This document shows positions 1-64,000 of a DNA stretch of 64,000 nt, piece by piece (position 1 is the first letter of the stretch; each line of letters starts with the position of its first letter). A program made the translations under genes and the position numbers. The notes below the pieces were generated by a model. The model was not told where the DNA came from, did no database searches, and saw only the letters and a list, made by a program, of their open reading frames with translations. Location of the stretch: contig JBAZXE010000002.1 in NCBI GenBank assembly GCA_041659985.1, positions 4,714-68,713 of the forward strand. Reading direction: 5' to 3'. The DNA comes from Thermoplasmatota archaeon. Its GTDB lineage: Archaea; Thermoplasmatota; E2; JACPAO01; JAHFTW01.

Positions 1-3000
1 CCTCAGGCAGTTGCGGCATCGCTGGCTGGACTGGATCGATGTCCTGGCCCTGCGGGATGCCCATGCCGCGGCCGCGTCGGCGCCGACGCCTGCGGCGACG
101 GCCCCCGCCTTGTCCATCTTGGCCGGGGTCAACCGCACCCGAGGGGAGCATCGATGGCGCGTCCTCCAGGTCGTCTTCGTCGCCGACGACGGCGCCGTCC
201 TGGAAGGATTGGGGTTGGCGCGGCTGCGCCGGCTCATCGCGAGGATGCGGTTGGCGAGGTCCGCCCTGCGTTGGACCCTGGCCGCGCTGCGGCGCGGGGC
301 CGCGCCCATCCTGGCGTTGCGGCGGCCCGCGGCGGTCGTTGCGGCCCCGGTCGTCGCGCCGGCCGCCACGCCGGTCGTCCCAGCGGCCGCCCTGGCGCCC
401 GCCGTCATGGCGCGAGCCGGCGAAGCGGTTGACCGGCGGCGCCGGGTAGTGCAAGCGAATCTTGCCCAACGTAGACAAGAGGTCGTTGAAGGCGGAGTTG
501 TCGTGCAGCGTGCGTTCGTCGCCGACGAGGATGAAGTTGCGGCGGGCGCGGGTGACGGCGACGTTGAGGCGGCGCTCATCCTCCAAGAAGCCGAGGCGGT
601 GTTGCGGGTTGGAGCGCACCGTCGAGTACAGCACGACATCCCATTCGCGGCCCTGCGCGCCGTCCACCGTGGAGACTTCCATGTCGGGCAGGCGGCGCCG
701 GATGGCCTCGCGCTGCGCCTGGTACGGGGTCAGCACGGCCATCGTCCAGCCACGCTCACGGCACGACGGCGAAATCTTCTGCACGAGGTCAGCGACGCAT
801 TCGACCTCGAAGTCGTTGGAGATGGAGCCGTTGCGGGCGCGGTCGTTCTCGCGTCCCGTGACGTGCTGGAACGCGGCGGCGGGCAAGTCGGCCAAGCCTT
901 CCTGGGCGGCGGCCGCCGGGTCGGTTTGGATGCGGCCCTCGTAGTAGCGCCCGTTGCTGAAGGCGACGATGGGCTCGCGCATGCGGAACTGCGTCTCCAA
1001 CATGCGCGTCCGCTCGCGACCAGTCCGTTCCTCGATGCGCTCGAAGAGGGTGACGTCGAGGCCGGCCTCCTTGGCATCCATCGACACCACCGTCGGGGGA
1101 AGCTGCTTGGGGTCGCCGGCAAGGACGAGGCGGCGTCCGCGCATGACGGCGGCCAGGCTGGACGGCGCAGTGGCCTGCCCGGCCTCGTCGTGGATGACGT
1201 AGTCGAAGATGAACGGCGACAACCCGCCCTTCGGGTCGATGTAGCGGAAGGCACCGTAGTTCGTCGTGGCGACAATGATGCCCTGCTGCGCAGCCCAGCG
1301 CACGAACGGCGGCGCTTCGATGGGGTCGATGCGCGCCGCCTCGGCGGCTTCATCGCGCAGGTTCACGGCGTGGCCGACGCGCACCGCCAGGGATCCGTTG
1401 CGGCGCAATCCGACGACGAGGTTGTCGACGGCGGCGTTGGAGTCGGCGGTGACCAGCACGGAATGGCCGGCGCGCGCCAAGGCCATGGCGAGGTGAACCA
1501 GGGTGTGCGTCTTGCCGGTGCCGGGCGGGCCATGGATGAGACGAACGCGACCGCCGGAGAGGACGGCGTTGATGGCCTCGCGCTGGCTTGCCGTGAGGAT
1601 GCCCCCCGTCAATTCCTGGCGCATGGATGCCGGCGGGTCCGTCTCCCCGAGGAGGCAGGCACGCAGCAGGCCATCCGGGCCGTCGTCGACGGGCGTCGTG
1701 GCGGACAGGGCGCGCTGCGCCCCCATGACCGCGGAATGGTACGCCTCGAAGACCTTGGTGTCGAAGACCAGGTTGACGGTAAGATCGCGCGGCAGGTGGT
1801 GGCGCGGCGCACCGGCCGGGAACTCGACGGTGACGCGGCGGCGCGTGATGCGCCCGACGATGCCGCGGCACAGTTCCTCGCGCCGGCCGGCCTCGACGAT
1901 GGCGACTTCTGAGCCCGGCGCGATGTTGGTGATGGGCAGGCGGCCATCCTTGGACTCGAAGGAGAGAGACTCCGCGCCGCGGTCGGCGATGAACAGGTTC
2001 GGCAGGGCGACGCCTTCGCGGCGGCGCTCCCGTTCGGGCTGGCGGGCATGCATGTCCGCGAGGAAGTCGCGTTCGTGCTCCTCCGCCAAGATGAGGGCCG
2101 AGTTCCATTCCGCCAGGACGTCGGCGGCGGCGCGGCGGTCGCCGGCGGCGATGCGGGTCTTGTCCTCGACCTTGCGGAATTCATTCTCGTCGAGCGGGCC
2201 CTTGAGCTTGTGCTTGGCGCAGTAGGCCGTGCTGGCCTCGAGCAGAGCGGAGCTGGGGAAGACGAAGCGCAGCTCCGGGTAGCGGCCCCAGGCGGTGACG
2301 AGGTCGGCGCCCTTGGCGGCGTTAGCCAAGGCGGCGAAGGCGCGGCCGCGCCAGGCGTGGCGACGCGCGTCGTACAAAGACGGATGCGGCAGGTCGGGAG
2401 CAACCGGGGTGAAGCGCGGATGCGCGATGCGCAGGAGATGGAGGGGGCCGAGTTCGGCGGCGACCAGAAGAGACGCGGCGAGACCGCCGTTGGCACGTGC
2501 GGCAGCCTGGACCCGGTCCGGAGCGATGCTTTCCTTGGCGTGCGCCGCCATGGCGGCCTCCGCGACGATGGGACTCAGGTGGTAGAGCTCCTCGGCCGGG
2601 ATGCCGCGCAGGGCCAAGGCGACACCGACGAGGGACTCGAGGTCCTCCGCCATCATGGCCTGGCCAACATCGGTGGCCAAGAGGAGGCCCGCCGCGACGC
2701 GGTCAATCTGGTTGGCGGCCATGCGCCACGCATCCGACCACGGCGGCTGCTTGCACAAGTCGACGGGGACGGGAAGAACGACGGCGTCCTCGACGAGGCC
2801 GGGGTGCTGCAGCGTCTTGAAGGCCACCGTCGCGAGGCGAAGAATCGCTTTGCCGTCCGCCGTGGGACTGGCGAGGACCCAGCCGGTCGGGGCTTGGTCG
2901 TGACGGTCCGGCAAGTCGGCGAGCTTGAGGGTGGCCGCAGCTCCTGGAACGGCCACACCATCATGGACGATGACGAGGCCCGGCGTCTCCTTCGCGCGTC

Positions 3001-3856
3001 GGATGGCCACGTCACGGGCGCGGCTGCGCACGAACGGACCCGCCTGCAATGCGGGCAACCTGGTGGGAATGTCGGTGGCTTCCCAGGGACCCTCGGGGCC
3101 GAACTCACGGTTGCCTGCTGGCTCGGGCTTGAGCATCTCCACGTGCAGCCTGTACTGGATGCGCGGCAGGATGCCAAGGTCGCGGGCGGCGTCCTCAGTG
3201 CTGCGGAACAAAACGGGGCCGAAGGCGCGGCTCCAGGGTCGCGTCGAAAGCAGGTCGATGGCGGACGGCTGCCGACTGATGCTGAAGCGATGGCGGAACT
3301 GCGATTCCATCAGGTGGGAGCCCAGGCCCGCCGTGACGCCGTCGGCGTCGAGAAGAAGGAGAAGGCCATTGCTGGCGAAGCGGCCCCAGTTGGAGAGGTC
3401 AACCGTCTCGAGCTCCTGCAAATCCGCCACGACGAGACTGCCGTCGTTGCGGGGCTCGAGAAAATGGTGGTCGATGAGCGTGCTCGGGTTCAGGCCAAAC
3501 CGGTTGGCCAGCGTGTCGCGCAGCTCTTGGGATTCACTGGGCGTGCACGCGATGAGAACGTTGGTGGTGGGACTTGCGTTGACAAGCTCCGCCATCACGG
3601 CGAAAGGAAGATCCCCGATCGGTAGCCCCAGGCTGAGGGCGACGAGTCCGGTGCGCCCGCCATCCAACCAGGCCTGGAACGATTCGCGCTGCCAGGCATA
3701 CGGCAAATCGGTGGCCCCGATGCGGCCCAACGTCCCCGATTCGCCACGCGCACGGTTCTGCGCAGCTCGGACCGTGGCGTCATCGAGCGCTTCGAGACGG
3801 CATTGAGAGCACGAAGCGCGCAGATTGCCGTGAGGACAGTAGCGGCTGACCGCCAT
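1..3856 (-). CDS. Upf1/DNA2-like SF1B helicase, multidomain (>1285 aa); C-terminus lies beyond the window edge
   Basis: Absent from the ORF track because there is no stop in the window. The minus frame is open from ATG 3856-3854 to position 1. My translation gives MAVSRYCPHGNLRASCSQC (Cys4 knuckle), LIHGPPGTGKTHTLVHLAMALARAGHSVLVTADSNAAVDNL (~1540-1420), VIHDEAGQA (~1195), RRLNVAVTRAR (~575), then an RG-rich tail. Confidence 0.9.
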   Translation of the reverse strand, partial: MAVSRYCPHGNLRASCSQCRLEALDDATVRAAQNRARGESGTLGRIGATDLPYAWQRESFQAWLDGGRTGLVALSLGLPIGDLPFAVMAELVNASPTTNVLIACTPSESQELRDTLANRFGLNPSTLIDHHFLEPRNDGSLVVADLQELETVDLSNWGRFASNGLLLLLDADGVTAGLGSHLMESQFRHRFSISRQPSAIDLLSTRPWSRAFGPVLFRSTEDAARDLGILPRIQYRLHVEMLKPEPAGNREFGPEGPWEATDIPTRLPALQAGPFVRSRARDVAIRRAKETPGLVIVHDGVAVPGAAATLKLADLPDRHDQAPTGWVLASPTADGKAILRLATVAFKTLQHPGLVEDAVVLPVPVDLCKQPPWSDAWRMAANQIDRVAAGLLLATDVGQAMMAEDLESLVGVALALRGIPAEELYHLSPIVAEAAMAAHAKESIAPDRVQAAARANGGLAASLLVAAELGPLHLLRIAHPRFTPVAPDLPHPSLYDARRHAWRGRAFAALANAAKGADLVTAWGRYPELRFVFPSSALLEASTAYCAKHKLKGPLDENEFRKVEDKTRIAAGDRRAAADVLAEWNSALILAEEHERDFLADMHARQPERERRREGVALPNLFIADRGAESLSFESKDGRLPITNIAPGSEVAIVEAGRREELCRGIVGRITRRRVTVEFPAGAPRHHLPRDLTVNLVFDTKVFEAYHSAVMGAQRALSATTPVDDGPDGLLRACLLGETDPPASMRQELTGGILTASQREAINAVLSGGRVRLIHGPPGTGKTHTLVHLAMALARAGHSVLVTADSNAAVDNLVVGLRRNGSLAVRVGHAVNLRDEAAEAARIDPIEAPPFVRWAAQQGIIVATTNYGAFRYIDPKGGLSPFIFDYVIHDEAGQATAPSSLAAVMRGRRLVLAGDPKQLPPTVVSMDAKEAGLDVTLFERIEERTGRERTRMLETQFRMREPIVAFSNGRYYEGRIQTDPAAAAQEGLADLPAAAFQHVTGRENDRARNGSISNDFEVECVADLVQKISPSCRERGWTMAVLTPYQAQREAIRRRLPDMEVSTVDGAQGREWDVVLYSTVRSNPQHRLGFLEDERRLNVAVTRARRNFILVGDERTLHDNSAFNDLLSTLGKIRLHYPAPPVNRFAGSRHDGGRQGGRWDDRRGGRRDDRGRNDRRGPPQRQDGRGPAPQRGQGPTQGGPRQPHPRDEPAQPRQPQSFQDGAVVGDEDDLEDAPSMLPSGAVDPGQDGQGGGRRRRRRRRRGRGMGIPQGQDIDPVQPAMPQLPE

Positions 3857-3983
3857 TTGGGGCTCCGGTAGGAGAATTGCGAAGGAGTCGCAGGAAAGGG
3901 GGAGCGCAAGGCGCTCGACCCAGGAATGCAAGGGAAAAGGAGAATCCAGACACGATGCGACGCAGCGGTCGCGGCAGCCTGGA

Positions 3984-3994
3984 GTGAAAAAGAG
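3984..3994 (-). terminator. oligo-T tract directly 3' of the 5S rRNA
   Basis: The minus strand reads CTCTTTTTCAC immediately after the 5S terminal helix. Archaeal RNAP terminates at T-runs. Confidence 0.4.
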
Positions 3995-3997
3995 TGG

Positions 3998-4115
3998 TGG
4001 ACAGCGATGACTTTTCCCGTCAGCTCGCGCATGACAGTACAACGGTCAACGTGGATCTGCTTAACTTCCGTGTTCGGGATGAGAACGGGTGAACCAAATC
4101 GCTATGGCCGTCCAA
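3998..4115 (-). rRNA. rrf: 5S rRNA
   Basis: The minus strand reads TGGACGGCCATAGCGATTTGGTTCACCCGTTCTCATCCCGAACACGGAAGTTAAGCAGATCC...GCGAGCTGACGGGAAAAGTCATCGCTGTCCA. The terminal helix is TGGACGGC/GCTGTCCA. Ends are +-3 nt. Confidence 0.85.
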
Positions 4116-4169
4116 CCACAAGTGTGAAGCACCGCCGTCCACGCCGCGCAAGGCGGAACGGACAGCGGC

Positions 4170-4247
4170 GCGATTGCATACGCAGCCTATTGGAAGCAGA
4201 AAACCGAAGTCGATTGAACTCGATTTCGGCATACAGTCATGTCATTG
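4170..4247 (-). other. 3' arm of the pre-23S processing helix
   Basis: 4173-4187 ATTGCATACGCAGCC is the exact reverse complement of 7172-7186 GGCTGCGTATGCAAT. Further complementary blocks (GCAGAAAGCCGAAGTC / GACTTCGGTTTTCTGC) follow. Confidence 0.75.
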
Positions 4248-7120
<2,873 letters not shown>

Positions 7121-7188
7121 TAACTGAAGTCGAACTCGATTTCAATTGACTTCGGCTTTCTGCTTAGTCCAGGCTGCGTATGCAATGT
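7121..7188 (-). other. 5' arm of the pre-23S processing helix
   Basis: Complementary to 4170-4247 (see that feature). Confidence 0.75.
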
Positions 7189-7359
7189 CAGGAATTCTGA
7201 CCGCCATTATCGGCTGCCGGGCACCCAACTGGGGCCGGTCGAATCCTGTGTCTGCCAGGATCGCCTAGGCGTTCCCACAACCAATCCGGTCGGATTGGTT
7301 GCAGATGTTTGTTTTGGCGGACACTCTTGCGAGGTCCAGGCCTTCCCCTTTCGGGGAAG

Positions 7360-7432
7360 TGGACTCGTCGGGATTTGAACCCGAGGCCCCCGCGTTGCAA
7401 ACGCGGTGCTCTACCAACTGAGCTACGAGCCC
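7360..7432 (-). tRNA. tRNA-Ala (UGC) in the 16S-23S spacer
   Basis: The minus strand reads GGGCTCGTAGCTCAGTTGGTAGAGCACCGCGTTTGCAACGCGGGGGCCTCGGGTTCAAATCCCGACGAGTCCA. The anticodon loop is TTTGCAA and the G3:U70 identity pair is present. CCA is not encoded. Confidence 0.92.
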
Positions 7433-7468
7433 GGACCGATGTCCGGATCCGCGCTGTTGGATCCGCCA

Positions 7469-7594
7469 GCACGAGACAGTCTTACTTGCAAATCCGATGA
7501 ACCTAACCGGAATCGTATAGTGCCCGGTCGGCCCGCTGGTTCCTTGGCTGTGTTGCAACCAAGGGACACTCCTGAGAGGAGTGGTACGAAATAT
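7469..7594 (-). other. 3' flank / processing-helix arm of pre-16S
   Basis: 7469-7479 GCACGAGACAG is the reverse complement of 9189-9199 CTGTCTCGTGC. The inner blocks (CCGGTCGGCCCGCTGGTTCC vs GGAATCAGCGGACCGACCAGG) are also complementary. Confidence 0.75.
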
Positions 7595-9064
<1,470 letters not shown>

Positions 9065-9199
9065 TGATCCACCAACACGGTCATGTTGATGGATGATACA
9101 CACGTTGTGCACCATCCTCTTCAGGAATCAGCGGACCGACCAGGAATCACTGGATTCCGGTTCGGTTCACCAAATTTGCATGTCTTTGCTGTCTCGTGC
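9065..9199 (-). other. 5' leader / processing-helix arm of pre-16S
   Basis: Complementary to 7469-7553 (see that feature). Confidence 0.75.
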
Positions 9200-9379
9200 A
9201 TCAGGCGCGTGAGGTCACGTCGCTTGCCGGCCAAGGCCGGGGCGTCGGGTTTCACCGCCCTCATGAATGTCCAGCAGGCTGGATGGACCGCCTCATTGTG
9301 GGCAATGCCCTCTCGAGGTCCAACGTGCCTGCGGGTTCTCGTCGAGGCAAAACCTCGACGGCAGGGATGCTCAGCATCC

Positions 9380-9416
9380 CTGGGTAGGCCGCGGCCAAGC
9401 CGCGACCCTATTTGAT
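9380..9416 (-). promoter_or_regulatory. rRNA promoter-like repeat P1 (TATA-like CAAATAG plus conserved CCTACCCAG)
   Basis: The minus strand reads TCAAATAGGGTCGCGGCTTGGCCGCGGCCTACCCAG. The same TATA-like motif and the same 20-nt spacing to TACCCAG occur in P2. Confidence 0.5.
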
Positions 9417-9535
9417 TCTTGCCCGCCCGAAGCGCCAGAAGGCGCTCTAGAGGAGCAAGATTCGCCGGCCTGAGCGCCAACCCCTTGCGGGGCGACTCGG
9501 CCGGTGTCCGGTGGCCGCCATATCGGCGAAGTCCA

Positions 9536-9572
9536 CTGGGTAGGAATCGCCGAGAGGCGACCCCTATTTGTA
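9536..9572 (-). promoter_or_regulatory. rRNA promoter-like repeat P2
   Basis: The minus strand reads ACAAATAGGGGTCGCCTCTCGGCGATTCCTACCCAGTGG. The offset between CTATTTG and CTGGGTAGG (plus strand) is 28 nt in both P1 and P2. Confidence 0.5.
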
Positions 9573-9682
9573 GGCTCCGGTCGCCACGAATTGTGGCGGT
9601 GCCGAGGCCAGGAAAGATCGTGTCTGCGTCGGTGGCAGACGGTTTCCCTTGCCGCCCGGGAGGGCGGGTCACAGGGTCCCGA

Positions 9683-9720
9683 TGTCGGGAGTTTCGCCCA
9701 AAGGGGACCCCTATATGACC
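9683..9720 (-). promoter_or_regulatory. rRNA promoter-like repeat P3 (weaker)
   Basis: The minus strand reads TCATATAGGGGTCCCC. It shares the ATAGGGGTC core with P1/P2, but the downstream TACCCAG is not conserved. Confidence 0.35.
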
Positions 9721-9820
9721 GTTGGGGCGGCCGGGATCCCTGGTGGACTCTCACTCCGGTGCCTCCTCGGATTGGAGGGCTCGCAAGATAGCCCTTCCTG
9801 CTTGGTTTCTTCCAGGAGGG

Positions 9821-10252
9821 CTACAGGAGAGCGCGCTTGGTGCTGGGACGGCCGCCGTGGACGGCTCGGCGCAAGGCCGCGAGTTCTCCTGGAACCGCCT
9901 CCAGCGTCCTGCTTCGACAGGCGGCTGCCAGACGGCGCCGGCTTTGCACGTCCACTTGGACGCGGTGCTTCAGCTCATCCTCCAGGCGATCCAGGAGGTG
10001 CCCTCCAGTACGGTCCCAGTCCAACAGGAGGACAACGGGTGTGCTGCACTGCACCAGGTCCTCGATGAGGTCGGCTAGCGGCTTGCCTCGATGCAAGGTC
10101 AGATGCGTCCCTCCGATGCCAAGCCAGTCGAGGGCCGCGATGTCCCGCGCGCCTTCGACCACCACGGTCCCCGATTCCGCCGTCTCGCGCAGGCGGTCGA
10201 TGGCGTCCTCGAGCTTTTGCAAGCGCTCTTCGTCGGCAAGCGTCCCGGTCAT
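9821..10252 (-). CDS. Toprim-domain protein (small primase-like / RNase M5-like, COG1658-type)
   Basis: VVVEGARDIAALDWLGIGGTHLTL...VVLLLDWDRTGGHLLDRL matches the Toprim E...DxD pattern. There is a 4-nt overlap with the upstream DUF167 gene. Confidence 0.7.
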   Translation of the reverse strand: MTGTLADEERLQKLEDAIDRLRETAESGTVVVEGARDIAALDWLGIGGTHLTLHRGKPLADLIEDLVQCSTPVVLLLDWDRTGGHLLDRLEDELKHRVQVDVQSRRRLAAACRSRTLEAVPGELAALRRAVHGGRPSTKRALL

Positions 10253-10590
10253 TCGCCGTCTGCCTCCTGGAAATGCGGTGCAAGCGCGGCGAGCACCACA
10301 GCGCGGTCAAGCCCCATCAAACGCACGGATTTGCGACGGTCTGTCATGCCGCTTTCGAGGTGGACTCGTGCCGTTGGATGCTGGAAAAACGCCGCAAGCG
10401 TGCGCACCACGTCCGCGTTCGCTTCGCCGTCCTGCGCCGGCGCGCGCACACGCATGCCGATGCGCTTGCGCCACGGCTCGAAGCCGTCGGGGAAGCGGGC
10501 TTCCTTGGCGCCAGGCGACACGTCAAGGAGCAGCCGCGTGCCGCCAGGCGTCGCCTCCACTGCGTCTTGCCAGGAGGGCACACGCCGCAC
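10249..10590 (-). CDS. DUF167 / YggU-family protein
   Basis: The C-terminal ~100 aa of track ORF 10249..10983 (WQDAVEATPGGTRLLLDVSPGAKEARF...RVRAPAQDGEANADVVRTLAAFF...SGMTDRRKSVRL) look YggU-like. The upstream 130 aa are not protein-like. I moved the start to GTG 10590 (or 10583). Confidence 0.65.
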   Translation of the reverse strand: MRRVPSWQDAVEATPGGTRLLLDVSPGAKEARFPDGFEPWRKRIGMRVRAPAQDGEANADVVRTLAAFFQHPTARVHLESGMTDRRKSVRLMGLDRAVVLAALAPHFQEADGE

Positions 10591-11058
10591 AACAGGAGGG
10601 ACGCAAACAAGTTGGCGGTCCGCGCGCGGGCGCGCCCAACCCGCGCCGCCAGCCTTAACCGCACGGGCGTCAACGCCGACGTGCCCGACCCGAAGGCTCC
10701 CCGAGACCGCAACTGCGGACTGTGAGAGGGAGCGCAATGGCCGGGCGACAGGCGCGGCACGACCTCTGGTCCGCCGCAGTCCAGACCGGTTTTCGCCGGA
10801 ATCCTGGGCCGACGCTCTACCCAGAGCGGCCCTCCCCCGAGACCTCAGACGCGACGTCACTCGATGAGGGGGAGACAACATCGGCCCGGACATCGCCGCG
10901 ACCACGCCACATGGCCGCTGGCGGGATGGCCTCTGCTGCCCCACAATGGGGACGGCCGCCCGCTGGGTCTGCCAGGGAGCCAAGTCAAGGGTCCGACTGT
11001 CCCGTCACCGGGATTGGATGAAGGGCCCCGTTACCTTCCTGGGCAGCGGCGCCCGTTC

Positions 11059-11127
11059 GGATTTCCGGAACTGCCTCGATTGACAGCTTGCCAAATCCGT
11101 CAAATCCTGGGAAAATCCCGCCAATCA
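11059..11127. repeat. GATT/AATC-box dyad element, anchored on the stop codon of the 11125 gene
   Basis: Boxes are GGATTTCCGGAAC 11059, AATCCGTCAAATC 11094 and AATCCCGCCAATC 11114 (20-nt spacing). The coding strand reads TGATTGGCGGGATTT starting at the stop codon. Confidence 0.7.
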
Positions 11128-11571
11128 ACTGGCTTGGGCGCCGGGCCGGTTTCCGTACACGCCGCGCGTCCCCTTGCGGGCATGGTCGCGGCGGGCGACG
11201 GCGTCCTGCATGACGTGGACGAGAATTTGCGGCGTCACGCGGCCCTTGACGAGGTAGCCCATCCCACCGCGGCGCTTGGCGGCTTGCTCCATCTCGTCGT
11301 CGTCCAGACCCGTGAGCACGACGATGGGCACATCGGCGACCGCTTGCACGAGGCGCACGAGCGTGTCGAGACCCTGCGAGTCAGGCAAGCCAAGGTCGAG
11401 GAGCACGAGGTGGATGCCGCCGTCGAGGAGGCGGCGGACGCCCTCGGCAAGGTTGGGCGCGACCTCGAGCCGGTACTCGATGCCGTCGGTCTCGCCGAGA
11501 GCCAAATCGAGCAGGCGGGCGTCCTTGGGATTGTCTTCGACCAGGAGGAGTCGCAGGGAGTGGTCCGCCAT
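11125..11571 (-). CDS. response regulator, receiver domain only (CheY-like)
   Basis: LRLLLVEDNPKDARLL...HLVLLDLGLPDSQGLDTL...PIVVLTGLDD...GYLVKG. Confidence 0.9.
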   Translation of the reverse strand: MADHSLRLLLVEDNPKDARLLDLALGETDGIEYRLEVAPNLAEGVRRLLDGGIHLVLLDLGLPDSQGLDTLVRLVQAVADVPIVVLTGLDDDEMEQAAKRRGGMGYLVKGRVTPQILVHVMQDAVARRDHARKGTRGVYGNRPGAQAS

Positions 11572-11661
11572 TGCGCCACGCCATGGCAGGCCGCCTCTGA
11601 TAAGGGATGCGGCGCGCCACTGTCCTGGTCTGGGGGCGAACGGCGGCAGGGACCGTGCCGG

Positions 11662-13743
11662 TCACGCAGCGGAGGCGCTTGCTGGGGACGAACTCGCCGA
11701 TGCCCCGGAAGAGGGGACGCGGTCGGGAACGGTGAACCAGAACGTCGATCCGACCCCGGGAACGGACTCGACGCCGATGGTGCCGCCGCTGAGTTCGACG
11801 ATGCGCTTGCAGATGGCGAGACCGATGCCGGTGCCGGGGTAATCGTCGCGGCCGTGCAGGCGCTGGAAGATCTGGAAGATGCGCTCGAAGTGCCGCGGCT
11901 CGATGCCGATGCCGTTGTCCTTGACGGAGATGCGCCAGCCGCCAGGGGTGGCCTCGGCGGACAGCTCGACGCGACAGCGGCGCGTCGGGTCGCGGAACTT
12001 CAGGGCGTTGCCGATGAGGTTCTGCAGCAGCTGCTCAGACTGCCGCTCGTGGCCGACGATGGTGGGAAGCGCCGTTGTGACGACGAGGTCGGCGTTGGCC
12101 TCCGTCAGCGCCTGCTTCAAGGTGCCGCGGACGGTCTCGACGACGGCACCAAGGTCGACGGGCACCGGGGGCTCGGGCTTGGACCCGACGCGCGAGTACT
12201 GCAGGAGATCCTGGATGAGGCCTTGCATGCGTTGCGCCCCTTCCACGGCGGAGTCGATGAACTCGTCGGCATCTGCGTCCAGTCGGCCCTTGTAGCGACG
12301 CTGCAGCAGCTGCGTGTAGCTGGCGACGGTGCGTAGCGGTTCCTGCAGGTCGTGGCTGGCAACGTAGGCGAACTCGGCCAGCTCGCGGTTGGAGCGTTCC
12401 AGCTCGCGGCGCGCCTGGTCCTTGCGCGCTTCTTCCTCGAGCATGACGACGTTGAGGTGGCGGCGGCCGACGAAGCCAACGGCGAGGAACGCGACGAAGG
12501 CGATGCCGATCAGGAGGTACACCAGCCCCGCTTCGCCTTCGAGGGGCCACGAGGCCAGCAGCGACAAGCGACCGCTGACGAGCACTCCGAGCGGCAACAG
12601 GAGGTAGACCGCAAGCATCGCCAGGACGACATTCTCCAGGTTGGACGCGGTGGCTGCGAACTCCGGGGTGGCCTGCTGCCGGAACTTGCGCGTGTTGCGG
12701 TAGGCCAGCAGGCCGGCGCCAGCCGGCACGGCCATGACCAGGGCAATGAAGGGGTAGAGCAGCGGCGCCGGGGAGATGGGGGTCGCCGACGTGAAGACGA
12801 TTCGGTACACTCCCGCGCCGTGGGCTGCTGTGGCGTTCCCGGTGAGAACCACCACGTGCACGTCCCCGGCCTCACTCGTGGCCACCAGGTCCTCTTCCAC
12901 GGGCTCACCGCGCGGGCCAACGACATGCGAGAAGAGCAGGTCGTCGGCGACGCGCACGGTGATGCTGATGCGCCCGGCGACTCCGAGGCTTTCGGGGACG
13001 CGGGCGATGACGGTGGTGGCGAAGTGGATGGAGTCGCCTTGCAGGCCGAGGCGCTCGCGTTCGACGTCCGGTGACAGGGGGATGCCGGCCATCTCGATGG
13101 CCGCGTCACGCACCGTGGCCGAGAAGGACTGGCCGACTGCGGGGTTGATGAACGCCTGGCCAAGGGCAGTGCCGCGATCGTGGAACCGCCATGACACCGT
13201 CACGTTCGCCTGTCCAGGGGCCAAGTCAACGACGTAGCTGAACGCCTCGGCACCCAGGTGTTGCAAGTCGGTGGGTTCGTAGTACGGGAACGTCGCGGCC
13301 AGGCTGCCCTGCGGATCGTACACGCGCAGCTCCTGCTCCAGGTTCTTGGTGACCCCGGCGTCGGTGGTCTGCAGGATCACGCGGTCGGCGCTGAAGCGCA
13401 CGACCATCGAGGACGCCCCCGGGGGAACGTCAAGGGTGTAGAGGGCCTCGCCGCACCCGTTCTGGTTCTGCTCTTCGCGGAAGCGGAACCAGTTCTGCGT
13501 GTTGTTGAAGAGGAAATGGTTGGAACCGCAGGTTTGACTGGCCGGAAGGACGGGGACCTGCTGCGCCTGCTCGGCGTCGTAGCGCTCGTCCATGGCGCCC
13601 GTCGGGATGGTGACCTGGAGCCCGTACGTCGATTCGAGCACGCCCGACGCGCCGTCTTGGGCCCGCACCGGCAGGGCCGCCAGAGTCAAGACGGCGACCG
13701 CGACCCCCACGGCCGTCAAGGCCAGGCTGCGGCCCCGTGTCAC
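11662..13743 (-). CDS. sensor histidine kinase with a large extracytoplasmic N-domain
   Basis: Signal/TM MTRGRSLALTAVGVAVAVLTLAALPVRAQ, a ~330-aa outside domain, TM helices, H-box FAYVASHDLQEPLRTV and HATPase motifs NLIGNALKF...DNGIGI...GTGIGLAICKRIV. GTG start. Confidence 0.92.
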   Translation of the reverse strand: MTRGRSLALTAVGVAVAVLTLAALPVRAQDGASGVLESTYGLQVTIPTGAMDERYDAEQAQQVPVLPASQTCGSNHFLFNNTQNWFRFREEQNQNGCGEALYTLDVPPGASSMVVRFSADRVILQTTDAGVTKNLEQELRVYDPQGSLAATFPYYEPTDLQHLGAEAFSYVVDLAPGQANVTVSWRFHDRGTALGQAFINPAVGQSFSATVRDAAIEMAGIPLSPDVERERLGLQGDSIHFATTVIARVPESLGVAGRISITVRVADDLLFSHVVGPRGEPVEEDLVATSEAGDVHVVVLTGNATAAHGAGVYRIVFTSATPISPAPLLYPFIALVMAVPAGAGLLAYRNTRKFRQQATPEFAATASNLENVVLAMLAVYLLLPLGVLVSGRLSLLASWPLEGEAGLVYLLIGIAFVAFLAVGFVGRRHLNVVMLEEEARKDQARRELERSNRELAEFAYVASHDLQEPLRTVASYTQLLQRRYKGRLDADADEFIDSAVEGAQRMQGLIQDLLQYSRVGSKPEPPVPVDLGAVVETVRGTLKQALTEANADLVVTTALPTIVGHERQSEQLLQNLIGNALKFRDPTRRCRVELSAEATPGGWRISVKDNGIGIEPRHFERIFQIFQRLHGRDDYPGTGIGLAICKRIVELSGGTIGVESVPGVGSTFWFTVPDRVPSSGASASSSPASASAA

Positions 13744-14588
13744 TGCGCGTGCACCCCGGGGAGGCTTACCGCCGTGGCATTGACGCGGAACACCGGAAAC
13801 GTCGCGATGATGGGGTCGCCGGGCGGGCAGGCCAACTCATTGATGGGGCCAACGTTGCCGGCCGGCGTGCTGCGCGCGAAAACCGCCATGGCCGTGCCTT
13901 CGCGCAAGTAACAGGTCCCGCCCCCCGCGATGGGCTGCAGGTTGGCGGAATATTCGAGGTAGGCCAGGCCGGCGGGGCCCTGGCGCCAGAAACGCACGGT
14001 CGCGTTGCCCAAGGATACGGGAGCGTCCATGGCGCCGACGAAGAGAGCGCGTTGGCCCTGATTGTCGCGGACCTCGGTGCTGCCGATTGCTGACTGGGTG
14101 GCGACGACTCCAAACGTGATGTTGACGGAAGCCGTGCCTGGGAGGATTGGCCAGTCGGCGCCCGCCAGGACGGAATCCCAGGGTCCGGGGGGAGACACGC
14201 GCTCCACTTCGTAGAAGTTGAAGGCGGCCGGTTCAAGGCCCTCGACCAGGGGCGCTTCGATGAAGATGTCCACCGAGGCGGAGGAGAACGCCAAGCCGTC
14301 GTCGCCCAAGCACTCAAGGACAATGAGAAGGACGCCCGCGCGGCCAAAGGCTGCCGGACTACTGAGGAAGGCCTGCGGGTCGCGGGGATGGAATCCGGGT
14401 GGCAGGTACCGGTCGGTGTCGGCGTACTCCACGAACTGGAAGAGCAAGGCGTTCTCGCATTCGCCGGTGAAAAGCAGCGGCGCCGTCGGGTTCGGTTCAG
14501 GACCAGGGGTGACCGGGCCAGGGCCGCCGCCAAGGCAGCCCGACGCCAAGACAAGCAGGACCGCGATGGCGAAACCCCCCCTTGGCAT
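13740..14588 (-). CDS. lipoprotein of unknown function (paralog family member 1)
   Basis: Trimmed to MPRGGFAIAVLLVLASGCLGG (lipobox LASGC). Its stop overlaps the kinase GTG start (GTGA). It shares the C..LPxGFxP..V.EC pattern with the proteins at 44555 and 49635. Confidence 0.7.
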   Translation of the reverse strand: MPRGGFAIAVLLVLASGCLGGGPGPVTPGPEPNPTAPLLFTGECENALLFQFVEYADTDRYLPPGFHPRDPQAFLSSPAAFGRAGVLLIVLECLGDDGLAFSSASVDIFIEAPLVEGLEPAAFNFYEVERVSPPGPWDSVLAGADWPILPGTASVNITFGVVATQSAIGSTEVRDNQGQRALFVGAMDAPVSLGNATVRFWRQGPAGLAYLEYSANLQPIAGGGTCYLREGTAMAVFARSTPAGNVGPINELACPPGDPIIATFPVFRVNATAVSLPGVHAQ

Positions 14589-14665
14589 ACCCGTTCCACG
14601 TGGACGCCGCAAGAAAGGCTTTGGGGTGCCGGCCCAGGTCCGCCGCGAAAGTCCGGCTCGGCCTG

Positions 14666-15100
14666 CTAGGCCCGAAGGCGGCCATCCGCCCACAAGGTCA
14701 CCAGGTCGTTGGCGAGGGCGACGTAGCCGTCCATCGTCAGCGGCTTGGCCATGTAGGCCGCCGCCTGGTTGCCGCGGGCGCGCTGCACGTCGACCTGGTG
14801 CTGCGATGAACTCAGGATGATGACTGGGAGCCGTTCCAGCAACGGCACGCCGCGCATGCGCTCCAGAAACTCATGGCCGGACGTGCCGGGGAGATTGAGG
14901 TCGAGGAGAATGAGGTTGGGCAGATGCGTCGCCGGCGCCTTGAGCCCCTCTTGCAGGGTCTTCCATGCCTTCTCGGCGTTGAGGCAGTGGATGACCTCGG
15001 GGCGGACCTCCGTCTCGCGGAAAGCCTCCTGCAGAAGGCGGGCGTCCTGGGGGTTGTCCTCGACGAGGAGGAAACGCGCCGTGTTGCCGCCAGGGACCAT
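14666..15100 (-). CDS. response regulator, receiver domain only
   Basis: Trimmed to ATG 15100: MVPGGNTARFLLVEDNPQDARLL...LILLDLNLPGTSGHEFL...PVIILSSS...AYMAKP. Confidence 0.88.
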   Translation of the reverse strand: MVPGGNTARFLLVEDNPQDARLLQEAFRETEVRPEVIHCLNAEKAWKTLQEGLKAPATHLPNLILLDLNLPGTSGHEFLERMRGVPLLERLPVIILSSSQHQVDVQRARGNQAAAYMAKPLTMDGYVALANDLVTLWADGRLRA

Positions 15101-15186
15101 GCCGACGCCACCACGCCCGGGCGGGGCATGAAGGTTGCTGCGCCTGCCGTCGTCAGGCCTTTCTGCCGTCCCCGCCTGGCACGGCC

Positions 15187-15771
15187 ATGCGCATCTGGGT
15201 CGTCGACAACGGGAGCCAATGGACGCACCGGGAGTGGCGCGTCTTGCGGTACCTGAAGCAGGACACCCAGATGATTGACAACAAGACGCCCGTGCAGGAC
15301 CTCCTGTCCGCCGACTTGGACGGAATCCTGCTGTCCGGCGGCGCTCCCCGCGTCGGCATCGACGGCGAACTTGGGGCGTGCGGCGACTACCTCGACACAC
15401 TCAAGATTCCCATCCTGGGCATCTGTGCCGGCCACCAGTTCATGGCGCGGCATTTCGGCGGGGAGGCATCGCCCGGCAAGCGCCCGGAGTTCGGCCAGGT
15501 CGAGATGACCATCGCGGACCCCGATGACATCCTGAAGGACGTCCCCAGCCCGACCATCGTGTGGGCCAGCCACCACGACGAGGTCAGCAAACTCCCGCCC
15601 GACTTCAAGGTCCTGGCCAGCTCCGAAGACTGCCCCGTGCAGGTCATGCGGCACAAGACGCGGCCGCTCTTCGGGATGTCGTACCACCCGGAAGTCGAGC
15701 ACACGCAGGCCGGGGTCACGATGTTCAAAAACTTCATCCGGATTTGCGAAGAGGCGAAGGCCAAGCGCTGA
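15187..15771 (+). CDS. guaAA: GMP synthase, glutamine amidotransferase subunit A
   Basis: MRIWVVDNGSQWTHREWRVL...ILGICAGHQFMARHFGG...YHPEVEHT (class-I GATase Cys-His-Glu), with the archaeal split-subunit size. Confidence 0.9.
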   Translation: MRIWVVDNGSQWTHREWRVLRYLKQDTQMIDNKTPVQDLLSADLDGILLSGGAPRVGIDGELGACGDYLDTLKIPILGICAGHQFMARHFGGEASPGKRPEFGQVEMTIADPDDILKDVPSPTIVWASHHDEVSKLPPDFKVLASSEDCPVQVMRHKTRPLFGMSYHPEVEHTQAGVTMFKNFIRICEEAKAKR

Positions 15772-15805
15772 CGATCCTTCTGGACACTTCGATTTTCCGT
15801 CCCGA

Positions 15806-16966
15806 ATGTTTTCAAGCCCGGCCTGGCTTGGACGGGGCGTGTCCAAGGCGGATGCCCACCGACCGGAGCCCGCCGCGCCGGCACCCAAGCGTCTCCGTCT
15901 GATGCTCCCGACGCAGAGCCAGGTGTTCTTCTTCACCATCCTGGCCCTCATGCTGTTTCTCACGTGGGTCGTGTTCCGCGGCTTCATCATCTACATGGTG
16001 GCCGGCGTCTTCGTGGCGGTCCTGGCGCTGCCCATCGACCGGATGTGGGAGAAACTGTTTCCCAACCGGGTCGCGGCGGTCTTCACCATCTTCACGCTCG
16101 TCCTGATTCTCACCCTGCCGCTGGCGATTCTTGGGTTGTCCTTGTACCAGGACGCCAACGACCTCGTCCGGGCCGTGGACGAAGGGCACCTGCGCGACTA
16201 CGCCAACAGTACCGTGGACATCATGGTGGAGTTCGGCCTGTTGCAGGAGGAGGACCGCAACGTGACGGTGCAGCAGTTCGTGGCCGGAGCCCAGACCTAC
16301 ATCCGGGAAGCCCTGAGCGACCTCGCCGACAGCCTCCTCTCCGGCGTGGGCCGCTTCTTCGTCGCCTTCACCGTCATCCTGTTCGTGGTCTACTATGTCC
16401 TCACCGATGGGCACCGCTTGACGTCGTACCTGCGGCGGGCCACGCCGTTGCCGGCCAAGCAGGTGGACTACCTCATGGGCGAAGCGCACCGCGGCCTCAA
16501 GGCGGTCTTCGTCGGGCAGATCCTCACCAGCGTCATCCAAGGCGCGGTCGGCGGCATCGGGTTCCTGATTGCGGGATTGCCCGGCGTGATCTTGTGGTCC
16601 GCCGTGATGGCCATCCTGAGCCTGCTGCCGGTCGTTGGCGCGTTCTTGGTCTGGGTGCCGGCCGCCATCTTCCTGCTCATCCGCGGCGATTTGTGGCAGG
16701 GCATTTTCCTGCTGGGATGGGGCATCCTCATCGTCAGCCAGGTCGACAACTTCGTGCGCCCCAAGCTCATCGGCGACCGCAGCGGCATCCACCCCTTGTT
16801 CGTCCTCGTCGGCGTGCTGGGCGGCGTCGCGGCCTTCGGCTTCATCGGCCTCTTCCTTGGCCCGCTCCTCGTCGGTGTGACGGTCTCCGTCCTCAAGGTC
16901 TGGGAGACCGACTACCTCGACCCCAAGGTGCTCGAAGCCTCCGAAGAGCCGCCATCCGACGGTTGA
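15806..16966 (+). CDS. AI-2E family transporter (PerM/UPF0118)
   Basis: Multi-TM protein with SQVDNFVRPKLIGDRSGIHPLFVLVGVLGG. The start may instead be the ATG at 15902 (MLPTQSQVFFF). Confidence 0.8.
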   Translation: MFSSPAWLGRGVSKADAHRPEPAAPAPKRLRLMLPTQSQVFFFTILALMLFLTWVVFRGFIIYMVAGVFVAVLALPIDRMWEKLFPNRVAAVFTIFTLVLILTLPLAILGLSLYQDANDLVRAVDEGHLRDYANSTVDIMVEFGLLQEEDRNVTVQQFVAGAQTYIREALSDLADSLLSGVGRFFVAFTVILFVVYYVLTDGHRLTSYLRRATPLPAKQVDYLMGEAHRGLKAVFVGQILTSVIQGAVGGIGFLIAGLPGVILWSAVMAILSLLPVVGAFLVWVPAAIFLLIRGDLWQGIFLLGWGILIVSQVDNFVRPKLIGDRSGIHPLFVLVGVLGGVAAFGFIGLFLGPLLVGVTVSVLKVWETDYLDPKVLEASEEPPSDG

Positions 16967-16969
16967 CAT

Positions 16970-18013
16970 TCAGGCGAGGGCCGATGCCCCGATTCCCCAG
17001 GTGCCCTGCATGATTTCGCCCGGCTGGAGGATGCGAAGGCCCCAATCTGGATGGTTGAACGCATCCGTGGCGCAAGTCATCGGCTCCACCGCGATGGCCT
17101 TGCGGGCGTCCGGTCCCAACGCGTCGCCCGTGTACAGGACAAGGTGCGAAAAGTTGCGGTCCATCCAGACCTCAACATCGCCAACCCGGACGCGCGCAAA
17201 GCCGTCGCCGTCGCGCAACAGGCCCGTGAAACAGTGGTTGAAGCGGACCCCGTCCACGCGACGCGGTTGACGGAAATCGAGGTCCGTGGGGACGTCGATG
17301 ATGCGACCCGTCGGCAGGAGCTGGTCGAACTCGACGAGCTTCGTGGCCGGGGAGCGTAGGATTGCCTGATTCGTTCCCTCAGGCGTGGCAAGGTAGGGAT
17401 GGAACCCGGCCCCGACGGGCGCTGCCGTATCCCCGGCGTTGCGAATCACGAATGCACAGGCGAGTCCTCGGTCCAGCAACTCGTACCCCACCACGACGTC
17501 GAGATCGAACGGGTACCCCGGGTGGTCTCGCTTGGAAATGCGCGTGCGGAATTGCGCTGACGAGTCATCATGCGGCCCTTCCTCCCACGTCTTTGTACGG
17601 ACGAAGCCGTGGATGGCGTTGGGTCCTTCCTTGTCGTTCTTGGCAAGGTCGTGGCGTTTGCCGTCAACGGTGTACGTCCCGCCGGCGATGCGGCCGGGGA
17701 AGGGAATCAGGACGTCGCCTTGGCCGCCCTTCTTGGCGGCCGTGCCCGAGTAGCCCCACAAAATGTCGCGAGGCGGTTGGCCTGCTCGTTCGACCCACAG
17801 GCGGCGAAGCGAGGCGCCGAAGGGTGAGACAGTGGCGCGCAGGTCGCCCGCCGAGAGAAGGCATTCCAGGTGGTCGGTCAAGGCTGCGACTTGCGCTGGT
17901 GGTGTTCGGCCGCACCCTGGGCGAAGGTCAAATTGGTGTAGACCAGCGCAATGAACGAGAGTGCTGCGAACAGGGCTCCCAGCATACCGACGTAGGCGCG
18001 GTCCAGTGGCCAT
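16970..18013 (-). CDS. aldose 1-epimerase family protein
   Basis: ATVSPFGASLRRLW...IPFPGRIAGGTY...NAIHGFVRTKTW...GFHPYL. The track N-terminus overlaps the 17878 gene, so the real start may be TTG 17881. Confidence 0.75.
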   Translation of the reverse strand: MATGPRLRRYAGSPVRSTLVHCAGLHQFDLRPGCGRTPPAQVAALTDHLECLLSAGDLRATVSPFGASLRRLWVERAGQPPRDILWGYSGTAAKKGGQGDVLIPFPGRIAGGTYTVDGKRHDLAKNDKEGPNAIHGFVRTKTWEEGPHDDSSAQFRTRISKRDHPGYPFDLDVVVGYELLDRGLACAFVIRNAGDTAAPVGAGFHPYLATPEGTNQAILRSPATKLVEFDQLLPTGRIIDVPTDLDFRQPRRVDGVRFNHCFTGLLRDGDGFARVRVGDVEVWMDRNFSHLVLYTGDALGPDARKAIAVEPMTCATDAFNHPDWGLRILQPGEIMQGTWGIGASALA

Positions 18014-18171
18014 CCCTCCGTGGCCAACTCGAAGGTCACTAGCGACAATCCCCCCGCAAGCACTAGACCACCCAGGATGAGTGTAACGAGCCGGCGGCGG
18101 CGAAGGTTGGTCAGTGATGCAACCTTCACGAACGCCAGAAACGCCTTCTCGGGTTTTGACGGTTGGTCCAT
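17878..18171 (-). CDS. small two-TM membrane protein, unknown function
   Basis: MDQPSKPEKAFLAFVKV...LILGGLVLAGGLSLVTF...MLGALFAALSFIALVY. Composition is plausible for a real protein. I recognise no family. Confidence 0.45.
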   Translation of the reverse strand: MDQPSKPEKAFLAFVKVASLTNLRRRRLVTLILGGLVLAGGLSLVTFELATEGWPLDRAYVGMLGALFAALSFIALVYTNLTFAQGAAEHHQRKSQP

Positions 18172-18194
18172 GCGGCGGCTACGCTCGCAGGATT

Positions 18195-18240
18195 ACAAAA
18201 ACAAAAGGGAAGGGAAAGGGAAAGAGAGGGAAAGGGGCTT
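18195..18240 (-). terminator. polypyrimidine / oligo-T tract after the r-protein operon
   Basis: The minus strand after the P1 stop reads CCCCTTTCCCTCTCTTTCCCTTTCCCTTCCCTTTTGTTTTTGTAATCC. Confidence 0.5.
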
Positions 18241-18249
18241 ACGAAGCGA

Positions 18250-18552
18250 TTAACCGAAGAGCGCGCCGAGACCGGCAGCGGCTTCTTCCTCGGAGACGCC
18301 CTTCTCCTCGGGCTTCTCCTCGACCTTCGCGGCGGCGGCGCCACCGGAGGGGGCAGCGGCCACGGCGACCGGGGCGGCGCTGGCGTTCTTGATCGCGGCG
18401 GCGATGTCGGCGCCCTCGAGGGCGGCGACGAGGGCCTTCACGCGACCAGAGTCGGCCGGGATTCCGGCGCCCTTGAGGACGGCGGAGACGTTCGCTTCGT
18501 TGACTTCTTTCTTGGCGCTGTGCAGGAGCAGCGCGCTGTAGACGTATTCCAT
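18250..18552 (-). CDS. rpl12: 50S ribosomal stalk protein P1 (L12)
   Basis: [22 protein letters not shown]...[23 protein letters not shown]. Trimmed to the ATG at 18552, which lies 10 nt after AGGAGG. Confidence 0.93.
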
Positions 18553-18568
18553 GGTGTTCATTCCTCCT

Positions 18569-19615
18569 TTAACCAAACAGCGCGCCGAGTCCGGCGGCCG
18601 CTTCTTCTTCGCTGACTCCCTTCTCCTCGGGCTTCTCCTCGGCCGCAGCCGCGGAGCCGCCGGCCGAGCTGGGAGCAGCAACGGCCACTTGGCTGAGGAT
18701 CTTGACGGCGTCGCCGAGGCGGGCCTTCAGCTCGTCGGAGAGGTCGCTCTCCTTCTTGCCGATGGTCGCCAGCAGCTTGGCGTAGTCTTCCGTGACCGTC
18801 TGCTTGACGGCCTCGTCGACTTCCAGGCCCTTCTCGAGGACCAGGGCGATGGCCTGCTTGTAGGCACGGCCGAGGATCGCGTCGGCGGTCTGGGGGGTGA
18901 CCCAGGCCATCTGCAGCGAAACCTCGTTGGCCGTGCGCACGGCGATGCCCATCTGGCTGAAGATGACGGACTCGTCGACGGCCAGGGTTTCCGGCGCGTA
19001 CATCGTGTCCTTCTCGAAGGCGGCCTTGAGGTCGATCTTGAGCTCGACCGGGCGGATCTCCAGCTTGGCCAGCATGGTGGCCAGTTCGGCGGAGACGATG
19101 GCGCCGGCCTTGACCGGGGTCGACTCCTTGGCGATGACGACCTTGCCGGCCTCGATCTTGGCCGAGATGCCGACCTTCTGCAGCTCACCGACGATGGGGC
19201 CGGGGCCGAAGGGCGTGCCGCCCTTGGGGATGACGATGTCGTGCGGGGCGACCTGGCCGCCCTTGAGGGGGGCCATGGAGGCGCCGGCCTTCAGGCTCTT
19301 GAAGAGCTTGAAGGGGTTGTTCTTCGTCGCCAGGATGACGGACTGGCCGTGCAGCTTGTCGGCCAAGGCCTCGAGGCCCGGGCGCTGCTGGGCGGCCTGC
19401 TGGATGGCGATGGCGAGGAGGCGGTTCTTGGAACCGACGACCGCGACGGAGCCGCGCAGCGAGGCGCGCATCTGCTGCATCTGGGGGGCCGGGATGCCGG
19501 AGACCTCAGCGACAGCGACGACGGGGTTGTCGAGCAGAATCTTGGCGAGGCGGTTGACCTCGTCCTTCTTCCAGGGGGCGACGTGCGCGTGGCCCTCGGT
19601 GGTGCCCTTGGACAT
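18569..19615 (-). CDS. rplP0: 50S ribosomal protein P0 (uL10)
   Basis: [38 protein letters not shown]..., with the same acidic C-terminal tail [23 protein letters not shown]. Confidence 0.95.
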
Positions 19616-20268
19616 TAGACCAGCCTCACGGACGGGCCCATGGTGGTCTTGACGAACACGGAGCCCAGGTTCATGCGGCCGTGCTCGAGCTTGGACTCGA
19701 CACGCTTCAGGACCGCCTCGACGTTGTCGGCGATGTCCTCGACGCTCATCGACTCGGCGCCGACGATGCAGTGGAAGACCTTCTTGTCCTTGGAGCGGAC
19801 CTTGACCGTGTTGCGCAGGTTGTTGATCTGCGGCGACGGGTCGGCGCCGGGGGGCAGCGGGCGCGGCATCTTGCCGCGGGGACCGAGCACGACACCGAGC
19901 GTTTTGCCGATGTTGGCCATCAGGGGGGCCTCGGCGAGGAAGTACGTCGTCTCGTTGACGGCGCGCTTGAAGGAGCGCTTGTTCTTCTGGAAGCCCTCGA
20001 ACTCGTCGGGCTGGATGACCAGGTCGGCGACCTTCTTGGCCTTCTGTGCGCCTTCGCCCTGGGCGAAGACCCCGACCTTGGCCGGCTTGCCGCGGCCCTT
20101 GGGCAGGATGATGTCCTCGTCGATGCGGTTCTTGGGAATCGACAAATCGACGTTCTTCAGCAGGATGGCGAGGTCCACGGATTGCGTGAACTTGCGGTCC
20201 TGCGCCTTGGAGGCCTCAAGGGCCTTGGCGACGGCTTCGATGGTGGTCTTTTCGGCGATGGAAATCAC
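19615..20268 (-). CDS. rpl1: 50S ribosomal protein uL1
   Basis: KFTQSVDLAILLKNVDL...LGVVLGPRGKMPRPLPPGADP...VFVKTTMGPSVRL. GTG start. There is a 1-nt overlap with rplP0. Confidence 0.95.
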   Translation of the reverse strand: MISIAEKTTIEAVAKALEASKAQDRKFTQSVDLAILLKNVDLSIPKNRIDEDIILPKGRGKPAKVGVFAQGEGAQKAKKVADLVIQPDEFEGFQKNKRSFKRAVNETTYFLAEAPLMANIGKTLGVVLGPRGKMPRPLPPGADPSPQINNLRNTVKVRSKDKKVFHCIVGAESMSVEDIADNVEAVLKRVESKLEHGRMNLGSVFVKTTMGPSVRLV

Positions 20269-20330
20269 CTAAGGCAGTACGTGCGACGGGGAACCCGTCT
20301 CCTGCCGGCTCTTCGCCGACAGAGGAGTGG

Positions 20331-20340
20331 TATAAAACCA
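20331..20340 (-). promoter_or_regulatory. TATA box of the L1-P0-P1 operon
   Basis: The minus strand reads TGGTTTTATACC about 63 nt upstream of the rpl1 start. It is the only A/T-rich octamer in that spacer. Confidence 0.55.
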
Positions 20341-20391
20341 TTCGTCCAGGCGAAACTGGGGTCCCCGTGGAGGGTAGCCGCCGTTGCCGGC

Positions 20392-22116
20392 CTAGCCGAG
20401 GGGCGGTGCCTCAGGTCCTTCTCCGGAGGGCAGGACGAACCAGAACACGGAGCCTTTGCCGGGACCCCCGCTTTCGACCCCGATGGCGCCACCGTGCGCC
20501 TCGACGATGCCCTTGGCGATGTAGAGACCGAGCCCCGAACCAGCGCGGGTCCGTTGCATCGTGTCGTGGACCTGGCTGAACGGTTGGAACAGCCGCGGGA
20601 TGGCCTCGGAGCGCAGGCCGATGCCGGTATCCACGACGCGCACGGCGACGCCGCCGCTGGCCCGCTGCACGCCCACCACGACGCGACCGCCTGCCGGGGT
20701 GAACTTGAGTGCGTTGGCGATGAGGTTGTCCAGCACTTGCGCGAGACGACGGGCATCGCCGTCGATCCACATTCCTGCCGGGGTGTTGGCCACCAGAGTG
20801 ACATGGGCCTGCGCGGCGACGCCCTCGAGGGCATGGACGGCGTCGTTGACCGCCGCGGACAGGTCCATCTTGGCGCGGTGCAGGGTCAGGTTGCTGGATT
20901 GGAGCCGGGCGCCGTCCAGCAGGTCTTGCACCAGCAGGGTGAGCCGTTGCACGTTGCGGCCAATGACCGCCAGGGCTTTGCTGCGGCGTTGCGGGTCGGC
21001 GTCCACATCTGGTTGACTCAGCAGCCGCAACTCGACTTGGATTGGGGTAAGGGGGGTGCTCAGCTCATGCGCAGCGGTGTTCATGAACTGGGTGCGCAGG
21101 CGGTTGACCTCGCGCAGGTTCTCGATGTCTTGGACCTGGGCTGCAGCGCGGCGGCGTGCCTCCTCGGCCTCGCGCACCTCCGTCACATCCTGCGTCGTTC
21201 CGATGAGGCGGACGACGCGGCCGGCGGCGTCCCGTTCAGCCCGGGCGCGCCAGGAGCCGAGCCGCATCGTGCCGTCTTGACGCATCAGGCGCGCCTCGAA
21301 CTCGAGCGGGCGGCCGTCCGCAAGGGTGGCCTGCGTGGCGGTTTGCACGGCGGCCCGGTCTTCGGCATGGATGAATCCCAGCAGGTCGTCGAGGTCCTTC
21401 GCCTCCGGTTCGGAGGCAAGGGCGAAGATGCGCCGCATTTCCGTGGAGACCGAAATGGGACGCCCTGGTTCCCAGACCCAGGACCCGACGTGGGCGAGTT
21501 CCTGCGCCAGGGCCAGGCCTGCCTCGCTGGCGGTCAGGCGCGCGTTGGCCTGCGCCAGGTCGCGCGATCGGGCGTCGGCGACGCCTTCACTGCGCAGCAC
21601 GGCGGCCTGGAAGAGGAACATGCAGAGCAGGAAGACGGCGAGGCTTGCGGTGAAGATGATGAGCTCCAGTCCTTGGTAAGCCAAGGCGAAGGCCCCGACT
21701 GCGTCGAGACCGACCAGGAGTCCGTCCACGACAACGAGGACGGTGACCCAAAGGCGGGCGATGGCGGGCGTTGCCAGGAAGAAGGCGTAGGGCAGGTAGG
21801 CGAAGGTCCAAAGGTATCCCGTGTGGCCCCACCCGCCAAGGGCGAACTGCGACGAGACGACAAGGGTCCCGACGGCCAGGATGCAGTGGGTGGCCCAGGT
21901 GTAGTTCCCGGTCCGTTGCAAGACGACGTAGTTGACGCTGATGACCGCGAACGAGACCAGATGGACCAGCGCCAGTGCTGGGACGGCGGCGACCTCGTAG
22001 TACAGCCAAGTCGAGGCGGCGCAGTACAAGAGGGCAATGATCGTGTAGACGTTCACGATGGCCCGCTGCGACCGCGCCAGGACCCCGTCGGCCGCGGTTG
22101 CCGCGGCAGGTTGCAT
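20392..22116 (-). CDS. membrane sensor histidine kinase (multi-TM + PAS + HisKA + HATPase)
   Basis: Trimmed to ATG 22116 (MQPAAATAADGVL). About 6 TM helices, a PAS-like region (GSWVWEPGRP...LIGTTQDVTE), H-box AAHELSTPLTPI, and NLIANALKF...DTGIGL...GSGLGLYIAKGIVEAHGG. Confidence 0.9.
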   Translation of the reverse strand: MQPAAATAADGVLARSQRAIVNVYTIIALLYCAASTWLYYEVAAVPALALVHLVSFAVISVNYVVLQRTGNYTWATHCILAVGTLVVSSQFALGGWGHTGYLWTFAYLPYAFFLATPAIARLWVTVLVVVDGLLVGLDAVGAFALAYQGLELIIFTASLAVFLLCMFLFQAAVLRSEGVADARSRDLAQANARLTASEAGLALAQELAHVGSWVWEPGRPISVSTEMRRIFALASEPEAKDLDDLLGFIHAEDRAAVQTATQATLADGRPLEFEARLMRQDGTMRLGSWRARAERDAAGRVVRLIGTTQDVTEVREAEEARRRAAAQVQDIENLREVNRLRTQFMNTAAHELSTPLTPIQVELRLLSQPDVDADPQRRSKALAVIGRNVQRLTLLVQDLLDGARLQSSNLTLHRAKMDLSAAVNDAVHALEGVAAQAHVTLVANTPAGMWIDGDARRLAQVLDNLIANALKFTPAGGRVVVGVQRASGGVAVRVVDTGIGLRSEAIPRLFQPFSQVHDTMQRTRAGSGLGLYIAKGIVEAHGGAIGVESGGPGKGSVFWFVLPSGEGPEAPPLG

Positions 22117-22171
22117 CACCGGGCAATCCACGCCTGGGCCTTCAAAGCGTCGGCGCTGAACGCCCCCGCCG

Positions 22172-22738
22172 TCACTCGACTTTGACCCATCCGCCCGCCG
22201 ACGGCAGGCGCACCAAGTGGCCGACCCGGTCGTCGAGTTCGCGCAGCCCCTCGCACCGCGGACGCAGGCCGTTTTGCGGGCAGGCCTGGCAGGTGCGCTC
22301 GAGGCGGTGGAAGCGGAAGAGCCACAGCGCGTTGAGAGCGCTGAGCGACCCCAGCAGGAGCACGATGCGCACGGCCAGGGGCGCTGGCAGTGCAAGGAGT
22401 CCTACGATGAACGCGCCGAACCCGATGCCCAAGGCGAGCTTGACGGCCACCTGTGCCGGCGCCGATGGGACGCGACCGGCGAAGCTGAACGCCTGCGGAC
22501 TTGCGATGAGCAGGCCGCCAACAGCCCAGGCCCACCAAGGCAGCCCCAATGCGCCACCAAAGAGCACGCCGCCGAGGACCGTGAGGGCAAGAACCGGGTA
22601 GCCGACGTAGCAGGCGATGCAGTAGCGTTTCCCGCCAAGGACAAACACGTCGGCCCGAAAAGGACCGCACAGGGGATGGTGCGACCGGCGGTAGGGGCCC
22701 ATGCGGCGGACCACTTGCCAAAGCTCGCGCGGCCCCAT
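22172..22738 (-). CDS. Cys-rich polytopic membrane protein (DUF2085-like, tentative)
   Basis: HHPLCGPFRADVFVLGGKRYCIACYVGYPV, then 4 TM helices, then a C-terminal CQACPQNGLRPRCEG. The start is uncertain (22738 or 22801). Confidence 0.5.
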   Translation of the reverse strand: MGPRELWQVVRRMGPYRRSHHPLCGPFRADVFVLGGKRYCIACYVGYPVLALTVLGGVLFGGALGLPWWAWAVGGLLIASPQAFSFAGRVPSAPAQVAVKLALGIGFGAFIVGLLALPAPLAVRIVLLLGSLSALNALWLFRFHRLERTCQACPQNGLRPRCEGLRELDDRVGHLVRLPSAGGWVKVE

Positions 22739-22799
22739 CGCGGCTCCATGCCGGCTCGTCAAGGATAAATGCTGCCGTCCCAAGTGGGGGTGGCCGACC

Positions 22800-23150
22800 A
22801 TGGGTGCCTACCGCTGCCCGAACTGCCAGGCGACCGTCAGCGCGGACAACCCGGCCGGCCTGGTGTGCCCACGCTGCGGCTACGGCGGAGCAGGCCCCGG
22901 CGCGGCCCATGCGGCCCCGCCGATGTACCAGGCGACTCAGCCGTTGCCGACGGCGGGCTACATGCAGGGCGCGGGGCCGATGTGCCCGCGCTGCGGCTCG
23001 ACGTACACGCAGAAGGGCGGCATCCCGACGTGGGCCATCGTGAGCGCCATCGTCGGCTTCTTCCTAGTCTGCGTCCTGTCGCTGCTGTTTCTCATCGCCA
23101 AGGACGACAACACCTGCTTCAACTGCGGAATGAAGTGGAAGGCGTCGTAA
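22800..23150 (+). CDS. zinc-ribbon protein with a LITAF-like split zinc knuckle around a hydrophobic hairpin
   Basis: Trimmed to MGAYRCPNCQATV...VCPRCGYGG, followed by a P/A linker and MCPRCGSTYTQKGGIPTWAIVSAIVGFFLVCVLSLLFLIAKDDNTCFNCGMKW. Confidence 0.65.
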   Translation: MGAYRCPNCQATVSADNPAGLVCPRCGYGGAGPGAAHAAPPMYQATQPLPTAGYMQGAGPMCPRCGSTYTQKGGIPTWAIVSAIVGFFLVCVLSLLFLIAKDDNTCFNCGMKWKAS

Positions 23151-24009
23151 GCGCCCGACCCGCTGGCGGACCCAAGCGGGGCATGACGTGCCGTTCCACG
23201 GCATCGCGGTACCGGCGGTTCCACAGCGGCCAAGTGACTGTGGCCACCGCCAGGAGGCCCAAGAAGCCAGTCGCAATCGATAGGCCGAGGGACCCGTCGG
23301 CGTCCAGAGGAACGACGATGGACAGCAGGGCCAACTCGACGGCAGCGGTGTTGTTGGCCGCGTGGATGAACGTGGACGGCAGCGTCGTGGCCAACAGCAG
23401 ACGACGTCCGCCCCCGCCAAGACCGTGCAGCACCAGCATCGACAACCCCGTGGACAACCCATGGAACGCCATGCGTCCATACAGGATGACGTCGTCCTCG
23501 GTCGAGTAGCTCAGCGCATGCTCCAGCAAGCCAAAGCCGGCGCCCACGACCAACGCCACTGGCAGGCGAATGGTCAGCCACCGGACCTTCAGTGCAGCGC
23601 AGGGCAGCAATGCCAGTCCGAGCTTGAACGCCTCCTCGAACAGAGGCGCGCCGATGAGGACCTGCGCAAGGAACGGCATCTGGTTGAGGAAGACGACGAC
23701 GGCGCCCGCGACGAAGAACGCCAGGGCCAGCCGCAAGTCGGTGCGTGACAGGCGGTCGACCAGCGGCTCGTCCGCCACAGTCCACATCCTGGGTCGCGGG
23801 ACATACTGGACGAGCGGTGGGCTGGGCGGAACGGCTTGCCATGGCGGCACCGATGGGATAACCGGAACCGGCGGGCGCGGTGCTGTTGGCGGCGGGCTGG
23901 TTCGGCGTCTTGCCGCACCTTTCGTGGTCACCTTGGCGGGCGCTCGACGCGTCGCTACCGGGGTCTTGCGGGAGGCCGCCTTCTTGGCCTGGCTCGCCGC
24001 CGGACTCAA
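23119..24009 (-). CDS. PrsW-like intramembrane metalloprotease (tentative)
   Basis: APLFEEAFKLG (EExxK), GAGFGLLEHALSY (FGxxE) and FIHAANNTA (HxxxN) on a polytopic core. The TTG start overlaps the upstream stop. An alternative ATG is at 23787. Confidence 0.6.
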   Translation of the reverse strand: MSPAASQAKKAASRKTPVATRRAPAKVTTKGAARRRTSPPPTAPRPPVPVIPSVPPWQAVPPSPPLVQYVPRPRMWTVADEPLVDRLSRTDLRLALAFFVAGAVVVFLNQMPFLAQVLIGAPLFEEAFKLGLALLPCAALKVRWLTIRLPVALVVGAGFGLLEHALSYSTEDDVILYGRMAFHGLSTGLSMLVLHGLGGGGRRLLLATTLPSTFIHAANNTAAVELALLSIVVPLDADGSLGLSIATGFLGLLAVATVTWPLWNRRYRDAVERHVMPRLGPPAGRALTTPSTSFRS

Positions 24010-24731
24010 ACTTCCCAGACCTCGCTCTTCCCCTTCCCCTTGTCACCCTTCTTCACGACCTCGGCGTCGACGACCTTGGGCTTGCCCTTGAGGGTCTCGC
24101 CCTTGGCCTTGGCCTCCTTCGCGGTGACGTAGCCGGCCTTCCTTGCCAACGCCTCGTTCGGGTCGACAGGCTCAGGCTTGGCCTTGCGGTGTTCGGGTGG
24201 AACGAGCGCGCTGCGCTCCTTGGCCAGCTCATCGTCCGCGTCGATGATGTCGCCGGAGCGGCTGAGCTTGCCGCCGCCCAGGGCCCTCGGCTCGGCCGAC
24301 GGACCGCCGCCGCGCCGCGGGGGCAAAGCGGCGTCGTTGGAGTTGTCGACGAGGCTCAACTCTCCCTGGAATTCGAACTTGATTGGTTCCTTGGCGATGC
24401 GCGCGAGGAACAGCTCCGAGGCCGCGACGACTTTCTGCATGTCGAGTTTGCGTTGGCCAACCGGGGCATCGGCGGGGTAGCCACCGAAGTAGACTGTGAG
24501 GAACGCCGACTGCAGCCGGCGCACGAAGATGAGGGTCGACGTGGCCCGGCCCATGGTGAGCTTCACGCCGGCGTTGTGCATGATGAAGCCAGTCTCGCCG
24601 CCGTCCTGGACCTCCCAGCCGTCGAGTCCCATTTCTTTGGCCTGCAAGGGGCCCCACAGGGTCACCTTGGCGTGCTTGGGCACCCGGGCCTCCCATTTGC
24701 TGACGTACACGCCAGCGTCCATGACGTCCAT
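24006..24731 (-). CDS. hypothetical protein with a Lys-rich C-terminal tail
   Basis: MDVMDAGVYVSKWEARVPKH...; C-terminus KAKGETLKGKPKVVDAEVVKKGDKGKGKSEVWEV. I recognise no family. It is translationally coupled to the PrsW-like gene. Confidence 0.55.
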   Translation of the reverse strand: MDVMDAGVYVSKWEARVPKHAKVTLWGPLQAKEMGLDGWEVQDGGETGFIMHNAGVKLTMGRATSTLIFVRRLQSAFLTVYFGGYPADAPVGQRKLDMQKVVAASELFLARIAKEPIKFEFQGELSLVDNSNDAALPPRRGGGPSAEPRALGGGKLSRSGDIIDADDELAKERSALVPPEHRKAKPEPVDPNEALARKAGYVTAKEAKAKGETLKGKPKVVDAEVVKKGDKGKGKSEVWEV

Positions 24732-24895
24732 CCGTCAGCCTCCAACGCTTGCCTTGTTCATGGTCGTCGCATCCTTCCGGCACTTCAGGTCCGGCCCGGG
24801 TCTTCAGGCTTGCCACTTGGACCTAGAATCCACTGCCCGACCGAAGCCAAACGCCAGGGACGCCTGACCGGGAATCAAGAACGCCCGGACAACCA

Positions 24896-25840
24896 CTAGG
24901 GCGTCCGCGCCGCGACGCCCCTAGACGGGGCCCGCGCCGTGGTCACCGTGTCGACAGCCCCTGCGCCTGCCGTGGAGATCGTCCGCCCATTGGCGTCGTC
25001 GACGACCACGAAGTCAAGGTTGACCCCCAGGGCGCGCATGCGGCTTGCGACGACCCGCATGAACTGCAGGGTCTGCCGTGTCCCATGCCGCTCCAGCACC
25101 GGGTTCAGGGAGTCGAGCACCACTTGGCTGCGCACGCCCAGTTCGTCGCACGCCGTCTCGATGGCAATGGCGACGTCGTCAAGGCCCGCCTCGCCGGCCA
25201 GGGCCAGCGGCCCCCGGCGCGTCGCGTCGACGAACACGATGCCCGAGGTCTTCACGCCGGCCCGGTGCAGCCGGTCGCGGACGGCGTCGGCCGGGTCGTT
25301 GAAGCAGGCCAGGACCACCATGCTGCCGGTCTCGCACAGGTTGGCGACGTGGCGGTTGACGGCGCCTTCATGCTCGGCCGGGTGGATGTGCACGAGGCGG
25401 ACGCGGCTCCAGGCGGCTGCGGTCTTCACGGCCGGGCGGCGCCCGTCGCCGAGGCGGATGTGGATGTGTGAGCGGGCGATGCTGTTTCTGACCACGCGCA
25501 CGAGGACCGGCCCGGAGAAGTGGCCCTTGACCAGGTAGTCTTGCGCGCCGTCGTGCAGCGCCTGCACGGCGAGGTCCTGGTCGTCGAACCCGGAGAGGAT
25601 GATGACGGGGACTTCGGGGTCGACCTGCCGGACGGCGTGGAGGGTAGCCAACCCTTGGCTGTCCGGCAGACCGAGGTCGAGCAGGACGGCGTCGAAGCCG
25701 CCGCGGCGCACCAAGGCCAAGCCGCTCTCCAGGGTCGCTGCGCGGGCAGTTTCCCAGCGCGACGACTGCGGAACGTCCTTCAGGGTCTCCAGAAGGAGGC
25801 GCGTCTCCCCGGCATCGTCTTCGATGTGGAGGACCCGCAT
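24896..25840 (-). CDS. response regulator: receiver domain plus a C-terminal RecA/KaiC-like domain lacking a P-loop (tentative)
   Basis: MRVLHIEDDAGETRLL...AVLLDLGLPDSQG...VIILSGFDD...DYLVKG. The C-terminus (VVLACFNDPADAV...IVFVDA...QVVLDSLNPVLE...LDFVVV) has RecA-fold-like strand order, but I see no GxxGxGKT. Confidence 0.6.
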   Translation of the reverse strand: MRVLHIEDDAGETRLLLETLKDVPQSSRWETARAATLESGLALVRRGGFDAVLLDLGLPDSQGLATLHAVRQVDPEVPVIILSGFDDQDLAVQALHDGAQDYLVKGHFSGPVLVRVVRNSIARSHIHIRLGDGRRPAVKTAAAWSRVRLVHIHPAEHEGAVNRHVANLCETGSMVVLACFNDPADAVRDRLHRAGVKTSGIVFVDATRRGPLALAGEAGLDDVAIAIETACDELGVRSQVVLDSLNPVLERHGTRQTLQFMRVVASRMRALGVNLDFVVVDDANGRTISTAGAGAVDTVTTARAPSRGVAARTP

Positions 25841-25905
25841 TCGCCCCGCTCCAACGCGGTCAGCGGCTTAAGAGTTCGTTGCGGGGCCGACGCACCACTG
25901 CGGAA

Positions 25906-26598
25906 TCAGACCCAGGACAGGATCAAGTCGACGGCCGCGTCGAGGTCAGGCACGATGGCGACGTAGGGGACGCCCTTGCGCCGAGCATGAGCTTCCAGGT
26001 TGGCCGCTGAATAGGTGGTGGCGAGCAAGATGGCGGGGATGCCGAACCCGGCTGCGGCCTGCGCATCCTTGAGTTTGTCCCCAATCATGACGGCGCGGGC
26101 CTTGTTGACGAAGCGGCCCTCGGAGGCAAAGGCGGCGGCGCCATCCTCCAGCATGCCGGAGTTGGGTTTGGTGCGGCGGTGGCTGAGGAGCGGATGCGCG
26201 AAGGCGGCCTCGATGTGGTCGAGTCGGCCGCCATGGGCTTCGAGTTCCGCCTTGAACTGGCGGTGCAGGCGGTGGATCATGCCAGGCGTCGCGGTGAGCA
26301 GGCCGACCCAGGGCTGGTTGGTGGCGAGGCTGGTCTGGATGCCGGGTTGGTTGAGGCGGGCGAAGGCCTCGCGGGCGCCGGGAAGCCAGCGCAGGTTGCG
26401 GTAGAACCGCAATCCAAGGAGCGGGTTGACGTTGAAGACGCCGTCGCGGTCGAGGAACACCGTGAACAGGGATTGTCCGGATTCTTTGCGCGATTTGCCG
26501 GATTTCCTCTTCCCTGCGACCGGTTTCGGCTGGGCTTTGCCCGCCGACCCTTCGATCCTCATCTGTGCGGGTCGGCGCGCGGCCTTTTTGGCCATCAC
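25906..26598 (-). CDS. HAD-IIIA phosphatase (GmhB / histidinol-phosphatase-like) with a basic N-terminal tail
   Basis: FLDRDGVFN...ATNQ...RRTKPNSGML...MIGDKLKDAQAA. Its start overlaps the folE2 stop (GTGATG). Confidence 0.8.
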   Translation of the reverse strand: MMAKKAARRPAQMRIEGSAGKAQPKPVAGKRKSGKSRKESGQSLFTVFLDRDGVFNVNPLLGLRFYRNLRWLPGAREAFARLNQPGIQTSLATNQPWVGLLTATPGMIHRLHRQFKAELEAHGGRLDHIEAAFAHPLLSHRRTKPNSGMLEDGAAAFASEGRFVNKARAVMIGDKLKDAQAAAGFGIPAILLATTYSAANLEAHARRKGVPYVAIVPDLDAAVDLILSWV

Positions 26599-27506
26599 AA
26601 ATCACCCAGCGTCGTGGTGCGCTCCGCGTAGGCGTTGTGCTTGTGGATGGATTCCTCGGCCTCGGAGGAGACGAAGACGCGGACCTCCTTGCCAAGGCGA
26701 ATGTACCGGTCCGCCGCCTTGTGCAGGACTTCCCGCACGACGTCCTCGACGAAACGCGGGTTGTTGTGAGCCTGCAGGACGAGGTCGCCCTCGTCGCCGC
26801 GCTTGAGCAACTCGAAGGTCGGCGCCGACAGGGAGTCTTCGCAGATTTGCACAAGGTCGGCCGCCTCGACGTCGGTCTCGCCGGGGACGTCGACGATGAG
26901 GGTGACGCGGTTGCGTTGGTTGTGCGTGATGAACGGCAGGTCCTTGGGTACTTTCGCGCCGAGCTTGTGCCGCACCGTCTCCATGGCGCACGGGCAGGCG
27001 GACATGCCGACGACCTGGACGCCGACGCGCCGCGTGGTGCTGGGTTTGCCCTTGCCCTTGCCGCGGAAAGCCTCGGCTTCCGCCAGAAGGCGATAGTTCT
27101 CCACGCTGGGTTTACCGCCGGGGTTGCGCCGGGTGAGGAAGTAGTCCGCTTCAGCCTTGATGTGGGCATGGCTGGCGTAGTCATGCTTGTCCAGAAGACG
27201 CACCGCCAGGCGGCGGCACAACGATTCCAGGCTCGAGGCCTCCTCGGCGACCTCCTCGTCAAGGATGTCGGCCAGCGCCTCGAGGTTGCGGCTCATGTGC
27301 GTGCCCTTCTGCGTCTTGGGCAGATCGACGAAGAGGTCGAACGCCGCCACGACGCCGCTGGCTTTCTGGCCGGGGCGGTGCACGGTCACCGGTTTCTTGA
27401 CGCCGCGGACGCCGACGCGGGTGAGCCGGTAGGGGCGCGGCGATTCGGCGGCCTGCACGTCGGGCGACTCCGTCCCCATCGCGCGTTTGACTGCAGGTTT
27501 GGCCAC
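26595..27506 (-). CDS. folE2: GTP cyclohydrolase IB family (FolE2 / MptA)
   Basis: QKGTHMSRN...GMSACPCAME...THNQRN...EAEESIHKHNAYA. Confidence 0.88.
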   Translation of the reverse strand: MAKPAVKRAMGTESPDVQAAESPRPYRLTRVGVRGVKKPVTVHRPGQKASGVVAAFDLFVDLPKTQKGTHMSRNLEALADILDEEVAEEASSLESLCRRLAVRLLDKHDYASHAHIKAEADYFLTRRNPGGKPSVENYRLLAEAEAFRGKGKGKPSTTRRVGVQVVGMSACPCAMETVRHKLGAKVPKDLPFITHNQRNRVTLIVDVPGETDVEAADLVQICEDSLSAPTFELLKRGDEGDLVLQAHNNPRFVEDVVREVLHKAADRYIRLGKEVRVFVSSEAEESIHKHNAYAERTTTLGDL

Positions 27507-27539
27507 GATGCTCGCACCGAAGGCCTGGACTTGAAGCTG

Positions 27540-27818
27540 CTACCCCGGCAGGCGGTTCCAGGCGAGGGCAAGGAAGGCGGCGTTGAGGGCCGCGCACGCA
27601 ATGAAGGGCGCAAGAAAACGCACCTTGCGGGTCTTGTGGTGCGCCAGGGAAAAGCCCAGGAATTCACCAGGCCAGCCGCCCAGCAAGGCAAGGGCATGGA
27701 AGACGGCCTCCGGAACACGGCCCTGGCCGCGGCGGGCGCGTCGCTTGTCCACCACGGCGACGGCAAGGCCAATGAGGTTGGCGGCGGCGAGCCACGACCA
27801 CGCCCACGTCGGGAACAC
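27540..27818 (-). CDS. DUF1294 membrane protein
   Basis: VDKRRARRGQGRVPEAVFHALALLGGWPGEFLGFSLAHHKTRKVRF. Trimmed to GTG 27818 because the longer track ORF would overlap queD. Confidence 0.65.
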   Translation of the reverse strand: MFPTWAWSWLAAANLIGLAVAVVDKRRARRGQGRVPEAVFHALALLGGWPGEFLGFSLAHHKTRKVRFLAPFIACAALNAAFLALAWNRLPG

Positions 27819-27897
27819 GAATCGCGATGGCTGCAGGGGCAAAAGGCAGCCGGGCCACAGGGGCAGGGGTTTTCCGCCCCGGATTGGTCGCCATGGC

Positions 27898-28437
27898 GTG
27901 CTCGAACTGAAGATTGACGGCTGGCGCAAGGGTCTGCGGTTCAGCTCGGCCCACATCACGCCGGAGCACAAGAAGTGCGGCCGCCTGCATGGCCACACGT
28001 ATGCCATCCATCTGCGGATGCGCGGCGACCAGGACGAGTGGGGCATCGTCCTCGACTTCGGCATCATCACGGACACGCTGAAGCAGATTGGCGACGAGAT
28101 CGACCACCTCGTCCTCGTTCCGACGGAGAGCAACCACTACTCCGACCTCAAGGTCACCAAGGACACCGTGCAGTTCCGCGTCACCGACCCGTACACCGGG
28201 GAGCCGAAGCGCTTCAACTTCCCGCGCCAGGACTGCGCCATGCTGCCGATTCCCTCGACGACGGCGGAGGACCTGGCGAAATACGTCTACCGCGAGTTCA
28301 TGCGCCGCACCAAGTTCACCACCGACACGGCGTTCGTCGAGGTCGGCGTGGACGAGGGCTACGGCAAAGGCGCCTGGTATGGCGAGGAAAAGGGCGTCAA
28401 GGCAAAGCCCACCAAGGCGAGCCGCAAGAAGCGCTAG
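27898..28437 (+). CDS. queD: 6-carboxytetrahydropterin synthase / PTPS family
   Basis: GTG 27898: MLELKIDGWRKGLRFSSAHITPEHKKCGRLHGHTYAIHL...LDFG. Lys-rich C-terminal tail. Confidence 0.82.
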   Translation: MLELKIDGWRKGLRFSSAHITPEHKKCGRLHGHTYAIHLRMRGDQDEWGIVLDFGIITDTLKQIGDEIDHLVLVPTESNHYSDLKVTKDTVQFRVTDPYTGEPKRFNFPRQDCAMLPIPSTTAEDLAKYVYREFMRRTKFTTDTAFVEVGVDEGYGKGAWYGEEKGVKAKPTKASRKKR

Positions 28438-28467
28438 CGCTGACGAACCGCCGTTTCGGGGGACCTG

Positions 28468-28556
28468 GGATTGAGCGGAGGCTCTTCGGGGATTGCATCG
28501 GCTCGATTGCCACGTGGAAGCTCGTCAAATTGAGCAGAGGTCTGTTCAATCCGTGG
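28468..28556. repeat. degenerate GGATTG / CAATCC box cluster between convergent genes
   Basis: GGGATTGAGCGG 28468, GGGGATTGCATCGG 28488 and CGATTGCC 28504, then CAAATTGAGC 28527 and CAATCCGTGG 28547. Confidence 0.45.
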
Positions 28557-28577
28557 TCCCCCACACTGGAACGATGC

Positions 28578-29177
28578 CTACGAGCCCAATCCAGTCACGT
28601 CGAGGAGGCTGCCGCGTTCGGCCGACAGGGAATCCACCACGACGACCAGGCAGCACAACACGCGCGGGTCGAGGCCAGGTTGGTCGATGTGCAAATCGTA
28701 GGTATCGCCCCAGACCTGGAACGTCCCTTCCACGCGGGCCACAGGCTGCCCCATGGCGTTGCCGACCTGGGCGCGGTACGGGATGAGCCGCGTGAGCATC
28801 CGGCGGGCCAGTCCGCGGCCCGTGGATTCCAGCAGTTCGCCGTGCACGAAACCATCGGGGCCAAGCACCTGCCAGTGGTCCGCCAGGATGCTGGCCCAAC
28901 CCTTGCGACGCAAGGTCCCCAAGAGGACGCCGGCCGCGTCGCGGACCTCCAGGTTGGCCTGGAAATCGAACACCTTGGTGGCCTTGACCTGGAAGCAGAC
29001 GACGGCCTTACTCTCATCGGTGTAGACCGTCCAGGCCTCCTTGATGCGCATCCAGCGCTGCGCCACGTAGGCCAGAAGTCGGCCGTCTCCGCCCTCGATG
29101 CGGTACTGCCGCCCCAACGTGAGCCGGCGTTCGACGATGCGGTAGCGCGGCTGGTCCCACGGCGCGGCCAAGGCCAT
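28578..29177 (-). CDS. LURP-one-related / tubby-C-like (DUF567-type) protein
   Basis: Trimmed to ATG 29177: [56 protein letters not shown]... Confidence 0.6.
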
Positions 29178-29212
29178 GCCGGCGAACCAGGGAACTGGGC
29201 TATCATGTTGCC

Positions 29213-30091
29213 GTGGGCACGCCGGCAGGGAGCCGCCAACTGGTTGGGGCGTGTCCTGCCCCCGACCCATGGCCAACGGTGCATCCTTTTCATCCGCTCC
29301 CTCGTGGCCTGGACGTGGCGCGGACGGCGGCGAAGACCGAAGGCCGGGGCGGCAAGCCGCAGGCCATTCGCAACTCCACACGCGGGCCGGCCTCCCACCC
29401 GAAGACGCGTCGCCCGCGCGCGGTCGTCCTGCTGTCCGGAGGCCTGGACTCCACGACCGCCGCAGCCTGGGCCAAAGCCGAAGGCCACGACATCTATGCC
29501 TTGTCGTTCGACTACGGTCAACGCCACAGGAAGGAGTTGACCCGCGCCAAGGCCGTGGCGAAGGCCCTGGGCGTGAAGGACCACAAGGTTCTCCGGCTCC
29601 CCATCGGCGACCTGGGCCACTCGGCCCTCACCGACCGGTCCATCGCGGTGCCCGACGCCTCCAAGACGGCTGCCATCGGGTCGTCCATCCCATCGACCTA
29701 CGTCCCGGCGCGCAACACCGTGTTCCTGTCGTTTGCCCTGGGGTACGCCGAGGTCGTGGGAGCGTCCGCCATCGTCATCGGCGCCAACGCCCTGGACTAC
29801 TCGGGCTACCCGGACTGCCGCCCGGAATACCTGGCGGCCTTCGAGACCATGGCGAACCTGGCTACCAAGGCTGGCGTGGAAGGCCGGACCGTCAAGGTCT
29901 TGGCCCCATTGTTGCACATGTCAAAGAAGGACATCGTGCTCGCCGCCCGTCGCCTCAAGGCCCCCATCGCGCAGACCTGGAGTTGCTATCGGGGCGGAAG
30001 GGCCCCGTGCGGGACCTGCGAGTCGTGCGTGCTTCGAGCCAAGGGGTTTGCCGAGGCTGGACTGACCGACGCGGCCCTCACGGTGGGTTGA
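29213..30091 (+). CDS. queC: 7-cyano-7-deazaguanine synthase
   Basis: [17 protein letters not shown]...[22 protein letters not shown]...[19 protein letters not shown]. The N-terminal ~75 aa are doubtful. An alternative GTG is at 29315. Confidence 0.9.
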
Positions 30092-30967
30092 ATGCCGTCC
30101 AACGAAGTCCTGCTGGAGGACGCGTCCATCGTGCTCGCGCTCCTCCTGCTGGAGGCCGTCCTGTCCTTCGACAACGCCGCCATCCTGGCGGCGATGGTGC
30201 GCAAGCTGCCCGTGCGGGACCGCCGCAAAGCCCTCCTGTACGGATTGGTGGGCGCCTACGGGTTGCGGTTCGCCGCCATCCTGCTGGCCTCCGTGCTCAT
30301 CGCCAACCCGATCCTCAAGGTCATCGGCGGCGGCTACCTGCTGTTCATCGGCCTTAGGCACTTCATCACGCTGGTGACGCACAAGCCACACGAGCACAAG
30401 GACCACGCCATCAAGACCGGGTTCCTCACCCGACTCGGCGTGCCCGCCCTGGTGGCGGTCATCGTCCAGATTGAACTGATCGACCTTGCTTTCGCCATCG
30501 ACCAGGTCATCGTCGCCGTCGCCTTCACGCCCAAGATCTGGCTCATTGTCATCGCGAGCTTCATCGGCATCCTGTTCCTGCGCCTTGCGGCCGCCTTGAT
30601 CGCCCGCGTCATGGATTGGCTCCCGCTGCTGGAGCACATGGCCTACGTCGCGGTGACCTACGTCGGCCTCAAGCTGGTCCTGCTGTACCCGGTCTCCTTC
30701 ATCAACGACGGCCACGGAATCCACGTGCCGACGCCGCTCAGCATCAGCATCACGATGGCGCTCTTCGTCATCCCCATCCTGGTGAAGCTGGTGTTCAACG
30801 TGCCCCGGAGTGTTCCGCAAGGGTCTCACGTGGCGACGACCGCGCCGGAGTCCCCTGCCCCCAAACCTGAACCCGGGCGCCTGCAGGCGGCCAACACCGA
30901 CGTGAAGGACGCCCCGCGTTACGTGGACGGCGTCCTGCAGCCGCCGCGCCCTCCCCCGGAACCTTGA
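30092..30967 (+). CDS. TerC-family integral membrane protein, copy 1
   Basis: LLLLEAVLSFDNAAILAAMV...GGGYLLFIGLRHF. The ATG directly abuts the queC stop (TGAATG). Confidence 0.8.
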   Translation: MPSNEVLLEDASIVLALLLLEAVLSFDNAAILAAMVRKLPVRDRRKALLYGLVGAYGLRFAAILLASVLIANPILKVIGGGYLLFIGLRHFITLVTHKPHEHKDHAIKTGFLTRLGVPALVAVIVQIELIDLAFAIDQVIVAVAFTPKIWLIVIASFIGILFLRLAAALIARVMDWLPLLEHMAYVAVTYVGLKLVLLYPVSFINDGHGIHVPTPLSISITMALFVIPILVKLVFNVPRSVPQGSHVATTAPESPAPKPEPGRLQAANTDVKDAPRYVDGVLQPPRPPPEP

Positions 30968-30980
30968 AACCCGACCCGCC

Positions 30981-31880
30981 GTGGCCGCAGCAATGGTGGA
31001 CCTGATTGGGGACATCGCCATCGTCGCCACGCTCGTGGTGCTCGAGGCCGTCCTGTCCTTCGACAACGCGGCCATCCTGACCGTCCTGTCGCGCCGCCTG
31101 CATGACCCTGCCCAGCGACGCCGGGCGCTGAACTACGGCTTGGCCATCGCCTACGTCCTGCGCGTCCTGGCCATCTTCGCCGCCGTCTTCCTCGTCCGCC
31201 AGCCTTTGTTCCTCGTTCTCGGCGGCGCATACCTCATCATCCTCGGCATCAAGCACTTCGTGGCGCTGGCCAAGAAGGGCGACGAGCACCTCACCGCCGA
31301 GCACAAACCCCTCCTGGCACGATTCGGGATGACGGCATTCGCCGCCGTCGTCGTGGAGATCGGGGTCATCGACCTCGTCTTCGCCCTCGACCAGGTCGTC
31401 GCCGCCGTCGGCTTCGTGCGCGGCCATGAGCACGCCACGGTCCTCATCGTCATCGCCGCGACGCTTGGCCTGCTCAGCCTGCGGGTTCTGGCGCCCTTCA
31501 TCGGCCGCCTCATGGACTGGCTTCCGCTGCTCGAGCACATGGCGTTCGTCGCCGTGGCGTTCGTGGGCACACTGATGGTGCTGGAGCACACCTCCATCGA
31601 CCACGGCCTGCAGCTTGTCGGCAACCCCGACGCAGAAGGAGCGCCGCATGTCCTGTTCCACCTGGAGAAGATGGTTAAGATTGCCATCACGTTGAGTCTG
31701 TTCCTGGTGCCGGTTGTCGTCAAGCTGGTGTTCAAGGTGCCCAGGAGCCACCCCGGCGTGCATGCCGCCGTCGAGGCGGACTTCGCAGCCGGCGCCCCGC
31801 ACCGCGGCGACGACGTCTTGCAGGGCGACCCGAAGCACCCCGGTCAGATGCTTCACGACGACCCTGGCCGCTCGCCTTAA
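30981..31880 (+). CDS. TerC-family integral membrane protein, copy 2
   Basis: LVVLEAVLSFDNAAILTVLS...GGAYLIILGIKHF. GTG start 13 nt after the copy-1 stop. Confidence 0.8.
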   Translation: MAAAMVDLIGDIAIVATLVVLEAVLSFDNAAILTVLSRRLHDPAQRRRALNYGLAIAYVLRVLAIFAAVFLVRQPLFLVLGGAYLIILGIKHFVALAKKGDEHLTAEHKPLLARFGMTAFAAVVVEIGVIDLVFALDQVVAAVGFVRGHEHATVLIVIAATLGLLSLRVLAPFIGRLMDWLPLLEHMAFVAVAFVGTLMVLEHTSIDHGLQLVGNPDAEGAPHVLFHLEKMVKIAITLSLFLVPVVVKLVFKVPRSHPGVHAAVEADFAAGAPHRGDDVLQGDPKHPGQMLHDDPGRSP

Positions 31881-31904
31881 GGGCTCGTGGCCTGACGGGC
31901 CCTT

Positions 31905-32558
31905 GTGCAGATTACCGAGGTGTTCTACTCGGTGCAGGGCGAGGGCCGCCGCATGGGCGTTCCCACGACGTTCGTGCGCACGACGGGATGCCACCTCCGT
32001 TGCGTCTGGTGCGATGCCGCCTACGCGTTCTACGGCGGCGAGAAGAAAGGCCTCGACGAATTGATGGCCGAGGTGGCCAAGCACCCGACGAAGGAGGTCT
32101 GCTTCACCGGTGGCGAGCCGCTCCTGCAGAAGGACGCGTGGGAGTTCGTCACGCGCCTGCTTGACGACGACTACTCCGTGCTCATCGAGACCTCCGGGAA
32201 CCTGTCCTTCGCGCGGGCCAACGAGTACCCCGTCAAGGTCCGCGACCGCCTGTGCATTAGCATGGACGTCAAGTGCCCCGGCTCCGGCATGGCCAGTAAG
32301 AACGACCTGCTGTTGCTCAAGGACCTGCGCTCGCCGGACCAGCTCAAGTTCGTCATCGCCGACCGCGCGGACTTCGACTTCGCCGCCGATGTCGTGCGCA
32401 AGCATGGCCCGTTCCCCTGCCCGGTCTACTTCAACCCCGTCGGCGGCACCGACCCAAAGGCGCTCACCGAGTGGGTCCTGGCGGAGACCAAGCCGCTCGA
32501 CGTACATGTCGGATTGCAGTTGCACAAGCTGGTGTGGGGCGACGTGCCGGGGCGGTGA
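31905..32558 (+). CDS. queE: 7-carboxy-7-deazaguanine synthase (radical SAM)
   Basis: ITEVFYSVQGEGRRMGVPTTFVRTTGCHLRCVWCDAAYAF...CFTGGEPLLQ. GTG start 24 nt after the TerC-2 stop. Confidence 0.92.
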   Translation: MQITEVFYSVQGEGRRMGVPTTFVRTTGCHLRCVWCDAAYAFYGGEKKGLDELMAEVAKHPTKEVCFTGGEPLLQKDAWEFVTRLLDDDYSVLIETSGNLSFARANEYPVKVRDRLCISMDVKCPGSGMASKNDLLLLKDLRSPDQLKFVIADRADFDFAADVVRKHGPFPCPVYFNPVGGTDPKALTEWVLAETKPLDVHVGLQLHKLVWGDVPGR

Positions 32559-32641
32559 TTACCTGCAGTTGTGCGGCCGCCAATCGATAGGCCAGCGCCT
32601 GGGCGAGTCCGTTGAAATAGGGCGATTAGTGGTCCAAGCCC

Positions 32642-33106
32642 GTGCGCCTGATTCCATTGGTCGCCCTAATGCTGGCCGGCTGCTCTGCATCTCCCGACCC
32701 CGCTCTTCCCCCCGTTGAGGTACTGGGGCCCCCGGCTCGGATTATTGTCTCGTGGGAGAACGTGACCTGGGAGTCCATCTGCACCGTTCCGGCAGGCTCG
32801 ACGTGCGGTGTTAGCAATCATGAATTCAACGAATGGCGATTACAGGACGTTGGATCCGACCTTTGGCTCAACTTCACCTGGGAAGCCAATGACGAAGCAA
32901 ACCGAGAGCTCACCGTGTCATACGGCAGTGGCGAGCAAACGGGTCCATCACCGTTGAGCATCCACGTGGACGAACCCGAGGAGGAAATCACAATCACCGT
33001 GAGTGGGAAAATCACGTCGTATTTTGTGGCGTACGAGGACGCGCCCCCGCAAGAATTCATGGCAACCGCCAGTTACCTTGCGGTTGCTTCTTTTGGCGAC
33101 CCATAA
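32642..33106 (+). CDS. lipoprotein, unknown function, atypical codon usage
   Basis: GTG start; MRLIPLVALMLAGCSASPD (lipobox). It has many A/T-ending codons (att cca ttg cta tct gca gtt aat cat gaa tta...), unlike its neighbours. Confidence 0.6.
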   Translation: MRLIPLVALMLAGCSASPDPALPPVEVLGPPARIIVSWENVTWESICTVPAGSTCGVSNHEFNEWRLQDVGSDLWLNFTWEANDEANRELTVSYGSGEQTGPSPLSIHVDEPEEEITITVSGKITSYFVAYEDAPPQEFMATASYLAVASFGDP

Positions 33107-33122
33107 CCCGGGGCTGGCTCGT

Positions 33123-33632
33123 TTATCCAAAATACTTCAGCGCGCCCTCGAAGAACACGACGACGATGACGAGGATGGCGCACTCGACGATGGCGCCAAG
33201 CACGATCGTGGGCAGCGATTTCTTCATCGGCATTCCCAGGACGTAGGCGGTCAGGCACGCCGTCCAGGTCCCCGCTCCGGGCAACGGCAGCGCGACAATG
33301 GTGAACAGCCCGGCGTGGCCGGCGCGCTCAGCCTTCAGGCTCTTGCGCCGCGTACGCAGCCAAAGCCAATCCAAAGCGCGCGCCATCCAGGTGACATTGC
33401 GGGCGATGCGTTCGGCGCCGATGAGGATCCCAAACGCCAACGGCACGATGAGCAGGCTCGCGAGGAAGGAGACGGCGAAGGTCGGGAACCAATGCCAGTT
33501 GTAGACCAGCATGGCGACGGGGATGCTGGCGCGGACCTCGAGGATTGGCGTGATGGTCAGCAGGACGAGGATGAGCCAATCTGGAAGGCCCAGGCTATCG
33601 AAGCCGGCACGCACGGTTTCAGACAGGCTCAC
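33123..33632 (-). CDS. small multidrug-export-like membrane protein (COG2426 type)
   Basis: LLTITPILEVRASIPVAMLVY...GLFTIVALPLPGAGTWTACL. Confidence 0.65.
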   Translation of the reverse strand: MSLSETVRAGFDSLGLPDWLILVLLTITPILEVRASIPVAMLVYNWHWFPTFAVSFLASLLIVPLAFGILIGAERIARNVTWMARALDWLWLRTRRKSLKAERAGHAGLFTIVALPLPGAGTWTACLTAYVLGMPMKKSLPTIVLGAIVECAILVIVVVFFEGALKYFG

Positions 33633-33671
33633 GTGCCGTCCCAGGGCCCCGCGCTCTTTAGGATGCCGCGG

Positions 33672-34259
33672 TCAAACGCCAGGGGCGTACTGCACCAGCA
33701 TGACGGCAAACACCAGGAGGAGGTCCGCCGAGAGCAGGGTCATGGTAGGCGTGAACCAGCCCCAGCGCTGCGCCCCGTGCGCGACCAGGTTGCTGAAGAC
33801 AAGGACCCAGCCGAAGACGGCCACCACGAAGCCGACGGCGCCCCACACGCCCTGCTCGCCGAGGAAAGTCGCTCCGGCAGACAACCACCACGCATACTGG
33901 AACGGATTGCTGAGCGTCACGGCCCACAAGGCCAAGGGGTGGGCGGGCGGCGGCTTGGCGACGTGGGCGCGGAGGCGGGCAGTGTCCCAGGCCAGGTAGA
34001 GCATGAGCAAGGCGCCGATGCCCGCCAACCAAGGCTTCGCGGGGTCAAGGTCCAGGACCTGCGGCAGCCCGAAAACGATGAGCAGCATGTACACGGTGTC
34101 AAGCGTGGGTGCGGGAAGTCCGGCGCGGATGCCGCCGAGGGCGCCATGGCGACTGGCTTCGCGCACGATGAGGGCATTGACGGGGCCGGGCGGAATGGCG
34201 AGGCTGAGGCCAAGTCCGGCTCCGAGGGCAATGGAGACCAAGGCGGCGAGCATGTCCAT
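33672..34259 (-). CDS. LysE/RhtB family amino-acid exporter
   Basis: GLSLAIPPGPVNALIVREA...TLSNPFQYAWW. Confidence 0.8.
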   Translation of the reverse strand: MDMLAALVSIALGAGLGLSLAIPPGPVNALIVREASRHGALGGIRAGLPAPTLDTVYMLLIVFGLPQVLDLDPAKPWLAGIGALLMLYLAWDTARLRAHVAKPPPAHPLALWAVTLSNPFQYAWWLSAGATFLGEQGVWGAVGFVVAVFGWVLVFSNLVAHGAQRWGWFTPTMTLLSADLLLVFAVMLVQYAPGV

Positions 34260-34266
34260 TCCAACT

Positions 34267-34301
34267 CAATCCGGCGAATCGGTCGTCAATCCGGCGAATC
34301 A
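34267..34301. repeat. two perfect direct copies of the GATTCGCCGGATTGA box (half element)
   Basis: The coding (minus) strand reads TGATTCGCCGGATTGA-CGACC-GATTCGCCGGATTGA-GTTGGA-ATG. The TGA is the stop of the AhpD-like gene and the ATG is the lysE-family start. Confidence 0.85.
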
Positions 34302-34856
34302 GTAATGGTAGTCCCGTTCGCCGTCGGGCTCCAAGTCGGCGCCGAGGCCGAGGCTCAGGCGGTTGACGAAATTGAAGTAGGAGACAATCTCGACGGCCTG
34401 CAGGATGTGCTCGTCGTGGAAGCCGCGCGCCTTGAGGGCGGCGACGGCTTCCTTGCGGCCCTTGGCCGGGTCCTTGGTGAGGCCGATGGCGAAGTGCACG
34501 AGGGCGGCCTCGCGCTCGTTGAGCTTGGCCTTGGCGGGGTCCTTGGCGACGGACTTGACCCATTCGGGGTCGCGGGCGTGGCGGTCGAGGCCCTCGGAGT
34601 GGTGCGTGAGGCAGTACTGGTCGCCGTTGACCGATGAGACGACGACGGCCAGGAGCTCGGCTTCGCGGCGGCTGAGCCCGCCTTTCCCGAACACGGTGGC
34701 CATGTAGAGGTCGAGGTGGGCGCGCAGGGCCTTCGGGTTCAGGCTCTGGACGCGCAGGATGTTGGAGACGCGGCCGCGGTTGCGCTGGATCTCGTCGTAG
34801 ATCTCGAACAGCTTGCCGTCCGCTTCATCTTCCCCGACGACCTTGATGTAAGCCAA
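34299..34856 (-). CDS. AhpD-like / carboxymuconolactone decarboxylase family, peroxidase-related
   Basis: VVSSVNGDQYCLTHHSEGL (the N.C.YC...H pattern) and IVSYFNFVNRL. Confidence 0.85.
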   Translation of the reverse strand: MAYIKVVGEDEADGKLFEIYDEIQRNRGRVSNILRVQSLNPKALRAHLDLYMATVFGKGGLSRREAELLAVVVSSVNGDQYCLTHHSEGLDRHARDPEWVKSVAKDPAKAKLNEREAALVHFAIGLTKDPAKGRKEAVAALKARGFHDEHILQAVEIVSYFNFVNRLSLGLGADLEPDGERDYHY

Positions 34857-34993
34857 ATGCGCACCGTGTTGGGCCTTCGGCGTCCCGGGGCCGCATGGCG
34901 GCCGCCGCTTGCCTAGAGGCTCTGCGAAGTTCCGATGGAGGTCCCGGTCTTAAGCCTGGGCGCGGCCCGGAGGTCGTTTCCAGGAGGGCCGCT

Positions 34994-35197
34994 TTACTTG
35001 CCGCGGCTGCGGCCGATGAAGACCATGATGCCGGCGAAGATGAGCGCGAGGGGGCCAACCATGGACCAGTTGAAAGTCCACCAGGCCATGTTGTCGCCGA
35101 GCCAGGCGACGCCCAGCAGGAGGAAGAACAGGCCGAACCAATTGAAGGAGCTCCAGTCCATCGTCGCTTTGCCGCTCCCCATGTAGGTGTCGTTCAT
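34994..35197 (-). CDS. small Trp-rich two-TM membrane protein
   Basis: WSSFNWFGLFFLLLGVAWLGDNMAWWTFNWSMVGPLALIFAGIMVFIG. Confidence 0.45.
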   Translation of the reverse strand: MNDTYMGSGKATMDWSSFNWFGLFFLLLGVAWLGDNMAWWTFNWSMVGPLALIFAGIMVFIGRSRGK

Positions 35198-35273
35198 CGA
35201 AGGGAAAACCTTGGAAGGGAGGGATAAGGGTGCCTAAATCGACGCGCCGCGGACGGCTTGAGGGTGAACGGGT

Positions 35274-35903
35274 TCACGCCTTGACAGCGGAGTCCCGCCG
35301 GCTCTGCCAGAGAATCCGGCTGGCGACCGAACAATACGGCGACCACGCGGCCTGCCGGCCCTGCATGAAGGCCGCCGTCTTCGGCATCGGGACTTGGTAC
35401 ACCTCGGACACGGCAAGTCGTAGGCCGAGGTCCTCGTGCGGCAGGACATCGGGGCGATGCAGGTGGAACATGAGGAACATCTTGGCGGTCCACGTGCCGA
35501 TGCCCTTGACCGTGGTAAGCTCGAACAGAATGGCTTCGTCCGTCATCGCAGGGAAGCGGTCGAACTCGACGTCGTTGCGGGCCGTCTTGTCGGCGAGGTC
35601 GAGGACGTAGGCCGCTTTGGCACGGCTCAATCCAGCGCCACGCAACTGGTCGGGACTGCGGTTGAGGATGCGGCGCGGCGTGATCTTGCCGCCCAGGAGC
35701 TTGATGAGCCGGCCCTGGATGGTGCGCGCCGCCGCCATGCTGACCTGCTGGTGCACGATGGACAAGACCAGCGTCGAGAAGCCGTCGCTGGTCAACGAGT
35801 GCGGCTCCGCGGGCAGCGGGTTCGCCTTACTCAGGAGAGCGAGGACCTTGTCGGTCTTCTTCCAGTGCCGCGTCGCTTCGGGCTGCAGCGCCTGGAGGGT
35901 CAT
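35274..35903 (-). CDS. HhH-GPD DNA glycosylase (AlkA-like 3-methyladenine glycosylase II)
   Basis: LTTVKGIGTWTAKMFLMFHLHRPDVLPHEDLGLR. Confidence 0.85.
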   Translation of the reverse strand: MTLQALQPEATRHWKKTDKVLALLSKANPLPAEPHSLTSDGFSTLVLSIVHQQVSMAAARTIQGRLIKLLGGKITPRRILNRSPDQLRGAGLSRAKAAYVLDLADKTARNDVEFDRFPAMTDEAILFELTTVKGIGTWTAKMFLMFHLHRPDVLPHEDLGLRLAVSEVYQVPMPKTAAFMQGRQAAWSPYCSVASRILWQSRRDSAVKA

Positions 35904-36424
35904 GCCGTGGACGGGCCGTCGATGTAGGTCGGCCGCCAGGGGATGCGACTCAGCGTCATCAGCAGCGTGAACGTGAAGATGATGAGGGCGTTGAGGACGT
36001 GAAACGACCGTGCCACGCCTTCGAGGCCGATGAAGGCATACTGCACCTCAACCAGGACCAGGATGGCGATGCCGCTCCAGCCCGCCTCCTTGTCCGCGCC
36101 GATGAAGCCGGCCACGGCGATGAGAAGCGGCAGCAGTTCCAGGACGTGCACGAAGAAGATGTGGGCGTTCAGGAACGCCGAGACTCCGGTGATCCAGTAT
36201 TGTTCGTCCCCGAGGAGACCCGCGCCAGCCAGGGCGATTTGCATGACGACGCACCCTAGCATGATGAGGAACAGCCAGGCGACCGCCTTGCGGAAGTTCA
36301 GGCGCCATCCCGGCAGCGGTTGGACGGCGGGCTCGGCCGGCGGAGGGTTTGCAAGACGCTCCGGGGAGTTGAGGGCCGGGGGCACCGGACGGACCGGATT
36401 GGGCTTCAGGGGCGGGCCAGCCAT
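35900..36424 (-). CDS. polytopic membrane protein, unknown function
   Basis: Pro-rich N-terminus followed by 4 TM helices. There is a 4-nt overlap with the glycosylase gene. Confidence 0.5.
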   Translation of the reverse strand: MAGPPLKPNPVRPVPPALNSPERLANPPPAEPAVQPLPGWRLNFRKAVAWLFLIMLGCVVMQIALAGAGLLGDEQYWITGVSAFLNAHIFFVHVLELLPLLIAVAGFIGADKEAGWSGIAILVLVEVQYAFIGLEGVARSFHVLNALIIFTFTLLMTLSRIPWRPTYIDGPSTA

Positions 36425-36496
36425 GCGCCTTGACTCGGCGGGCGGGTTTTCAAGGTGCCGGATTCAGAGAGTGGACGCCGGGGTTTCGGGGCATGG

Positions 36497-38278
36497 CTAA
36501 GCCGCTTTCCATGCGTCGCTGGGCTTGAACTGCGTCTCGTACAATCCGTGGAACAAGGGCTCGAACTTGAGTCGCTGGTCCTTGCCAGTGGCGGTTTTCG
36601 GGATGGCATCGACGAAGCGGACGACTTTGGGGGATTTCTCCCACGGCACGCCCCTGCGCTTGAACCAAGCCTGAACGTTGGCTTCCGTTAGCTCCGCGCC
36701 GGCCGCGTCCGTCTTGCGTTCCAGAACGGCCCCGATTTCCTGGCCGAGCTTCTGCGACTTGAAGCCGTAGGCGAGGGCGTTCTCGACGCCGGGAATCTGG
36801 CGCAGGAGGGCATCAATCTCGAAGGTGCTGAACATCTCGCCGCCGCGCTCGATGAGCTCCTTGATGCGGCCGACGATGAAGAAGAACGGGCGACCCTTGG
36901 CGTCGAGCGCCATGAAGCCCTCGTCGCCGGTCTGCAGGACGCCGAAGGGGAACGTCTTGGCGTTCGCCTCCTCATTGTGGTAGTACTCTTTCATCAGGTT
37001 GCGGCCGGCGACGACGATCTCGCCCCACGATTCATGGCCGACGGGTTGCCCCAGCCGTCCCGGGGGTTTCGCGGCGCCGGTCTTGGGGTCGATGATGCCC
37101 ATCTGGTTGTGTTGAATCGGCACGCCGATGGAGGGGAAACCGTGGAAACTGATGGCGGACCGGTACTCGGAATCAGTCAAATTGGCGGGAAGGAAACAGG
37201 AATAGCACGTCGTCTCCGACATCCCCCAGCCGTGCGCGATGCGCAGGCCGAACTTCGCGGTGAATCCCTCGGCGACGTCGACGTAAAGCTGGCCGGCGCC
37301 GCAGATGACCGTGCGGAAGCGGTCCCGGATACCTGAGTACTGTCGCAGGTCCTCGCCAATGTCGGTGAGCGCTTTGAGCATGGCCGGTACGACGGAGGTG
37401 GCGGAGACGTTCTCGGCGTAGACACGTTGCCAGAACAGTTGCGGCTTCCACTTGCGGTTGAGCACGATGCTTGCGCCGCACCACATCGCGGTCAGGCAGG
37501 TCGTGACGATGGCGTTGACGTGGAACAGCGGCATCGCCGACATGAAGATGTCGTCGGGGCCGAAGCCGTGGTGCATCGCGATGCCGTGCGCGTCGTAGAG
37601 CATCTCGTGCGTCAGGACGACGCCCTTCGGGTGCCCGGTGGTGCCGGAAGTGTAGACGATGAGGGCCTCGGTGCCAAGCTTCTGCGGCGGAAGATCCGCT
37701 TCGCTCTCGACGGAGTACATCATCTCGTCCCATTCGGCGTCGTACACGGTGCGGACGCAGTTCTCGCCGAACGAGATGACCATCTGGGCGCCGGCCTTGC
37801 GGGCGATGGGGCCGACGCGCGGCGCGCAACCGTCGCGCACGAACAGGGCCTTGACCTTCGCGTGGCCGAGGATGTAGGCGAGGCGCTCGTCGTCTTCCTT
37901 CAGATTGAGCGGCGCCACGACCAATCCGGACGCCCACGCCGCGCAAAGCACCACCAGGGTGTCGCTGTGATTGAATTCGTCCGCGGTGGCAATGGCGTCG
38001 CCGGCGACGAGGCCGAGATCGGCCAGGACCTTCGCGGCGCGGCGAACGTCCACGAGAAATTCCTGTCGCGTCCACGAGCTACGGGTGCGACCGTCATCGT
38101 CGTAGAACACGAGGAACGGCTTGTCGGGGGCCTCGCGGGCGCGGCGCTCCAGCAACTCGCCGATGCCGTCGACGCCGAGGTCGAACGAGGGGCGCACGTC
38201 GCCGAAGAGGTCGCGGTGGTCGAGGCGGTGGGCCTGGGCGATGAGCGCCGCGGTGGACGAGACAGCCTTCGACTGCAC
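36497..38278 (-). CDS. AMP-dependent acyl-CoA synthetase/ligase
   Basis: LIVYTSGTTGHPKGVVLTH...GWGMSET...LQTGDEG...GRIKELI. Confidence 0.92.
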   Translation of the reverse strand: MQSKAVSSTAALIAQAHRLDHRDLFGDVRPSFDLGVDGIGELLERRAREAPDKPFLVFYDDDGRTRSSWTRQEFLVDVRRAAKVLADLGLVAGDAIATADEFNHSDTLVVLCAAWASGLVVAPLNLKEDDERLAYILGHAKVKALFVRDGCAPRVGPIARKAGAQMVISFGENCVRTVYDAEWDEMMYSVESEADLPPQKLGTEALIVYTSGTTGHPKGVVLTHEMLYDAHGIAMHHGFGPDDIFMSAMPLFHVNAIVTTCLTAMWCGASIVLNRKWKPQLFWQRVYAENVSATSVVPAMLKALTDIGEDLRQYSGIRDRFRTVICGAGQLYVDVAEGFTAKFGLRIAHGWGMSETTCYSCFLPANLTDSEYRSAISFHGFPSIGVPIQHNQMGIIDPKTGAAKPPGRLGQPVGHESWGEIVVAGRNLMKEYYHNEEANAKTFPFGVLQTGDEGFMALDAKGRPFFFIVGRIKELIERGGEMFSTFEIDALLRQIPGVENALAYGFKSQKLGQEIGAVLERKTDAAGAELTEANVQAWFKRRGVPWEKSPKVVRFVDAIPKTATGKDQRLKFEPLFHGLYETQFKPSDAWKAA

Positions 38279-38372
38279 GCCGCAGCACAGGAGAAGGCCG
38301 CTATGAGCATGACCGACGCTTGCAGGAGACGTCCAACAGGATTAATTTGGGTGGGGCGGGCGTGCGGACCTG

Positions 38373-39407
38373 ATGCCCCTGCGTGTTCTGGTCGCCCTCT
38401 TGTTGGCCGCCGGGGCGTTGGCCGGATGCGCCACGACCAACTCCGGGGTCATGACGTCCCAAGAGGCCATCGCTGCTGCCCGACGGTTGGAACCGGAGGG
38501 CCGCCTCATGGGCGCCTTCGGCGTCGAGGGGCAACTGCCGGCTCGTGACGTGCCGCACCTTGACTTCCGCCACGACGGCCTCGACGACGGCATCTTGGGC
38601 GATGGCCGCCTCAGTTCCTGGGTCGTTGGGTTCGTGGTCGGCGAAACGTACGTGGAGCACCGCATCTATGCCGATGGCCGGGAGCCGGAATCCGCCGCCT
38701 ATGAGCTGTCGAGCGCGGCCATCGACCAGCAAGTCTTCATGGCAATCGGCCAGCCAATGGATTCCGACGAGGCGGCGCGAAGCGCGGCCCCAGTCCTCGG
38801 GCCTGCCCTGCCCGAGGCGCGCGGCTACCTCTACACCTACAGCCTCGTGGAATTGGCCACGCCGAGCGCCTTGGTCATGGACGGCGAACTCCTGGCCGAC
38901 GACGTCGGCCGCTTCGTGCACGCCAACGGGTGGGCCATCACGGCCATCGGCGCGGACGGTGACGGCAACGCAATCGCTGCGGTGGCCGACCTCGACACCG
39001 TCAACGGTACGTTGGCGGGTCCGCGCCAGTTCCGCCTCGTCCGGCAGACGCAAGCATTCTCGGGCCAAATGATCCTGTACGAGCCCGACGGGCCGGAAGC
39101 CCTGGCACCGCCGCCGCATGTGGTGACGTTCGACCTCCCGTCCGACGCGACGCGTATCCTGGGCAATCTCTCCGTCCGGCCGCACGACGCCTTGTACCCC
39201 TACGGCGGCACCGTTAGACTACGCATCCTCGGACCCGACGGCAACGCCGCGCTCGACCAGGATGATGCCCGCGACGTCCCCGTCGCACTCGAACAGGACC
39301 TCACGGCCGGTGCCTGGAGCATCGAGCTCAGCCGCTCCCAACCCAGCCCCGGCGGAAACATCTTCCTCACAGGATGGCTCACCACGACGCACGCCGTCCC
39401 CCTGTAA
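38373..39407 (+). CDS. lipoprotein, unknown function
   Basis: MPLRVLVALLLAAGALAGCATT (lipobox). Confidence 0.65.
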   Translation: MPLRVLVALLLAAGALAGCATTNSGVMTSQEAIAAARRLEPEGRLMGAFGVEGQLPARDVPHLDFRHDGLDDGILGDGRLSSWVVGFVVGETYVEHRIYADGREPESAAYELSSAAIDQQVFMAIGQPMDSDEAARSAAPVLGPALPEARGYLYTYSLVELATPSALVMDGELLADDVGRFVHANGWAITAIGADGDGNAIAAVADLDTVNGTLAGPRQFRLVRQTQAFSGQMILYEPDGPEALAPPPHVVTFDLPSDATRILGNLSVRPHDALYPYGGTVRLRILGPDGNAALDQDDARDVPVALEQDLTAGAWSIELSRSQPSPGGNIFLTGWLTTTHAVPL

Positions 39408-39504
39408 GTTCAAGACGCCCTACGGCCTTGCTGGCCCGTGGCCCAGGCCGCGATGTCATCACGGTAGCCCGTTCCCTCCGGGGGCGGGCTGCAAGTGCCC
39501 CTTT

Positions 39505-39588
39505 GCCGACGTCGCCTAGTCCGGTTGGGCAGCGGTCTTGAAAACCGCCGCGCGCGAGCGTTCCCAGGTTCAAATCCTGGCGTCGGCG
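39505..39588 (+). tRNA. tRNA-Ser (UGA), class II
   Basis: GCCGACG..GCC-TAGTCCGGTTG-GGC-A-GCGGT-CTTGAAA-ACCGC-(15-nt variable arm)-CCAGG-TTCAAAT-CCTGG-CGTCGGC-G. Confidence 0.88.
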
Positions 39589-39696
39589 TCAGGGGCTTCG
39601 CCCCCGACACCCCTGGGGCGGCCCCGCGCTGCTGCGCAGCCGCCCTGCCTCGGCGCGAGCTTCGCGCGCCGGCAAATGCCCGAGATCGGCAGATCT

Positions 39697-40632
39697 ATGG
39701 ATCCGCGGGCGGCTCAATCGTTGTTGGCAGTCCCCGATTTTCAGACCCTGATGCGACCCGTGCTCGAAGTACTAGCTGATGGCAAAGAGCGCAAGAGTGG
39801 CGAGGTTTCGACGATGGTTGGCGACCGTCTGAATCTCTCGGAAGAGGATCGGGCACTTCGCCTGAAAACCGGTCAGACTATCCTTCTAAATCGAGTTGCA
39901 TGGGCCATTTTGTACTTGGTCAAGGCAGGGGCCGTGGAGCGCCCCAGGTATGCACACGTTCGAATCCTGGAACGAGGCCGTAAGCTATTGTCGAGTCCCG
40001 AACCCGTTCGCACCAAGTCCTTGGACAAGTTCGTCGAGTTTACTGCCTGGCGTAGTTCGGAAGCCGGCCCGACGTCGGCCGATGCCGTTGCCCAAACGCT
40101 GGCCACCTCCTCTTCGTCGCCTCAAGAGGATATCGAGCGTGGAATCGCAAGTCTAGAAAAAGTGCTGCAAGAAGACCTCCTCAAGCATTTACTCGAGGCA
40201 GACCCGGCCTTCTTTGAGCAAGTGGTTGTCGACATTCTGGAGGCAATGGGATATGCTGGCACTCGAGGCAGCGCCCAAACCCTCGGACGCACCGGCGACG
40301 GCGGCGTAGACGGTGTCGTGCACCAAGATGCATTGCAGCTGGACTCCGTTTTCGTGCAGGCAAAGCGTTACACGGGATCTGTTGGCGCTCCGGAAGTAAA
40401 CAACTTCATCGGCGCATTGGACCGAAAGCGGGCTGTGAAGGGTGTGCTGATGACGACCGGCACATTTTCGCGGCAAGCGGTCGAAGCCGCGCGTGAATCT
40501 TCACGCAAGGTCGTGCTGGTTGACGGCACCAAGCTGGCTGAACTCATGGTACGCCATGGCGTAGGCGTAAGCACGACGGCCACGTACAAGGTGCAACGCG
40601 TGGACACCGACTACTTTGAACCTGATCAATAG
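39697..40632 (+). CDS. mrr: Mrr-family type IV restriction endonuclease
   Basis: Mrr_N-like PDFQTLMRPVLEVLADGKERKSGEV, and catalytic core GDGGVDGVVHQDALQLDSVFVQAKRY...VKGVLMTTGTFS. Start is ATG 39697 or 39676. Confidence 0.88.
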   Translation: MDPRAAQSLLAVPDFQTLMRPVLEVLADGKERKSGEVSTMVGDRLNLSEEDRALRLKTGQTILLNRVAWAILYLVKAGAVERPRYAHVRILERGRKLLSSPEPVRTKSLDKFVEFTAWRSSEAGPTSADAVAQTLATSSSSPQEDIERGIASLEKVLQEDLLKHLLEADPAFFEQVVVDILEAMGYAGTRGSAQTLGRTGDGGVDGVVHQDALQLDSVFVQAKRYTGSVGAPEVNNFIGALDRKRAVKGVLMTTGTFSRQAVEAARESSRKVVLVDGTKLAELMVRHGVGVSTTATYKVQRVDTDYFEPDQ

Positions 40633-40646
40633 CCGTGGAGGTCGGG

Positions 40647-40660
40647 TCTTTTTTGTTTGC
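40647..40660 (+). terminator. oligo-T tract after mrr
   Basis: GGTCGGGTCTTTTTTGTTTGC lies 10 nt after the stop. Confidence 0.5.
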
Positions 40661-40719
40661 TCGGATTCCTCGATTGCAGAGTTACGAATTCGCTGAATTC
40701 GTTGTCTTCGTTAAATTTT

Positions 40720-41370
40720 CTACTTCTCTTCCTTCCTCGCTCCCTGCCTCTGGCTCGGCGGCCCCGGCACGAAGTTCACCATCGCCACCTGTCCAAACCC
40801 GCCGGAACTCAACCACCCGACGGCGTTGACGCAGCCGTAGTCCTGTGCGAAGCTGAACATCTCCATGTACGGTCGCCCGAGAATTGCCGCCAGGACGCCG
40901 CGGTTCGTTCCTGCATGCGCTCCGACGACCATGGCGCGGCCCTTGTACTCCGCCACGATTTCCTCCAGCGTCGTCTTGACGCGCGCGGCGAAGTCGTTGG
41001 CGGTCTCGCCGCCGGGGGGCGCCGTGTTGGCGGGGTCGTGCTCCCATTGCTTGGCGTGGACGGAGTCCATGGCGAGGATCTCGTCCCAGCTCTTGCCCTC
41101 CCAGGCGCCAAAGTGCATCTCGGCGAGGCCGTTGCGGACGTCGAGCTTGAGGCCCTTGGCGCGGGCCAGGGGCGCAATCGTGTCGAGGGCGCGTTTGCGT
41201 GGGCTGGCCACGATGGCGTCGATGGGCGCCGGCTCCAGATAGGCACGAATGGCCTCCGCCTGGTGGCGACCGAGATCCGAAAGTCCAACGTCGGTGCTGC
41301 CGATGAAGGTGCCCACCCAGGGGGCTTCCACTTCGCCATGCCGGCAGAACCACAGGCGGGTCGCGTCCAC
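40720..41370 (-). CDS. histidine phosphatase family (phosphoglycerate mutase / ribazole phosphatase-like)
   Basis: Trimmed to GTG 41370: VDATRLWFCRHGEVE...LSDLGRHQAE...SPRKRALDT...VVGAHAGTNR. Confidence 0.82.
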   Translation of the reverse strand: MDATRLWFCRHGEVEAPWVGTFIGSTDVGLSDLGRHQAEAIRAYLEPAPIDAIVASPRKRALDTIAPLARAKGLKLDVRNGLAEMHFGAWEGKSWDEILAMDSVHAKQWEHDPANTAPPGGETANDFAARVKTTLEEIVAEYKGRAMVVGAHAGTNRGVLAAILGRPYMEMFSFAQDYGCVNAVGWLSSGGFGQVAMVNFVPGPPSQRQGARKEEK

Positions 41371-41460
41371 GCCGCCGCCAGGCCGTCGCCGCCTTGAGGA
41401 TTCGCCACTGCCCGGCACAGGCAGCCGGACCGTCTCTTTTATCGGCTGGAGCGGACTGTT

Positions 41461-41778
41461 TTGTCCGTGGCCCGCTCCCTCGTCTCCGGCCTCTTCCGGT
41501 ACGGGGAGTCCGAGTTGGACCCGGTCATCCATTCCGAGATCCTCTTGGAGTCAGCGCGCAGCGAGGCGCGCGTGGCCATCCTCATCATCGCCGTGGCGCT
41601 CGGCTTCGCGCTGTACTACCGGTTCCAGGGAACGACGGTGGCGGCGACCAGCCTCTTCGCGCTCATCACCGTCATCCCGCTCCTCTTCGACGCCCAGTTG
41701 CGCCGCGCGGCGGCCAAACGGGTGCGCGGCAAGGGCCCGCAGCTTCCGCCGCGCATGCGCCAGCAAATGCCGCGCTGA
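41461..41778 (+). CDS. small membrane protein, unknown function
   Basis: Two TM helices (VAILIIAVALGFALYY, LFALITVIPLLF). TTG/GTG start. Weak call. Confidence 0.35.
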   Translation: MSVARSLVSGLFRYGESELDPVIHSEILLESARSEARVAILIIAVALGFALYYRFQGTTVAATSLFALITVIPLLFDAQLRRAAAKRVRGKGPQLPPRMRQQMPR

Positions 41779-41784
41779 AGCGCA

Positions 41785-41903
41785 GATTTCACGGATTGCC
41801 CTCCGGGCACTCGCCGCTTTGGATTCCGCAGATTAGGGGAACTCCACAATCTGTGGAATCAGGTCCGCATGACGGCCCGGAGGGAGCGGGAATCTGTGGA
41901 ATC
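41785..41903. repeat. nested inverted repeats, GATTCCGCAGATT variant of the box family
   Basis: GATTTCACGGATT 41785, GCCCTCCGGGC 41798, GATTCCGCAGATT 41822 / AATCTGTGGAATC 41848, CCCGGAGGG 41876, AATCTGTGGAATC 41891. It lies between convergent gene ends. Confidence 0.7.
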
Positions 41904-41908
41904 CGCGC

Positions 41909-42349
41909 TCAGAACGGACCCGACGCCGCGCCCATCAAGGCCAAGCGGCGGCCGTTCTCGCGGCTGACGACGACGGTGAGGCCGGATTTCTGGCACTCCG
42001 ACTGCAGGGTCCGGTCGTTGGTCACGACGACGGCCTTGGCCTTGCGGGCGACCTCGAGCAAGCCGTCGTCGCCGGGGAGCTTGGTCTGCAGAATCTCGCA
42101 ACGCTCGGCGAACTTGAGGGCCATTTTGGCGTGGCGCGCCACGGCGCCCTTGCCCTTGAAGGCCAGCGTGCCGAGTTCGATGAGCACGGTGGACGGTACG
42201 AGCAGTTTGACGCTGCCGAAGAGGTGCGCCAGGTCTTCCTCGACGCGCGTCCCGTGCGCGAAGGGCAGGATGAGCGCGTTGGTGTCGAAGACGACGGGCG
42301 TGGGGGCGTCCGCGTTTGCCGGCTTCGCGTCGCCCGCCATCGTGCTCAC
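41909..42349 (-). CDS. PIN-domain protein (Fcf1/Utp24-like, COG1412 type)
   Basis: VVFDTNALILP...LVPSTVLIEL...VVTNDRTLQ. There is a 4-nt overlap with eif2g. Confidence 0.8.
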   Translation of the reverse strand: MSTMAGDAKPANADAPTPVVFDTNALILPFAHGTRVEEDLAHLFGSVKLLVPSTVLIELGTLAFKGKGAVARHAKMALKFAERCEILQTKLPGDDGLLEVARKAKAVVVTNDRTLQSECQKSGLTVVVSRENGRRLALMGAASGPF

Positions 42350-43650
42350 TTCAGGATGCCGTAGCCGATGAGGCGCCAGCGGCCACCGACGCGGCGGCTG
42401 ATGGCGATGCGCGACGCGCCTTCGCTGGCGATGGGCAGCTTGAGGGCAGCCTCGACGGTGTCGTTGGACGCCTTGAGCACGAGACCGACCGTGGTGGCGG
42501 TGCCGGCATTGAGCATGAGCGGCTCCTTGACCTTGATGGGCTCGACGGCCGCCTCGTCCTCGGCGCCGACGACGCGTTCCAGGAGGGTGACCTGCATGGT
42601 GATGCGGTCGAGGGTCTTGGGGAGCTTGCCCGGGTGGCCCAGCACGCGGCCGACGAGGTTGTCCGCCTTCGTGATGGAGGGGTCAAGCTCGGTGCCGATG
42701 GCGATGAGGCCGCCGGGGCCCGCCTTGTCGACCGCCTGGTCGCCGATGAAGAGGCTGGTGATCTTCGTCCTGAGCGGGACGTAGGTGGCCTTGTCCTCCT
42801 TCTCGACGCGCAGGCCGGGCATGATCTCGATCTCGTCGCCGACGCGCAGGCTGCCCTTGCTTAGGGAGCCGCCGAGGACGCCGCCGCGCAGCTTGTCCGG
42901 GCGGGTGCCGGGGCGGTTGATGTCGAAGGAGCGCGCGACCAAGAGGAGGGGGTCTGCCTTGGGGTCGTGCGTCGGCGTCGGGATGACGCGCTGGATGGCC
43001 TCGATGAGGGCCGAGATGTTGACGTCGTGGTGCGCCGAGATGGGGATGACCGGGGCCTTCTCGGCAACGGTGCCCTTGACGAACGCCTGGATTTCCTTGT
43101 AGTTCTCCATGGCGCGCTTCTCGTCCACGAGGTCAATCTTGTTTTGGACGATAACGATGTTCTTGGCGCCGGCAATCTGCAGCGCCATGAGGTGCTCGCG
43201 CGTCTGCGGCTGCGGGCACTTCTCGTTGGCGGCGACCAAGAGAAGGGCGCCGTCCATGAGGGCCGCGCCGGAGAGCATGGTGGCCATCAGGGTCTCGTGG
43301 CCGGGGGCGTCGACGAACGACACGCGGCGCAACTTGCTCGGCTCGCCAACGAGGCGGGCGTCGTCCTTCTTCGTCGTGAAGAGCGCCTTGCCGTCCTTGT
43401 CCTTGCCGGAGAAGAACGTCGTGTCGGCGTAGCCCAGCTTGATGCTGATGCCGCGCTTGATTTCCTCGGAGTGGACGTCGGTCCAGACGCCGGAGAGCGC
43501 CTTGGTCAAGGTCGTCTTGCCGTGGTCGACGTGGCCGATGAGGCCGATGTTGGCCTCGGGCTGCTCGAAGGCCTCGCCCTTGCCGGCGCCGGCGTCCGCC
43601 TTGGACTTGGGCGCCTGCACGGTCTCGGTCGTTGCCTTCTTTGCCGCCAC
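42346..43650 (-). CDS. eif2g: translation initiation factor aIF-2 gamma
   Basis: NIGLIGHVDHGKTTLTKALSG...FVDAPGHE...VQNKIDL. GTG start. Confidence 0.95.
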   Translation of the reverse strand: MAAKKATTETVQAPKSKADAGAGKGEAFEQPEANIGLIGHVDHGKTTLTKALSGVWTDVHSEEIKRGISIKLGYADTTFFSGKDKDGKALFTTKKDDARLVGEPSKLRRVSFVDAPGHETLMATMLSGAALMDGALLLVAANEKCPQPQTREHLMALQIAGAKNIVIVQNKIDLVDEKRAMENYKEIQAFVKGTVAEKAPVIPISAHHDVNISALIEAIQRVIPTPTHDPKADPLLLVARSFDINRPGTRPDKLRGGVLGGSLSKGSLRVGDEIEIMPGLRVEKEDKATYVPLRTKITSLFIGDQAVDKAGPGGLIAIGTELDPSITKADNLVGRVLGHPGKLPKTLDRITMQVTLLERVVGAEDEAAVEPIKVKEPLMLNAGTATTVGLVLKASNDTVEAALKLPIASEGASRIAISRRVGGRWRLIGYGILK

Positions 43651-43700
43651 GGTTTTCGGCAGGCCGGGCTTCGGTTAAAGGGTTCGCTGCCCTCCTGTAG

Positions 43701-43774
43701 GATTGGCCGGATGGCCAGGATTTGCCGGATGGAGTGGACCCAATCCGCCAAATCGGGCCAAATTCGGCAAATCA
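43701..43774. repeat. four-box GATT/AATC dyad element
   Basis: GATTGGCCGGATG 43701 and GATTTGCCGGATG 43719, then AATCCGCCAAATC 43742 and AATTCGGCAAATC 43761. The last box contains the stop (43772-74) of the 32-codon ORF. Confidence 0.8.
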
Positions 43775-43873
43775 GAGGGCCAGGATGAGTTGCGCAGCGG
43801 CGAGCACGCCGACCATCACGGCGATGGTCAGGGTCAGCTCGCCCCGCGACGGGGCGTCGGCAGAGCGGGGCAT
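43772..43873 (-). CDS. candidate 32-aa single-TM micro-protein
   Basis: Too short for the ORF track. ATG 43873: MPRSADAPSRGELTLTIAVMVGVLAAAQLILAL*. Nearly all codons end in G/C, like real genes here. Confidence 0.35.
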   Translation of the reverse strand: MPRSADAPSRGELTLTIAVMVGVLAAAQLILAL

Positions 43874-43934
43874 GAGCGATGCACGTCAGCCGTGAGTATA
43901 TGGGCGGTTTCGGGCAAGACTCGAACGGACCAGC

Positions 43935-44026
43935 GAATTCGCCGGATTGTTGATTCGATTTGCCGGATTGCCTTGCTGCCGCTAGGTCTTGTCAATCCGT
44001 CGAATCCCGGAAAATCCGGCGAATCC
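43935..44026. repeat. four-box GATT/AATC dyad element
   Basis: AATTCGCCGGATT 43936 and GATTTGCCGGATT 43957, then AATCCGTCGAATC 43994 and AATCCGGCGAATC 44013. It ends 9 nt from the rps6e stop. Confidence 0.8.
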
Positions 44027-44033
44027 GAGGGGC

Positions 44034-44438
44034 TTACTTCTTCTCAGCCGGGGCCAGGCTGGCGAAGTGCTCGCCGACGGGCTTGCTGCCGGCCTTGGCG
44101 ACCTTCAGGTTGACCTGGATAATCTCGGCCGAGACGCGGTTGCCGCGGACGGATTGGCGCTTGCGGCGACCGGGGGCGTTGATCGGGTGGTAGCCGACGC
44201 CCTCGGTGAGGAGCAGGCGGCGGCGGGTGGTGCCCTCGAAGTCGGCGCGCATCGGGAAACCGGCCTTGTCGGAGCCGCCCGTGATCTGCAGCTTGTAGCC
44301 GGGCAGGTTGGCGTTGATGCCGTCGACTTGGTCGCCGATCTTCTTGTTGAGGAAGTTCTGGGCGTGGTGGCCGGTCACTTCGAAGTTGAAGGACTTGCCA
44401 GTCGCGGGGTCGTTGATGACGAGCTTGAAGGTGGCCAT
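44034..44438 (-). CDS. rps6e: 30S ribosomal protein eS6
   Basis: Trimmed to MATFKLVINDPATGKSFNFEV...GYKLQITGGSDKAGFPMR. Confidence 0.92.
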   Translation of the reverse strand: MATFKLVINDPATGKSFNFEVTGHHAQNFLNKKIGDQVDGINANLPGYKLQITGGSDKAGFPMRADFEGTTRRRLLLTEGVGYHPINAPGRRKRQSVRGNRVSAEIIQVNLKVAKAGSKPVGEHFASLAPAEKK

Positions 44439-44554
44439 GGGGTCAACTCGCTCCAGGTATTCCGTAGGTTCGTGAGGGGCCTCGCGGATGCGAAACCCCT
44501 TCGAGCCCACAGTTCACCATAGGCGTCTGGAGCAATCCGTCCGACGAGGGGGTC

Positions 44555-45406
44555 CTATATGATGGTGACGGGCGCCGCAACAGGAGTGTCTTCCTCGACG
44601 GGGCCTAGCGCCTCTCCGGGCCAATGCACCCGTGCCGACGGCAGGTCGTACTGCGCATACTCGAACGTCGCAACACCTTGCGTCGTCCCCAACACTGCGG
44701 CGACCCAGGATTCCGGGCTGACGGTCCACGTGCCGACGCCAGTGGCTGCGGTGCGGTTGACGCGCTCGGAGTCCCAAAGGGCGAAGTCGCGGGCGCCGAC
44801 CGTGATGGTGCGAGCTTCGAAGCCATCGGCGGGTTGCGCATCGCCCGTGAGTCGCCCGGTCAGCGAGAAGGCGCCGACTTGGTCGAGGGCGAATGAACCG
44901 GTCCAGCCTTGCGCCGACGGGCCGACGAAGGAGCCTCCGTCGCGCACGGGAAGGTCCCACGGCTTGGCCAGCAAGCGCCAGGAATCGGAGGCGACGAGGA
45001 GGTCCCATCCGTATTCGTAGTGCGCCGAGAAGCGTTCCTCGCGCAGCGCGGCTGGCGGCAAGACCGGTGTGAAGAGGATGCCCGACTGGAGGGAACGCAG
45101 GACGTTCTCTTCACCGAAACCGTAGGCGCATTCCACGGCGCGGAAGCCGAGAGTCGCGGCGCCAGCGAGGGCCGGGGAGGATTCGGGCGGGCTGGGCTCG
45201 AAGCCGGAGGGAAGGTAGGGTTGCAGCGTGGCGGCCGTGACGGGGACCGACCAGGTGATTGATTCGCAGTCTTCCTGCCCCCAGTCAAGGACCCGCGCGG
45301 GTTGCGCCACGCCTTCCGTTGAAGGCAACGGAGACGGTTCCGGCGCCGTGGGCTGCGCGCAGCCAGCCAGCAAGGCCACGACCAGCAGCATCGCGGCGCG
45401 GCGCAT
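44555..45406 (-). CDS. lipoprotein of unknown function (paralog family member 2)
   Basis: Trimmed to MRRAAMLLVVALLAGCAQP. Motifs EDCESITWSV...YLPSGFEPSPP...GFRAVECAYG. Confidence 0.7.
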   Translation of the reverse strand: MRRAAMLLVVALLAGCAQPTAPEPSPLPSTEGVAQPARVLDWGQEDCESITWSVPVTAATLQPYLPSGFEPSPPESSPALAGAATLGFRAVECAYGFGEENVLRSLQSGILFTPVLPPAALREERFSAHYEYGWDLLVASDSWRLLAKPWDLPVRDGGSFVGPSAQGWTGSFALDQVGAFSLTGRLTGDAQPADGFEARTITVGARDFALWDSERVNRTAATGVGTWTVSPESWVAAVLGTTQGVATFEYAQYDLPSARVHWPGEALGPVEEDTPVAAPVTII

Positions 45407-45467
45407 GGCGTGGCCCAGCCGCGGGACCGACGTAAGCGAATTGCCGGAACCGGCCGGGTGCATGCCG

Positions 45468-46226
45468 TCATCGCCGTTGGCCAGGACTTGACGTTTGTGG
45501 CGGCGACGCGCGGGTCCGCGACTCCCCGAGGGCGCGCGGCCGGCCGGCGGTCTTGGTCGCCGCCGCGGCCACGCCCTGGTGGGCCTCGAGGATGCCGGCG
45601 AAGCGCTGCATGGCGTGCTGCTCGGCCTTGCGCAGGTGCTCCTCGAACGTTGAGCGGGCCAATCCGACCCGCGTGGCCAACTCGCGGGCCTCCACCTTGC
45701 GCGGGACGTCGTAGTATCCGGTGCGGACGGCCAGTTGCAAGGCTTCGAGTTGCCGGCGCGTCAGGCCGGCGGCCAAGTCCGCGACCGGGACCACGGCTCC
45801 GACGGAGTCGTTGGGCACATCGGAGGCCGCCTGCAACAGGGTCGTGCCGAAACGCCCGAGGCGGCGCACGAGGACGCGCAGCCGCGCCTCGGTGGGCGCG
45901 AGGATGGCGTACTGTTCCCAGCCGTCGCGGTAGACGGCGGGCCATAAGATGGTGCAACCCGCCGCCAGGATCGTCGGGATGACGCCAATTGGCGGGTTGC
46001 GCGTGCGTACGAGGGCGGAATTCGCTGTGCGGCCCATGACGTCGAACGGCGTGAGGCCGTCGGATTCGATGTGGCGCACCACGCGTTCGACTTCGGCGGG
46101 TTCGCCTTGCACGAGCACGAGGTCGCATTCCTCATCGGAGGAGACCTGCATGGCGACCGTTCCAGGGCGCAGGCTCGTCATGAGACAGCCGTCGTGCTGG
46201 ACCCGCAGGTCCGCCTTGACCACCAT
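45468..46226 (-). CDS. HTH_10 (Bat-like) transcriptional regulator
   Basis: Trimmed to ATG 46226. C-terminus LTRRQLEALQLAVRTGYYDVPRKVEARELATRVGLARSTFEEHLRKAE. Confidence 0.8.
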   Translation of the reverse strand: MVVKADLRVQHDGCLMTSLRPGTVAMQVSSDEECDLVLVQGEPAEVERVVRHIESDGLTPFDVMGRTANSALVRTRNPPIGVIPTILAAGCTILWPAVYRDGWEQYAILAPTEARLRVLVRRLGRFGTTLLQAASDVPNDSVGAVVPVADLAAGLTRRQLEALQLAVRTGYYDVPRKVEARELATRVGLARSTFEEHLRKAEQHAMQRFAGILEAHQGVAAAATKTAGRPRALGESRTRASPPQTSSPGQRR

Positions 46227-46291
46227 GGCCTGGCTACGCCCGTGCAGGCTTCTTGAGCGCTGTGTTGGACGGACTCGCAGCTGCGCGGCGG

Positions 46292-47143
46292 TCAGGCCGA
46301 GCGTGCCGCGCGGCGGCGACGCAGCATGGGGCGGAGGTACCAGATGGCCATGCCGCCAACGTAGAGCGCCCAGACGGCAAGGTCGAGGACGGCGGGCGTG
46401 GCGCGGTAGCCGAGGACGCCGTAGAGCAGGCCTCCGGCAACACAGTTGACCGTCACGTTGTCGCCGCACTTGTGCGGAAGGAAGCCGCTCCAGTCCCACG
46501 CCTGCGGTGTCTCGGGCACCCAACCGACCTCTTCGCCTTCGTGGGCCGCGTAGCCCAGCATGCCGCCCGCCACCAGGATAAGGAAGACGCCGGTGACGGC
46601 GAAGAATCCCTGGACGCTGAGCTTGACGGTGCCACGGAAGAGCAGGAAGGCCAGCACGGCACTGATGGCGATGCCAACGAGGAGACCCAGCAGGATCTCG
46701 GCGGGCGTCGCTTGGCCGGCCTGGGCGGCGATGAAGACCACGGTTTCAAGACCCTCGCGGACCACGATGACGAAGGCGAGACCGAGGAGGACGGAGGAAC
46801 GGCCGGCAAGGACGGCGTCCTTCGCCTTGGCGTGCAGGGTCCCCATCGCGTGCTGGGTGTGTTTGTACATCCAGACAATCATGTAGGTCAGAATGAGGAC
46901 GGCGAGGGCGCTGGCGGCGGCCTCGAAGGCGGCGCCGAAATCCTCGGAGAGTTGGTCGGCGAGGCGGTAGGTCAGCACGCCCACCGCGATTGACACGGCC
47001 ACACCGAGCAGGCCGCCGATGAGGATGGACCGGCGGGCTTCAGGGTGGCCGAGTTTGACGACGATGCCCGCGAGGATGCCGCAGACCAGCAGGGCCTCGA
47101 GGGATTCGCGCAGGGCGACAATAGCGATGCCAGCGAAGGACAT
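46292..47143 (-). CDS. FTR1/EfeU-family iron permease
   Basis: Trimmed to MSFAGIAIVALRESLEALLV (REXLE 1), with a second motif VVREGLETVVF. Confidence 0.88.
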   Translation of the reverse strand: MSFAGIAIVALRESLEALLVCGILAGIVVKLGHPEARRSILIGGLLGVAVSIAVGVLTYRLADQLSEDFGAAFEAAASALAVLILTYMIVWMYKHTQHAMGTLHAKAKDAVLAGRSSVLLGLAFVIVVREGLETVVFIAAQAGQATPAEILLGLLVGIAISAVLAFLLFRGTVKLSVQGFFAVTGVFLILVAGGMLGYAAHEGEEVGWVPETPQAWDWSGFLPHKCGDNVTVNCVAGGLLYGVLGYRATPAVLDLAVWALYVGGMAIWYLRPMLRRRRAARSA

Positions 47144-47210
47144 TTCGGGGCCTCGAAATCGCCGAGGAGAGAACCCTACTTGAATCTTAGGGGAGCCGAA
47201 ATCAGCATTG

Positions 47211-47307
47211 GATTCGCCGGATTGTTCCTTGATTCGCCGGAACGGTTTTCTCCCTTGGACCGAGCCCCAATTCAATCCGGCCAATCGTTTGGCAATCCGT
47301 TGAATCA
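47211..47307. repeat. four-box GATT/AATC dyad element, stop-codon anchored
   Basis: GATTCGCCGGATT 47211 and GATTCGCCGGAAC 47231, then AATCCGGCCAATC 47274 and AATCCGTTGAATC 47294, both pairs with 20-nt spacing. The coding strand of the DtxR-like gene ends CAC TGA TTCAACGGATT. Confidence 0.85.
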
Positions 47308-47760
47308 GTGGGGGTGAATCTGTTCCCTTACTTTGCGGGTGGTGTCGAACTTGTGGCCGAGGCGTTCGTTGAGGAAGCCTTCACACCACGCCTCCAGTTC
47401 CTTGGGCAGGGTGTGCTCCATGTCGCAGGCGGCCTCGTGCGCGGCCCCGTGGTCCATGCCGCAGACTTCCTGCAGGAACGCCTGCATGATGCGGTGCTTC
47501 TCCAGCGTGCGTTTTCCGACGGCGCGGCCGGAAGCCGTGAGGACCACGCCCTTGTACGGCTCGTATGTGACGTGTCCGGCCTTCTCCAGTTTCTGGATCA
47601 TGTCGGTGACGGACGGTGGCGCGACCTTCAGGTGCTTGGCGATCTCGCCGGTGCGCGCCGGTTCCCCCGCTTCCTCCAGGCGGTAGATGGTCTCCAGGTA
47701 CTCCTGCATCTGCTCGGAGACCGTGTGGTGCGACACCAAGCCCACCGAGGAGTTCGGCAT
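47305..47760 (-). CDS. DtxR/IdeR/MntR-family metal-dependent repressor
   Basis: Trimmed to ATG 47760. YLETIYRLEEAGEPARTGEIAKHLKVAPPSVTDMIQKLEKAGHV...AACDMEH. Confidence 0.9.
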   Translation of the reverse strand: MPNSSVGLVSHHTVSEQMQEYLETIYRLEEAGEPARTGEIAKHLKVAPPSVTDMIQKLEKAGHVTYEPYKGVVLTASGRAVGKRTLEKHRIMQAFLQEVCGMDHGAAHEAACDMEHTLPKELEAWCEGFLNERLGHKFDTTRKVREQIHPH

Positions 47761-47781
47761 ACCTAATCCTGACGCCCTGCG

Positions 47782-47850
47782 GATTCGCCGGAGTTCAGCG
47801 AGATTTGACGGATTCCTCAATCCGCAAATCGATTCAGAATCCGGAAATCA
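47782..47850. repeat. four-box GATT/AATC dyad element, stop-codon anchored
   Basis: GATTCGCCGGAGT 47782 and GATTTGACGGATT 47802, then AATCCGCAAATC 47819 and AATCCGGAAATC 47838. The ACAD coding strand ends CCC TGA TTTCCGGATT. Confidence 0.85.
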
Positions 47851-49005
47851 GGGTGTGGCTGGGAACGTGATGTCCGGCATGACGGCGCGCTTGATCACGT
47901 CGCGCTGCATCTGAGTCGTCTCGCCGACGAACCACAGCGCGCGCGAATCGCGGGCGAAGCGCTCCGTGCCGCCTTCGCGCATGAAGCCGGTGCCGCCCTG
48001 GATGCGGATGGCCTGCCGCGTCATGGGGACCGCCATCTCATTGGCGAACGCCTTGGCGCGGGCAGCCCACAACAGGCCGTCGTCGGCTTCAAGGTGGGCG
48101 GCCGCCGCCAGCGTGAGGGCGAGGCTGGCCTCGACGTTGACGTCGATGAGGGTGATGCCGTCGGAGACCGCCTGGTACGTCCCGATGGGCGAACCGAACT
48201 GGATGCGTGTGGCCGCGAAGGCGGCCGCGGCCGCATAGGCGCCCGCCACGCAGCCCGTGATGGCGGCCGCGGCGGCGACCTGCAACCAGGCGCGCGAGGA
48301 GCGCAGGAGGTCGAATCCTTTGCCGACCTCGCCGAGGCGGTGTGCGTCGGGCACGACGACACCCGAGAAGTAGACGGTGCGGATTCCTGCACCGCGCAAA
48401 CCCATGAGGGGTTCGTTGCGGCCGAGAGAGACACCCGTAGCGTCAGCCGGGACGTACAACAACGTGGGGCCCGATGGGTTGCCCTTGCCGGCCTGCACGT
48501 TGGCAAGGACGACGAAGTGCTTGGCATCCGAGGCGGCGATGCCCCAGACCTTCTGGCCAGTGACCTTGAACCCGACCTTGTCGGGCACGGCCATGGTGCC
48601 GATGCTTCCGGCGTCGGAGCCGTGCGCCTCCTCCGTCGCCAGGACGGCCACCAGTTCGCCTGCGGCGGCCTTGGGGGCCAGTTCGGCGGCGACCGCGGGG
48701 TTGGCGAGAAGGCAGCGCAGGCCGAGGCCGTTGTGGACGGCGAGAATGGCCGCGGTGTTCGGGCAGACCTTGGCGAGTTCGTGGACCGCTAAGGCGTAGG
48801 CCGTCGGGCCCGCGCCGGCTCCGCCAAGCTCGGTGGGGAGTGTGAGGGCGGTGAGCCCGAGACCCGCGGCGGCTTGGATGACGTCGGCGGGGAAGCGGTC
48901 ATTGCGATCGAAGTCGGAGGCCTGCTCGAGCCCGATGGTGGCCGTGGCGAACTCGCTTACGACCTTGCGGATCAACTGCTCATCGTCGGAGAGCGTGTAC
49001 GGCAT
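47848..49005 (-). CDS. acyl-CoA dehydrogenase
   Basis: Full-length ACAD pattern: ...ATEEAHGSDAGS...GQKVWGIA...IQGGTGFMRE...RDSRALWFVGETTQMQ. Confidence 0.9.
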   Translation of the reverse strand: MPYTLSDDEQLIRKVVSEFATATIGLEQASDFDRNDRFPADVIQAAAGLGLTALTLPTELGGAGAGPTAYALAVHELAKVCPNTAAILAVHNGLGLRCLLANPAVAAELAPKAAAGELVAVLATEEAHGSDAGSIGTMAVPDKVGFKVTGQKVWGIAASDAKHFVVLANVQAGKGNPSGPTLLYVPADATGVSLGRNEPLMGLRGAGIRTVYFSGVVVPDAHRLGEVGKGFDLLRSSRAWLQVAAAAAITGCVAGAYAAAAAFAATRIQFGSPIGTYQAVSDGITLIDVNVEASLALTLAAAAHLEADDGLLWAARAKAFANEMAVPMTRQAIRIQGGTGFMREGGTERFARDSRALWFVGETTQMQRDVIKRAVMPDITFPATP

Positions 49006-49161
49006 GCGTTTCGCCAGTCGCTCCTGGGCGCGTCCCAGGCCAGCGTGAACCCATCAATGCCAATCCCCTTAGCCTTTGGGGCCCAACGACCGCGTCGGGG
49101 GGGTTGGGCGGGTCGTTGCATCGACCGCTGGGGCCAAGTGTGGTGGCGTCGCTTGCCTTGC

Positions 49162-49563
49162 GTGCAGAAACCGAACGGTCCCGACGACGCGGCGCTCAAG
49201 GCCCGCCTGTCGCCAATGGAATACCAGGTCACGCAATGCTCTGCGACGGAGCGACCGTTTTCCGGAAAATACTGGGACCACAAAGGCGTCGGCATGTACA
49301 AGTGCGTCGTGTGCGGCGAGGGACTGTTCAAGTCGGACACGAAGTTTGACTCCGGGACGGGTTGGCCGAGTTTCTGGGCCGCCGTCGACCGCTCCAAGGT
49401 CAAGGAAGTGGTGGACCGCGAATACGGCATGGAACGCACGGAGGTTCGCTGCGGCAAATGCGATGCGCACCTCGGCCACCTCTTCGACGACGGCCCCAAC
49501 CCGTCGGGGGAGCGCTACTGCATCAACAGCGCCAGCCTCGACTTCGACGGGAAGGCCAAGTAG
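49162..49563 (+). CDS. msrB: peptide-methionine (R)-S-oxide reductase
   Basis: GTG 49162. GMYKCVVCGEGLFKSDTKFDSGTGWPSFW...RTEVRCGKCDAHLGHLFDDGP...RYCINS. Confidence 0.9.
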   Translation: MQKPNGPDDAALKARLSPMEYQVTQCSATERPFSGKYWDHKGVGMYKCVVCGEGLFKSDTKFDSGTGWPSFWAAVDRSKVKEVVDREYGMERTEVRCGKCDAHLGHLFDDGPNPSGERYCINSASLDFDGKAK

Positions 49564-49634
49564 TCCCGCATCGCCCGCGTCGGTTCGAAACCGTGACCGC
49601 AAAGCCCAATTGGCGCCCGGGCCCGTCCAACGAC

Positions 49635-50483
49635 ATGCGTTTGCTTGCTGCCTTGGCGACCCTCGTCCTGGTTGCGGGGTGCAGCAGCCCTGAACAGCCT
49701 GACCCGCAGATCTCCTCGTCGACCACGGGCGCTGCGACGACAACGACCACCAGTGCGACACCAGCCGCACCCGCCGTGGTAACCCCCGTACTGCCTAGCC
49801 TCGAGTTCACCAGTTGCCGCAACCAAGGCGGCGTCTTCTCCATCCCTCGCGCTGCGGCGCTCGAGGTGCTGCCCGATGGATTCGAACCGCAAGAGGCCAC
49901 GAGCGCAACGTCCCCACCGGACAGCGTCGTCCTTTACGCGATTGCGGTCCACTGCGAAGCGTCCATCGTTGACGGCGTAGCAGGGAGTGCCTTCGACTTC
50001 GCCTACGCGGAGCTGGCCGTGACGCCGTCGCAGGCCTATGCCATCGACGGAATCGACGACTGCACCGTGCCATTGGCCTTCATCGCCACGGACGCCGTCG
50101 TGGGAGCGGCCTTGGCCGACTACGGCCTCGGGGTGGCAGGAGCGGGCTCCCTGGACGAGACGGCCGCGCAGGCCGAAGGCACCGGCTCGGACCTGAAGTC
50201 TTTCAAGCTTGGTGGAGCGTCGCTGGAGTTCATCGTTGGCGAGGCGTCGGCCGACACCTTGACCGTCGGCGAAGGGGCCTTCGTCCTCTATGGCGTCCAG
50301 GATCGCCAGGTCGTCTCGCTCCTCAAGGGCACGGCTCAGGGAGGCTCGGCGCACTATGCCCCGGCCCTGTTCCAGTCCGCCGGCATCCCGGCCCTGGCGG
50401 ACGCGGCGGGCGGCGCTGTCGGGTTTGGCGCCACCGGGTTCAACCTGCGCTTCGAACCCCTGGCCTTGCCCGCCATGGTCTGA
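49635..50483 (+). CDS. lipoprotein of unknown function (paralog family member 3)
   Basis: Trimmed to MRLLAALATLVLVAGCSSPE. S/T-rich linker, then FTSCRNQGG...VLPDGFEPQEA...AIAVHCEAS. Confidence 0.7.
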   Translation: MRLLAALATLVLVAGCSSPEQPDPQISSSTTGAATTTTTSATPAAPAVVTPVLPSLEFTSCRNQGGVFSIPRAAALEVLPDGFEPQEATSATSPPDSVVLYAIAVHCEASIVDGVAGSAFDFAYAELAVTPSQAYAIDGIDDCTVPLAFIATDAVVGAALADYGLGVAGAGSLDETAAQAEGTGSDLKSFKLGGASLEFIVGEASADTLTVGEGAFVLYGVQDRQVVSLLKGTAQGGSAHYAPALFQSAGIPALADAAGGAVGFGATGFNLRFEPLALPAMV

Positions 50484-50651
50484 ACGCCAGGCGACGCGAG
50501 ACGCAACCAACAGGAGGGACGTCCACCGTTTTTTCGAAGTGGTGTGGAGATGGGCTTGGCAAAGTATAACTCACCTCGGCAATCCGTGGCCGCTTTTCCG
50601 TGGTGGTGGCTGGTCGGCCGCGCAAACGGAGGGCAAACTTCGAGTGAGACC

Positions 50652-51296
50652 ATGAACATGAACAGCAAAGCCCTGATTGCCGCGGCCGCCGTTGCCGCCC
50701 TTCTCTTGCCCATCGGAAGCGCTGGCGAAGCCAACGCCGCCAACAAGACCGCCGCCGCCGGAAGCAGCTTCGTGCACCTGGGAACAGCCGTCGCCCCGCT
50801 GCCGCCGACGACCATCCTGGACACTCTCATCAAGGCCGGCGGACCGCAGGACATCGTCATCCAGGTGGCGCTGGAGTGCTCGCTCGTCACCGACGTGTAC
50901 TCGACCACCATCGACGACCACCCCGAGGGCTACACCGCCGTCGGCCGCGCCGAGGCGCACGTCGTCGTGTGGGTTCTCCTTGACGGCTCGCCCGTGACCG
51001 TGGGCGGCGAGGACGCCGACGGCAAGGTCACGTTCTGCGACCGCGTCCACCAGCAGGAGATCCGCGACATCGACGAGGACACCGGCAATTTCACCATCCG
51101 ACAACTGCAGGAGACCATGTCGGCCAACGCCTTCAACTGGGTCGCCCTCGACCTTGGCTCGGGCATCCACACCATCCAAGTGATGGCCAGCATCGAGGCC
51201 GCCAACACGGAGGGCTCGTTCGCCCAGGGCGCCATCGAGAAGCGCACCCTGATTGTCGAGCCAGTGGACTTCGCCCACGGCGCGACCATCGTCTAG
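50652..51296 (+). CDS. secreted protein, unknown function
   Basis: Trimmed to MNMNSKALIAAAAVAALLLPIGSAGEANA (signal peptide). Confidence 0.55.
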   Translation: MNMNSKALIAAAAVAALLLPIGSAGEANAANKTAAAGSSFVHLGTAVAPLPPTTILDTLIKAGGPQDIVIQVALECSLVTDVYSTTIDDHPEGYTAVGRAEAHVVVWVLLDGSPVTVGGEDADGKVTFCDRVHQQEIRDIDEDTGNFTIRQLQETMSANAFNWVALDLGSGIHTIQVMASIEAANTEGSFAQGAIEKRTLIVEPVDFAHGATIV

Positions 51297-51401
51297 GCCG
51301 GCTGCACGTCCCCTTTTCCCCTTCCTCCCAATCCGGTCCTTGGATCCACCCATTCCTCGCGTCGCGGCATAGCGTCGGCCGTGCGCGACCACTGGCCGTA
51401 A

Positions 51402-51848
51402 ATGCCCCTGTGCGGCTCGGGTGGCATGGCGCTCCCACCGTCGGTCGAGGTCATTCAGGCAACCCTGGCCCCGGCGTTTCTGCTGTCGGGCACCAGCGTC
51501 TTCCTCAACTTCGCGCAGAACCGCCTGTTCCGCGTTATGGACCGTGCCCGGGCAAGCCTGGGCCCCGACCACTCGGAATCGTCCAGCCGGCCCCGACTCA
51601 TGCGGCGGGCCCACCTCCTGCGCAACGGCATCGCGCTCGGTGTGGCCACGGTGGGCTTGACCGTCGCCTCCGCAATCCTGGTCATGGCCAGCGAGTTGTT
51701 CAACGCCGGACACCTGGCCGAGTGGGCGCCGTACACGTTCGCCTTGGCGTTGCTGTCGCTGTTCGTGGCCCTGTTGTTCATCTTCTCCGACACCTTGGCG
51801 TCGGTGCGCCTCGTGGAGCGCGACGAGGCGGGGCAGAAGCGCCTGTAG
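51402..51848 (+). CDS. DUF2721-like membrane protein
   Basis: VIQATLAPAFLLSGTSVFLNFAQNRLFRVMDRAR, followed by two C-terminal TM helices. The start may be 51426. Confidence 0.55.
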   Translation: MPLCGSGGMALPPSVEVIQATLAPAFLLSGTSVFLNFAQNRLFRVMDRARASLGPDHSESSSRPRLMRRAHLLRNGIALGVATVGLTVASAILVMASELFNAGHLAEWAPYTFALALLSLFVALLFIFSDTLASVRLVERDEAGQKRL

Positions 51849-51863
51849 CGAGCCTGGCCGATC

Positions 51864-52325
51864 CTATTCGAGGACGGCGGTGACTTCCACTTCGAACGGC
51901 ACGTTGAGCGGCAGCTCCGCCATGCCGATGGAGGTTCGGGCGTGCTTGCCCTTGTCCCCGAAGGCCAAGACGAAGAGCTCGGAGGCTCCGTTGGCGGCGA
52001 GGTGGATGTCGGTGAACCCCGGGGCACAGTTGGCGTAGTTCTGCGTGCGCAGGAGCCGGACCTTGTCGAGTTGCCCGCCGCTGGCCTCTTTGAGGGCCGC
52101 GATGGCGTTGAGGGCGCAGAGGCGCGCCATCTCCTGCGCCTGCGCGAGGGTGAGTTCCTGGCCGCACTTGCCGGTCATCACGGGCTTGCCATCCTTCGTG
52201 GGGATCTGCCCAGCGACGAAGAGGAGGTTGCCGGCGCGCGTCCACGGGATGTAGGCTGCCGCAGGCTTCGGGGCGGAAGGCAAGGCATGGCCGGCCGCGG
52301 ACAGGCGCTTCTCGATGTCGCTCAT
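51864..52325 (-). CDS. RidA/YjgF family protein
   Basis: YIPWTRAGNLLFVAGQIP...ARTSIGMAELPLNVPFEVEV. Confidence 0.85.
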   Translation of the reverse strand: MSDIEKRLSAAGHALPSAPKPAAAYIPWTRAGNLLFVAGQIPTKDGKPVMTGKCGQELTLAQAQEMARLCALNAIAALKEASGGQLDKVRLLRTQNYANCAPGFTDIHLAANGASELFVLAFGDKGKHARTSIGMAELPLNVPFEVEVTAVLE

Positions 52326-52431
52326 GCGCGGTGGACCCGGTGCGCCCGGGATGAAGGCTTCGCCGCACGGCTATCGACCCGCGCCACGGGCCGTAATTTC
52401 AAGCCGATGCTTTGCAAGGGCCAAGCCCTGA

Positions 52432-52737
52432 CTAGGATTTGTCGCCTATGTTTCGGAAGTAGAAGACGACGACAGCGCCGGTGAGGCTGCCAAAGACGGC
52501 CCCTACCGCGTTGAGCAGCGAAACCGCATCGGTCCCGACGGTGCGTCCTTGCAGGAGGCCCCAGAGTGCCACGGCCACGGTCGCGACAATGCACAACACG
52601 AAGGCTGTAACAATCAGATACGCGAGCACAGACTGCGTGCGAGGGGACGGCCCCCGGTATTCGTTGGTGCGCTCATCGACTTCTTCCCGCCAGTCAACGG
52701 ATGCGGGTTCGGCATCAGATTTGGGTTTGGATACCAT
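52432..52737 (-). CDS. small two-TM membrane protein
   Basis: VLAYLIVTAFVLCIVATVAVALWGLL and AVGAVFGSLTGAVVVFYF. Lower-GC codons. Confidence 0.45.
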   Translation of the reverse strand: MVSKPKSDAEPASVDWREEVDERTNEYRGPSPRTQSVLAYLIVTAFVLCIVATVAVALWGLLQGRTVGTDAVSLLNAVGAVFGSLTGAVVVFYFRNIGDKS

Positions 52738-52832
52738 GCGATCACCATTGGAAGAAGGAGGAGGCGGGTTTCAGCCGAAACACCAGATGGACAGGTCAAA
52801 TCGCTGAAGACCCCGTAGGTCGTTGTCCGCTC

Positions 52833-53099
52833 CTACATGATAACGTGCAATTCTTTGCCGTCGGGCTTGTTGCCTTGAATTACAATCTCTTTTGAGCCTT
52901 TCAAGGCGCGAGCCAGTAGGAGTTCGCGTGCAATTGCACGGCGAACCGCTTCGGACGTTGTGGAGGCGCCAAGGAGGAGTCGCAATTCCTCGAGGTCCTC
53001 CACAAAGGCCTCCGATGCGGGGACTTTGATTACTGAAGTCAAAATAAACACCACAATACGAAGCGAAATCCTTGACGGCCGCCGAGCGCGATGACTCAA
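52833..53099 (-). CDS. ribbon-helix-helix (CopG/Arc-like) protein, tentative
   Basis: VIKVPASEAFVEDLEELRLLLGASTTSEAVRRAIAREL fits the strand-helix-helix pattern. The start is uncertain (a GTG/TTG inside the ORF is possible). Low-GC region. Confidence 0.45.
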   Translation of the reverse strand: MSHRARRPSRISLRIVVFILTSVIKVPASEAFVEDLEELRLLLGASTTSEAVRRAIARELLLARALKGSKEIVIQGNKPDGKELHVIM

Positions 53100-53213
53100 G
53101 GTGGGTTTGTCGGGCCGTCATGAATTTCACGTTCTAGCCGACGACTCGTAGTCGAGTTCGGTCAGGTATTGTGCGGGTGTGTCGGGTTGCCATGTGTGTC
53201 AGGTCTCCAGAAA

Positions 53214-53285
53214 GGCACATTTCTGTGCCAAATCCGTATTGTCTTCTGGCCTTATTAAGGCTATCTAATGGCCATTTATTGGCCA
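53214..53285. promoter_or_regulatory. operator-like palindrome plus A/T-rich boxes upstream of etfB
   Basis: GGCACA-TTTC-TGTGCC at 53214-53229, then GGCCTTATTAAGGC / ATGGCCATTTATTGGCC (53247-53285), 60-130 nt upstream of the etfB ATG. Confidence 0.4.
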
Positions 53286-53344
53286 AAAGCGCTGTGCAAT
53301 GGCCCTTCAGCGTTTTCAACCAAAGCCCCGTCGCAGCCACGCCC

Positions 53345-54112
53345 ATGACCAAGATTGCCGTCCTAGTCAAGATGGCTCCCGACGTGAGCCAGCTCAAGAT
53401 CGACCCGGCCACGCAGGCGCCGAAGATGGATGGTCTGCCGTGGAAGGTCTCCGACTTCGACAAGAACGCCATCGAGGCTGCAGTCAAGCTGAAGGAGAAG
53501 GGCCAGGCGACGAAGATCACGGCCTACACCTTCAATGGCGGCCCCAACGTCCTCAACCTCATCAAGGAGCCGCTGGCCATGGGCTGCGACGAAGCCGTCG
53601 TCCTGTCCGGCCCCGACACCGACGGCGCCGGCATCGCCCGGGTCCTCGCCGAAGCCATCAAGAAGAACGGTGCCGACCTCGTCTTCGCCGGCGAAGTCTC
53701 CATCGACCGCGTGGCCGGCGAAATCGGCCCCCGCGTCGCTGCCCTCCTCGGCATGCCGAGCCTGGTCAACACGCAGGAAATCCACGGCATCGAGAACGGC
53801 GCCCTCAAGGCCACCCGCGACGGCGAACCCGGCGAGACGGTTCTGGTTCCGATGCCATGCGCGGCGACGTTCAACGACGAGGCCAACCACCCGCGCCTGC
53901 CCGCCCTCATGGCCATCCTGCAAGCCGGCAAGAAGCCCATCCGCCAAGTCAAAACCGCCGACCTCGGCATCGCCGACGCCACCCTCGCCCGCCGCATGGC
54001 GATGACCGGCAACAAGGCCCCCAAGCAGGAACGCAAGGGTATCCTCTTCTCCGGCGCCGACGCCGCGGAGCAACTCGTGGCGGCGCTTCGCAAGGAGGGG
54101 GTCGCGCAATGA
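53345..54112 (+). CDS. etfB: electron transfer flavoprotein beta subunit
   Basis: Trimmed to MTKIAVLVKMAPDVSQLKID...DLVFAGEVSIDRVAGEIGPRVAALLGMP. Confidence 0.9.
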   Translation: MTKIAVLVKMAPDVSQLKIDPATQAPKMDGLPWKVSDFDKNAIEAAVKLKEKGQATKITAYTFNGGPNVLNLIKEPLAMGCDEAVVLSGPDTDGAGIARVLAEAIKKNGADLVFAGEVSIDRVAGEIGPRVAALLGMPSLVNTQEIHGIENGALKATRDGEPGETVLVPMPCAATFNDEANHPRLPALMAILQAGKKPIRQVKTADLGIADATLARRMAMTGNKAPKQERKGILFSGADAAEQLVAALRKEGVAQ

Positions 54113-54954
54113 CGACGATTCTCGTTTGGTCGGACGACGCCCGCACGCTCGGCGAGCTCACGGCCAAGGCCGCCACGTTCGGCACCGCGCAATCCTTCGA
54201 CTCCGCTGGTCTGCCCGACCAAGACTCCGCTACGTTGGCCCTCGGCCTGGCCGACGCCGCCAAACAATGCGGCGCCGCGCTGGTTCTAGTGGGCGCCACG
54301 AAGAAGGGCAAGGACGTCGGCCCACGCACCGCGGCCCACCTCGACTGGCCCTTCGCCTCGGAATGCCAGGCCATCGCTCAGTCCAACGGCTGGACCGTCG
54401 AGCGCATGGTCCTGTCGGGGAACTCGAAGGCGACCTACACGATGGGCGCCAACGCGGTCTGCACCGTCATGGGCAAGACCTTCGAAGGCTCCGCACAACC
54501 CGCCGGCAAGGTCTCCGGCTCCGCCGCAGCGAGCAAGGTCAACGTCGTCGGCAAGAAGGAAGAGAAGCACTCGGACTTCGACCTCGGCTCCGCCCTCGTC
54601 GTGGTCGGCGTCGGTCGCGGCTTCAAGCAGAAGGCCGACATCAAGCTCGCCGAGGACTTGGCCAAGGCGTTCCCCGGCGGCGCCGTCGGCTGCAGCCGCC
54701 CCGTCGCGGCGGACCTGAAGTGGCTCGGCGAAGAACACTGGATCGGCCTGTCCGGCCACGCCATCAAACCCAAGGCCTACATCGCCTGCGGCGTGTCAGG
54801 CCAAATCCAGCACATCGCCGGCATCCGCGGCTCCAAGCTCATCGTCGCCATCAACACGAACAAGGACGCCCCCATCTTCGGCGTCGCAGACTACGGCATC
54901 ATCGGCGACCTCTACCAGGTCCTGCCCAAGATGACGCAGCTGCTCAAGCCGTAG
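54109..54954 (+). CDS. etfA: electron transfer flavoprotein alpha subunit
   Basis: The ATG overlaps the etfB stop (ATGA). VVVGVGRGF...GCSRPVAADLKWLGEEHWIGLSGHAIKPKAYIACGVSGQIQHIAGI. Confidence 0.9.
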   Translation: MTTILVWSDDARTLGELTAKAATFGTAQSFDSAGLPDQDSATLALGLADAAKQCGAALVLVGATKKGKDVGPRTAAHLDWPFASECQAIAQSNGWTVERMVLSGNSKATYTMGANAVCTVMGKTFEGSAQPAGKVSGSAAASKVNVVGKKEEKHSDFDLGSALVVVGVGRGFKQKADIKLAEDLAKAFPGGAVGCSRPVAADLKWLGEEHWIGLSGHAIKPKAYIACGVSGQIQHIAGIRGSKLIVAINTNKDAPIFGVADYGIIGDLYQVLPKMTQLLKP

Positions 54955-55007
54955 CCTCACCGGTAGCACGGTTCAACGACCCGCTCACAAGCACTAAACG
55001 CCCCGGC

Positions 55008-55802
55008 GTGCAATCCTGTGCTGTGCGAGCGTGGACTGTTGCCGTGGCCGGGCTTTGTTTGGCCCTTGCGTCGAGCGGGTGTCTTGGCTCCGGCGGCGGC
55101 CTGTTCGGCGACCAGCCAGGCCCGCGTGATTTCGTCTCCAGTGCCGACTACACCAAGTGGGTCATCGAAGTGGACTTCGTCCAGGGCCAGGCCCCACCTG
55201 CAGGCGTCCTCGATTTCGTGAAGGGACGCCTGGCTGCGGTCGTCGACAAGCCGGACGGGATCGAGGTGCGCATCGACGAGACGCTCCCCACCCGCGGCGG
55301 GACATGGACGCAGAACGACCTGTTGGACCTCAGTGACGCGCACTTCCAGGCCGACACGTCGGGGAAAACGGCCGCCATCCACCTGCTGTTTGTGGACGGC
55401 TCCTACGACCAGGCCAACGTCCTGGGCGCTACCTTCAGCCGGGAGAGTGCCACCGGCCAAGTGGTCTCGACTGGCCCCATCGTCATTTTCTCGCAAGCCA
55501 TCCGCGACGGCTGCGGCCCAATCTGCCTTAGCGGCACGACGCCGGCGTTCCGCTCGGTCATCGTCCATGAATTCGGCCATGCCATCGGCCTCGTCGACAA
55601 CGGCATCGCCATGGTGCGCCCGCATGAGGCATCCACTTGCGGGAATCCGCCCCGGCCCGACGAGGGACACTCCTCGAACAGCGAATCCGTGATGAATTGC
55701 GACGTCGAGACCAGCGGCATTTTCAACCTGGCCAATGAGCCACCGACGGAGTTCGACTCCAATGACAAGGCCGACTTGTGCGCCGCCGGCGGTCGCTGCT
55801 GA
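55008..55802 (+). CDS. lipoprotein with a metzincin-type zinc site (HEFGHAIGLVD)
   Basis: GTG 55008/55023. Signal VAVAGLCLALASSGC. HEFGHAIGLVDNG = HExxHxxGxxD (snapalysin-like third ligand). Several Cys. Confidence 0.65.
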   Translation: MQSCAVRAWTVAVAGLCLALASSGCLGSGGGLFGDQPGPRDFVSSADYTKWVIEVDFVQGQAPPAGVLDFVKGRLAAVVDKPDGIEVRIDETLPTRGGTWTQNDLLDLSDAHFQADTSGKTAAIHLLFVDGSYDQANVLGATFSRESATGQVVSTGPIVIFSQAIRDGCGPICLSGTTPAFRSVIVHEFGHAIGLVDNGIAMVRPHEASTCGNPPRPDEGHSSNSESVMNCDVETSGIFNLANEPPTEFDSNDKADLCAAGGRC

Positions 55803-55897
55803 TTCGCCGGATTCGCCGAGGATTTGGCGGATAATGGAGCAGTCTTGGCCAACCGACGCAGCCGAATCCCTCGAATCGAGTTGAAATCCGGCAAATC
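55800..55897. repeat. four-box GATT/AATC dyad element, stop-codon anchored (plus-strand gene)
   Basis: TGATTCGCCGGATT, where TGA 55800-02 is the metzincin stop. Boxes at 55801 and 55821, then AATCCCTCGAATC 55865 and AATCCGGCAAATC 55885, with 20-nt spacings. It ends 12 nt before the next GTG start. Confidence 0.85.
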
Positions 55898-55909
55898 GTT
55901 CGCCGCCTT

Positions 55910-58249
55910 GTGGCGAACGAGTGCCCGAACTACCCAGACCAGCCGTGCCGGGTCAACCTGGACCTCATGCCCGGGGACACGGCGTTGTGGATGTACCTCC
56001 TCACCGCCGTCGCGTTCGCCGTCTTCCTCTACGGATTCTATGAGATGGTCAAGGTCTGGCACCTCGGCAAGCCGTTCAAGCCGGTGTCGTGGAAGGTCGG
56101 CCTCCCCCGCCTCGTGACGGCGCTGGCCACCCACCGCAAGTTCCAGCAGCAGCCCCGCCCCGGAACGATGCACGCCTGGGTGTTCTTCGGCTTCGTCGTC
56201 CTGTTCATCGGCACTGCAATCGTCGCCATTGACGCCGACCTCTTCGAGCACTTCCTCAAAGCGAAGCTGCTCTTCGGCAAGCCCTACCTCGTCTACGAAT
56301 TGGTCCTCGACGCCTTCGGCGTGGTGTTCCTCCTTGGTGTGGCCTTCCTCTTCATGCGACGCTACGGTGAGAAGCCGCCGCAACTGCACGCCTGGCCGCG
56401 CCCGGAGGCCCCGAAGTGGCTGCGCCTCGGCGGCGACTCGTACGCCCTGGTGTTCCTCTTCGGAATCGGTGTGACGGGCTTCCTGCTCGAGGCGATGCGC
56501 CTGCGCTACCAGGTCATGCATGACGGCATCACGTACGCGTCGTGGAGCTTCGTCGGCAACGCCATCGGCCTCGCCATGTCCGGCGCCAACGAGACCCAAC
56601 TCTTGGCGGTCTACCCAGTGGTTTGGTGGACCCACTTCGCTTTGTGGTCGTCCGTCCTCGCCGTGCTGCCGTGGACGAAGTTCAAGCACATCGTCACGTC
56701 GAGCCTCAACATCTACTTCCATGACCCGGCGCGGCAGAGCCGCCCCGAGTTGCCGACGCCGTTCAACCTGCCCAAGATGATGGCGGACAACGTGACCGAC
56801 TTCCCCGCCGTCGGCGTTGCGACGATTCGCGACTTCACCTGGAAGGACCGCCTGAGCTTCGACGCCTGCACCAACTGCGGCCGCTGCGAATCGATGTGCC
56901 CCGCCTCGGCAGCCGGCCGCCCCCTCTCGCCGCGCAAGCTCATCCAGGACCTCAAGGCGGAGATGTGGCGCGACTACCGCCAACATGGCTCCGCCGTCAA
57001 GACCGACCCGCGAGCGGGCGCCGGCAACGTACCGCACATGGTTGGCACCGCCAACGCCGGCGCGGCCGACAACACCGGTCCTGCAACCGGGCCACGCAAA
57101 CTCATGTCGGCCGACGGCATCGGCACGGCCCTGCAGGAAGCCACGCTGTGGAGCTGCACGACCTGCCGCGCCTGCGTCGAGGCGTGCCCCGTCGACATCG
57201 AGCACGTCGACCTCATCGTCAGCATGCGCCGCGCGCTCGTGATGGAATCGAAGCTGGACGAGAACCAGCAGCGCCTCCTGGTGAATCTCACCAACTCCGG
57301 CAACCCGTACGGCTTCCCCGCCTCGGACCGCGCCAACTGGACGGCCAAACTGCCCGATGGTGTTTTCGTTCCGACGGCGGCGGAGAAGCAGGCGAAGGGC
57401 GAGAAGGCCGAGTACCTGTGGTGGATTGGTTGCTCCGGCTCCTTCGACCCGCGCAACCAGCAGGTGACGCGCGCCGTGGCGACGCTGCTCAACGCCGCAA
57501 AGGTGGATTTCGCCATCCTGGGCAACGAGGAGCGCTGCAACGGTGACCCGGCGCGCCGCATGGGCGAGGAGGGCCGCTTCCAGCAATCCGTCATGGAGAA
57601 CCTCGTCACGTTCCAGCAATACCAGAAGACGTTCGGCCCCGAGGGCGCCGAGGCGCCGACGATGAAGATCATCGCGCAGTGCCCCCACTGCTTCAACACG
57701 CTGGGCAACGAGTACAAGGAGTTCGGGGCCAACTTCGAGGTCGTCCACCACACGCAACTCTTGGAGCGCCTCATCGACGAGAAGCGCATCCCTCTCAAGG
57801 CTGGCGCCGAGCTCAAGATCACCTACCACGACTCCTGCTACCTCATGCGGCACAACGGGGTCGCCGACGCGCCGCGCAACGTGCTGCGCAAGGCCAACAA
57901 CGGGCTGCCCGTGCTGGAAATGGCGCAGAACAAGAAAGACGGCCTGTGCTGCGGCGCGGGGGGCGCCAACATGTGGTACGAGGTCAAGCCCGAGGGCGAA
58001 CGCATCAACGTCATCCGCGCCAAGCAAGCGGCGGACACCGGCGCCGAGACGGTGGCGACGGCGTGCCCCTTCTGCCTCACCATGATGACGGACGGCCTCA
58101 ACCTCACCGGGCAGGAAGGCAAGATGCAGGCGCGCGATTTGGCGGAGATCCTGCTCGACCACCTCGACTGGACGCCGCCGGCTCCCCCGGCGCCGCCGGT
58201 GACGGAGGCTCCTCCCGAGGTCGGCGGGGGCGGCGGCTGGTCGGGATAG
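55910..58249 (+). CDS. membrane Fe-S oxidoreductase: NarI/DsrM-like b-type membrane domain fused to an HdrD/GlpC-like 2x[4Fe-4S] + 2xCCG domain
   Basis: N-terminus has 5-6 TM helices with conserved His. CTNCGRCESMCP and CTTCRACVEACP. CCG repeats: IGCSGSF...CNGDP and HDSCYL...CCGAGG...CPFC. Confidence 0.85.
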   Translation: MANECPNYPDQPCRVNLDLMPGDTALWMYLLTAVAFAVFLYGFYEMVKVWHLGKPFKPVSWKVGLPRLVTALATHRKFQQQPRPGTMHAWVFFGFVVLFIGTAIVAIDADLFEHFLKAKLLFGKPYLVYELVLDAFGVVFLLGVAFLFMRRYGEKPPQLHAWPRPEAPKWLRLGGDSYALVFLFGIGVTGFLLEAMRLRYQVMHDGITYASWSFVGNAIGLAMSGANETQLLAVYPVVWWTHFALWSSVLAVLPWTKFKHIVTSSLNIYFHDPARQSRPELPTPFNLPKMMADNVTDFPAVGVATIRDFTWKDRLSFDACTNCGRCESMCPASAAGRPLSPRKLIQDLKAEMWRDYRQHGSAVKTDPRAGAGNVPHMVGTANAGAADNTGPATGPRKLMSADGIGTALQEATLWSCTTCRACVEACPVDIEHVDLIVSMRRALVMESKLDENQQRLLVNLTNSGNPYGFPASDRANWTAKLPDGVFVPTAAEKQAKGEKAEYLWWIGCSGSFDPRNQQVTRAVATLLNAAKVDFAILGNEERCNGDPARRMGEEGRFQQSVMENLVTFQQYQKTFGPEGAEAPTMKIIAQCPHCFNTLGNEYKEFGANFEVVHHTQLLERLIDEKRIPLKAGAELKITYHDSCYLMRHNGVADAPRNVLRKANNGLPVLEMAQNKKDGLCCGAGGANMWYEVKPEGERINVIRAKQAADTGAETVATACPFCLTMMTDGLNLTGQEGKMQARDLAEILLDHLDWTPPAPPAPPVTEAPPEVGGGGGWSG

Positions 58250-58418
58250 GCGACGTTCGTCTCCAAACTCGGCGCAGAGCAAACGCTTCCTGGCTCCTCC
58301 AACAATCATCCGGTCGTCGGATAATTCCGAACCATCTCCTCACGTTTATCCAGTAAAGGCCCAACATTTCGCTGCAATGACCGGTGGGGTTAAGCCCAAG
58401 GAGAGGCACGAAGGGTCG

Positions 58419-59741
58419 ATGAACGTCCGGGTCAGCCTGACTCTGCTGGTCGCCGCCCTCTTCATGGTGGCGGTGCCGGTGCAAGCGCAGCTTTCGAATC
58501 CCCAGCAGTCGACGCCGACGAAGCTGTACTTCCACATCTTTGACACGTTCAACGCATTCCCCATCAACACGCAGCCGATGGACGTCGAGTTCTTCGAGGT
58601 CGGCGGCACCAACTTCCCCACCGCGTCCAACACCATCGTGTCCCAGCAGATTGGCGACTACGACTTCAACACCATCCGCGGCTTCTCAACTTCCGGTCCC
58701 GTCGAGTACGACTTCATCGAGAACGGCCGCCCGCGCTTCCACCCGGAACGCGGCATCGCCGCCGATGTCCAAGTGGATTCCGCCGTGCAACCCGTCGTCT
58801 ACCTCTACATGGATGTCCGTGACCTGTTCAGCACGGATGCCAGCGATCCGCAGGTCGGGTTGCCCCAGGCCCTGCCTTCCTTCACGTTCCGCGTCACCAT
58901 GCGCACCGGCAACGACATCGGTCCCGACTCCGACCTCGACGCCGGGAAACTGCTGATGTCGGGCCAGAAAACGGCGCACGTCGTCGACACGCACGCCGCC
59001 GGACAGAACAGCATTTTCGCTGGCCAGAACGCCCCCGATGGCACGCCCATCTTCGTCCCCGACGAGTCCGGCGTCGTCGAGTTCGCCATCCCGCTCACCG
59101 TGGATGACCCGGTCATCCCCAAGGCCGACGCCTACAACATCCGCATCGACTGGTACCAGAACCCGAGCAACGACCCGGCCCAGGACGACACCATGGCGGA
59201 AGGCTGGATGCGCCTCGTATCCGACGCCGCTCACCTGCCCCGCATGGAGCTGGCCATCACCAACCCGGTGTACATCGAGTACATCCACCCCGAGGTCGCC
59301 GCCGGCATCCTCCTGATCCACTCCTGCGTCAACTCGCCATGGGGCACGTACGACGTCGATGTCGCCAACATCACCGTCGCCGTCCAAGGCCCCAGCACGC
59401 CGCAGACGCTGCAGCAGGTCATCTCGCAGAACTCTCACGTGCACGGTCTGCACGACAAGTGCGCCGAGGTCACCTACCTGTGGCGCTTCCGCGACGAGGA
59501 CGCCAAGAACGGCCAATACGACATCACGCTGGACGTGCCCAACGTCGGCAAGCTGGCCGTCGCAAGCGGCCAGGCCGGCTTCACCGTTGAGGGCAAGAAG
59601 GCCTTCGGCATCGACGAGGGCGGCGAGGTCGTCGAACCCACCGTCACCGAGGGCGACAAGAAATCGCCCCTACCTGTCGCGCCCGCCATCGCCCTCCTGA
59701 TCGTCGCCTTGGCGGCCTTCGCCCGGAGGCGTTCGTCGTGA
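58419..59741 (+). CDS. secreted protein with a C-terminal TM/basic anchor, unknown function
   Basis: Trimmed to MNVRVSLTLLVAALFMVAVPVQAQ. C-terminus KKSPLPVAPAIALLIVALAAFARRRSS. Confidence 0.65.
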   Translation: MNVRVSLTLLVAALFMVAVPVQAQLSNPQQSTPTKLYFHIFDTFNAFPINTQPMDVEFFEVGGTNFPTASNTIVSQQIGDYDFNTIRGFSTSGPVEYDFIENGRPRFHPERGIAADVQVDSAVQPVVYLYMDVRDLFSTDASDPQVGLPQALPSFTFRVTMRTGNDIGPDSDLDAGKLLMSGQKTAHVVDTHAAGQNSIFAGQNAPDGTPIFVPDESGVVEFAIPLTVDDPVIPKADAYNIRIDWYQNPSNDPAQDDTMAEGWMRLVSDAAHLPRMELAITNPVYIEYIHPEVAAGILLIHSCVNSPWGTYDVDVANITVAVQGPSTPQTLQQVISQNSHVHGLHDKCAEVTYLWRFRDEDAKNGQYDITLDVPNVGKLAVASGQAGFTVEGKKAFGIDEGGEVVEPTVTEGDKKSPLPVAPAIALLIVALAAFARRRSS

Positions 59742-60685
59742 AGGCCTTCCTCGCGGTCGCCCTCCTGTCCAGCCTGGCCTTGGCCGGCTGCTCGGGCGGC
59801 GGCGACGGAGACGGCCCGTCGTCCAGTAGCACCAGCACAACTGGACCCCTCAAGTCGGGCAAGGGCGCCATCAGCGGCCTCCTCATCAACGACGTCTTCC
59901 GCCCCGTCCCCGGCGGCCTCGTCCTCATCCAGGAACTTGGTCTCACGGCGACGTCGGATGCCTCCGGCCAATTTGCCTTCCTCGACCTCGAACCCGGCTC
60001 CTATCTGCTGCGCGTGCAAGCGGATGGTCACGAAGCGGCGCCGCAGACCGTCGACGTGAACGAGGGCGAATACACGGAAACCGAACTCATGGCGCGCCGC
60101 GTCTTCAACGAAGGCGGCCGCATCGTGACGACTGAGTACTCCGTGTTCGTTCCGTGCGCTGCCAGCGTTCCAGTGGCATCAAGCACGGTCGATTGCACCT
60201 TCGACCAGTCGGGCGACTCCTTCCGCGCCGGCTTCACCAGCAACTTCACTGCAGGCTACTCCGGCATCACCTATCTGATCACCGAGATGAAGGCGAACAA
60301 GCCGGCCAGCCCCACCAGCGGCGCGTACAAGATTGTGGTGCGCGAGGAGGGCGACGGCGACTACTGGGCCAGCGCGTTCACCATCGACTCCGACTACATC
60401 CGGGTCACGATGCGCTTGGGCAACATCTCAACCGACGACACCGAAAACGGCCGCAACGTGGCCTGGGAGAACAACAAGCCCATGGAGACTGCGTTCTTCC
60501 CGCAAGGCCAGTTCAAGGGTGAGACCCAGATGGGCTACGATACCCTCTGCACGGTTCCTGAAGCTTGCCTGTTCGGGGAGTCCCGCGGCGTGGGTGGCCA
60601 AGTCGGCGTCCGCGCCAAGTTCGTCCAGAGCCTCTTCCTCGGCGAGCCCGAGGTCGACATCACGACCTACTGCGTGCTGTGTTGA
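59738..60685 (+). CDS. lipoprotein with a carboxypeptidase-regulatory-like domain, tandem paralog A
   Basis: The GTG overlaps the upstream stop (GTGA). LALAGCSGG...GAISGLLINDVFRPVPGGLVLIQELGLTATSDASGQFAFLDLEPGSYLLRV...YCVLC*. Confidence 0.75.
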   Translation: MKAFLAVALLSSLALAGCSGGGDGDGPSSSSTSTTGPLKSGKGAISGLLINDVFRPVPGGLVLIQELGLTATSDASGQFAFLDLEPGSYLLRVQADGHEAAPQTVDVNEGEYTETELMARRVFNEGGRIVTTEYSVFVPCAASVPVASSTVDCTFDQSGDSFRAGFTSNFTAGYSGITYLITEMKANKPASPTSGAYKIVVREEGDGDYWASAFTIDSDYIRVTMRLGNISTDDTENGRNVAWENNKPMETAFFPQGQFKGETQMGYDTLCTVPEACLFGESRGVGGQVGVRAKFVQSLFLGEPEVDITTYCVLC

Positions 60686-60686
60686 C

Positions 60687-61592
60687 ATGCGTCCCTTCGC
60701 CCTCTTTGCAGCCACCAGTCTTCTGGCCGTCCTGCTGGCTGGTTGCTCAAGTGGCGGCGACAATCCATCTGCGACGACGAGCACCACGGGCCCCCTGAAA
60801 TCGGGCAAGGGCGCCATCAGCGGCCTGCTCATCAACGACGTCTTCCGCCCCGTCCCCGGCGGCCTCATCCTCATCCAAGAACTGGGATTGACCGCGACGT
60901 CGGACTCGTCGGGCCAGTTCTCGTTCCTGGATCTCGAGCCGGGTTCCTACATGCTGCGCGTGCAAGCGGATGGTCACGAAGCGGCGCCGCAGACCGTCGA
61001 CGTGAAGGAAGGCGAATACACCGAAACCGAACTCGTGGCGCGCCGCGTCTTCAACGAAGGCGGCCGCATCATCACGAACGAGTACAGCATTTTCATGACC
61101 TGTACCATGGAGGCGGTCGTCGTCTCGGGCAACGGCTTGAACTGCCTCATGGATCAATCGGGCGAATCGGAACGAACGTCGTTTGAGAGCGACCTGCGCG
61201 GAATCGCGGGGATCACGTATCTGGTCACGGAGATCCGATTCAACAAGGTCGACGACTACGATTTCGTGTTGGCCGTTGACGACGACGGGGACGGCGTTCT
61301 CGATCGCTATTGGGCCGAAGCAACCGTCGACAACGGGGACTACGCGCGGATTGTCCTGGAAAACGGGACTGCCAACACCGAGCACGATGTCGGTCGCAAC
61401 ATCGCGTGGAAGCCGGATGTCGATGTCCTGCACACGACGGTGTTCCCGCACGGCGAACTCTACACCGAGCTCAGCGAAAATGCCGGAACGTATGGTGCCG
61501 GCGTTGATTTCGGGGTGCGCGGCAAGATTGTGGAAACGGTCTTCATCGGCGAGCCCGAGGTCGACATCGCAAGCTACTGCGTGCTGTGCTGA
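60687..61592 (+). CDS. lipoprotein with a carboxypeptidase-regulatory-like domain, tandem paralog B
   Basis: ATG 1 nt after the paralog A stop. VLLAGCSSGG...GAISGLLINDVFRPVPGGLILIQELGLTATSDSSGQFSFLDLEPGSYMLRV...YCVLC*. Confidence 0.75.
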   Translation: MRPFALFAATSLLAVLLAGCSSGGDNPSATTSTTGPLKSGKGAISGLLINDVFRPVPGGLILIQELGLTATSDSSGQFSFLDLEPGSYMLRVQADGHEAAPQTVDVKEGEYTETELVARRVFNEGGRIITNEYSIFMTCTMEAVVVSGNGLNCLMDQSGESERTSFESDLRGIAGITYLVTEIRFNKVDDYDFVLAVDDDGDGVLDRYWAEATVDNGDYARIVLENGTANTEHDVGRNIAWKPDVDVLHTTVFPHGELYTELSENAGTYGAGVDFGVRGKIVETVFIGEPEVDIASYCVLC

Positions 61593-61597
61593 ACGGG

Positions 61598-62305
61598 TCA
61601 GGCCACCAGGACTTTTGCAGTGATTCCAACGGCGAATCCGAACACGGCACCCAGCGCCGGAGCCCAATGTCCATCCCGATGGGCAAGGGGCGCAATGTCT
61701 TGCACGAGGATGTAGAGGATTCCTCCCGCTGCAACGAGAAAGAGGCCCGCCACGAACGCTGGATGGCCACCGAGCCAAAGGTATCCCACGGCCGCCACAA
61801 GGGGACCCAGGAGACTCGTGAGCGTCAGCACGCCGAACGTGCCTGCCCGCGACAGCCCGGCCTCGTTCAGTTCCCGGTAGCCGTTGAACCCCTCCGGCAG
61901 ATTCTGCAACGCCACGAGCACAACGAGGGCCGGCGCGGCGGCCCCCCCGGCGGCAAAGGCCGCTCCCAGGCCGAGGGACGTCGGCACGGAGTCCAACGTG
62001 TTGGCCAAGACTTGCGAGACACGGTCGCCGCGTTGCGCCAACCCCTTGTCAAGCAGGAGGAAGAACACCGCCCCCCCGACGAAGAAAGACAGGGCAGGCC
62101 CGAGGGGTAACCCGCGCAGGCCTTCGGGCACCAGCACAAGGGCCACGGCGGCAAACAACAGGCCTCCCCCCACGGCGACGATGGTGCGCAGGAGGCTTTG
62201 GCCGAAGCGGCCTTTGGTCTGGCCGAGTTGCAACGCGAAGGCGCCTCCCAGGGGGGTTGCCAGCGCCGCTAGGAGTGTGACGCCGACGACCGCCCCCAGG
62301 TCCAT
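61598..62305 (-). CDS. ZIP-family metal transporter (ZupT-like)
   Basis: Polytopic, with VALQNLPEGFNGY and LVQDIAPLAHRDGH. Start is ATG 62305 or 62323. Confidence 0.7.
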   Translation of the reverse strand: MDLGAVVGVTLLAALATPLGGAFALQLGQTKGRFGQSLLRTIVAVGGGLLFAAVALVLVPEGLRGLPLGPALSFFVGGAVFFLLLDKGLAQRGDRVSQVLANTLDSVPTSLGLGAAFAAGGAAAPALVVLVALQNLPEGFNGYRELNEAGLSRAGTFGVLTLTSLLGPLVAAVGYLWLGGHPAFVAGLFLVAAGGILYILVQDIAPLAHRDGHWAPALGAVFGFAVGITAKVLVA

Positions 62306-62383
62306 GCGGCATCCGAGCGGCACGATGGCTTAAGAACGGGCCCGGAGTCGCCGCGATTGGACCCCGGACCGGGAAGGCGCCGC

Positions 62384-62456
62384 GGGGAGATACCAAAGTG
62401 GCTATGGGCGGGACTGCAGATCCCGTTTTACGGGGGTTCGAATCCCTCTCTCCCCT
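62384..62456 (+). tRNA. tRNA-Cys (GCA)
   Basis: GGGGAGA..CGGGA-CTGCAGA-TCCCG..GGGGG-TTCGAAT-CCCTC-TCTCCCC-T. Anticodon GCA and the U73 discriminator typical of tRNA-Cys. The D-arm is slightly irregular. Confidence 0.75.
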
Positions 62457-62459
62457 CTC

Positions 62460-63287
62460 ATGCTTGCACAATGCAGGACGCATGGATACTACCGCGGCGA
62501 GCAGTGCCCGCTGTGTGACGAACCCGGCCGCTTCGTGATGAAGGACCACGAAGTCGACCGCATCGGACGCATGATGGCCCTCATCCTGCGCCACCAGCCC
62601 GAGAAGTTTGGCCTCACCATGGACGGCCGCGGCTGGGTCGACCTGGACGGCTTCGTGCAGGCCATCTGCGACGCCCGCCAGAACTATGCTCGCTGGCTGC
62701 GCAAGCAGCACATCGTCGCTCTCGTGGAGACGGACGAGAAGGGCCGCTACCAGATCGACGGCGGCATGGTCCGCGCCACCTACGCCCACTCCGTCAACGT
62801 CAACCTCGACGACCTCCCCGAGGCCCAAGTCGACACGCTGTACTTCCCGGTCAGCGAAGAGGAACAGGACATGGTGCTCGAGGCGGGCCTGCGCCCGTCG
62901 GACCGCAACAAGATCCACCTCTCGGCAACGCCGGAGAAGGCGTACTCGGCCGGCCGCGTCCACATCGCCGACCCGCTCCTCCTGCAAATCGACGTCAAGA
63001 AGGCCAGCGACGCGGGCAACTTCATCTTCCGCGCCGGCAAATCGGTCTACATCACTGACGCCGTCGAGCCGGAGCACCTGTCGAAGTTCGAGGACGCCGA
63101 CGCCATGGAGCAGCTCAAGGCGACGCACGGCAGCAGCGCCTCCGACGCTGAGCAGAAGGCCGCGGACGACAAGGCCGCCGCCGAGCGCGCCGCGGCGCAG
63201 CCGGCGGACGAAGCCGGCGAAGCCGCGGGCGGCGACGGCGAATCCGAAGGCGGCTCCAAGGTCACTTCGGACGACTCGGACGAGTAG
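62460..63287 (+). CDS. kptA: RNA 2'-phosphotransferase (Tpt1/KptA) with an N-terminal Cys4 knuckle and an acidic C-terminal tail
   Basis: CRTHGYYRGEQCPLC...RIGRMMALILRHQPEKFGLTMDGRGWVDL...GRYQIDGGMVRATYAHS...IHLSATPEKA. Confidence 0.88.
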   Translation: MLAQCRTHGYYRGEQCPLCDEPGRFVMKDHEVDRIGRMMALILRHQPEKFGLTMDGRGWVDLDGFVQAICDARQNYARWLRKQHIVALVETDEKGRYQIDGGMVRATYAHSVNVNLDDLPEAQVDTLYFPVSEEEQDMVLEAGLRPSDRNKIHLSATPEKAYSAGRVHIADPLLLQIDVKKASDAGNFIFRAGKSVYITDAVEPEHLSKFEDADAMEQLKATHGSSASDAEQKAADDKAAAERAAAQPADEAGEAAGGDGESEGGSKVTSDDSDE

Positions 63288-63310
63288 CCGCAACGCAGCG
63301 GCCGATGACT

Positions 63311-63380
63311 CCCAAACAGGGATTGCGGGAAGAATGGGGAATTTGCAGTCGTCCCCGGGGCTCCCCGTAATCCCTGTTTG
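63311..63380. repeat. long imperfect hairpin between convergent genes
   Basis: CCAAACAGGGATT 63311-63323 is the exact reverse complement of AATCCCTGTTTGG 63367-63379. Further pairing (CGGG, GGGGA) follows toward a ~11-nt loop. Confidence 0.7.
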
Positions 63381-63394
63381 GTCGTCGTTCCGCG

Positions 63395-64000
63395 CTAGGC
63401 CTTGCGGCGCAAGACGACCACGACCAGCGCGAGCGCTGCCACAACCGCGACCACCGGCAAACCAGGAACCGCCTGTCCAGGCTCGTCGGACGTTGTCGGC
63501 GTCGGCATGATGGATTCGTCCGGGACGTCGTACTGCGCGAAGAGCCCCTTGCCCGTCGCCTGGCGCAGGATCACGCCCCACGAGTCGCGCGAGTCCTCGC
63601 CTTTGGGGGGCTCGCCGGTTCCGTTGGCCCAGGCGAAGTAGCTGGCGGCGCATTGCTTGGTGCAGCCGTCGGCGAGGGCGATGTGCAGGCGGCCCTGCGA
63701 GTCCATGTCCATGTCGTTGAAGTCGAGGAGGTTCCGGCAGTCCTGGCCGCCGCCGCCGTTCCAGATGGCGCCAATTTGCACCGGGTCTTCCCACAATCGG
63801 CTCGTCGTCCATGTCGCGCCGCCGTCGAAGGACTGTGAGAGGTAGTAGTGCCAGATGTTGCCGTCGGATTCGTCGGAGCAGACGCTGTTGGGGGCTTCCG
63901 GGGAGAAGGGCTCCTCGGCGTCCGGGTTCGTGGTGCCCAAGAACGCCAGGGCGACGCGGTCGTCGTCTCCGGCCTCGAGGTCGGGGAACGCACCGTAGAC
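63395..64000 (-). CDS. BNR/Asp-box repeat surface protein with a C-terminal anchor (N-terminus beyond the window)
   Basis: The frame stays open to position 64000 (the track 'M' at 63940 is a TTG Leu). Asp-box SQSFDGGATWT. C-terminus PGLPVVAVVAALALVVVVLRRKA. Confidence 0.75.
   Translation of the reverse strand, partial: VYGAFPDLEAGDDDRVALAFLGTTNPDAEEPFSPEAPNSVCSDESDGNIWHYYLSQSFDGGATWTTSRLWEDPVQIGAIWNGGGGQDCRNLLDFNDMDMDSQGRLHIALADGCTKQCAASYFAWANGTGEPPKGEDSRDSWGVILRQATGKGLFAQYDVPDESIMPTPTTSDEPGQAVPGLPVVAVVAALALVVVVLRRKA

Follow-up and report, generated by a model that had tools for sequence, protein, structure and literature searches.

The window, by which we mean the whole 64,000-nucleotide stretch of DNA that was analysed, contains an rRNA operon and, on the same strand, the gene of a large helicase-like protein:

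7595-9064, minus strand: 16S rRNA gene
7360-7432, minus strand: tRNA gene
4235-7125, minus strand: 23S rRNA gene
3996-4115, minus strand: 5S rRNA gene, the last gene of the operon (Rfam RF00001, 82 bits)
3857-3995, minus strand: structured spacer from the 5S gene to the start codon (from sequence, folding and covariation)
2-3856, minus strand: helicase gene, the part in the window encoding residues 1-1285 of 1429 (from the open frame, its translation and the contig ORF)

A first-pass annotation had placed this gene directly downstream of the rRNA operon, and the 16S-tRNA-23S-5S order was confirmed upstream of it on the same strand; the source assembly has one rRNA operon only. The same annotation had assigned the real gene to the minus strand, with no stop codon within the window, and had treated the plus-strand ORFs at 11-1912 and 2048-3625 as its shadows. 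Both of these are present opposite a minus-strand frame that an open-ended ORF listing gives as 2-4042 (1347 aa, no stop inside the window). The start codon is the ATG at 3856, from which the protein begins MAVSRYCPHG. We consider this the true start because a longer in-frame extension enters the 5S gene and because all homologs begin at that methionine. On the contig, the gene extends past the left window edge to G000:C2:4283; its stop codon occupies G000:C2:4280-4282, neither a stop nor a frameshift lies just outside the window, and the ORF gains 144 aa. The complete protein of 1429 residues comes from an uncultured Thermoplasmata family, and 45 full-length or near full-length homologs are 56-93% identical to it. 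Every motif quoted in the annotation is present in the translation, where we locate CPHG at residues 7-10, CSQC at 16-19, SLGLPIGD at 75-82, DADG at 170-173, GPPGTGKT at 776-783, TADSNAAVDN at 803-812, DEAGQ at 890-894, RRLNVAVTRAR at 1095-1105 and a run of nine arginines (R9) at 1253-1261.

The order of domains is a CHCC knuckle, a two-lobe SF2-like module, a helical domain, an IGHMBP2-type SF1B helicase, a disordered tail and a CCCH knuckle, of which the following lie in the window:

3797-3844, minus strand: N-terminal zinc knuckle, residues 5-20, C7-x-H9-x6-C16-x2-C19 (from conservation)
3122-3706, minus strand: pseudo-SF2 lobe 1, residues 51-245 (from alternating alpha/beta structure in the AF2 model, Foldseek and invariant motifs)
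2741-3121, minus strand: pseudo-SF2 lobe 2, residues 246-372 (from a second alpha/beta unit in the model and Foldseek)
2177-2740, minus strand: all-helical domain, residues 373-560 (helices at 375-549 in the model, pLDDT mostly 76-96)
1622-2176, minus strand: stalk helix and 1B beta-barrel, residues 561-745 (from HMMER, a weak Pfam match and a second model)
452-1621, minus strand: SF1B motor, domains 1A and 2A, residues 746-1135 (from Pfam, NCBIfam, PDB and Foldseek)
2-451, minus strand: first 150 residues (1136-1285) of the 294-aa tail (from composition, model and conservation)

The N-terminal CPHG..CSQC knuckle is present as described, except that it is not of the Cys4 type: three cysteines and one histidine make it CHCC. 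These residues are at least 90% conserved in alignments of 26 and 36 homologs, and the knuckle was modelled at low confidence (pLDDT 59-69).

The region that follows had been likened to an SF2 helicase N-lobe with a replaced P-loop. The likeness and the replacement both held, but the restriction to an N-lobe did not, as both RecA-like lobes are present in the model. An AlphaFold model of the N-terminal region, proposed as a check, gave an SF2 helicase fold (pLDDT 77.2) despite there being no sequence-family match: residues 1-615 matched no Pfam family at E <= 10, including ResIII, DEAD and Helicase_C, and a profile of the N-terminal family matched no PDB chain at E <= 10. In Foldseek, the model had 121 PDB matches at E <= 1e-3, and the best 50 of these were all SF2 helicases, with XPB first and Mtr4, Hel308 and RapA among them (top E-values 1e-7 to 1e-4, probability 1.0). 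The fold might be XPB-like rather than generic SF2, an assignment that is not secure because the TM-scores are low (0.2-0.36). The alignments to two-lobe SF2 helicases run over 390-770 columns and span lobe 2, which was modelled with pLDDT 83-95 at residues 271-370 and 54-67 at residues 251-270.

In lobe 1, the motifs YPWQ..AW, SLGLPxGD, NVLVAC, DADG and SRQPS follow one another in a linear order that corresponds to that of SF2 motifs Q, I, Ia, II and III. Homolog alignments show the motif residues to be invariant across the family: the Q-like YPWQ (53-56), SLGLPxGD (75-82), NVL(V/I)AC (99-104), DADG (170-173) and SRQPS (194-198). The invariant Asp82 of SLGLPxGD(L) occupies the position of the Walker lysine, and the Walker B position reads D170-A-D172-G. 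With SLGLPxGD in place of GxGKT and DADG in place of DExH, the module is not expected to hydrolyse ATP in the canonical way. The module is an ATPase-dead motor, yet one under strong purifying selection. For the helical domain that follows, searches of Pfam, NCBIfam and PDB sequences gave no match. The approximately 500 aa that had been called unknown sequence resolve, by models and alignment, into lobe 2, this helical domain and the stalk and 1B barrel of the SF1B helicase.

The SF1B core had been described as intact and Upf1-like, and Pfam, PDB sequence search and Foldseek agree on this, with IGHMBP2 nearest. The Pfam scores are 126.2 bits for AAA_11 and 159 bits for AAA_12 (cut-off 27). Motifs I, Ia, II, III, V and VI are all intact, LAGDPKQLPP (912) and TVDGAQGRE (1063) standing between DEAGQ and RRLNVAVTRAR, and nearly all motor motif residues are invariant among 26 homologs. 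The best-scoring NCBIfam family is TIGR00376, the IGHMBP2 family, although the score of 304.4 bits is under the trusted cut-off of 348.9. IGHMBP2 (4b3g) was matched at E 2e-59 in the PDB sequence search, compared with 2e-33 for Sen1, and the closest solved structure was IGHMBP2 4b3f (Foldseek E 7.6e-41, TM 0.71); Foldseek also places Sen1/SETX and Dna2 as close structural relatives of the core. With HMMER, residues 639-837 align to IGHMBP2 residues 75-273. The Pfam match to SMUBP-2_HCS1_1B (PF21138) is weak (E 0.014, over 609-691), and a second model contains the 1B barrel on its helical stalk as a long helix followed by a barrel. A phylogenetic placement of the core had been called for, and in a quick tree it branches, on a long stem, inside the IGHMBP2-family sequences of bacteria and eukaryotes. 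A DNA2/Cas4-type architecture, one of the outcomes named as contradicting the annotation, was not seen: neither a PD-(D/E)XK nuclease nor any other nuclease family was found in the protein with Pfam and NCBIfam, nor any other DNA-repair domain with Pfam. By its sequence, the core is a live Upf1-like SF1B helicase of the IGHMBP2 type, predicted to be active.

The tail had been described as RG/RGG-like low complexity ending in R9. It is basic, R/G-rich and disordered, but it is not an RGG box: across 305 residues, RGG occurs once and RG seven times, and the homologs have 0-4 RGG. Nor does it end in R9, as the frame runs on to a CCCH zinc knuckle and the stop codon. Because the ORF ends in this conserved knuckle, we conclude that the tail is translated; the frame stays open as far as the knuckle, which 24 of 26 aligned homologs retain even though indels are numerous. 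With a net charge of +29, the 294-aa tail is R/G/P-rich, then has the R9 run and then becomes K/A/P-rich. Within the window, it consists of an R/G/D/Q/P-rich stretch, an acidic patch (1221-1240) and R9-GRG (1253-1264), and to the left of the window of a PRPERRTF motif, the K/A/P-rich stretch and the knuckle (1404-1428). The conserved features are the R-run and the K/A/P-rich stretch. In the second model, residues 1146-1399 have no secondary structure (pLDDT 35-45) and residues 1400-1429 are folded (pLDDT 82-93).

This second, C-terminal knuckle, which sits outside the window, has the pattern C-x4-T-x2-G-x2-C-x10-C-x2-H, at least 90% conserved. Its best family match in Pfam is zf-TRM13_CCCH, a tRNA-methyltransferase zinc finger (19.6 bits, gathering score 20.9), followed by DUF5763 (13.4 bits, gathering score 26.3). 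The likeness to both lies in the CCCH pattern, and both scores stay below the gathering scores. Pfam has pre-computed DUF5763 on three homologs. The CCCH motif recurs in five other ORFs of the source genome, its carriers including an AP-endonuclease-type (AP_endonuc_2) TIM barrel and K/A-rich histone-H1-like proteins.

The N-terminal module was found in 30 of the 32 genomes of one GTDB family, as a single match in 28 of these 30, the two double matches coming from fragmented assemblies. The two genomes without it reflect assembly gaps, since both also lack a 5S gene. Elsewhere in the class, the module is absent except for a divergent ortholog in one sister-family genome:

G156:C27:8078-11560: sister-family ortholog P0053, 1160 aa

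P0053 shares the CHCC knuckle, as FCEHGNLPYSCPKC (BLASTP E 4e-4), and the 'SLGL' dead P-loop (hhalign probability 90.6%, E 1.3e-6, residues 4-126). Its core is 38% identical and is sister to the family in the tree. It differs in having neither the basic tail nor the C-terminal knuckle and in not lying beside an rRNA operon. When its N-terminal 680 residues were searched against 5.8 billion sequences, no other protein was matched. The protein is vertically inherited in one Thermoplasmata family.

This distribution bears on whether the protein serves in anti-phage defence as a helicase of the Mokosh (MkoA), Hhe, ProA or PLuB type, as matches to PADLOC MkoA (244 bits) and to NCBIfam PLuB_AAA, ProA and Hhe (E-values 1e-43 to 5e-16) might suggest. 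Defence genes typically have a patchy distribution, whereas this gene is fixed in position and near-universal in its family. The matches are confined to the shared Upf1-like core (approximately residues 750-1128; 859-1119 for MkoA) and are far under the family cut-offs, and no PLD nuclease or other defence partner was found near the gene in the window or at the relatives' loci. We consider a defence role highly improbable.

Wherever a locus had sufficient sequence, the helicase gene was the first gene after the 5S gene, on the same strand and at a distance of 89-185 nt. The 5S gene is directly upstream in the window, at the relatives' loci L003-L008 and in nine further genomes, and in part at L009. 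At the window locus, the spacer contains hairpin 1 (CCAGGCUGC...CUGGA), hairpin 2 (GAGCGC-CUU-GCGCUC) and a GGAG 7 nt before the ATG. Relative to shuffled sequence, its folding z-score is -2.4 to -3.7 (mean of -2.8 over 13 loci), and hairpin 2 covaries. The GGAG/GAG Shine-Dalgarno motif is conserved before the ATG, and the anti-SD CCUCC is present at the 16S 3′ end. Scored with a hand-built matrix of the tRNA/rRNA promoter box of the same genome, the spacers did not exceed random windows. From this result and the Shine-Dalgarno motif, we infer possible co-transcription of the helicase gene with the rRNA operon. No conserved oligo-T after the 5S gene was found in the spacer alignment of relatives.

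The adjacency could be inherited gene order that is functionally meaningless, the protein being a general-purpose nucleic-acid helicase of repair, replication or general RNA turnover. All of the genomes with the adjacency are from one GTDB family, a downstream CarS-like gene is often syntenic as well, and P0053 has neither the rRNA adjacency nor the tail. However, family members with protein identity as low as 57-61% still have the 5S-helicase junction, while gene order changes on either side of it: L005 and L008 carry three inserted genes ahead of CarS, L009 has no CarS, and in L007 different genes precede the rRNA operon. The spacer, moreover, has conserved, covarying RNA hairpins and no promoter-like box. 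We regard a general-purpose helicase as unlikely.

Also rather unlikely, in our estimation, is a DNA-directed enzyme at the rDNA locus, that is, a Sen1/senataxin-like 5′→3′ motor for R-loop removal, rRNA-operon termination or the resolution of transcription-replication clashes. Duplex DNA would then be held by the dead XPB-like module, and the basic tail and knuckle would anchor the enzyme on chromatin. The gene is located exactly where rRNA transcription must end, and without a conserved oligo-T terminator in the relatives factor-dependent termination is conceivable. The structural closeness of Sen1/SETX and Dna2 to the core, the XPB DNA translocases as best fold matches of the dead module, and the other carriers of the CCCH knuckle are consistent with such a role. 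Against it, the core is clearly closer to IGHMBP2 than to Sen1, the protein has no nuclease or other DNA-repair domain, and the best family match of the knuckle is a tRNA-methyltransferase zinc finger.

The interpretation that we favour, at somewhat less than an even chance, is a housekeeping RNA- or RNP-remodelling helicase that is made together with rRNA. Its housekeeping character is indicated by the near-universal, mostly single-match presence of the module in the family, given that the two missing cases are assembly gaps. The SF1B core would travel 5′→3′ on single-stranded RNA or DNA using ATP, as do IGHMBP2 and Upf1; the dead SF2 module would be a fixed clamp that binds nucleic acid or protein; and the basic tail and CCCH knuckle would tether the enzyme to a polyanionic substrate. 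If the mRNA arises largely from rRNA-operon read-through, the supply of enzyme would track rRNA synthesis. The likeliest substrate would be rRNA in nascent or precursor form, or else ribosomal particles or their precursors, in keeping with a ribosome-biogenesis or RNA-surveillance role. Several observations weigh against this interpretation: within a single family, the adjacency may be frozen synteny that has no functional significance; P0053 is not beside rRNA; enzymes of the IGHMBP2 family unwind both RNA and DNA; the dead module is best matched in fold by XPB, a DNA translocase; and the fusion of the CCCH knuckle to an AP-endonuclease-type TIM barrel hints at DNA binding.

A bolder proposal, which we consider improbable, is that the rRNA operon has the helicase gene as its true last cistron and that the gene's product is a termination or 3′-processing/release factor acting on the same transcript, with self-limiting expression. 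If this were so, scarcity of the factor would let more polymerases past the structured post-5S spacer, giving more helicase mRNA. Such autoregulation, placed within an archaeal rRNA operon, would resemble that of Rho or Nrd1.

The combination of a dead SF2 module, a live SF1B helicase, a basic tail, two knuckles and a post-5S position was absent from the literature searched, and its parts can be compared with known systems. XPB/ResIII (archaeal XPB 6p4w, TFIIH XPB 6nmi) and the Ski2-like Mtr4 and Hel308 have two RecA-like lobes in the same order as the dead module, and the lead-in YPWQ-x-EAF-x-AW ... G-LVAL before the P-loop position, an XPB likeness, is kept; unlike them, the module has no sequence-profile match and has Walker A and B replaced. 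The whole helicase of IGHMBP2/Smubp-2/yeast Hcs1, including the 1B barrel and stalk, aligns to residues ~565-1135, and identity to ordinary members of that family is 30-43%. Human IGHMBP2 is a ribosome- and tRNA-associated protein that ends in R3H and AN1 zinc-finger domains, which are nucleic-acid-binding add-ons. In the archaeal protein, too, the motor is followed by such add-ons and by a zinc finger, with R3H and AN1 replaced by the disordered basic tail and CCCH knuckle (no match in the tail to R3H, PF01424, or zf-AN1, PF01428, at E <= 10), but its 560-aa extension at the N-terminus, which contains the dead SF2 module, has no counterpart in IGHMBP2. Live and dead helicases are paired in Brr2 (inactive C-terminal cassette), RecBCD (RecC) and AddAB (AddB), and general knowledge of these systems offers a parallel in which a catalytic motor is accompanied by a helicase fold that is conserved but not catalytic and acts as scaffold or strand guide. 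In those systems, the pair consists of same-superfamily modules or separate subunits, whereas here a dead SF2 and a live SF1B helicase are joined in one chain.

The helicase gene lies in a minus-strand frame that is stop-free from 2 to 4042 of the window (open-ended frames allowed), and both plus-strand "shadow" ORFs that the first-pass annotation placed opposite it are present in the frame listing. Because the part of the frame upstream of 3856 overlaps the 5S rRNA gene, the true start is the ATG at 3856 (MAVSRYCPHG...), which is the Met at which all homologs begin in the alignment; a TTG start at 4042, further upstream, was rejected because of the same overlap. When the full ORF was recovered from the contig to the left of the window, as had been proposed, the frame was found to remain open for 144 further codons, giving a protein of 1429 aa with its stop codon at C2:4280-4282 (the window itself spans C2:4714-68713). 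All sequence motifs previously quoted for the protein are present in the translated ORF. The source assembly, G000 (2.35 Mb, GC 66.6%, completeness 88%), contains one rRNA operon, and the surroundings of the gene are as follows, with the four ORFs on contig C2 named from sequence reading only:

Window 3996-9064, minus, as the helicase: archaeal 16S-tRNA-23S-5S operon (Rfam)
C2:3096-3872, plus: CarS-like (CDP-archaeol synthase) ORF, downstream of and convergent with the helicase gene
C2:2679-3092, plus: likely PIN/VapC toxin ORF
C2:2376-2675, plus: small ORF, upstream partner of the likely PIN/VapC toxin ORF
C2:1547-2359, plus: Cas4/PD-(D/E)XK-like ORF

In relatives, the place of this left-hand region (C2:1-4280) is held by CarS, Fic and PDDEXK_1/Cas4 genes.

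The C-terminal half of the protein is an IGHMBP2-type SF1B helicase. AAA_11 and AAA_12 scored far over threshold in Pfam, with a weak match to the 1B domain, and the top NCBIfam model was TIGR00376 (IGHMBP2 family), whose score of 304 bits fell below the cut-off of 349. A search of PDB sequences ranked IGHMBP2 (E 2e-59) ahead of Upf1 (7e-39), Dna2 (1.5e-38) and Sen1 (2e-33), and the IGHMBP2 alignment covered the 1B barrel. In an AlphaFold model of residues 560-1429, the core had a pLDDT of 73-95; the top PDB match of this model was IGHMBP2 4b3f (E 7.6e-41, TM 0.71), followed by Dna2, Upf1, Sen1/SETX, ZNFX1, nsp13 and Aquarius. The phylogenetic placing suggested for the core gave the same result, in that a quick maximum-likelihood tree nested the helicase family, as a single clade with support of 100 and a long stem, among IGHMBP2-family sequences. 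A routine DNA2/Cas4-type architecture, raised as a possible refutation, was ruled out by profile searches, the protein being without a nuclease domain. A second, unrelated Upf1-like helicase is encoded in the same genome (C93:22-1700, minus; truncated by the contig end), far from the helicase family in the tree, and has a Cys/His cluster at its N terminus (CSACGQG...CSHCH). Matches of 620-920 aa, 28-35% identical to the core, were observed in 28/32 genomes of the GTDB family and 3/6 sister-family genomes.

Sequence searches with the N-terminal half were empty: residues 1-615 matched no Pfam family at E <= 10, a 12-sequence family profile matched no chain among all PDB sequences at E <= 10, and every NCBIfam match was confined to the core. 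Therefore, fold comparison alone was informative for this half. An AlphaFold model built with 36 homologs (pLDDT 77, pTM 0.65) predicted the following order of parts:

Residues 54-241: alpha/beta unit 1
Residues 274-361: alpha/beta unit 2
Residues 375-549: helical domain
After the helical domain: long helix running into the SF1B stalk

Foldseek returned 121 PDB matches to this model at E <= 1e-3, and the best 50 of these were SF2 helicases without exception, in the order archaeal and TFIIH XPB, then Mtr4, RapA, Hel308/Hjm, Pol theta, Brr2 and HamB. With TM-scores this low (0.2-0.36), the module can be assigned to the SF2 fold; XPB is the best-matching subtype, but not securely so. The suggested modeling of the N-terminal region thus yielded an SF2 helicase fold, and by this predicted structure a dead SF2 helicase module and a helical domain make up the N-terminal half.

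The order of SF2 motifs is retained in the N-terminal sequence. YPWQ-x-EAF-x-AW precedes the strand entering the P-loop position, which reads S75-L-G-L-P-x-G-D82-L and is invariant, and motif II is D170-A-D172-G. The earlier reading that the P-loop had been replaced was borne out, as Asp82 occupies the Walker lysine position; this, together with the altered motif II, would make canonical ATP binding by the module impossible. The dead module nevertheless ranks among the most strongly conserved regions of the protein: dozens of its residues are invariant in 36 sequences. The N-terminal knuckle had been described as Cys4, but the pattern read is C-x-H-x6-C-x2-C. The domain order and an intact motor are evident.

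The first 600 residues, used as a query among 5.8 billion proteins, retrieved 45 proteins of 886-1445 aa that were 56-93% identical, the shorter ones being partial sequences; the organism-labelled homologs were mostly from Thermoplasmata/Thermoplasmatota MAGs. A phmmer search of 1.84 billion representatives with the N-terminal query gave one full-length cluster plus fragments, with the same family as sole source. The N-terminal module was found in 30/32 genomes of the GTDB family (10/11 genera), as a single match in 28 genomes and as two matches in two fragmented assemblies (65% and 79% completeness); among the 197 genomes searched, it was absent from the 6 genomes of the two sister families and from all others of the class. 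In the two family genomes that have no match, a 5S gene is missing as well, and apparent truncated variants in G143 and G151 were rejected, as the partial matches are contig ends. Therefore, the gene is probably universal in the family. Its inheritance across the family is vertical. An anti-phage defence role is unlikely: matches to MkoA, PLuB, ProA and Hhe exist but are limited to the common core, no nuclease partner is encoded nearby, and the gene belongs to the fixed core gene set of the family; this reading was rejected.

A sister-family genome (G156) encodes an ortholog, P0053, of 1160 aa, which has the identical knuckle type, a core identity of 38%, and the dead P-loop "SLGL" (hhalign probability 90.6%, E 1.3e-6, residues 4-126). 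Unlike the helicase, P0053 lacks both the tail and the C-terminal knuckle, and its gene lies away from rRNA genes; its N-terminal 680 residues, used as a query, returned only P0053 itself. These features indicate that the dead-plus-live fusion is older than the family and that the tail and the location after the rRNA genes are peculiar to the family.

The tail (residues 1136-1429, net charge +29) consists, in order, of an R/G/D/Q/P-rich stretch, a short acidic patch, R9-GRG, a Pro-rich linker containing a PRPERR(S/T)F motif, a K/A/P-rich stretch, and a terminal knuckle, C1404-x4-T-x2-G-x2-C1414-x10-C1425-x2-H1428. Homolog tails range from 126 to 321 aa with numerous indels, and the composition, the arginine run and the CCCH knuckle (in frame at the C terminus in 24/26 homolog sequences) are maintained despite these, which indicates that the tail is translated; a stop or frameshift just left of the window, considered earlier as a possible refutation, is absent. 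An RGG-box identity, suggested by the first-pass annotation, was rejected, as the tail contains just one RGG. In the AlphaFold model, residues 1146-1399 had a pLDDT of 35-45 and no secondary structure, and the last 30 residues had a pLDDT of 82-93, the tail being predicted as disordered and basic with a folded knuckle at its end. This knuckle scored slightly below threshold against zf-TRM13_CCCH and DUF5763 in Pfam, and a pre-computed DUF5763 match exists on 3 homologs. The orthologs P0010 and P0019 (the latter at L003:10001-14182) have a K/A/P-rich end without the CCCH knuckle, which may be a natural loss or a 3′-end frameshift. With its arginine run and zinc knuckle, the basic disordered tail gives this archaeal protein features that resemble those of eukaryotic RNA-binding proteins.

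The knuckle motif (C..T..G..C...G...C..H) was also observed in five other ORFs of G000:

C1:2839-3924, minus: knuckle-bearing ORF
C13:10256-11080, plus: knuckle-bearing ORF
C23:2-1849, plus: knuckle-bearing ORF
C67:4839-6389, plus: knuckle-bearing ORF
C67:2772-3638, minus: knuckle-bearing ORF

Four of the five share a conserved extension, H(K/F)G(Y/H)QP..(A/S)(K/Q)RIEG..W...D..(T/S)D..S...ADT(R/K)..V..A(K/R)DT. Two appear membrane-anchored, one is a K/A/E-rich, histone H1-like frame of at least 616 aa that is open at the contig start, and one has an AP_endonuc_2 TIM barrel joined to the knuckle by a Glu/Arg-rich coil. The presence of the knuckle on several proteins suggests a common tethering module. 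The main rival to an rRNA-directed role is that the enzyme may act on DNA at the rDNA locus, for instance in Sen1-like R-loop removal or transcription termination. XPB, the best fold match, is a DNA translocase, and the joining of the knuckle to an AP-endonuclease-type barrel also speaks for this rival.

The position of the gene after 5S is fixed. In the window, 139 nt separate the end of 5S from the start codon, and the same arrangement, on one strand and 89-185 nt apart, was found at the loci of P0019, P0033, P0035 and P0040 (61-72% identical overall) and in 9 further genomes of the same genus; the contig of P0043 starts within the 3′ end of 5S. Among the loci compared, the flanks vary and the junction is constant: L005 and L008 have additional genes between the helicase gene and CarS, L009 is missing CarS, and L007 differs in the genes upstream of the rRNA operon. 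In sister families, the 5S gene is followed by other genes.

A promoter-like box for G000 was derived from the stretches preceding its tRNA genes and from the three rRNA promoter repeats. It reads CAAATAGGG or TTATGAGGG (also TTAAGAAGG), then (A/T)GTCGGCC ~16 nt on, and occurs upstream of about 20 tRNA genes. The putative elements of the operon and the spacer are as follows:

Window ~9414, minus: promoter-like box upstream of the 16S gene
Window ~9570, minus: promoter-like box upstream of the 16S gene
Window ~9717, minus: promoter-like box upstream of the 16S gene
5S-helicase spacer: GGUCGAGC hairpin

A hand-built matrix of 20 instances, on which true instances mostly score 7-11, gave 1.5 for the spacer of the window and <=6.0 in 10/11 spacers (random 140-nt windows: median 3.3, 95th percentile 7.1). 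Because the matrix is hand-built, these scores are modest evidence for the lack of an ordinary promoter in the spacer. A T5 run immediately follows 5S in the window and is missing in relatives, and GGAG or GAG, complementary to CCUCC at the 3′ end of 16S rRNA, lies 6-9 nt upstream of the ATG. ARAGORN calls in G000 include one tRNA-SeC, one tRNA of undetermined type and two that are over-long (Gly, Cys; 94-95 nt); these are possibly tRNAs with introns, or else false positives:

C31:14341-14437, plus: ARAGORN call
C74:8640-8738, minus: ARAGORN call
C4:9093-9186, minus: ARAGORN call
C5:26569-26663, minus: ARAGORN call

The spacer is predicted to be a structured RNA. Spacers from 13 loci (window 3857-3995, minus; L003, L005, L006, L008, L009, L012-L017 and L019) folded better than dinucleotide shuffles (mean z = -2.8), with two recurrent hairpins, CCAGGCUGC...CUGGA and GAGCNN-loop-NNGCUC. 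In the latter, pair 5 occurs in four Watson-Crick forms across 6 sequences, i.e., compensatory changes; its pairs were counted by script, as the MAFFT alignment set the 3′ arms out of register. An Rfam search of the spacer gave no family match, only a single chance match to sR28 (E 0.67). Some relatives have extra long GC hairpins directly after 5S. Taken together, the spacer features favour read-through transcription across it, started at the rRNA promoters.

We propose that expression of the helicase would be coupled to rRNA synthesis and that its substrate may be rRNA or the pre-ribosome. By homology, the SF1B core would translocate 5′→3′, and the tail and knuckles may tether the enzyme. 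If the gene is co-transcribed with the rRNA, it would be, to our knowledge, unusual as a protein-coding member of an rRNA operon in archaea, and its product could then be a factor for ribosome biogenesis or termination that is specific to the lineage.

Upf1-like helicases in archaea have been listed in a genome survey (PMC5349461). A functional study of one was not found in the literature searched, and full-text searches found nothing on a dead SF2 plus SF1B architecture, an archaeal IGHMBP2 with ribosomes, or DUF5763; database names of the homologs are generic ("AAA domain-containing protein", "ATP-dependent RNA/DNA helicase IGHMBP2"). The motor family is therefore known, and the fusion and the genomic setting are undescribed in the literature searched. 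The closest normal-sized relatives are bacterial IGHMBP2-family proteins of 620-710 aa and eukaryotic SMUBP-2, at 30-43% identity. The helicase described here is a core gene physically tied to the sole rRNA operon, and, unusually, pairs a dead SF2 module with a live SF1B motor within one polypeptide. Its dead module indicates that a helicase fold can stay under strong selection after loss of the ATP site, and, on the model of RecC and of Brr2 with its inactive cassette, may act as a scaffold or clamp.

Follow-up and report, generated by a model that had tools for sequence, protein, structure and literature searches.

A conserved queC–terC gene pair in the preQ0 operon of one Thermoplasmatota clade

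Why do genes for two TerC-family membrane proteins lie between queC and queE, two genes of 7-deazapurine synthesis? This arrangement, queC–terC1–terC2–queE with all genes on the plus strand, was read from the sequence of a Thermoplasmatota MAG, of which we analysed one stretch of 64,000 nucleotides (the window). The window is archaeal: it carries an archaeal rRNA operon (positions 3996–9064), and its TerC1 matches an NCBI protein from 'Candidatus Thermoplasmatota archaeon' with 100% identity. A first-pass annotation of the locus knew of no tie between TerC proteins and 7-deazapurines, and none emerged here: the literature searched held no relevant paper linking TerC with queuosine, preQ0, archaeosine or 7-deazaguanine. 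A single strong co-occurrence turned up there, and it involved the human telomerase RNA TERC. TerC also goes unmentioned in the text of a 2026 preprint on the QueC family.

Profile matches in Pfam and NCBIfam bore out the four gene identities proposed by the first-pass annotation (Table 1), and the shared strand and tight junctions of 0, 13 and 24 nt likewise stood. All four ORFs show coding-type composition, with GC3 of 0.85–0.92. The call that changed is the queC start. In-frame starts occur at 29213, 29279 and 29315, and the one first chosen, the farthest GTG (29213), probably makes the gene too long, since QueC orthologues measure 225–240 aa and a promoter-like element at 29285–29293 agrees with the GTG at 29315. 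A 494-aa 'long QueC' from a related locus (L107) has a 274-aa N-terminal extension without a domain and is probably an over-extended gene call. The queC stop codon (TGA, 30089–30091) abuts the terC1 ATG at 30092 (TGAATG). The terC1 gene ends in TGA at 30967, and terC2 starts 13 nt on at GTG 30981 or, if its mRNA is leaderless, 25 nt on at ATG 30993; terC2 ends in TAA at 31880, and queE starts at GTG 31905. The best NCBIfam match of the queE product is TIGR04349 QueE at 222 bits, under its cutoff of 300; the translation contains the CxxxCxxC motif, and its homologues are named 7-carboxy-7-deazaguanine synthase by JGI.

Table 1 Features of the preQ0 cluster and its promoter-like elements (positions in the window)
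Feature	Position	Strand	Evidence or remark
HAD-IIIA-type phosphatase	25906–26598	-	Pfam Hydrolase_like/Hydrolase and NCBIfam HAD-IIIA matches
GTP cyclohydrolase MptA / GCYH-IB (FolE2 family)	26595–27506	-	PF02649 E 1.6e-74; TIGR00294 MptA 307.6 bits vs cutoff 220
Small membrane protein (DUF1294) in the mptA–queD interval	27540–27851	-	PF06961 69.8 bits
QueD (6-carboxytetrahydropterin synthase), with GTG 27898 adopted as start	27898–28437	+	PF01242 E 2.6e-18
LURP-one-related (LOR)-like gene, separates queD from queC	28578–29177	-	PF04525 24.9 bits vs cutoff 24.5, marginal
queC ORF as first called	29213–30091	+	Pfam QueC E 5e-77
CCTTTTCAT, TATA-type promoter-like element	29285–29293	+	About 22–30 nt before queC GTG 29315; inferred from sequence
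QueC (7-cyano-7-deazaguanine synthase)	29315–30091	+	PF06508 E 5e-77; TIGR00364 226.6 bits vs cutoff 150.3
TerC1, YkoY-subfamily TerC membrane protein	30092–30967	+	PF03741 E 3.6e-41; TIGR03716 179.7 bits vs cutoff 138.5
CCTTGAAA, promoter-like element containing the terC1 stop codon	30962–30969	+	-31 to -24 from ATG 30993
TerC2, paralogous YkoY-subfamily TerC	30981–31880	+	PF03741 E 9.9e-38; TIGR03716 142.5 bits vs cutoff 138.5
CCTTAAG, promoter-like element containing the terC2 stop codon	31875–31881	+	About 29 nt before queE GTG 31905
QueE (7-carboxy-7-deazaguanine synthase, radical SAM)	31905–32558	+	PF04055 E 1.6e-11

The four preQ0 enzyme families (GCYH-IB/MptA, QueD, QueE and QueC) are all present and clustered in the window, QueE under its NCBIfam cutoff. 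MptA/GCYH-IB performs the first step toward preQ0. QueD scored 64.1 bits against TIGR03367, under the cutoff of 89.25, and is 82–92% identical to its counterparts in the related loci. The start of the phosphatase gene and the mptA stop share 4 nt, and a HAD phosphatase gene also adjoins GCHY-1 in L001–3, L008, L009, L013, L104 and L106; the DUF1294 gene recurs in L001, L008, L013 and L104. By tblastn (E ≤ 1e-4) the LOR-like gene had no match in loci L001–L103 and is window-specific among those. No YhhQ or QueT was found among the roughly 40 ORFs scanned in the 64-kb window, and the scanned ORFs gave no match to the TGT family (tgtA/arcS). The scanned neighbours of the terC pair include no TerB, TerD or TerZ partner, and no metal-responsive element or metal gene was found near it.

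By their profile scores and motifs, TerC1 and TerC2 are most likely ordinary YkoY-type TerC-family membrane proteins. They reach 141.3 and 130.1 bits against PF03741 (cutoff 27.8), and both exceed the NCBIfam cutoff for the YkoY subfamily (TIGR03716), not the Alx/TerC subfamily; their Pfam matches are TerC and, weakly, DUF475 only. TerC2 is 45% identical to TerC1. The family motifs E-x3-S-x-D-N and E-x2-D-x5-D, whose positions are 90–100% conserved in 133 outgroup representatives, are complete in TerC1, which retains the family-invariant E21-x3-S25-x-D27-N28, R59, E128-x2-D131-x5-D137, R164 and P178. Its central loop is rich in histidine (THKPHEHKDH, 5 His). In TerC2-type proteins Gly replaces the Glu of motif 2 (Glu128), and a protein of this type is the sole TerC in some loci (L009, L100). 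The clade also has conserved features of its own, a central-loop histidine (H102) and a C-terminal KLVFxVPRS motif, and TerC1-type proteins have in addition a conserved tail, AANxDVKDAPRxIDGVxQPPRP. An AF2 model of TerC1 (pLDDT 84, pTM 0.72) is all-helical, with 6–7 long helices, and model confidence in the tail is moderate to high (mean pLDDT of 80–90 per 10-residue block over residues 261–291). Neither single-sequence, profile nor fold searches returned a solved TerC structure (best Foldseek E 0.25) against which to compare the model with the family's polytopic, all-helical fold of about 7 TM segments. The first-pass annotation had held that its proposals would fall if the paralogs grouped with canonical Mn-exporter TerC proteins and showed no deazapurine phenotype; the grouping half is what we found, both proteins scoring as canonical YkoY members and TerC1 with its motifs complete.

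The gene pair is not peculiar to one genome, contrary to the other outcome that the first-pass annotation would have taken as refuting. In 16 of 17 related loci TerC comes directly after queC, usually with the stop and start codons abutting (0 nt) or overlapping by 1 nt, and each queC-linked locus in this Thermoplasmatota group holds one or two terC genes. The junction is retained in six loci where queD and mptA are absent (L004–6, L011, L107 and L108) and in two where queE has been relocated (L007 and L100), a persistence through rearrangement that exceeds what a neutral passenger needs. The same slot has also received a gene of a different TerC subfamily, terC3, recruited separately; its product is 25–29% identical, scores 70.2 bits and fails all subfamily cutoffs.

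Beyond this group the link disappears. In an unbiased QueE-centred metagenome sample, none of the 79 QueE loci outside the clade contained a TerC, and queC abuts queE in about 33 of them, an order that we take as ancestral. Trees of TerC, QueC and QueE were built by neighbour joining (NJ) and were not bootstrapped; in the first, the que-linked TerC proteins form a single clade. Their nearest sister is the archaeal protein P0129 (43% identity over HMMER-matched stretches, 39% by tblastn), whose gene lies directly upstream of a Na+/H+ exchanger–TrkA_C gene. The contexts of five near outgroup TerC genes contain no que genes, and the gene of a sister TerC, P0122, lies on a 1.2-kb contig where the downstream gene is not queE. 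The trees and gene contexts indicate that the queC–terC association has a single origin and is confined to one Thermoplasmatota clade. In two loci, L104 and L105, queC overlaps queE without a TerC gene and the synteny is otherwise intact (HAD, GCHY-1, DUF1294, PTPS, queC, queE, LysE and CMD). Both nest within the TerC-bearing clade in the QueC tree as well as the QueE tree, placing them as a lineage that lost TerC from the operon secondarily; their cluster demonstrates that the preQ0 pathway operon exists without TerC.

Co-transcription of all four genes, judged very likely from the junctions by the first-pass annotation, now looks less certain. Genome-wide, gene starts are preceded by an AT-rich peak at -32 to -25, which the queC element fits. 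In 6/6 two-TerC loci the second TerC gene has the motif [CA]TT[AG]A upstream, at -30 to -28 (chance about 0.014 per site); queE has the same element at these positions in the window, L001, L002, L003 and L015, and motifs of the CCTTAAG type precede other window genes too. TATA-like elements (about -28) hence stand before terC2/terC3 and before queE, and terC1 is without one, so that only queC and terC1 are, on this reading of the sequence, firmly coupled. An AAGGGC/GCCCTT hairpin between terC2 and queE was considered and set aside; its stability does not exceed that of shuffled sequence (z -1.33), and we prefer to read the site as a promoter element. No yybP-ykoY, preQ1 or other riboswitch or RNA element reached the Rfam gathering threshold anywhere in the window, and none came up at E ≤ 1 in 27400–32800. 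Absence of a yybP-ykoY riboswitch is expected for an archaeon, and the TIGR03716 protein model, despite the 'R_switched' in its name, does not depend on one.

The explanation that we favour, at somewhat better than even chances, is that the two proteins are TerC transporters of metal cations whose genes are carried along by a housekeeping tRNA-modification operon, after a single insertion and with own promoters for the later genes. TerC1 and TerC2 would transport a divalent metal cation of the Mn2+ type, or pass it on, at the membrane. One TerC gene would have been inserted once, in the clade ancestor, between the normally abutting queC and queE. Most mRNAs of this genome appear to be leaderless, a TATA-like element preceding the start codon by about 28 nt; in such a setting terC1 would be expressed by termination–reinitiation on the queC message through the abutting or overlapping stop and start codons. 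The second TerC gene would be a later addition, arising by duplication (terC2) or coming from another subfamily (terC3), and it and the displaced queE may each have their own promoter element. The TerC genes would then ride a constitutively expressed operon, presumably without forming a step of preQ0 synthesis or transport. Counting against this view are the persistence of the queC–terC junction, the separate recruitment of terC3, the clade's own H102 and KLVFxVPRS, the missing motif-2 Glu of TerC2-type proteins and the lack of metal genes or metal-responsive elements close by.

In support of a metal function, bacteria are known to have TerC paralogs in tandem and TerC proteins with roles related to Mn (PMC10550928, PMC12096827). 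The Bacillus subtilis Mn2+ exporters or metalation factors MeeY (YkoY) and MeeF (YceF) belong to the same Pfam family as the window proteins, share the E/S/D/N and E/D/D motif residues with them and are likewise two paralogs per genome (PMC10550928). Unlike them, the window proteins have an archaeal host, no yybP-ykoY Mn riboswitch, a queC–queE operon around them, and a His-rich loop and C-terminal motif of their own. In Listeria monocytogenes, the TerC proteins Lmo0991 and Lmo0992 complement a B. subtilis meeF meeY mutant (PMC10550928); their consecutive locus numbers suggest adjacent paralogs, as for terC1–terC2 and terC1–terC3 here, but they are bacterial and no que genes are reported beside them in that study. 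TerC of the terZABCDE tellurite-resistance system is of the same Pfam family too, but the window proteins differ from it in subfamily (YkoY, not Alx/TerC) and in having no TerB, TerD or TerZ among the neighbours scanned.

A closer bond with the pathway has also to be weighed. MptA/GCYH-IB is Fe/Mn-dependent, QueD and QueC are Zn-dependent, and QueE uses [4Fe-4S]/Mg. TerC might accordingly tune the local or cellular supply of Mn2+, Fe2+ or Zn2+ for these metalloenzymes, with co-expression with queC under selection, much as the first-pass annotation had supposed in its idea of local metal handling. That idea suits the protein family, and the retained metal-site residues and His-rich loop, the clustering of the entire pathway including MptA, the metal dependence of its enzymes, and a queC–terC junction that outlasts rearrangements and repeatedly gains TerC-family genes all agree with it; yet nothing that we found binds it specifically to the que enzymes. 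The TerC proteins that have been characterised export Mn or metalate enzymes outside the cytoplasm, not cytoplasmic ones (PMC10550928), the 79 TerC-free QueE loci encode the same enzyme types, the L104/L105 cluster is otherwise intact after TerC loss, and in six loci TerC stays with queC–queE while mptA and queD are elsewhere. We consider pathway-linked metal supply unlikely.

Recruitment of the TerC clade into 7-deazaguanine metabolism itself, either as a preQ0/CDG transporter class or as a membrane partner of QueC, would explain the lasting terC1–queC coupling and the repeated additions of TerC-family genes at the site, and we hold it to be rather improbable. In its transporter form, the clade would have shifted to preQ0, CDG or a related base, for salvage import or export. 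Clustering of this kind, with a transporter gene embedded in, and translationally coupled to, a preQ0 operon, pointed the way to YhhQ (COG1738/Vut_1) of Escherichia coli, an experimentally tested preQ0 transporter that clusters with queuosine-precursor genes (PMC5372724). The LysE superfamily includes exporters of organic substrates (PMC4608589), Ter systems have been connected computationally with synthesis of a nucleoside-like metabolite (cited in PMC12054061), and the clade has its own Q138 (beside invariant D137), A155 and W176, with Glu128 lost in TerC2-type proteins. However, YhhQ and the window proteins, both membrane proteins clustered with que genes, are not homologous, and Pfam detects no similarity of the TerC proteins to YhhQ/Vut_1 or QueT. 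The YkoY cutoff is passed and the cation-site motif of TerC1 is complete; Q138 and the MDW(L/F)P motif occur also in P0129, the sister without a que link, and both therefore predate that linkage. With one origin and no occurrence in the 79 other QueE loci, the association lacks the recurrent clustering with que genes, across unrelated lineages, that would be expected of a preQ0/preQ1 transporter. Since the cluster encodes the de novo route in full, the cell has no need of salvage, and Rfam gave no preQ1 or other riboswitch. A deazapurine transporter class, the other proposal of the first-pass annotation, gained no positive evidence and strikes us as quite improbable. Were TerC1 instead to bind QueC or a QueC–QueE complex at the membrane through its C-terminal tail, the obligate stop/start coupling would be explained; the conserved translational coupling, the clade-specific KLVFxVPRS and the conserved TerC1-type tail, modelled at moderate to high confidence, are in keeping with such a scaffold. 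But no QueC–TerC fusion occurs among the best 120 TerC homologues, the tail varies in length and sequence and is missing in single-TerC loci, and L104 does without TerC, which leaves a scaffold highly improbable.

TerC proteins make up a very widespread membrane family, still poorly understood in its mechanism, and we found little on its role in archaea; the conserved, translationally coupled queC–terC pair is a concrete and cheap lead. For this uncultured lineage the CTTAAG-type elements, at about -28 and overlapping upstream stop codons, are also of use in annotating promoters and leaderless genes. If the link between TerC and queC is functional, it would reveal either a new class of deazapurine transporter or a metal-supply step for archaeosine synthesis; if it is not, the locus would exemplify how a gene trapped in a selected operon mimics functional linkage.

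The preQ0 gene region that contains the TerC genes occupies 25.9–32.6 kb of the window, whose archaeon has a high GC content (~66%). Re-reading of the sequence bore out the junctions of 0, 13 and 24 nt that the first-pass annotation had reported between queC, terC1, terC2 and queE. The window TerC1 is identical to a protein from an NCBI 'Candidatus Thermoplasmatota archaeon' MAG (taxon labels as given by depositors). A 4-nt overlap joins the HAD-IIIA phosphatase gene to the MptA/GCYH-IB stop. The arrangement of this gene and the DUF1294 gene around mptA is kept clade-wide (window and related que loci L001, L008, L013, L104 and L106), which may indicate that QueD is supplied through a variant early pterin step, in which the MptA product would be dephosphorylated. 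A marginal LURP-one-related (LOR/tubby-like) ORF splits queD from queC in the window; it was absent from the compared loci L001–L103, where the queD–queC gap was ~20 nt to 1.3 kb.

Coordinates of features in the window and in related que loci (L-numbered)
Feature	Locus	Position	Strand
Archaeal 16S–tRNA(Ala)–23S–5S operon	window	3996-9064	
HisKA/HATPase_c histidine kinases (two, one with PAS domains)	window	11662-13743; 20392-22395	-
Response-regulator receiver–DUF7504 fusion, directly upstream of que region	window	24896-25840	-
Promoter-like element before response-regulator gene	window	25867-25872	
HAD-type (HAD-IIIA) phosphatase	window	25906-26598	-
MptA/GCYH-IB	window	26595-27506	-
DUF1294 small membrane protein, between mptA and queD	window	27540-27851	-
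QueD	window	27898-28437	+
LOR-like gene, marginal	window	28578-29177	-
QueC	window	29315-30091 (earliest start 29213)	+
TerC1	window	30092-30967	+
Promoter-like element CCTTGAAA	window	30962-30969	
TerC2	window	30981/30993-31880	+
Promoter-like element CCTTAAG	window	31875-31881	
QueE	window	31905-32558	+
Promoter-like element before DUF6220 gene	window	~36449-36456	
FTR1 iron permease	window	46292-47284	-
Acyl-CoA dehydrogenase	window	47848-49005	-
ETF subunit	window	53171-54112	+
Large Fer4/CCG (HdrD-like) protein, adjoining ETF subunit	window	55910-58249	+
RNA 2'-phosphotransferase (Tpt1/KptA), directly after tRNA-Cys	window	62384-63287	+
terC3	L002	7795-8556	
terC3	L003	8966-9751	
terC3	L013	7027-7806	
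terC3	L015	46-810	
QueC as called	L107	2804-4288	
EamA	L104	5716-6612	-

Searching GTDB with TerC1, one genome for each species, yielded nine Thermoplasmatota-type loci, all with TerC directly 3′ of queC (9/9), and further look-ups of TerC and QueE homologues revealed the same queC–TerC core in L011, L013, L100, L106, L107 and L108. In total, TerC directly follows queC in 16 of 17 distinct in-clade loci. The operon reads queC–terC1–terC2–queE in the window and L001 (likewise in L007, but without queE), queC–terC1–terC3–queE in L002, L003 and L013 (partial in L015), and queC–terC–queE in L004–L006, L008, L009, L011 and L106–L108. The core is kept without nearby queD or mptA in L004–L006, L011, L107 and L108; L007 and L100 have no downstream queE, and TerC is still with queC in both. 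Of twelve queC/terC junctions inspected, 11 could be read. Nine of these were 0 nt or a 1-nt overlap (TGAATG, TAGGTG, TGATG, TAATG), and the genes were separated by 3 nt and 10 nt in the remaining two. The QueC product of L107, called as 494 aa, carries a 274-aa N-terminal part with no Pfam domain match, probably an over-extended start call in GC-rich DNA, less likely an N-terminal fusion.

Outside the clade, a TerC-blind sample was obtained by searching metagenome contigs with a QueE alignment (80 loci, 29–80% identity to the window QueE). TerC was present only in in-clade L015 (80% identity) and in none of the 79 others (tblastn E ≤ 1e-4, available flanks, many contigs short), at a threshold sensitive enough to pick up the 27%-identical TerC3. 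queC abuts queE in ~33 of these 79. The co-occurrence of TerC with queC and queE that the first-pass annotation had put up for checking holds within the clade and does not extend to the sampled out-of-clade QueE loci. In loci L104 and L105, from an abundant lineage with 64% identical QueE, the whole synteny is kept, queC overlaps queE and TerC is missing. In the QueC tree as in the QueE tree (all trees are unbootstrapped NJ on simple distances), they are sister to L107 and fall within the clade whose loci carry TerC; most simply, the operon has lost TerC or the gene has moved to another place. In L104, queE is closely followed by a convergent gene of the EamA type (drug/metabolite transporter superfamily), beyond which lie ABC-2 transporter genes; the placement of EamA beside queE in this TerC-less locus may be coincidence.

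Only 17 TerC representatives were recovered at E ≤ 1e-30 from 1.84 billion cluster representatives. The que-linked TerC1, TerC2 and single TerCs formed one clade in the NJ tree, within which TerC2 arises. Their nearest sister, the outgroup representative P0129, is encoded on an archaeal contig, where a Na+/H+-exchanger/TrkA_C gene directly follows it, and no que neighbours were seen in the contexts viewed for P0128, P0130 and P0254. TerC3 (~254–268 aa) falls in another TerC subfamily, being 25–29% identical to TerC1 and TerC2 and below every NCBIfam TerC subfamily cutoff; its gene occupies the slot that terC2 holds in the window, and that of its nearest representative, P0254, follows a DUF202 gene.

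TerC1 and TerC2 share 45% identity, and both score above the curated NCBIfam cutoff for the YkoY subfamily (179.7 and 142.5 versus 138.5 bits). Compared with 133 outgroup representatives, TerC1 keeps all family-conserved polar residues (E21, S25, D27, N28, R59, E128, D131, D137, R164, P178). E128 is Gly in all TerC2-type proteins, including L009 and L100, where this type is the sole TerC. Q138 (elsewhere S or N) and the MDW(L/F)P motif also occur in the non-que-linked P0129 and are thus older than the que linkage. Two features are found only in the que-linked clade: a C-terminal KLVFxVPRS motif and an invariant His in the central loop; in TerC1 this loop is rich in His (THKPHEHKDH). The AlphaFold2 model of TerC1 is confident (pLDDT 84, pTM 0.72) and all-helical, and no comparable PDB structure was found by sequence or by fold.

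In the window, an AT-rich peak lies at −32 to −25 before predicted gene starts, and CCT[TA]N0-2A starting at −36 to −24 precedes 8 of the 47 genes, where 1.5 were expected (~5x enrichment). Elements of the types CCTTAAG, CCTTGAAA and CCCTTTAAC start ~28–31 nt before many start codons lacking a Shine-Dalgarno (9800-64000), suggesting mostly leaderless mRNAs, and we infer that the element is TATA-like and precedes them. Among the two-TerC loci, an element of this kind ([CA]TT[AG]A) at −30 to −28 (chance ~0.014 per site) precedes the second TerC gene in 6/6 and queE in 5/6, often including the stop of the upstream gene, as at 30962-30969 and 31875-31881 in the window; it is missing before terC1. 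Where only one TerC is present, in L004–L006, queE has GGAGG 8–12 nt upstream in its place. From these sequence patterns and their conservation we conclude that queC and terC1 form one coupled unit, and that terC2/terC3 and queE can probably be transcribed independently as well. Read-through is possible, as no oligo-T tract lies between the genes. No riboswitch was found in the window.

The first-pass annotation had proposed either local metal handling or a new class of 7-deazapurine (preQ0/CDG) transporter. In the literature, TerC proteins are given roles in Mn2+ export, in metalating exported enzymes (PMC10550928, PMC12096827) and in Zn/Mn tolerance (PMC12054061). A functional tie to the operon through metal supply is unlikely. 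Deazapurine transport by the TerCs is more doubtful still. YhhQ, the established transporter of preQ0, has no relation to TerC (PMC5372724), and our literature search found no paper tying TerC to preQ0 or archaeosine. We regard a physical partnership of TerC with QueC as highly improbable. Conservation alone is weak evidence of a functional tie, because a mid-operon gene is shielded from rearrangement. Against a purely neutral passenger stand the unbroken queC–terC coupling, the two cases in which TerC went with queC and not queE, and the fact that terC3 was recruited independently to this very slot; for these reasons we leave some probability to the functional-tie readings. The best-supported explanation, to which we give slightly better than even credence, is that these are canonical TerC/YkoY-type metal-cation membrane proteins, that a single insertion placed their gene between queC and queE, and that a housekeeping operon under selection has carried it along ever since.

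Follow-up and report, generated by a model that had tools for sequence, protein, structure and literature searches.

Which process has placed copies of a short, phased repeat at the ends of genes in this archaeal genome, and what do these copies do there? The question is raised by positions 43701 to 44026 of a 64-kb stretch of Thermoplasmatota DNA (hereafter the window, meaning the whole stretch of 64,000 nucleotides), where two four-box elements lie between rps6e and eif2g. The initial annotation, made from the sequence alone, had described dispersed dyads of two forward boxes followed by two reverse-complement boxes, anchored to stop codons. This description of phased boxes, dyad design and stop anchoring proved accurate, and every coordinate given for it was present in the sequence. 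The further remark that the elements were not recognized as any described archaeal class is likewise borne out, since Rfam returned no match at the elements, either with gathering thresholds on the whole window or at E ≤ 1 on positions 41700-47900, and a literature search found the 13-mer box in no published paper.

The elements are strongly non-random, lie at gene 3' ends, are often fused to a TGA codon and have only their boxes conserved. When matches to GATTYGCCGGATT were counted at two mismatches or fewer, 31 were observed in the window against 2.9 expected, a number reached in none of 100 shuffles. Similarly, a position matrix derived from 40 paired boxes scored 12 arms of two boxes in the window and 0.0 in the shuffles, and GATT-N5-GATT occurred 22 times where about one occurrence was expected. 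We placed the boxes on a gene map derived from codon usage, which was in agreement with JGI calls (3300037810 Ga0376277_0002277, 32-53 kb) and with Pfam results. On this map, 24 of the 31 boxes were intergenic, in a window whose intergenic share is 12.5% (p = 2e-16). As the initial annotation had supposed, the 13-mer is thus not as frequent inside the genes of the window as between them. The claim that all copies are intergenic was too broad, as one pair of boxes (E9) lies inside the longest open reading frame of a HAD hydrolase gene and isolated near-matches with one or two mismatches are found within genes (e.g., at 61156, 21427, 54804 and 63211). The top enriched intergenic words of the window are 7-mers derived from the box, which makes it the most enriched intergenic motif, and there are about 10 element loci in its 64 kb.

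The box consensus is 13 bp long and reads (G)GATT-YGCCG-GATT. According to the position matrix, both GATT cores are nearly invariant, box positions 4, 6 and 12 are looser, and the information content is zero beyond positions 0-12. Two boxes in direct orientation form an arm, with 18 to 21 bp (mode, 19-20) from start to start, and an arm can stand alone or be joined to a second one in an inverted dimer (→→ loop ←←), 70-100 bp long. Seven such dimers were identified, namely E3 to E8 and one further copy at positions 5301-5386 of locus L088. The spacers within arms (5-8 nt) and the loops between arms (4-31 nt) are unrelated in sequence from copy to copy. One way to read this geometry, which we consider unlikely, is that of a host cis-element on double-stranded DNA, in which a box pair would bind a sequence-specific protein that marks gene 3' ends and would act as an insulator, a roadblock-type terminator or a chromatin anchor. 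The boxes lie two helical turns apart, with their GATT cores about 10 bp apart on one face; the spacing is rigid within arms and free between them; it is the sequence, above all that of the GATT cores, and not the pairing that is conserved; and the prominence of the box among the intergenic motifs also fits a host signal. The evidence on the other side comes from gene context and from relatives and is given below.

Two complete dyads lie around the rps6e-eIF2-gamma spacer. E4 (43701-43773) occupies the space between a 33-aa open reading frame (43772-43873, minus strand) and the eIF2-gamma promoter; its boxes, at 43701-43713 and 43719-43731 (plus) and at 43742-43754 and 43761-43773 (minus), are separated by a loop of 10 nt, and the last box has GA in common with the TGA stop at 43772-43774. 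E5 (43936-44025), with boxes at 43936-43948 and 43957-43969 (plus) and at 43994-44006 and 44013-44025 (minus) and a 24-nt loop, begins 8 nt past the TAA stop of rps6e (44034-44036). Further dyads of four boxes were confirmed at E6 (47211-47306; loop, 30 nt) and E8 (55801-55897; loop, 31 nt). E6 lies 3' of an Fe-dependent repressor gene (47305-47760, minus strand), and its box at 47294-47306 is fused to the TGA stop of this gene at 47305-47307. E8 lies 3' of a gene for a 247-aa protein (55059-55802, plus strand), its box at 55801-55813 is fused to the TGA stop at 55800-55802, and 12 nt separate the end of its last box from the GTG start of the next gene. The element E7 (47782-47850; loop, 4 nt), 3' of an acyl-CoA dehydrogenase gene (47848-49005, minus strand), has the four boxes that had been reported, but only those at 47782-47794 and 47802-47814 (plus) are 13 nt long, those at 47819-47830 and 47838-47849 (minus) being 12-nt boxes; the last one is fused to the TGA stop at 47848-47850. 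Between E6 and E7, just upstream of the DtxR-like repressor gene, lies a sequence that is conserved in relatives (AGGATTAGGT / AGAGTTAGGT; window 47761-47781, and 5940-5965 in relative L002). Its resemblance to half an iron box suggests autoregulation.

The remaining elements depart from the complete design. E1 (11060-11127), which had been listed as another four-box copy, has a good stop-side arm on the minus strand (boxes 11114-11126 and 11094-11106), which is fused to a response-regulator gene at its TGA stop (11125-11127), but its far arm (11060-11090) is degenerate. E2 (34268-34300, minus strand) is a half element of two perfect direct boxes 20 bp apart from start to start, and it fills the 39-nt spacer between a CMD-family gene, to whose TGA (34299-34301) it is fused, and the start of LysE at 34259. 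E3 (41785-41903) is a variant dyad between two convergent genes (41461-41778, plus, and 41909-42349, minus, the latter encoding a PIN protein); it consists of the boxes GATTTCACGGATT and GATTCCGCAGATT and two reverse copies of GATTCCACAGATT, and its spacers pair too. This element uses a second box family, GATTCCRCAGATT, which is also represented by the variant half box TGATTCCGCAG at 25898-25908 (minus strand), fused to the TGA stop of a HAD hydrolase gene at 25906. With the consensus GATTCCRCAG(ATT), this second family has four copies in the window (41822-41903 and 25898-25908) against 0.3 expected, and it is also found in relatives, at 11770-11830 of L001, which is the orthologous site, and at 3330-3390 of L019. 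Of the half or variant copies claimed previously, those at 34268-34300, at 41785 and at 25898 were therefore retained, but the one at 28468 shows loose GATT phasing and is not a box. A pair that had been missed is E9 (26471-26504, plus strand), two direct boxes 21 bp apart that are reversed in orientation relative to the flanking minus-strand genes. It falls within the first 46 codons of the longest HAD hydrolase reading frame and ends 10 nt upstream of a likely GTG start, so that it is probably located upstream of the true start of this gene.

Several features of the window are separate from the box elements. An rRNA operon on the minus strand comprises 16S, tRNA-Ala, 23S and 5S genes, and long inverted repeats (4173-4228 / 7131-7186 and 7484-7544 / 9123-9183) bracket the 23S and 16S genes, presumably as processing stems. 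The space between two convergent genes contains, at 63312-63385, a near-perfect inverted repeat of 19 nt (CCAAACAGGGATTGCGGGG / CCCCGTAATCCCTGTTTGG). Two tandem paralogous gene pairs were noted (59738-61592 and 30092-31880), one of which includes a 300-nt stretch that is 88% identical. Finally, the gaps at 10582-11124 and 52326-53278 contain neither a confident open reading frame nor an Rfam hit, and the second has a lower GC content than its surroundings.

The relation of the elements to stop codons is exact. Of the 15 stop-proximal arms, which come from four genomes, 10 have a first box whose initial base coincides with base 2 of the in-frame TGA upstream (offset −1), and the other five start 5-8 nt past the stop. 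Within the window, E1, E2, E4, E6, E7 and E8 begin at TGA base 2, and the first boxes of E3 and E5 come 6-8 nt after the stop; the fusions reported previously at seven stops (11125, 25906, 34299, 43772, 47305, 47848 and 55800) were all confirmed. Every element lies downstream of at least one gene, in a tandem or convergent spacer, and none was found in the approximately nine divergent spacers. The distance from the element to the next start codon is variable (9 to about 70 nt). Where a TATA-like element is visible (eIF2-gamma and the 33-aa reading frame), it is located beyond the element and is conserved in relatives. The upstream genes are functionally unrelated, encoding rps6e, a 33-aa membrane peptide, a DtxR-like repressor, an acyl-CoA dehydrogenase, a CMD-family protein and a response regulator. 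Selenocysteine insertion or read-through at the fused UGA was rejected because in relatives these proteins terminate at an identical codon position, with either TAG or TGA. It matters for the annotation of such metagenome-assembled genomes (MAGs) that boxes create TGA stops and can fall inside gene calls that are too long at their N termini.

The bases at the junction bear on the question of whether the elements are classical MITEs, that is, insertion-sequence derivatives that have inverted repeats at their termini and target TGA or CTGA. The four bases preceding the 'TT' of the outer boxes are CTGA in 10 of 17 cases and CGGA in 3, hence CKGA in 13 of 17, which suggests a tag or target at the junction, but one that is inseparable from the stop codon effect, since a C ahead of TGA is also what GC3 bias predicts. 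Inverted arms, small size, presence or absence at orthologous sites and expansion in one lineage would all suit a MITE, as would the MITE-like palindromes of Dehalococcoidia described below, which share the GGATT phasing and have true terminal repeats in addition. Nevertheless, we regard a classical MITE as very unlikely: although the insertions are young, no internal sequence is common to the copies, half elements whose boxes are perfect occur frequently, the junctions show no visible target-site duplication, and none of the loci read contains a full-length insertion sequence with these ends.

We then considered the elements as RNA. The dyads fold at −27 to −64 kcal/mol, with z-scores of −1.5 to −6.2; E5 reaches −44.4 kcal/mol (z = −6.2) and E3 −64.5 kcal/mol (z = −5.3). 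They fold as single-stranded DNA also; a single two-box arm in this form gives only −3.9 kcal/mol (z = −0.2). As RNA, the two direct boxes of an arm can pair antiparallel in the sense strand at 12 of 13 positions, including four G-U pairs (−8.7 to −11.4 kcal/mol), whereas antisense pairing reaches 7.3 of 13. This sense-only wobble pairing fits the orientation of the half elements, most of which are sense-oriented behind stops (7 versus 1). On such grounds the elements could be 3'-UTR elements acting at the RNA level, selected for their structure or for the binding of an RNA-binding protein, with a hairpin that starts at the stop codon and ends or stabilizes the transcript or meets the terminating ribosome. 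This explanation accounts best for the single-base anchoring, because only translation "knows" the position of the stop. Hairpin-terminated transcripts are known in Haloferax volcanii (PMC7237163), and several relatives have a hairpin of another sequence at the end of rps6e.

These hairpins were seen in relatives that lack boxes, immediately 3' of the rps6e stop, and are unrelated to the element (L001, 7455-7640; L128, 9603-9640; L110, 1532-1560; L002, 9636-9740; L113, 9253-9330). The one in L001 consists of three tandem copies of about 84 nt each, and the motif CTCTAGG or CTCTAGA then follows most of them, L110 being the exception. Structure may therefore be useful at some genes.

Despite this, we judge selection at the RNA level improbable. 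The initial annotation had suggested testing the fold for covariation; the dyads do fold, yet paired boxes show none, their identity being 10.75/13 against 10.92/13 for unpaired boxes. Mismatches in paired boxes comprise 8 G-U in sense, 8 in antisense and 11 others. Likewise, the pairing of direct boxes shows no covariation (11.29 pairs within arms versus 11.30 between arms). No U-tract or T-run follows the dyad stem, and half elements have no partner arm. Furthermore, a stem would need no sequence identity across copies. The box-free 3' flanks do not tend to fold either (mean z = −0.03, n = 25), which indicates an organism without a general need for 3' hairpins. We thus reject pairing as the cause of the conservation of the box sequence, and the 3'-end or mRNA-stability hairpin proposed at first survives only as a possible secondary effect, its role in conservation being contradicted by the missing covariation, the missing U-tract and the half elements. 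Reading CUGAUU as a C/D box or K-turn was dismissed on inspection, the arms being fully complementary.

The age and origin of the elements were assessed on the syntenic stretch around eIF2-gamma in 11 relatives (4-21 kb each, 79-95% protein identity). In alignments with L110, L001, L002 and L003, the elements E4, E5, E6 and E7 appeared as extra DNA relative to the orthologous sites, and in the element-free relatives the flanks could still be aligned and the upstream protein ended at the same codon (TAG or TGA). E4 is missing at the orthologous site of L110, L001 and L002, and E7 is missing in L002 and L003, both of which use TAG at the same codon position. At the E5 site, L110 has a different hairpin and CAZXUC01 two perfect boxes, and in the E2 spacer L001 has two boxes, but with another spacer sequence and offset, and L002 has none. 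The window's copy of the syntenic stretch carries about 22 boxes at six element sites, against zero to one strong arm in each of the 11 relatives. Indeed, the position matrix found no arm in nine of them, one strong arm in L112 and one weak arm in L111; the two boxes of L001 are 26 bp apart and thus outside the range of the arm scan. A strong box pair is present in just 2 of the 11 relatives, CAZXUC01 (a perfect pair right after the rps6e stop) and L001 (in the E2 spacer). Since E4 to E7 are absent from comparable relatives in which the position of the stop is unchanged, and since pairs are found in only 2 of 11, the elements are young inserted DNA with a patchy distribution. The low divergence at 4-fold sites in eIF2-gamma (0.23 for L110 and 0.18 for L001) also indicates that the insertions are young, and it is comparable with the roughly one mismatch per box that neutral decay would give. 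As judged from these alignments, the tested elements E4 to E7 are inserted DNA gained recently in the lineage of this organism.

In the same set of relatives, the slot beside the tRNA-Ser and His_Phos genes is a defence islet of variable content: an Mrr-like nuclease in the window (39504-40632), GmrSD in L003 (14577-16400), DpnI in L128 (14191-14967), DpnI_C/HNH in L001 (12959-14083) and L125 (13058-14200), and Dcm, Vsr and MutH in L002 (13179-15671) and L126 (12837-15272).

The young copies nevertheless differ in their spacers and loops, which argues against a single master copy and for a pool of sequences with the boxes alone in common. No parent and daughter copies with matching spacers were seen. 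No direct repeat that could be a target-site duplication was visible at the junctions of E4 to E8, where the empty sites come from species that are about 8-9% divergent in eIF2-gamma and about 17% over the aligned region. A GATTCG duplication that seemed to be present at E5 was discounted, as it is missing from other relatives. Among the three roles put forward initially, a MITE-like element with a preference for TGA targets was the best fit in that the insertions are absent from close relatives, but the sharing of boxes alone and the lack of a visible target duplication do not agree with a classical MITE. An array for a DNA-bending protein is still conceivable, but its sites are not conserved between species. 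The same pattern weighs against a double-stranded DNA mark: the sites are not shared between species and come as insertions of 70-100 bp, a roadblock on a stop codon would be expected to stall RNA polymerase before the stop is transcribed, and E2 sits in an operon-like spacer with no room for a promoter. In its favor, different lineages have boxes at the same two places, 3' of rps6e and in the CMD-LysE spacer, which could equally reflect a host function and counts against the repeat-family reading proposed below.

For the wider distribution, the DNA read comprised the window, as the 64 kb available from the element-rich genome, together with six loci of 8 kb each from other MAGs that carry boxes. 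The same consensus, spacing and TGA fusion were found in CAZXUC01 and in two Thermoplasmatota MAGs from Hainich H32, at other genes, the upstream ones encoding COX2, arginase, an HTH protein and a pLGIC-like protein. A scan of a genome collection yielded at least six archaeal loci, and among the matches listed there were mostly bacterial coding (GATTCGCCG)n repeats. In a metagenome scan, five short, uninformative contigs were recovered, and a viral scan gave coding repeats and one lambda-like bacterial phage. No transposase was found among the annotated genes of the window or the box-bearing loci, and no RAYT, DDE or recombinase partner gene in the 64-kb window and the loci read.

Phased GATT cores were also observed in bacterial repeats. 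The Dehalococcoidia MAGs OY762251.1 (L011, L017, L036, L064, L069, L073 and L081) and OY763072.1 (L022, L038 and L067) contain many palindromic repeats of about 110 nt with (A)ATCGTCAGAAGCAG as their ends and with varying loops and intervening bases, whose arms have four GGATT cores at a period of 9-10 nt; some copies lie 5-8 nt past a stop codon. In Lewinella CAZLEF01 (L014, L031, L033, L066, L070 and L096), a repeat of about 125 nt bounded by TTATACC...GGTATAA has seven phased GATT cores on one side. GGATT-phased arms thus occur in MITE-like repeats elsewhere, their kinship to the archaeal family being unproven.

We propose, with about an even chance of being right, that the elements are a REP/BIME-like family of non-autonomous repeats, in which the boxes are candidate recognition sites for a protein and which would be transcribed as a 3' hairpin, without being REPs, MITEs or attC sites in the strict sense. 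According to this proposal, a transposase- or recombinase-like protein, acting in trans from a gene located elsewhere in the genome, would recognize the boxes and spread arms or dimers from a diverse pool. As propagation would require nothing but the boxes, spacers and loops would be free to drift. Insertion or retention would put the first box flush with the stop, T followed by GATT giving TGA, much as GTAG-tagged REPs supply TAG, and insertions would survive just in the short strip between the stop codon and the next promoter. There, the elements are predicted to be transcribed within the 3' UTR of the upstream gene, where a dimer would form a long hairpin; as a by-product, the elements may influence RNA stability or the 3' end.

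Several observations count against the REP/BIME-like proposal: no partner gene, visible target-site duplication or parent-daughter pair of copies was found in the DNA read, and no rule for REPs or MITEs would demand a fusion to the stop that is exact to the base. Alternatively, the boxes would be a non-selfish, stop-anchored signal in a clade of uncultured Thermoplasmatota, read on mRNA or DNA by a sequence-specific factor that would link translation termination to the formation of transcript 3' ends or to insulation. On mRNA, the signal would be the wobble hairpin of the sense strand or the box pair, with its start at UGA base 2. We consider such a signal rather unlikely; if true, archaea would have a gene-end signal that is defined by its sequence and dependent on a protein, a kind not known from them. 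ORB origin sites, uptake sequences and CRISPR-like arrays were ruled out by reasoning from copy number, intergenic placement and 20-bp pairing.

How, then, does this family compare with known systems? An attC site is an imperfect palindrome directly after an open reading frame, often overlapping its stop codon, with two boxes per arm. The archaeal elements share the stop overlap, the two boxes per arm with an unpaired spacer and the variable center. However, they have no match to RYYYAAC/GTTRRRY, their boxes are direct and not inverted within an arm, and no intI gene was found in the loci read. The neighboring genes (rps6e, eIF2-gamma, ACAD and the DtxR-like gene) are housekeeping genes with conserved synteny in element-free relatives and are therefore not cassettes.

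MITEs, Correia and ERIC elements and the modular BOX elements of pneumococci are short, non-coding inverted-repeat insertions that are co-transcribed with their neighbors. The archaeal family resembles them in a copy number that differs sharply between relatives, but it has no conserved internal sequence, no visible target-site duplication and no cognate insertion sequence in the loci read; the first of these differences sets it apart from classical MITEs, and the second may do so too. It is similar to the Dehalococcoidia repeats (OY762251 and OY763072) in its inverted GATT-N5-GATT arms, its variable loop and the conservation of the GGATT cores alone, and some copies of the latter contain the identical 13-mer GATTTGCCGGATT. 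Unlike the archaeal elements, the Dehalococcoidia repeats have abutting boxes, four GATT cores per arm and an extra terminal repeat of 11-15 nt, their anchoring to stops is inconsistent, and their hosts are bacteria.

Among archaeal gene-end signals, hairpins and AGATC have been described in H. volcanii, where a hairpin terminated 59% of transcripts (PMC7237163). Like these signals and oligo-T terminators, the elements lie just 3' of stops and have the potential to form hairpins, but they differ in having a conserved primary sequence, no T-run and no covariation, and in serving a minority of genes.

The closest likeness is to REP elements, GTAG- and CGTC-tagged repeats mobilized by RAYT Y1 transposases. 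To our knowledge, REP/BIME-type repeats are well studied in bacteria and barely documented in archaea. REPs are found mostly between unidirectional and convergent open reading frames, no more than about 20 bp from where the upstream frame ends and at a variable distance from the next gene, and their termini often supply the stop codon (PMC3733652). Moreover, copies annotated within N termini are probably extragenic (PMC3733652). This bacterial precedent for stop-supplying termini had been missed by the initial annotation. The archaeal family is in good agreement with it: it is high-copy, largely extragenic and specific to a species or lineage, occurs both as singletons and as inverted dimers, resides in tandem or convergent spacers near the upstream 3' end, where it supplies the stop, and has in E9 a copy at an annotated N terminus that is probably extragenic. 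It differs in that its ends are (G/T)GATT, with no GTAG or CGTC in the position matrix, that its unit consists of a direct pair of 13-bp boxes instead of a self-complementary stem-loop, that its spacers and loops are free, that its host is an archaeon and that no RAYT gene was seen in the loci read. Two defining features of REPs thus fail, the tag and the folding of the single arm as single-stranded DNA. Even so, the family offers a clean archaeal case, in which four 13-bp boxes are the sole conserved part, activity is recent and the fusion to the stop is exact to a single base. If a partner protein is found, it would provide a tractable system for how repeats spread and why they come to rest at gene ends; if the boxes are a host signal instead, they would define a new sequence-specific mark of gene ends in archaea.

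Follow-up and report, generated by a model that had tools for sequence, protein, structure and literature searches.

Dyads flanking an archaeal dtxR gene as probable gene-less copies of a REPIN-like, nuclease-associated palindromic repeat

The two dyad elements that flank a gene for a DtxR-like repressor in a Thermoplasmatota archaeon are, with a probability that we put at roughly 0.7, gene-less copies of REPIN-like palindromic repeats that are associated with a small nuclease. The new observation is that the four nuclease genes in this genome all lie in dyad loops, that each of these dyads represents a box family of its own, and that one of these families is that of the boxes flanking dtxR. 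The assembly comprises 2.35 Mb on 151 contigs, has a G+C content of 66.6% and is 88% complete; it is called G000 in the comparisons with other genomes, and "the window" denotes the whole stretch of 64,000 nucleotides that was analysed. The presence of a ribosomal S6e gene (rps6e) in the window identifies the host as an archaeon.

The dtxR locus and its two dyads

The sequence-only reading had described two structured elements, at 47211-47307 and at 47782-47850, which start in the stop codons of the preceding genes, and both the coordinates and the stop anchoring were verified. The two dyads are the same structured element. Each is built from one 13-nt box with the consensus GATT[CGT]G[AC]CGGATT, which is present twice in forward and twice in reverse orientation. 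Each overlaps the TGA of the gene upstream (ACAD and the dtxR-like gene, respectively), the GA of this stop codon being common to the outer box, and each occupies the gap from the stop codon to the promoter of the next gene. On the minus strand the downstream element has the order T-GATTCAACGGATT, GATTGGCCGGATT, a 30-nt loop, GTTCCGGCGAATC and AATCCGGCGAATC, and all four boxes are good. The upstream element is a degenerate version of this architecture. The identities of the three minus-strand genes, ACAD, DtxR-like and FTR1, hold according to domain matches (Table 1). The RNA fold z-scores of the two copies are modest (-1.5 to -3.3), while neighbouring copies reach -3.7 to -5.2, and a search of positions 43000-49000 with the Rfam covariance models (E <= 1) gave no relevant match.

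Table 1. Positions of genes, boxes and signals at the dtxR locus (window numbering) and of the gene-bearing element on contig C13 (contig numbering)
Feature	Position	Strand	Remarks
rps6e	44034-44510		Ribosomal S6e gene
FTR1 iron permease gene	46292-47143	-	
Second TGA (in cTGAtt)	47202-47204	-	Far junction of the insert; aligns with the sole TGA of the empty site in G003
Downstream element, box 4	47211-47223	+	GATTCGCCGGATT, exact consensus; minus-strand reading AATCCGGCGAATC
Downstream element, box 3	47231-47243	+	GATTCGCCGGAAC; minus-strand reading GTTCCGGCGAATC
Downstream element, central loop	47244-47273		30 nt; unconserved among copies
Downstream element, box 2	47274-47286	-	GATTGGCCGGATT, exact consensus
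Downstream element, box 1	47294-47306	-	GATTCAACGGATT; 2-nt overlap with the dtxR stop TGA at 47305-47307
DtxR-family repressor ORF, as called in the sequence-only reading	47305-47760	-	Fe_dep_repress and Fe_dep_repr_C domains
Putative TATA-like motif	47760-47767	-	ATTAGGTA; ~28-30 nt before the start codon, conserved in every congener; outside the element
Upstream element, box 4	47782-47794	+	GATTCGCCGGAGT; minus-strand reading ACTCCGGCGAATC
Upstream element, box 3	47802-47814	+	GATTTGACGGATT, exact consensus; minus-strand reading AATCCGTCAAATC
Upstream element, central loop	47815-47818		4 nt; "tight" arm-gap class
Upstream element, box 2	47819-47830	-	GATTTGCGGATT; 12 nt, one base under consensus
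Upstream element, box 1	47838-47849	-	GATTTCCGGATT; 12 nt, one base under consensus; 2-nt overlap with the ACAD TGA
ACAD stop codon TGA	47848-47850	-	GA = first two bases of the outer box
ACAD gene	47848-49005	-	Matches to three ACAD domains
C13 element, ++ arm	21236-21268		Encloses the nuclease gene together with the -- arm
C13 element, nuclease gene	21251-21634	-	128 aa; TIGR04256 (E = 1e-36), PF13366 (PDDEXK_3; E = 3e-34)
C13 element, -- arm	21698-21732		Encloses the nuclease gene together with the ++ arm

The start codon of dtxR had been placed at ATG 47760, and this assignment probably has to be revised. A TTTAGGTA-like motif is present about 28-30 nt upstream of the ATG or GTG start of dtxR in all 12 congeners. 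Because ATG 47760 lies inside this conserved TATA-like motif and the starts of the congeners lie about 28-30 nt downstream of it, translation of dtxR probably begins at TTG 47739 or GTG 47736, on an mRNA that is probably leaderless. The sequence-only reading had also considered a promoter function of the elements. However, the TATA-like motif and the leader of FTR1 are both located outside the dyads and have been conserved where relatives have no element, and therefore the dyads supply no promoter. The operator of DtxR/IdeR is the 19-bp palindrome TTAGGTTAGCCTAACCTAA, and the box GATTNGNCGGATT does not match it, as the sequence-only reading had noted. Outside the element, a TTAGGTATGCCGAAC motif at 47766-47752 resembles half an iron box (partial match). 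At 47748-47766 lies TTAGGTATGCCGAACTCCT, which is similar to the left half-site of an IdeR/DtxR iron box; congeners have this motif conserved ahead of dtxR too, and this segment is a candidate for an autoregulatory operator that overlaps the promoter. The leader of FTR1 contains the palindrome ATTTCGAGGCCCCGAAAT(-G) at 47141-47160, a possible operator or leader hairpin that overlaps the start codon and has been conserved in three congeners (G003, G009 and G007).

The locus was compared in 12 genomes of the same genus. The closest relative, G003, has a DtxR that is 94% identical and has kept the dtxR-FTR1 arrangement, but its site is empty: cacTGA is followed directly by ggtttcgacctccc in G003, in contrast to cacTGA, 105 nt and tttcggctcccc in the window genome. 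The sequence (c)TGA(tt) is repeated at both junctions of the insert, and no target-site duplication is definable beyond this repeat at the one clean junction. G003 offers the only clean empty-site comparison at this locus, and its state could also have arisen by a precise loss via the (c)TGA(tt) direct repeat. G009 has arms of another box family at the dtxR-FTR1 site, and three other congeners have short, empty spacers. Between ACAD and dtxR an element was found in none of the 12 congeners, G003 included; the ACAD stop codon is TAG in G003 and TGA in the window genome, with an identical protein end (...PATP). The dtxR-FTR1 pair of relatives without an element shows that the dyads are dispensable for gene order.

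That one gene is bracketed by two elements is correct as an arrangement, but it does not exceed chance. Elements lie in both flanking spacers of 3-4 genes in the genome, versus 2.1-2.8 expected (permutation P ~0.33). Insulator or terminator-plus-promoter modules serving dtxR, as proposed from the sequence, are thus unsupported, because about 110 copies lie beside unrelated genes and two-sided flanking is at chance level.

A dispersed box family at gene ends

The boxes of both dyads belong to a family that is dispersed over the genome, family A. It comprises 157 exact and 99 one-mismatch boxes (256 good boxes), versus at most one exact and 5-9 one-mismatch boxes, at most 10 in total, in the shuffle control. 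The boxes group into about 110 elements, 35 of which are full dyads with two forward boxes followed by two reverse boxes (++--), the others being partial; the order --++ does not occur among the 110 elements. Boxes on the same strand are spaced by 19-21 nt, the two arms are separated by about 4 nt or by 20-50 nt, and the GATT half-sites inside a box are 9 nt apart. Further copies in the window were found at 34268-34300, 43701-43773, 43936-44025, 55801-55897, 11094-11126 and 26471-26504, the last of which sits within a called ORF; two copies in the window lie on either side of a short spacer that separates rps6e from the gene after it.

Family-A elements are present in about 84 of about 2,250 intergenic regions and mostly at the 3' ends of unrelated genes. 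They occupy 58 tandem, 21 convergent and 5 divergent regions, versus 70%, 15% and 15%, respectively, of all intergenic regions in the genome (chi-square ~9.8, P ~0.008). At 36 of about 100 3'-end junctions the box overlaps a TGA by exactly 2 nt (T plus the GA of the box), and most of the others are at most 9 nt away; stops that are not overlapped are often directly adjoined by an extended box, cgGATT. Five pairs of convergent genes have a single dyad between them, each end of which overlaps one of the two stops. The frequency of a preceding T is 52% for outer boxes facing a 3' end, 19% for outer boxes facing a 5' end and 10% for inner boxes (chi-square ~15), and this T lies outside the element proper.

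What is conserved is the sequence of the box, not base pairing and not the element as a whole. At the variable box positions 5 and 7 agreement is no higher for paired than for unpaired boxes, so that covariation was not detected, the spacers and loops of different copies have no similarity in length or sequence, and the left and right spacers are not complementary. Judged by its pattern, this conservation looks like that of a protein-recognition site. Intrinsic terminators of the archaeal type, with an oligo-T stretch of at least 5 T, do not characterise the element-bearing 3' ends: a T5 run within 150 nt after the stop is present at 3.6% of them and at 3.9% of the 3' ends without an element, a comparison that is made uninformative by the rarity of oligo-T terminators throughout the genome, where T5 runs follow only 2.4% of the stops.

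Further box families are found at similar places. The orthologous 3' ends of G003 often bear dyads of other families or longer inserts. For the element at 55801-55897 and its counterpart G003:C325:4645-4770 the loops are homologous (local score 13 versus a shuffle mean of 6, P ~0.001), but the boxes are those of each genome's own family (GATTCGCCGGATT versus GATTCAGCCGATT). Homologous loops between different box families suggest that dyad arms can be rewritten in place while the loop is retained. At 41785-41903 a variant-family dyad (GATTTCACGGATT / GATTCCACAGATT) lies between convergent genes, and the G003 ortholog has a dyad of CACCGATT boxes. A family of palindromes of about 75 nt, with about 46 loci in G000 (for example C10:22653, C4:45627 and C2:68029), has the form TGACGAC..AAACAGGGATTACGGGGA..ACGGGGA or its mirror image and starts at stop codons; a partner nuclease was not found for it in the 88%-complete G000, and similar arms occur on a nuclease gene of G005. 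The abundant family ACAGGGATTACGGGGA has no partner nuclease in the 88%-complete genome. The sequence CCCCCCCC is among the most enriched intergenic 8-mers, with 64 of its 83 genomic occurrences being intergenic, and at G000:C56:~1040-1070 a run of about 30 C adjoins a family-C dyad.

GxxExxY nuclease genes in the loops of dyads

The whole genome was searched for partner genes, i.e., genes that lie between forward and reverse arms. One family-A element with exact family-A arms, G000:C13:21236-21732 (L064:1453-1949), encloses a gene with matches to PF13366 and TIGR04256 (Table 1); the outer box of this element and the TGA stop of the host gene upstream overlap. A gene-bearing copy with the same boxes is therefore present in the same genome as the gene-less copies beside dtxR. 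In total the genome contains four PF13366 genes of the GxxExxY type (PD-(D/E)XK), one of them partial, and each lies in the loop of a dyad. The four genes have four box families: family A, CGCAGATT, CACGGAA, and a hybrid of ACGGATT and CACGGAA. Gene-less dyads of the latter three families are likewise abundant at the ends of genes.

This association extends through the genus. PF13366 genes are present in 13 of 13 genus genomes, with one to eight copies each, versus one of 18 genomes from 17 other sampled genera. Inverted box arrays flank 26 of the 29 PF13366 genes of the genus with scores above the 95th percentile of a control with 300 random positions (mean 9.4, 95th percentile 11.5, maximum 13.5), and 24 exceed the control maximum. 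Each array at the 26 loci has two to four boxes in tandem, about 10 nt long each, and the scores are 12.5-37. The pattern of arms from tandem boxes with a phase of about 8-10 nt, one family per nuclease gene and an excess of gene-less copies is thus recovered, and the same gene-in-dyad layout was found for four bacterial homologues, from Chromatiales, Bryobacteraceae, Ginsengibacter and Vicinamibacterales.

The box sequence varies from one nuclease gene to the next, and the families are expanded in a genome-specific manner. The arm motif CACGAATTNCACGAA of the nuclease genes of G001 and G009 has 161 and 41 copies, respectively, in these two genomes, but 0-7 in others; exact family-A boxes number 157 in the window genome versus 0-27 in congeners, and G003 has the private sister box GATTCAGCCGATT with 18 copies. 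Nucleases from different genomes are more similar when they have the same box type (56.8% versus 50.4% identity, permutation P = 0.0002). In G000 and G006 a nuclease gene is located between the same two host genes, but the arms differ.

The catalytic D..ExK residues and the GxxExxY motif are invariant in the alignment of the nucleases. An AlphaFold2 model of the protein has a pLDDT of 90.8, and in a fold search the closest structures were Cas4 SSO0001, the nuclease domain of AddAB, lambda exonuclease and RecE, with TM scores of 0.5-0.6; a search of PDB sequences with the nuclease profile yielded no homologue. PDDEXK_3 is listed as a family of unknown function (PMC3424549), and in the literature on GxxExxY, PDDEXK_3 and TIGR04256 we found no paper that ties the family to repeats. 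The invariant D..ExK motif, the predicted Cas4/RecB-like fold and the fact that similarity follows box type are indirect hints that a GxxExxY protein may bind or cleave its cognate boxes. Two simple origins of the gene-less copies were discarded: their loops are not recognisable as decayed remnants of nuclease genes, because they match the gene no better than shuffled sequences do, and simple copying and pasting of whole elements is not evident, because the copies share neither spacer nor loop sequence.

Known repeat systems and alternative explanations

The best-known counterparts are the REP, BIME and REPIN repeats with their RAYT proteins (PMC3116915, PMC3733652, bioRxiv 10.1101/2021.07.10.451892). 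In both cases the repeats are extragenic palindromes of about 100 bp with about 100 copies, prefer 3' ends, and have one partner gene per repeat family, which is flanked by its own repeats. REPINs have been described as conserved arms around a variable spacer (bioRxiv 10.1101/2021.07.10.451892), and this organization is found in the family-A elements, with 110 elements and 35 full dyads. It has also been reported that the termini of bacterial GTAG REPs often provide the stop codon of a flanking ORF, so that stop codons supplied by repeat termini are not new (PMC3733652). However, the partner here is a PD-(D/E)XK nuclease instead of a Y1 HUH transposase, the arms are arrays of phased 13-nt boxes instead of a single short hairpin, and a conserved GTAG or CGTC tag is missing, the family-A box beginning with GATT. 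RAYT/IS200 proteins (Y1 HUH, PF01797) had no match in the 88%-complete G000 and 14 relatives, while control genomes were positive. Membership in the REP-RAYT family is ruled out by the absence of both RAYT and the GTAG tag. The elements seem to work like REP/REPIN repeats, yet stand outside that family, and the best classification is as palindromic repeats of archaea with a PD-(D/E)XK partner.

Three further systems share some of these features. The site-specific Ssn ssDNA nucleases (GIY-YIG) and their NTS/SRM repeats also combine a small nuclease gene with a short repeat, which occurs hundreds of times in the vicinity of genes, and each homologue has its own sequence specificity (PMC11893778), but the nuclease superfamily and the repeat architecture are different, and the GxxExxY proteins are known here from sequence and predicted fold. 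The intervening sequences in the 23S rRNA of Coxiella and Leptospira have terminal inverted repeats that form a long stem, a small ORF may occupy the loop, gene-less and gene-bearing forms exist, and a selfish origin has been proposed (PMC4990558). In contrast, the copies described here lie between protein-coding genes instead of in rRNA helices, they are dispersed in about 100 copies, and their ORF encodes a PD-(D/E)XK protein and not the S23p four-helix bundle. MITEs derived from IS elements are, like the present copies, short non-autonomous inverted repeats that far outnumber a gene-bearing parent, but the copies here share only the boxes. This assignment was rejected, because there is no shared internal sequence, no fixed target-site duplication and no recognised transposase.

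Taken together, we favour the following reading. The dyads form a dispersed repeat, each arm of which consists of two 13-nt boxes about 20 nt apart around a variable loop, and this repeat would be the cognate partner of the small GxxExxY nuclease (PF13366 / TIGR04256). The nuclease may recognise the phased boxes, in which half-sites recur about once per helical turn (9 nt within a box, about 20 nt between boxes), and may spread the arms or homogenise them. Copies may persist at stop codons since they are tolerated there in a compact genome, where selection would remove insertions in promoters or further upstream of the stop; alternatively, the stop region may be the insertion target. The pair around dtxR would then be two independent copies without a dtxR-specific role. 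Transcribed dyads could form 3' hairpins as a side effect, so that a host role as transcript-end hairpins is possible. Some observations do not fit easily: the sharp 2-nt overlap with stop codons could reflect selection for a host function, and the in-place rewriting of arms that the loop homology suggests is not explained by plain transposition.

One alternative is that the dyads have been selected by the host as transcript-end modules (terminators, RNA-stabilising 3' hairpins or insulators), positioned right behind stop codons in a lineage without oligo-T terminators, and that the two copies at this locus uncouple dtxR from ACAD and FTR1. The strong 3'-end bias with dyads flush with stops agrees with it, as do the enrichment in convergent and the depletion in divergent regions, and the ++-- symmetry presents the same boxes first to transcripts from either direction. 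Because T5 runs follow so few stops, another 3'-end signal might be needed, and a 3' site can carry one box family in one species and another family in a second. However, family A is present in only a small fraction of the intergenic regions, dtxR-FTR1 of G003 has no dyad, pairing is not maintained by covariation, the two copies have modest fold z-scores, two-sided flanking is at chance level, and the partnership with a nuclease gene is left unexplained. We regard this explanation as improbable. A similarly small chance is given to the view that the dyads are primarily host or neutral structures and that GxxExxY genes are selfish cargo, which homes into the loops and does not spread gene-less copies. 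It would account for the location of every nuclease gene in a loop, for gene-less loops that share no sequence with the gene-bearing copy, and for the nuclease gene of G000 and G006 that has the same host neighbours and different arms, but it is hard to reconcile with one nuclease gene per box family, with the expansion of box families specifically in genomes that have the matching nuclease gene, and with nuclease similarity that follows box type. That the boxes are operators of an iron-related or global regulator and that the arrays are part of the regulation of dtxR and FTR1 is very improbable. The phasing of the GATT half-sites by about 9-10 bp and the symmetric box arrays would suit a protein that binds double-stranded DNA; yet boxes are located downstream of the stops of unrelated genes (rps6e, for example), orthologous loci lack them, they do not resemble the DtxR/IdeR box, and candidate promoter and operator motifs are present outside the boxes.

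The repeat-nuclease reading can be widened, albeit tentatively and with more doubt than confidence. GxxExxY proteins might be box-specific Cas4/RecB-like nucleases that spread, maintain and even rewrite in place REPIN-like repeats in Archaea and Bacteria. The present genus would have several pairs of a nuclease and its private box in each species, and the repeats would be driven to exact gene ends, with the stop codon in common, where they would perhaps have become the usual transcript-end hairpins of the lineage.

For the locus itself, the appearance of a special insulation of the iron repressor dtxR is not supported, and its likely promoter and start codon are now placed elsewhere. The literature on REPINs states that they are undetected in archaea, and the genus studied here would be an archaeal genus with REPIN-like repeats, which are tied not to RAYT but to GxxExxY/PDDEXK_3, a large prokaryotic family without a listed function. 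The sequence-specific recognition of phased short boxes would be a first testable hypothesis for this family. In addition, the repeats may serve as a system for asking why selfish repeats end exactly at stop codons and how the family of the arms can change while the loop stays in place.
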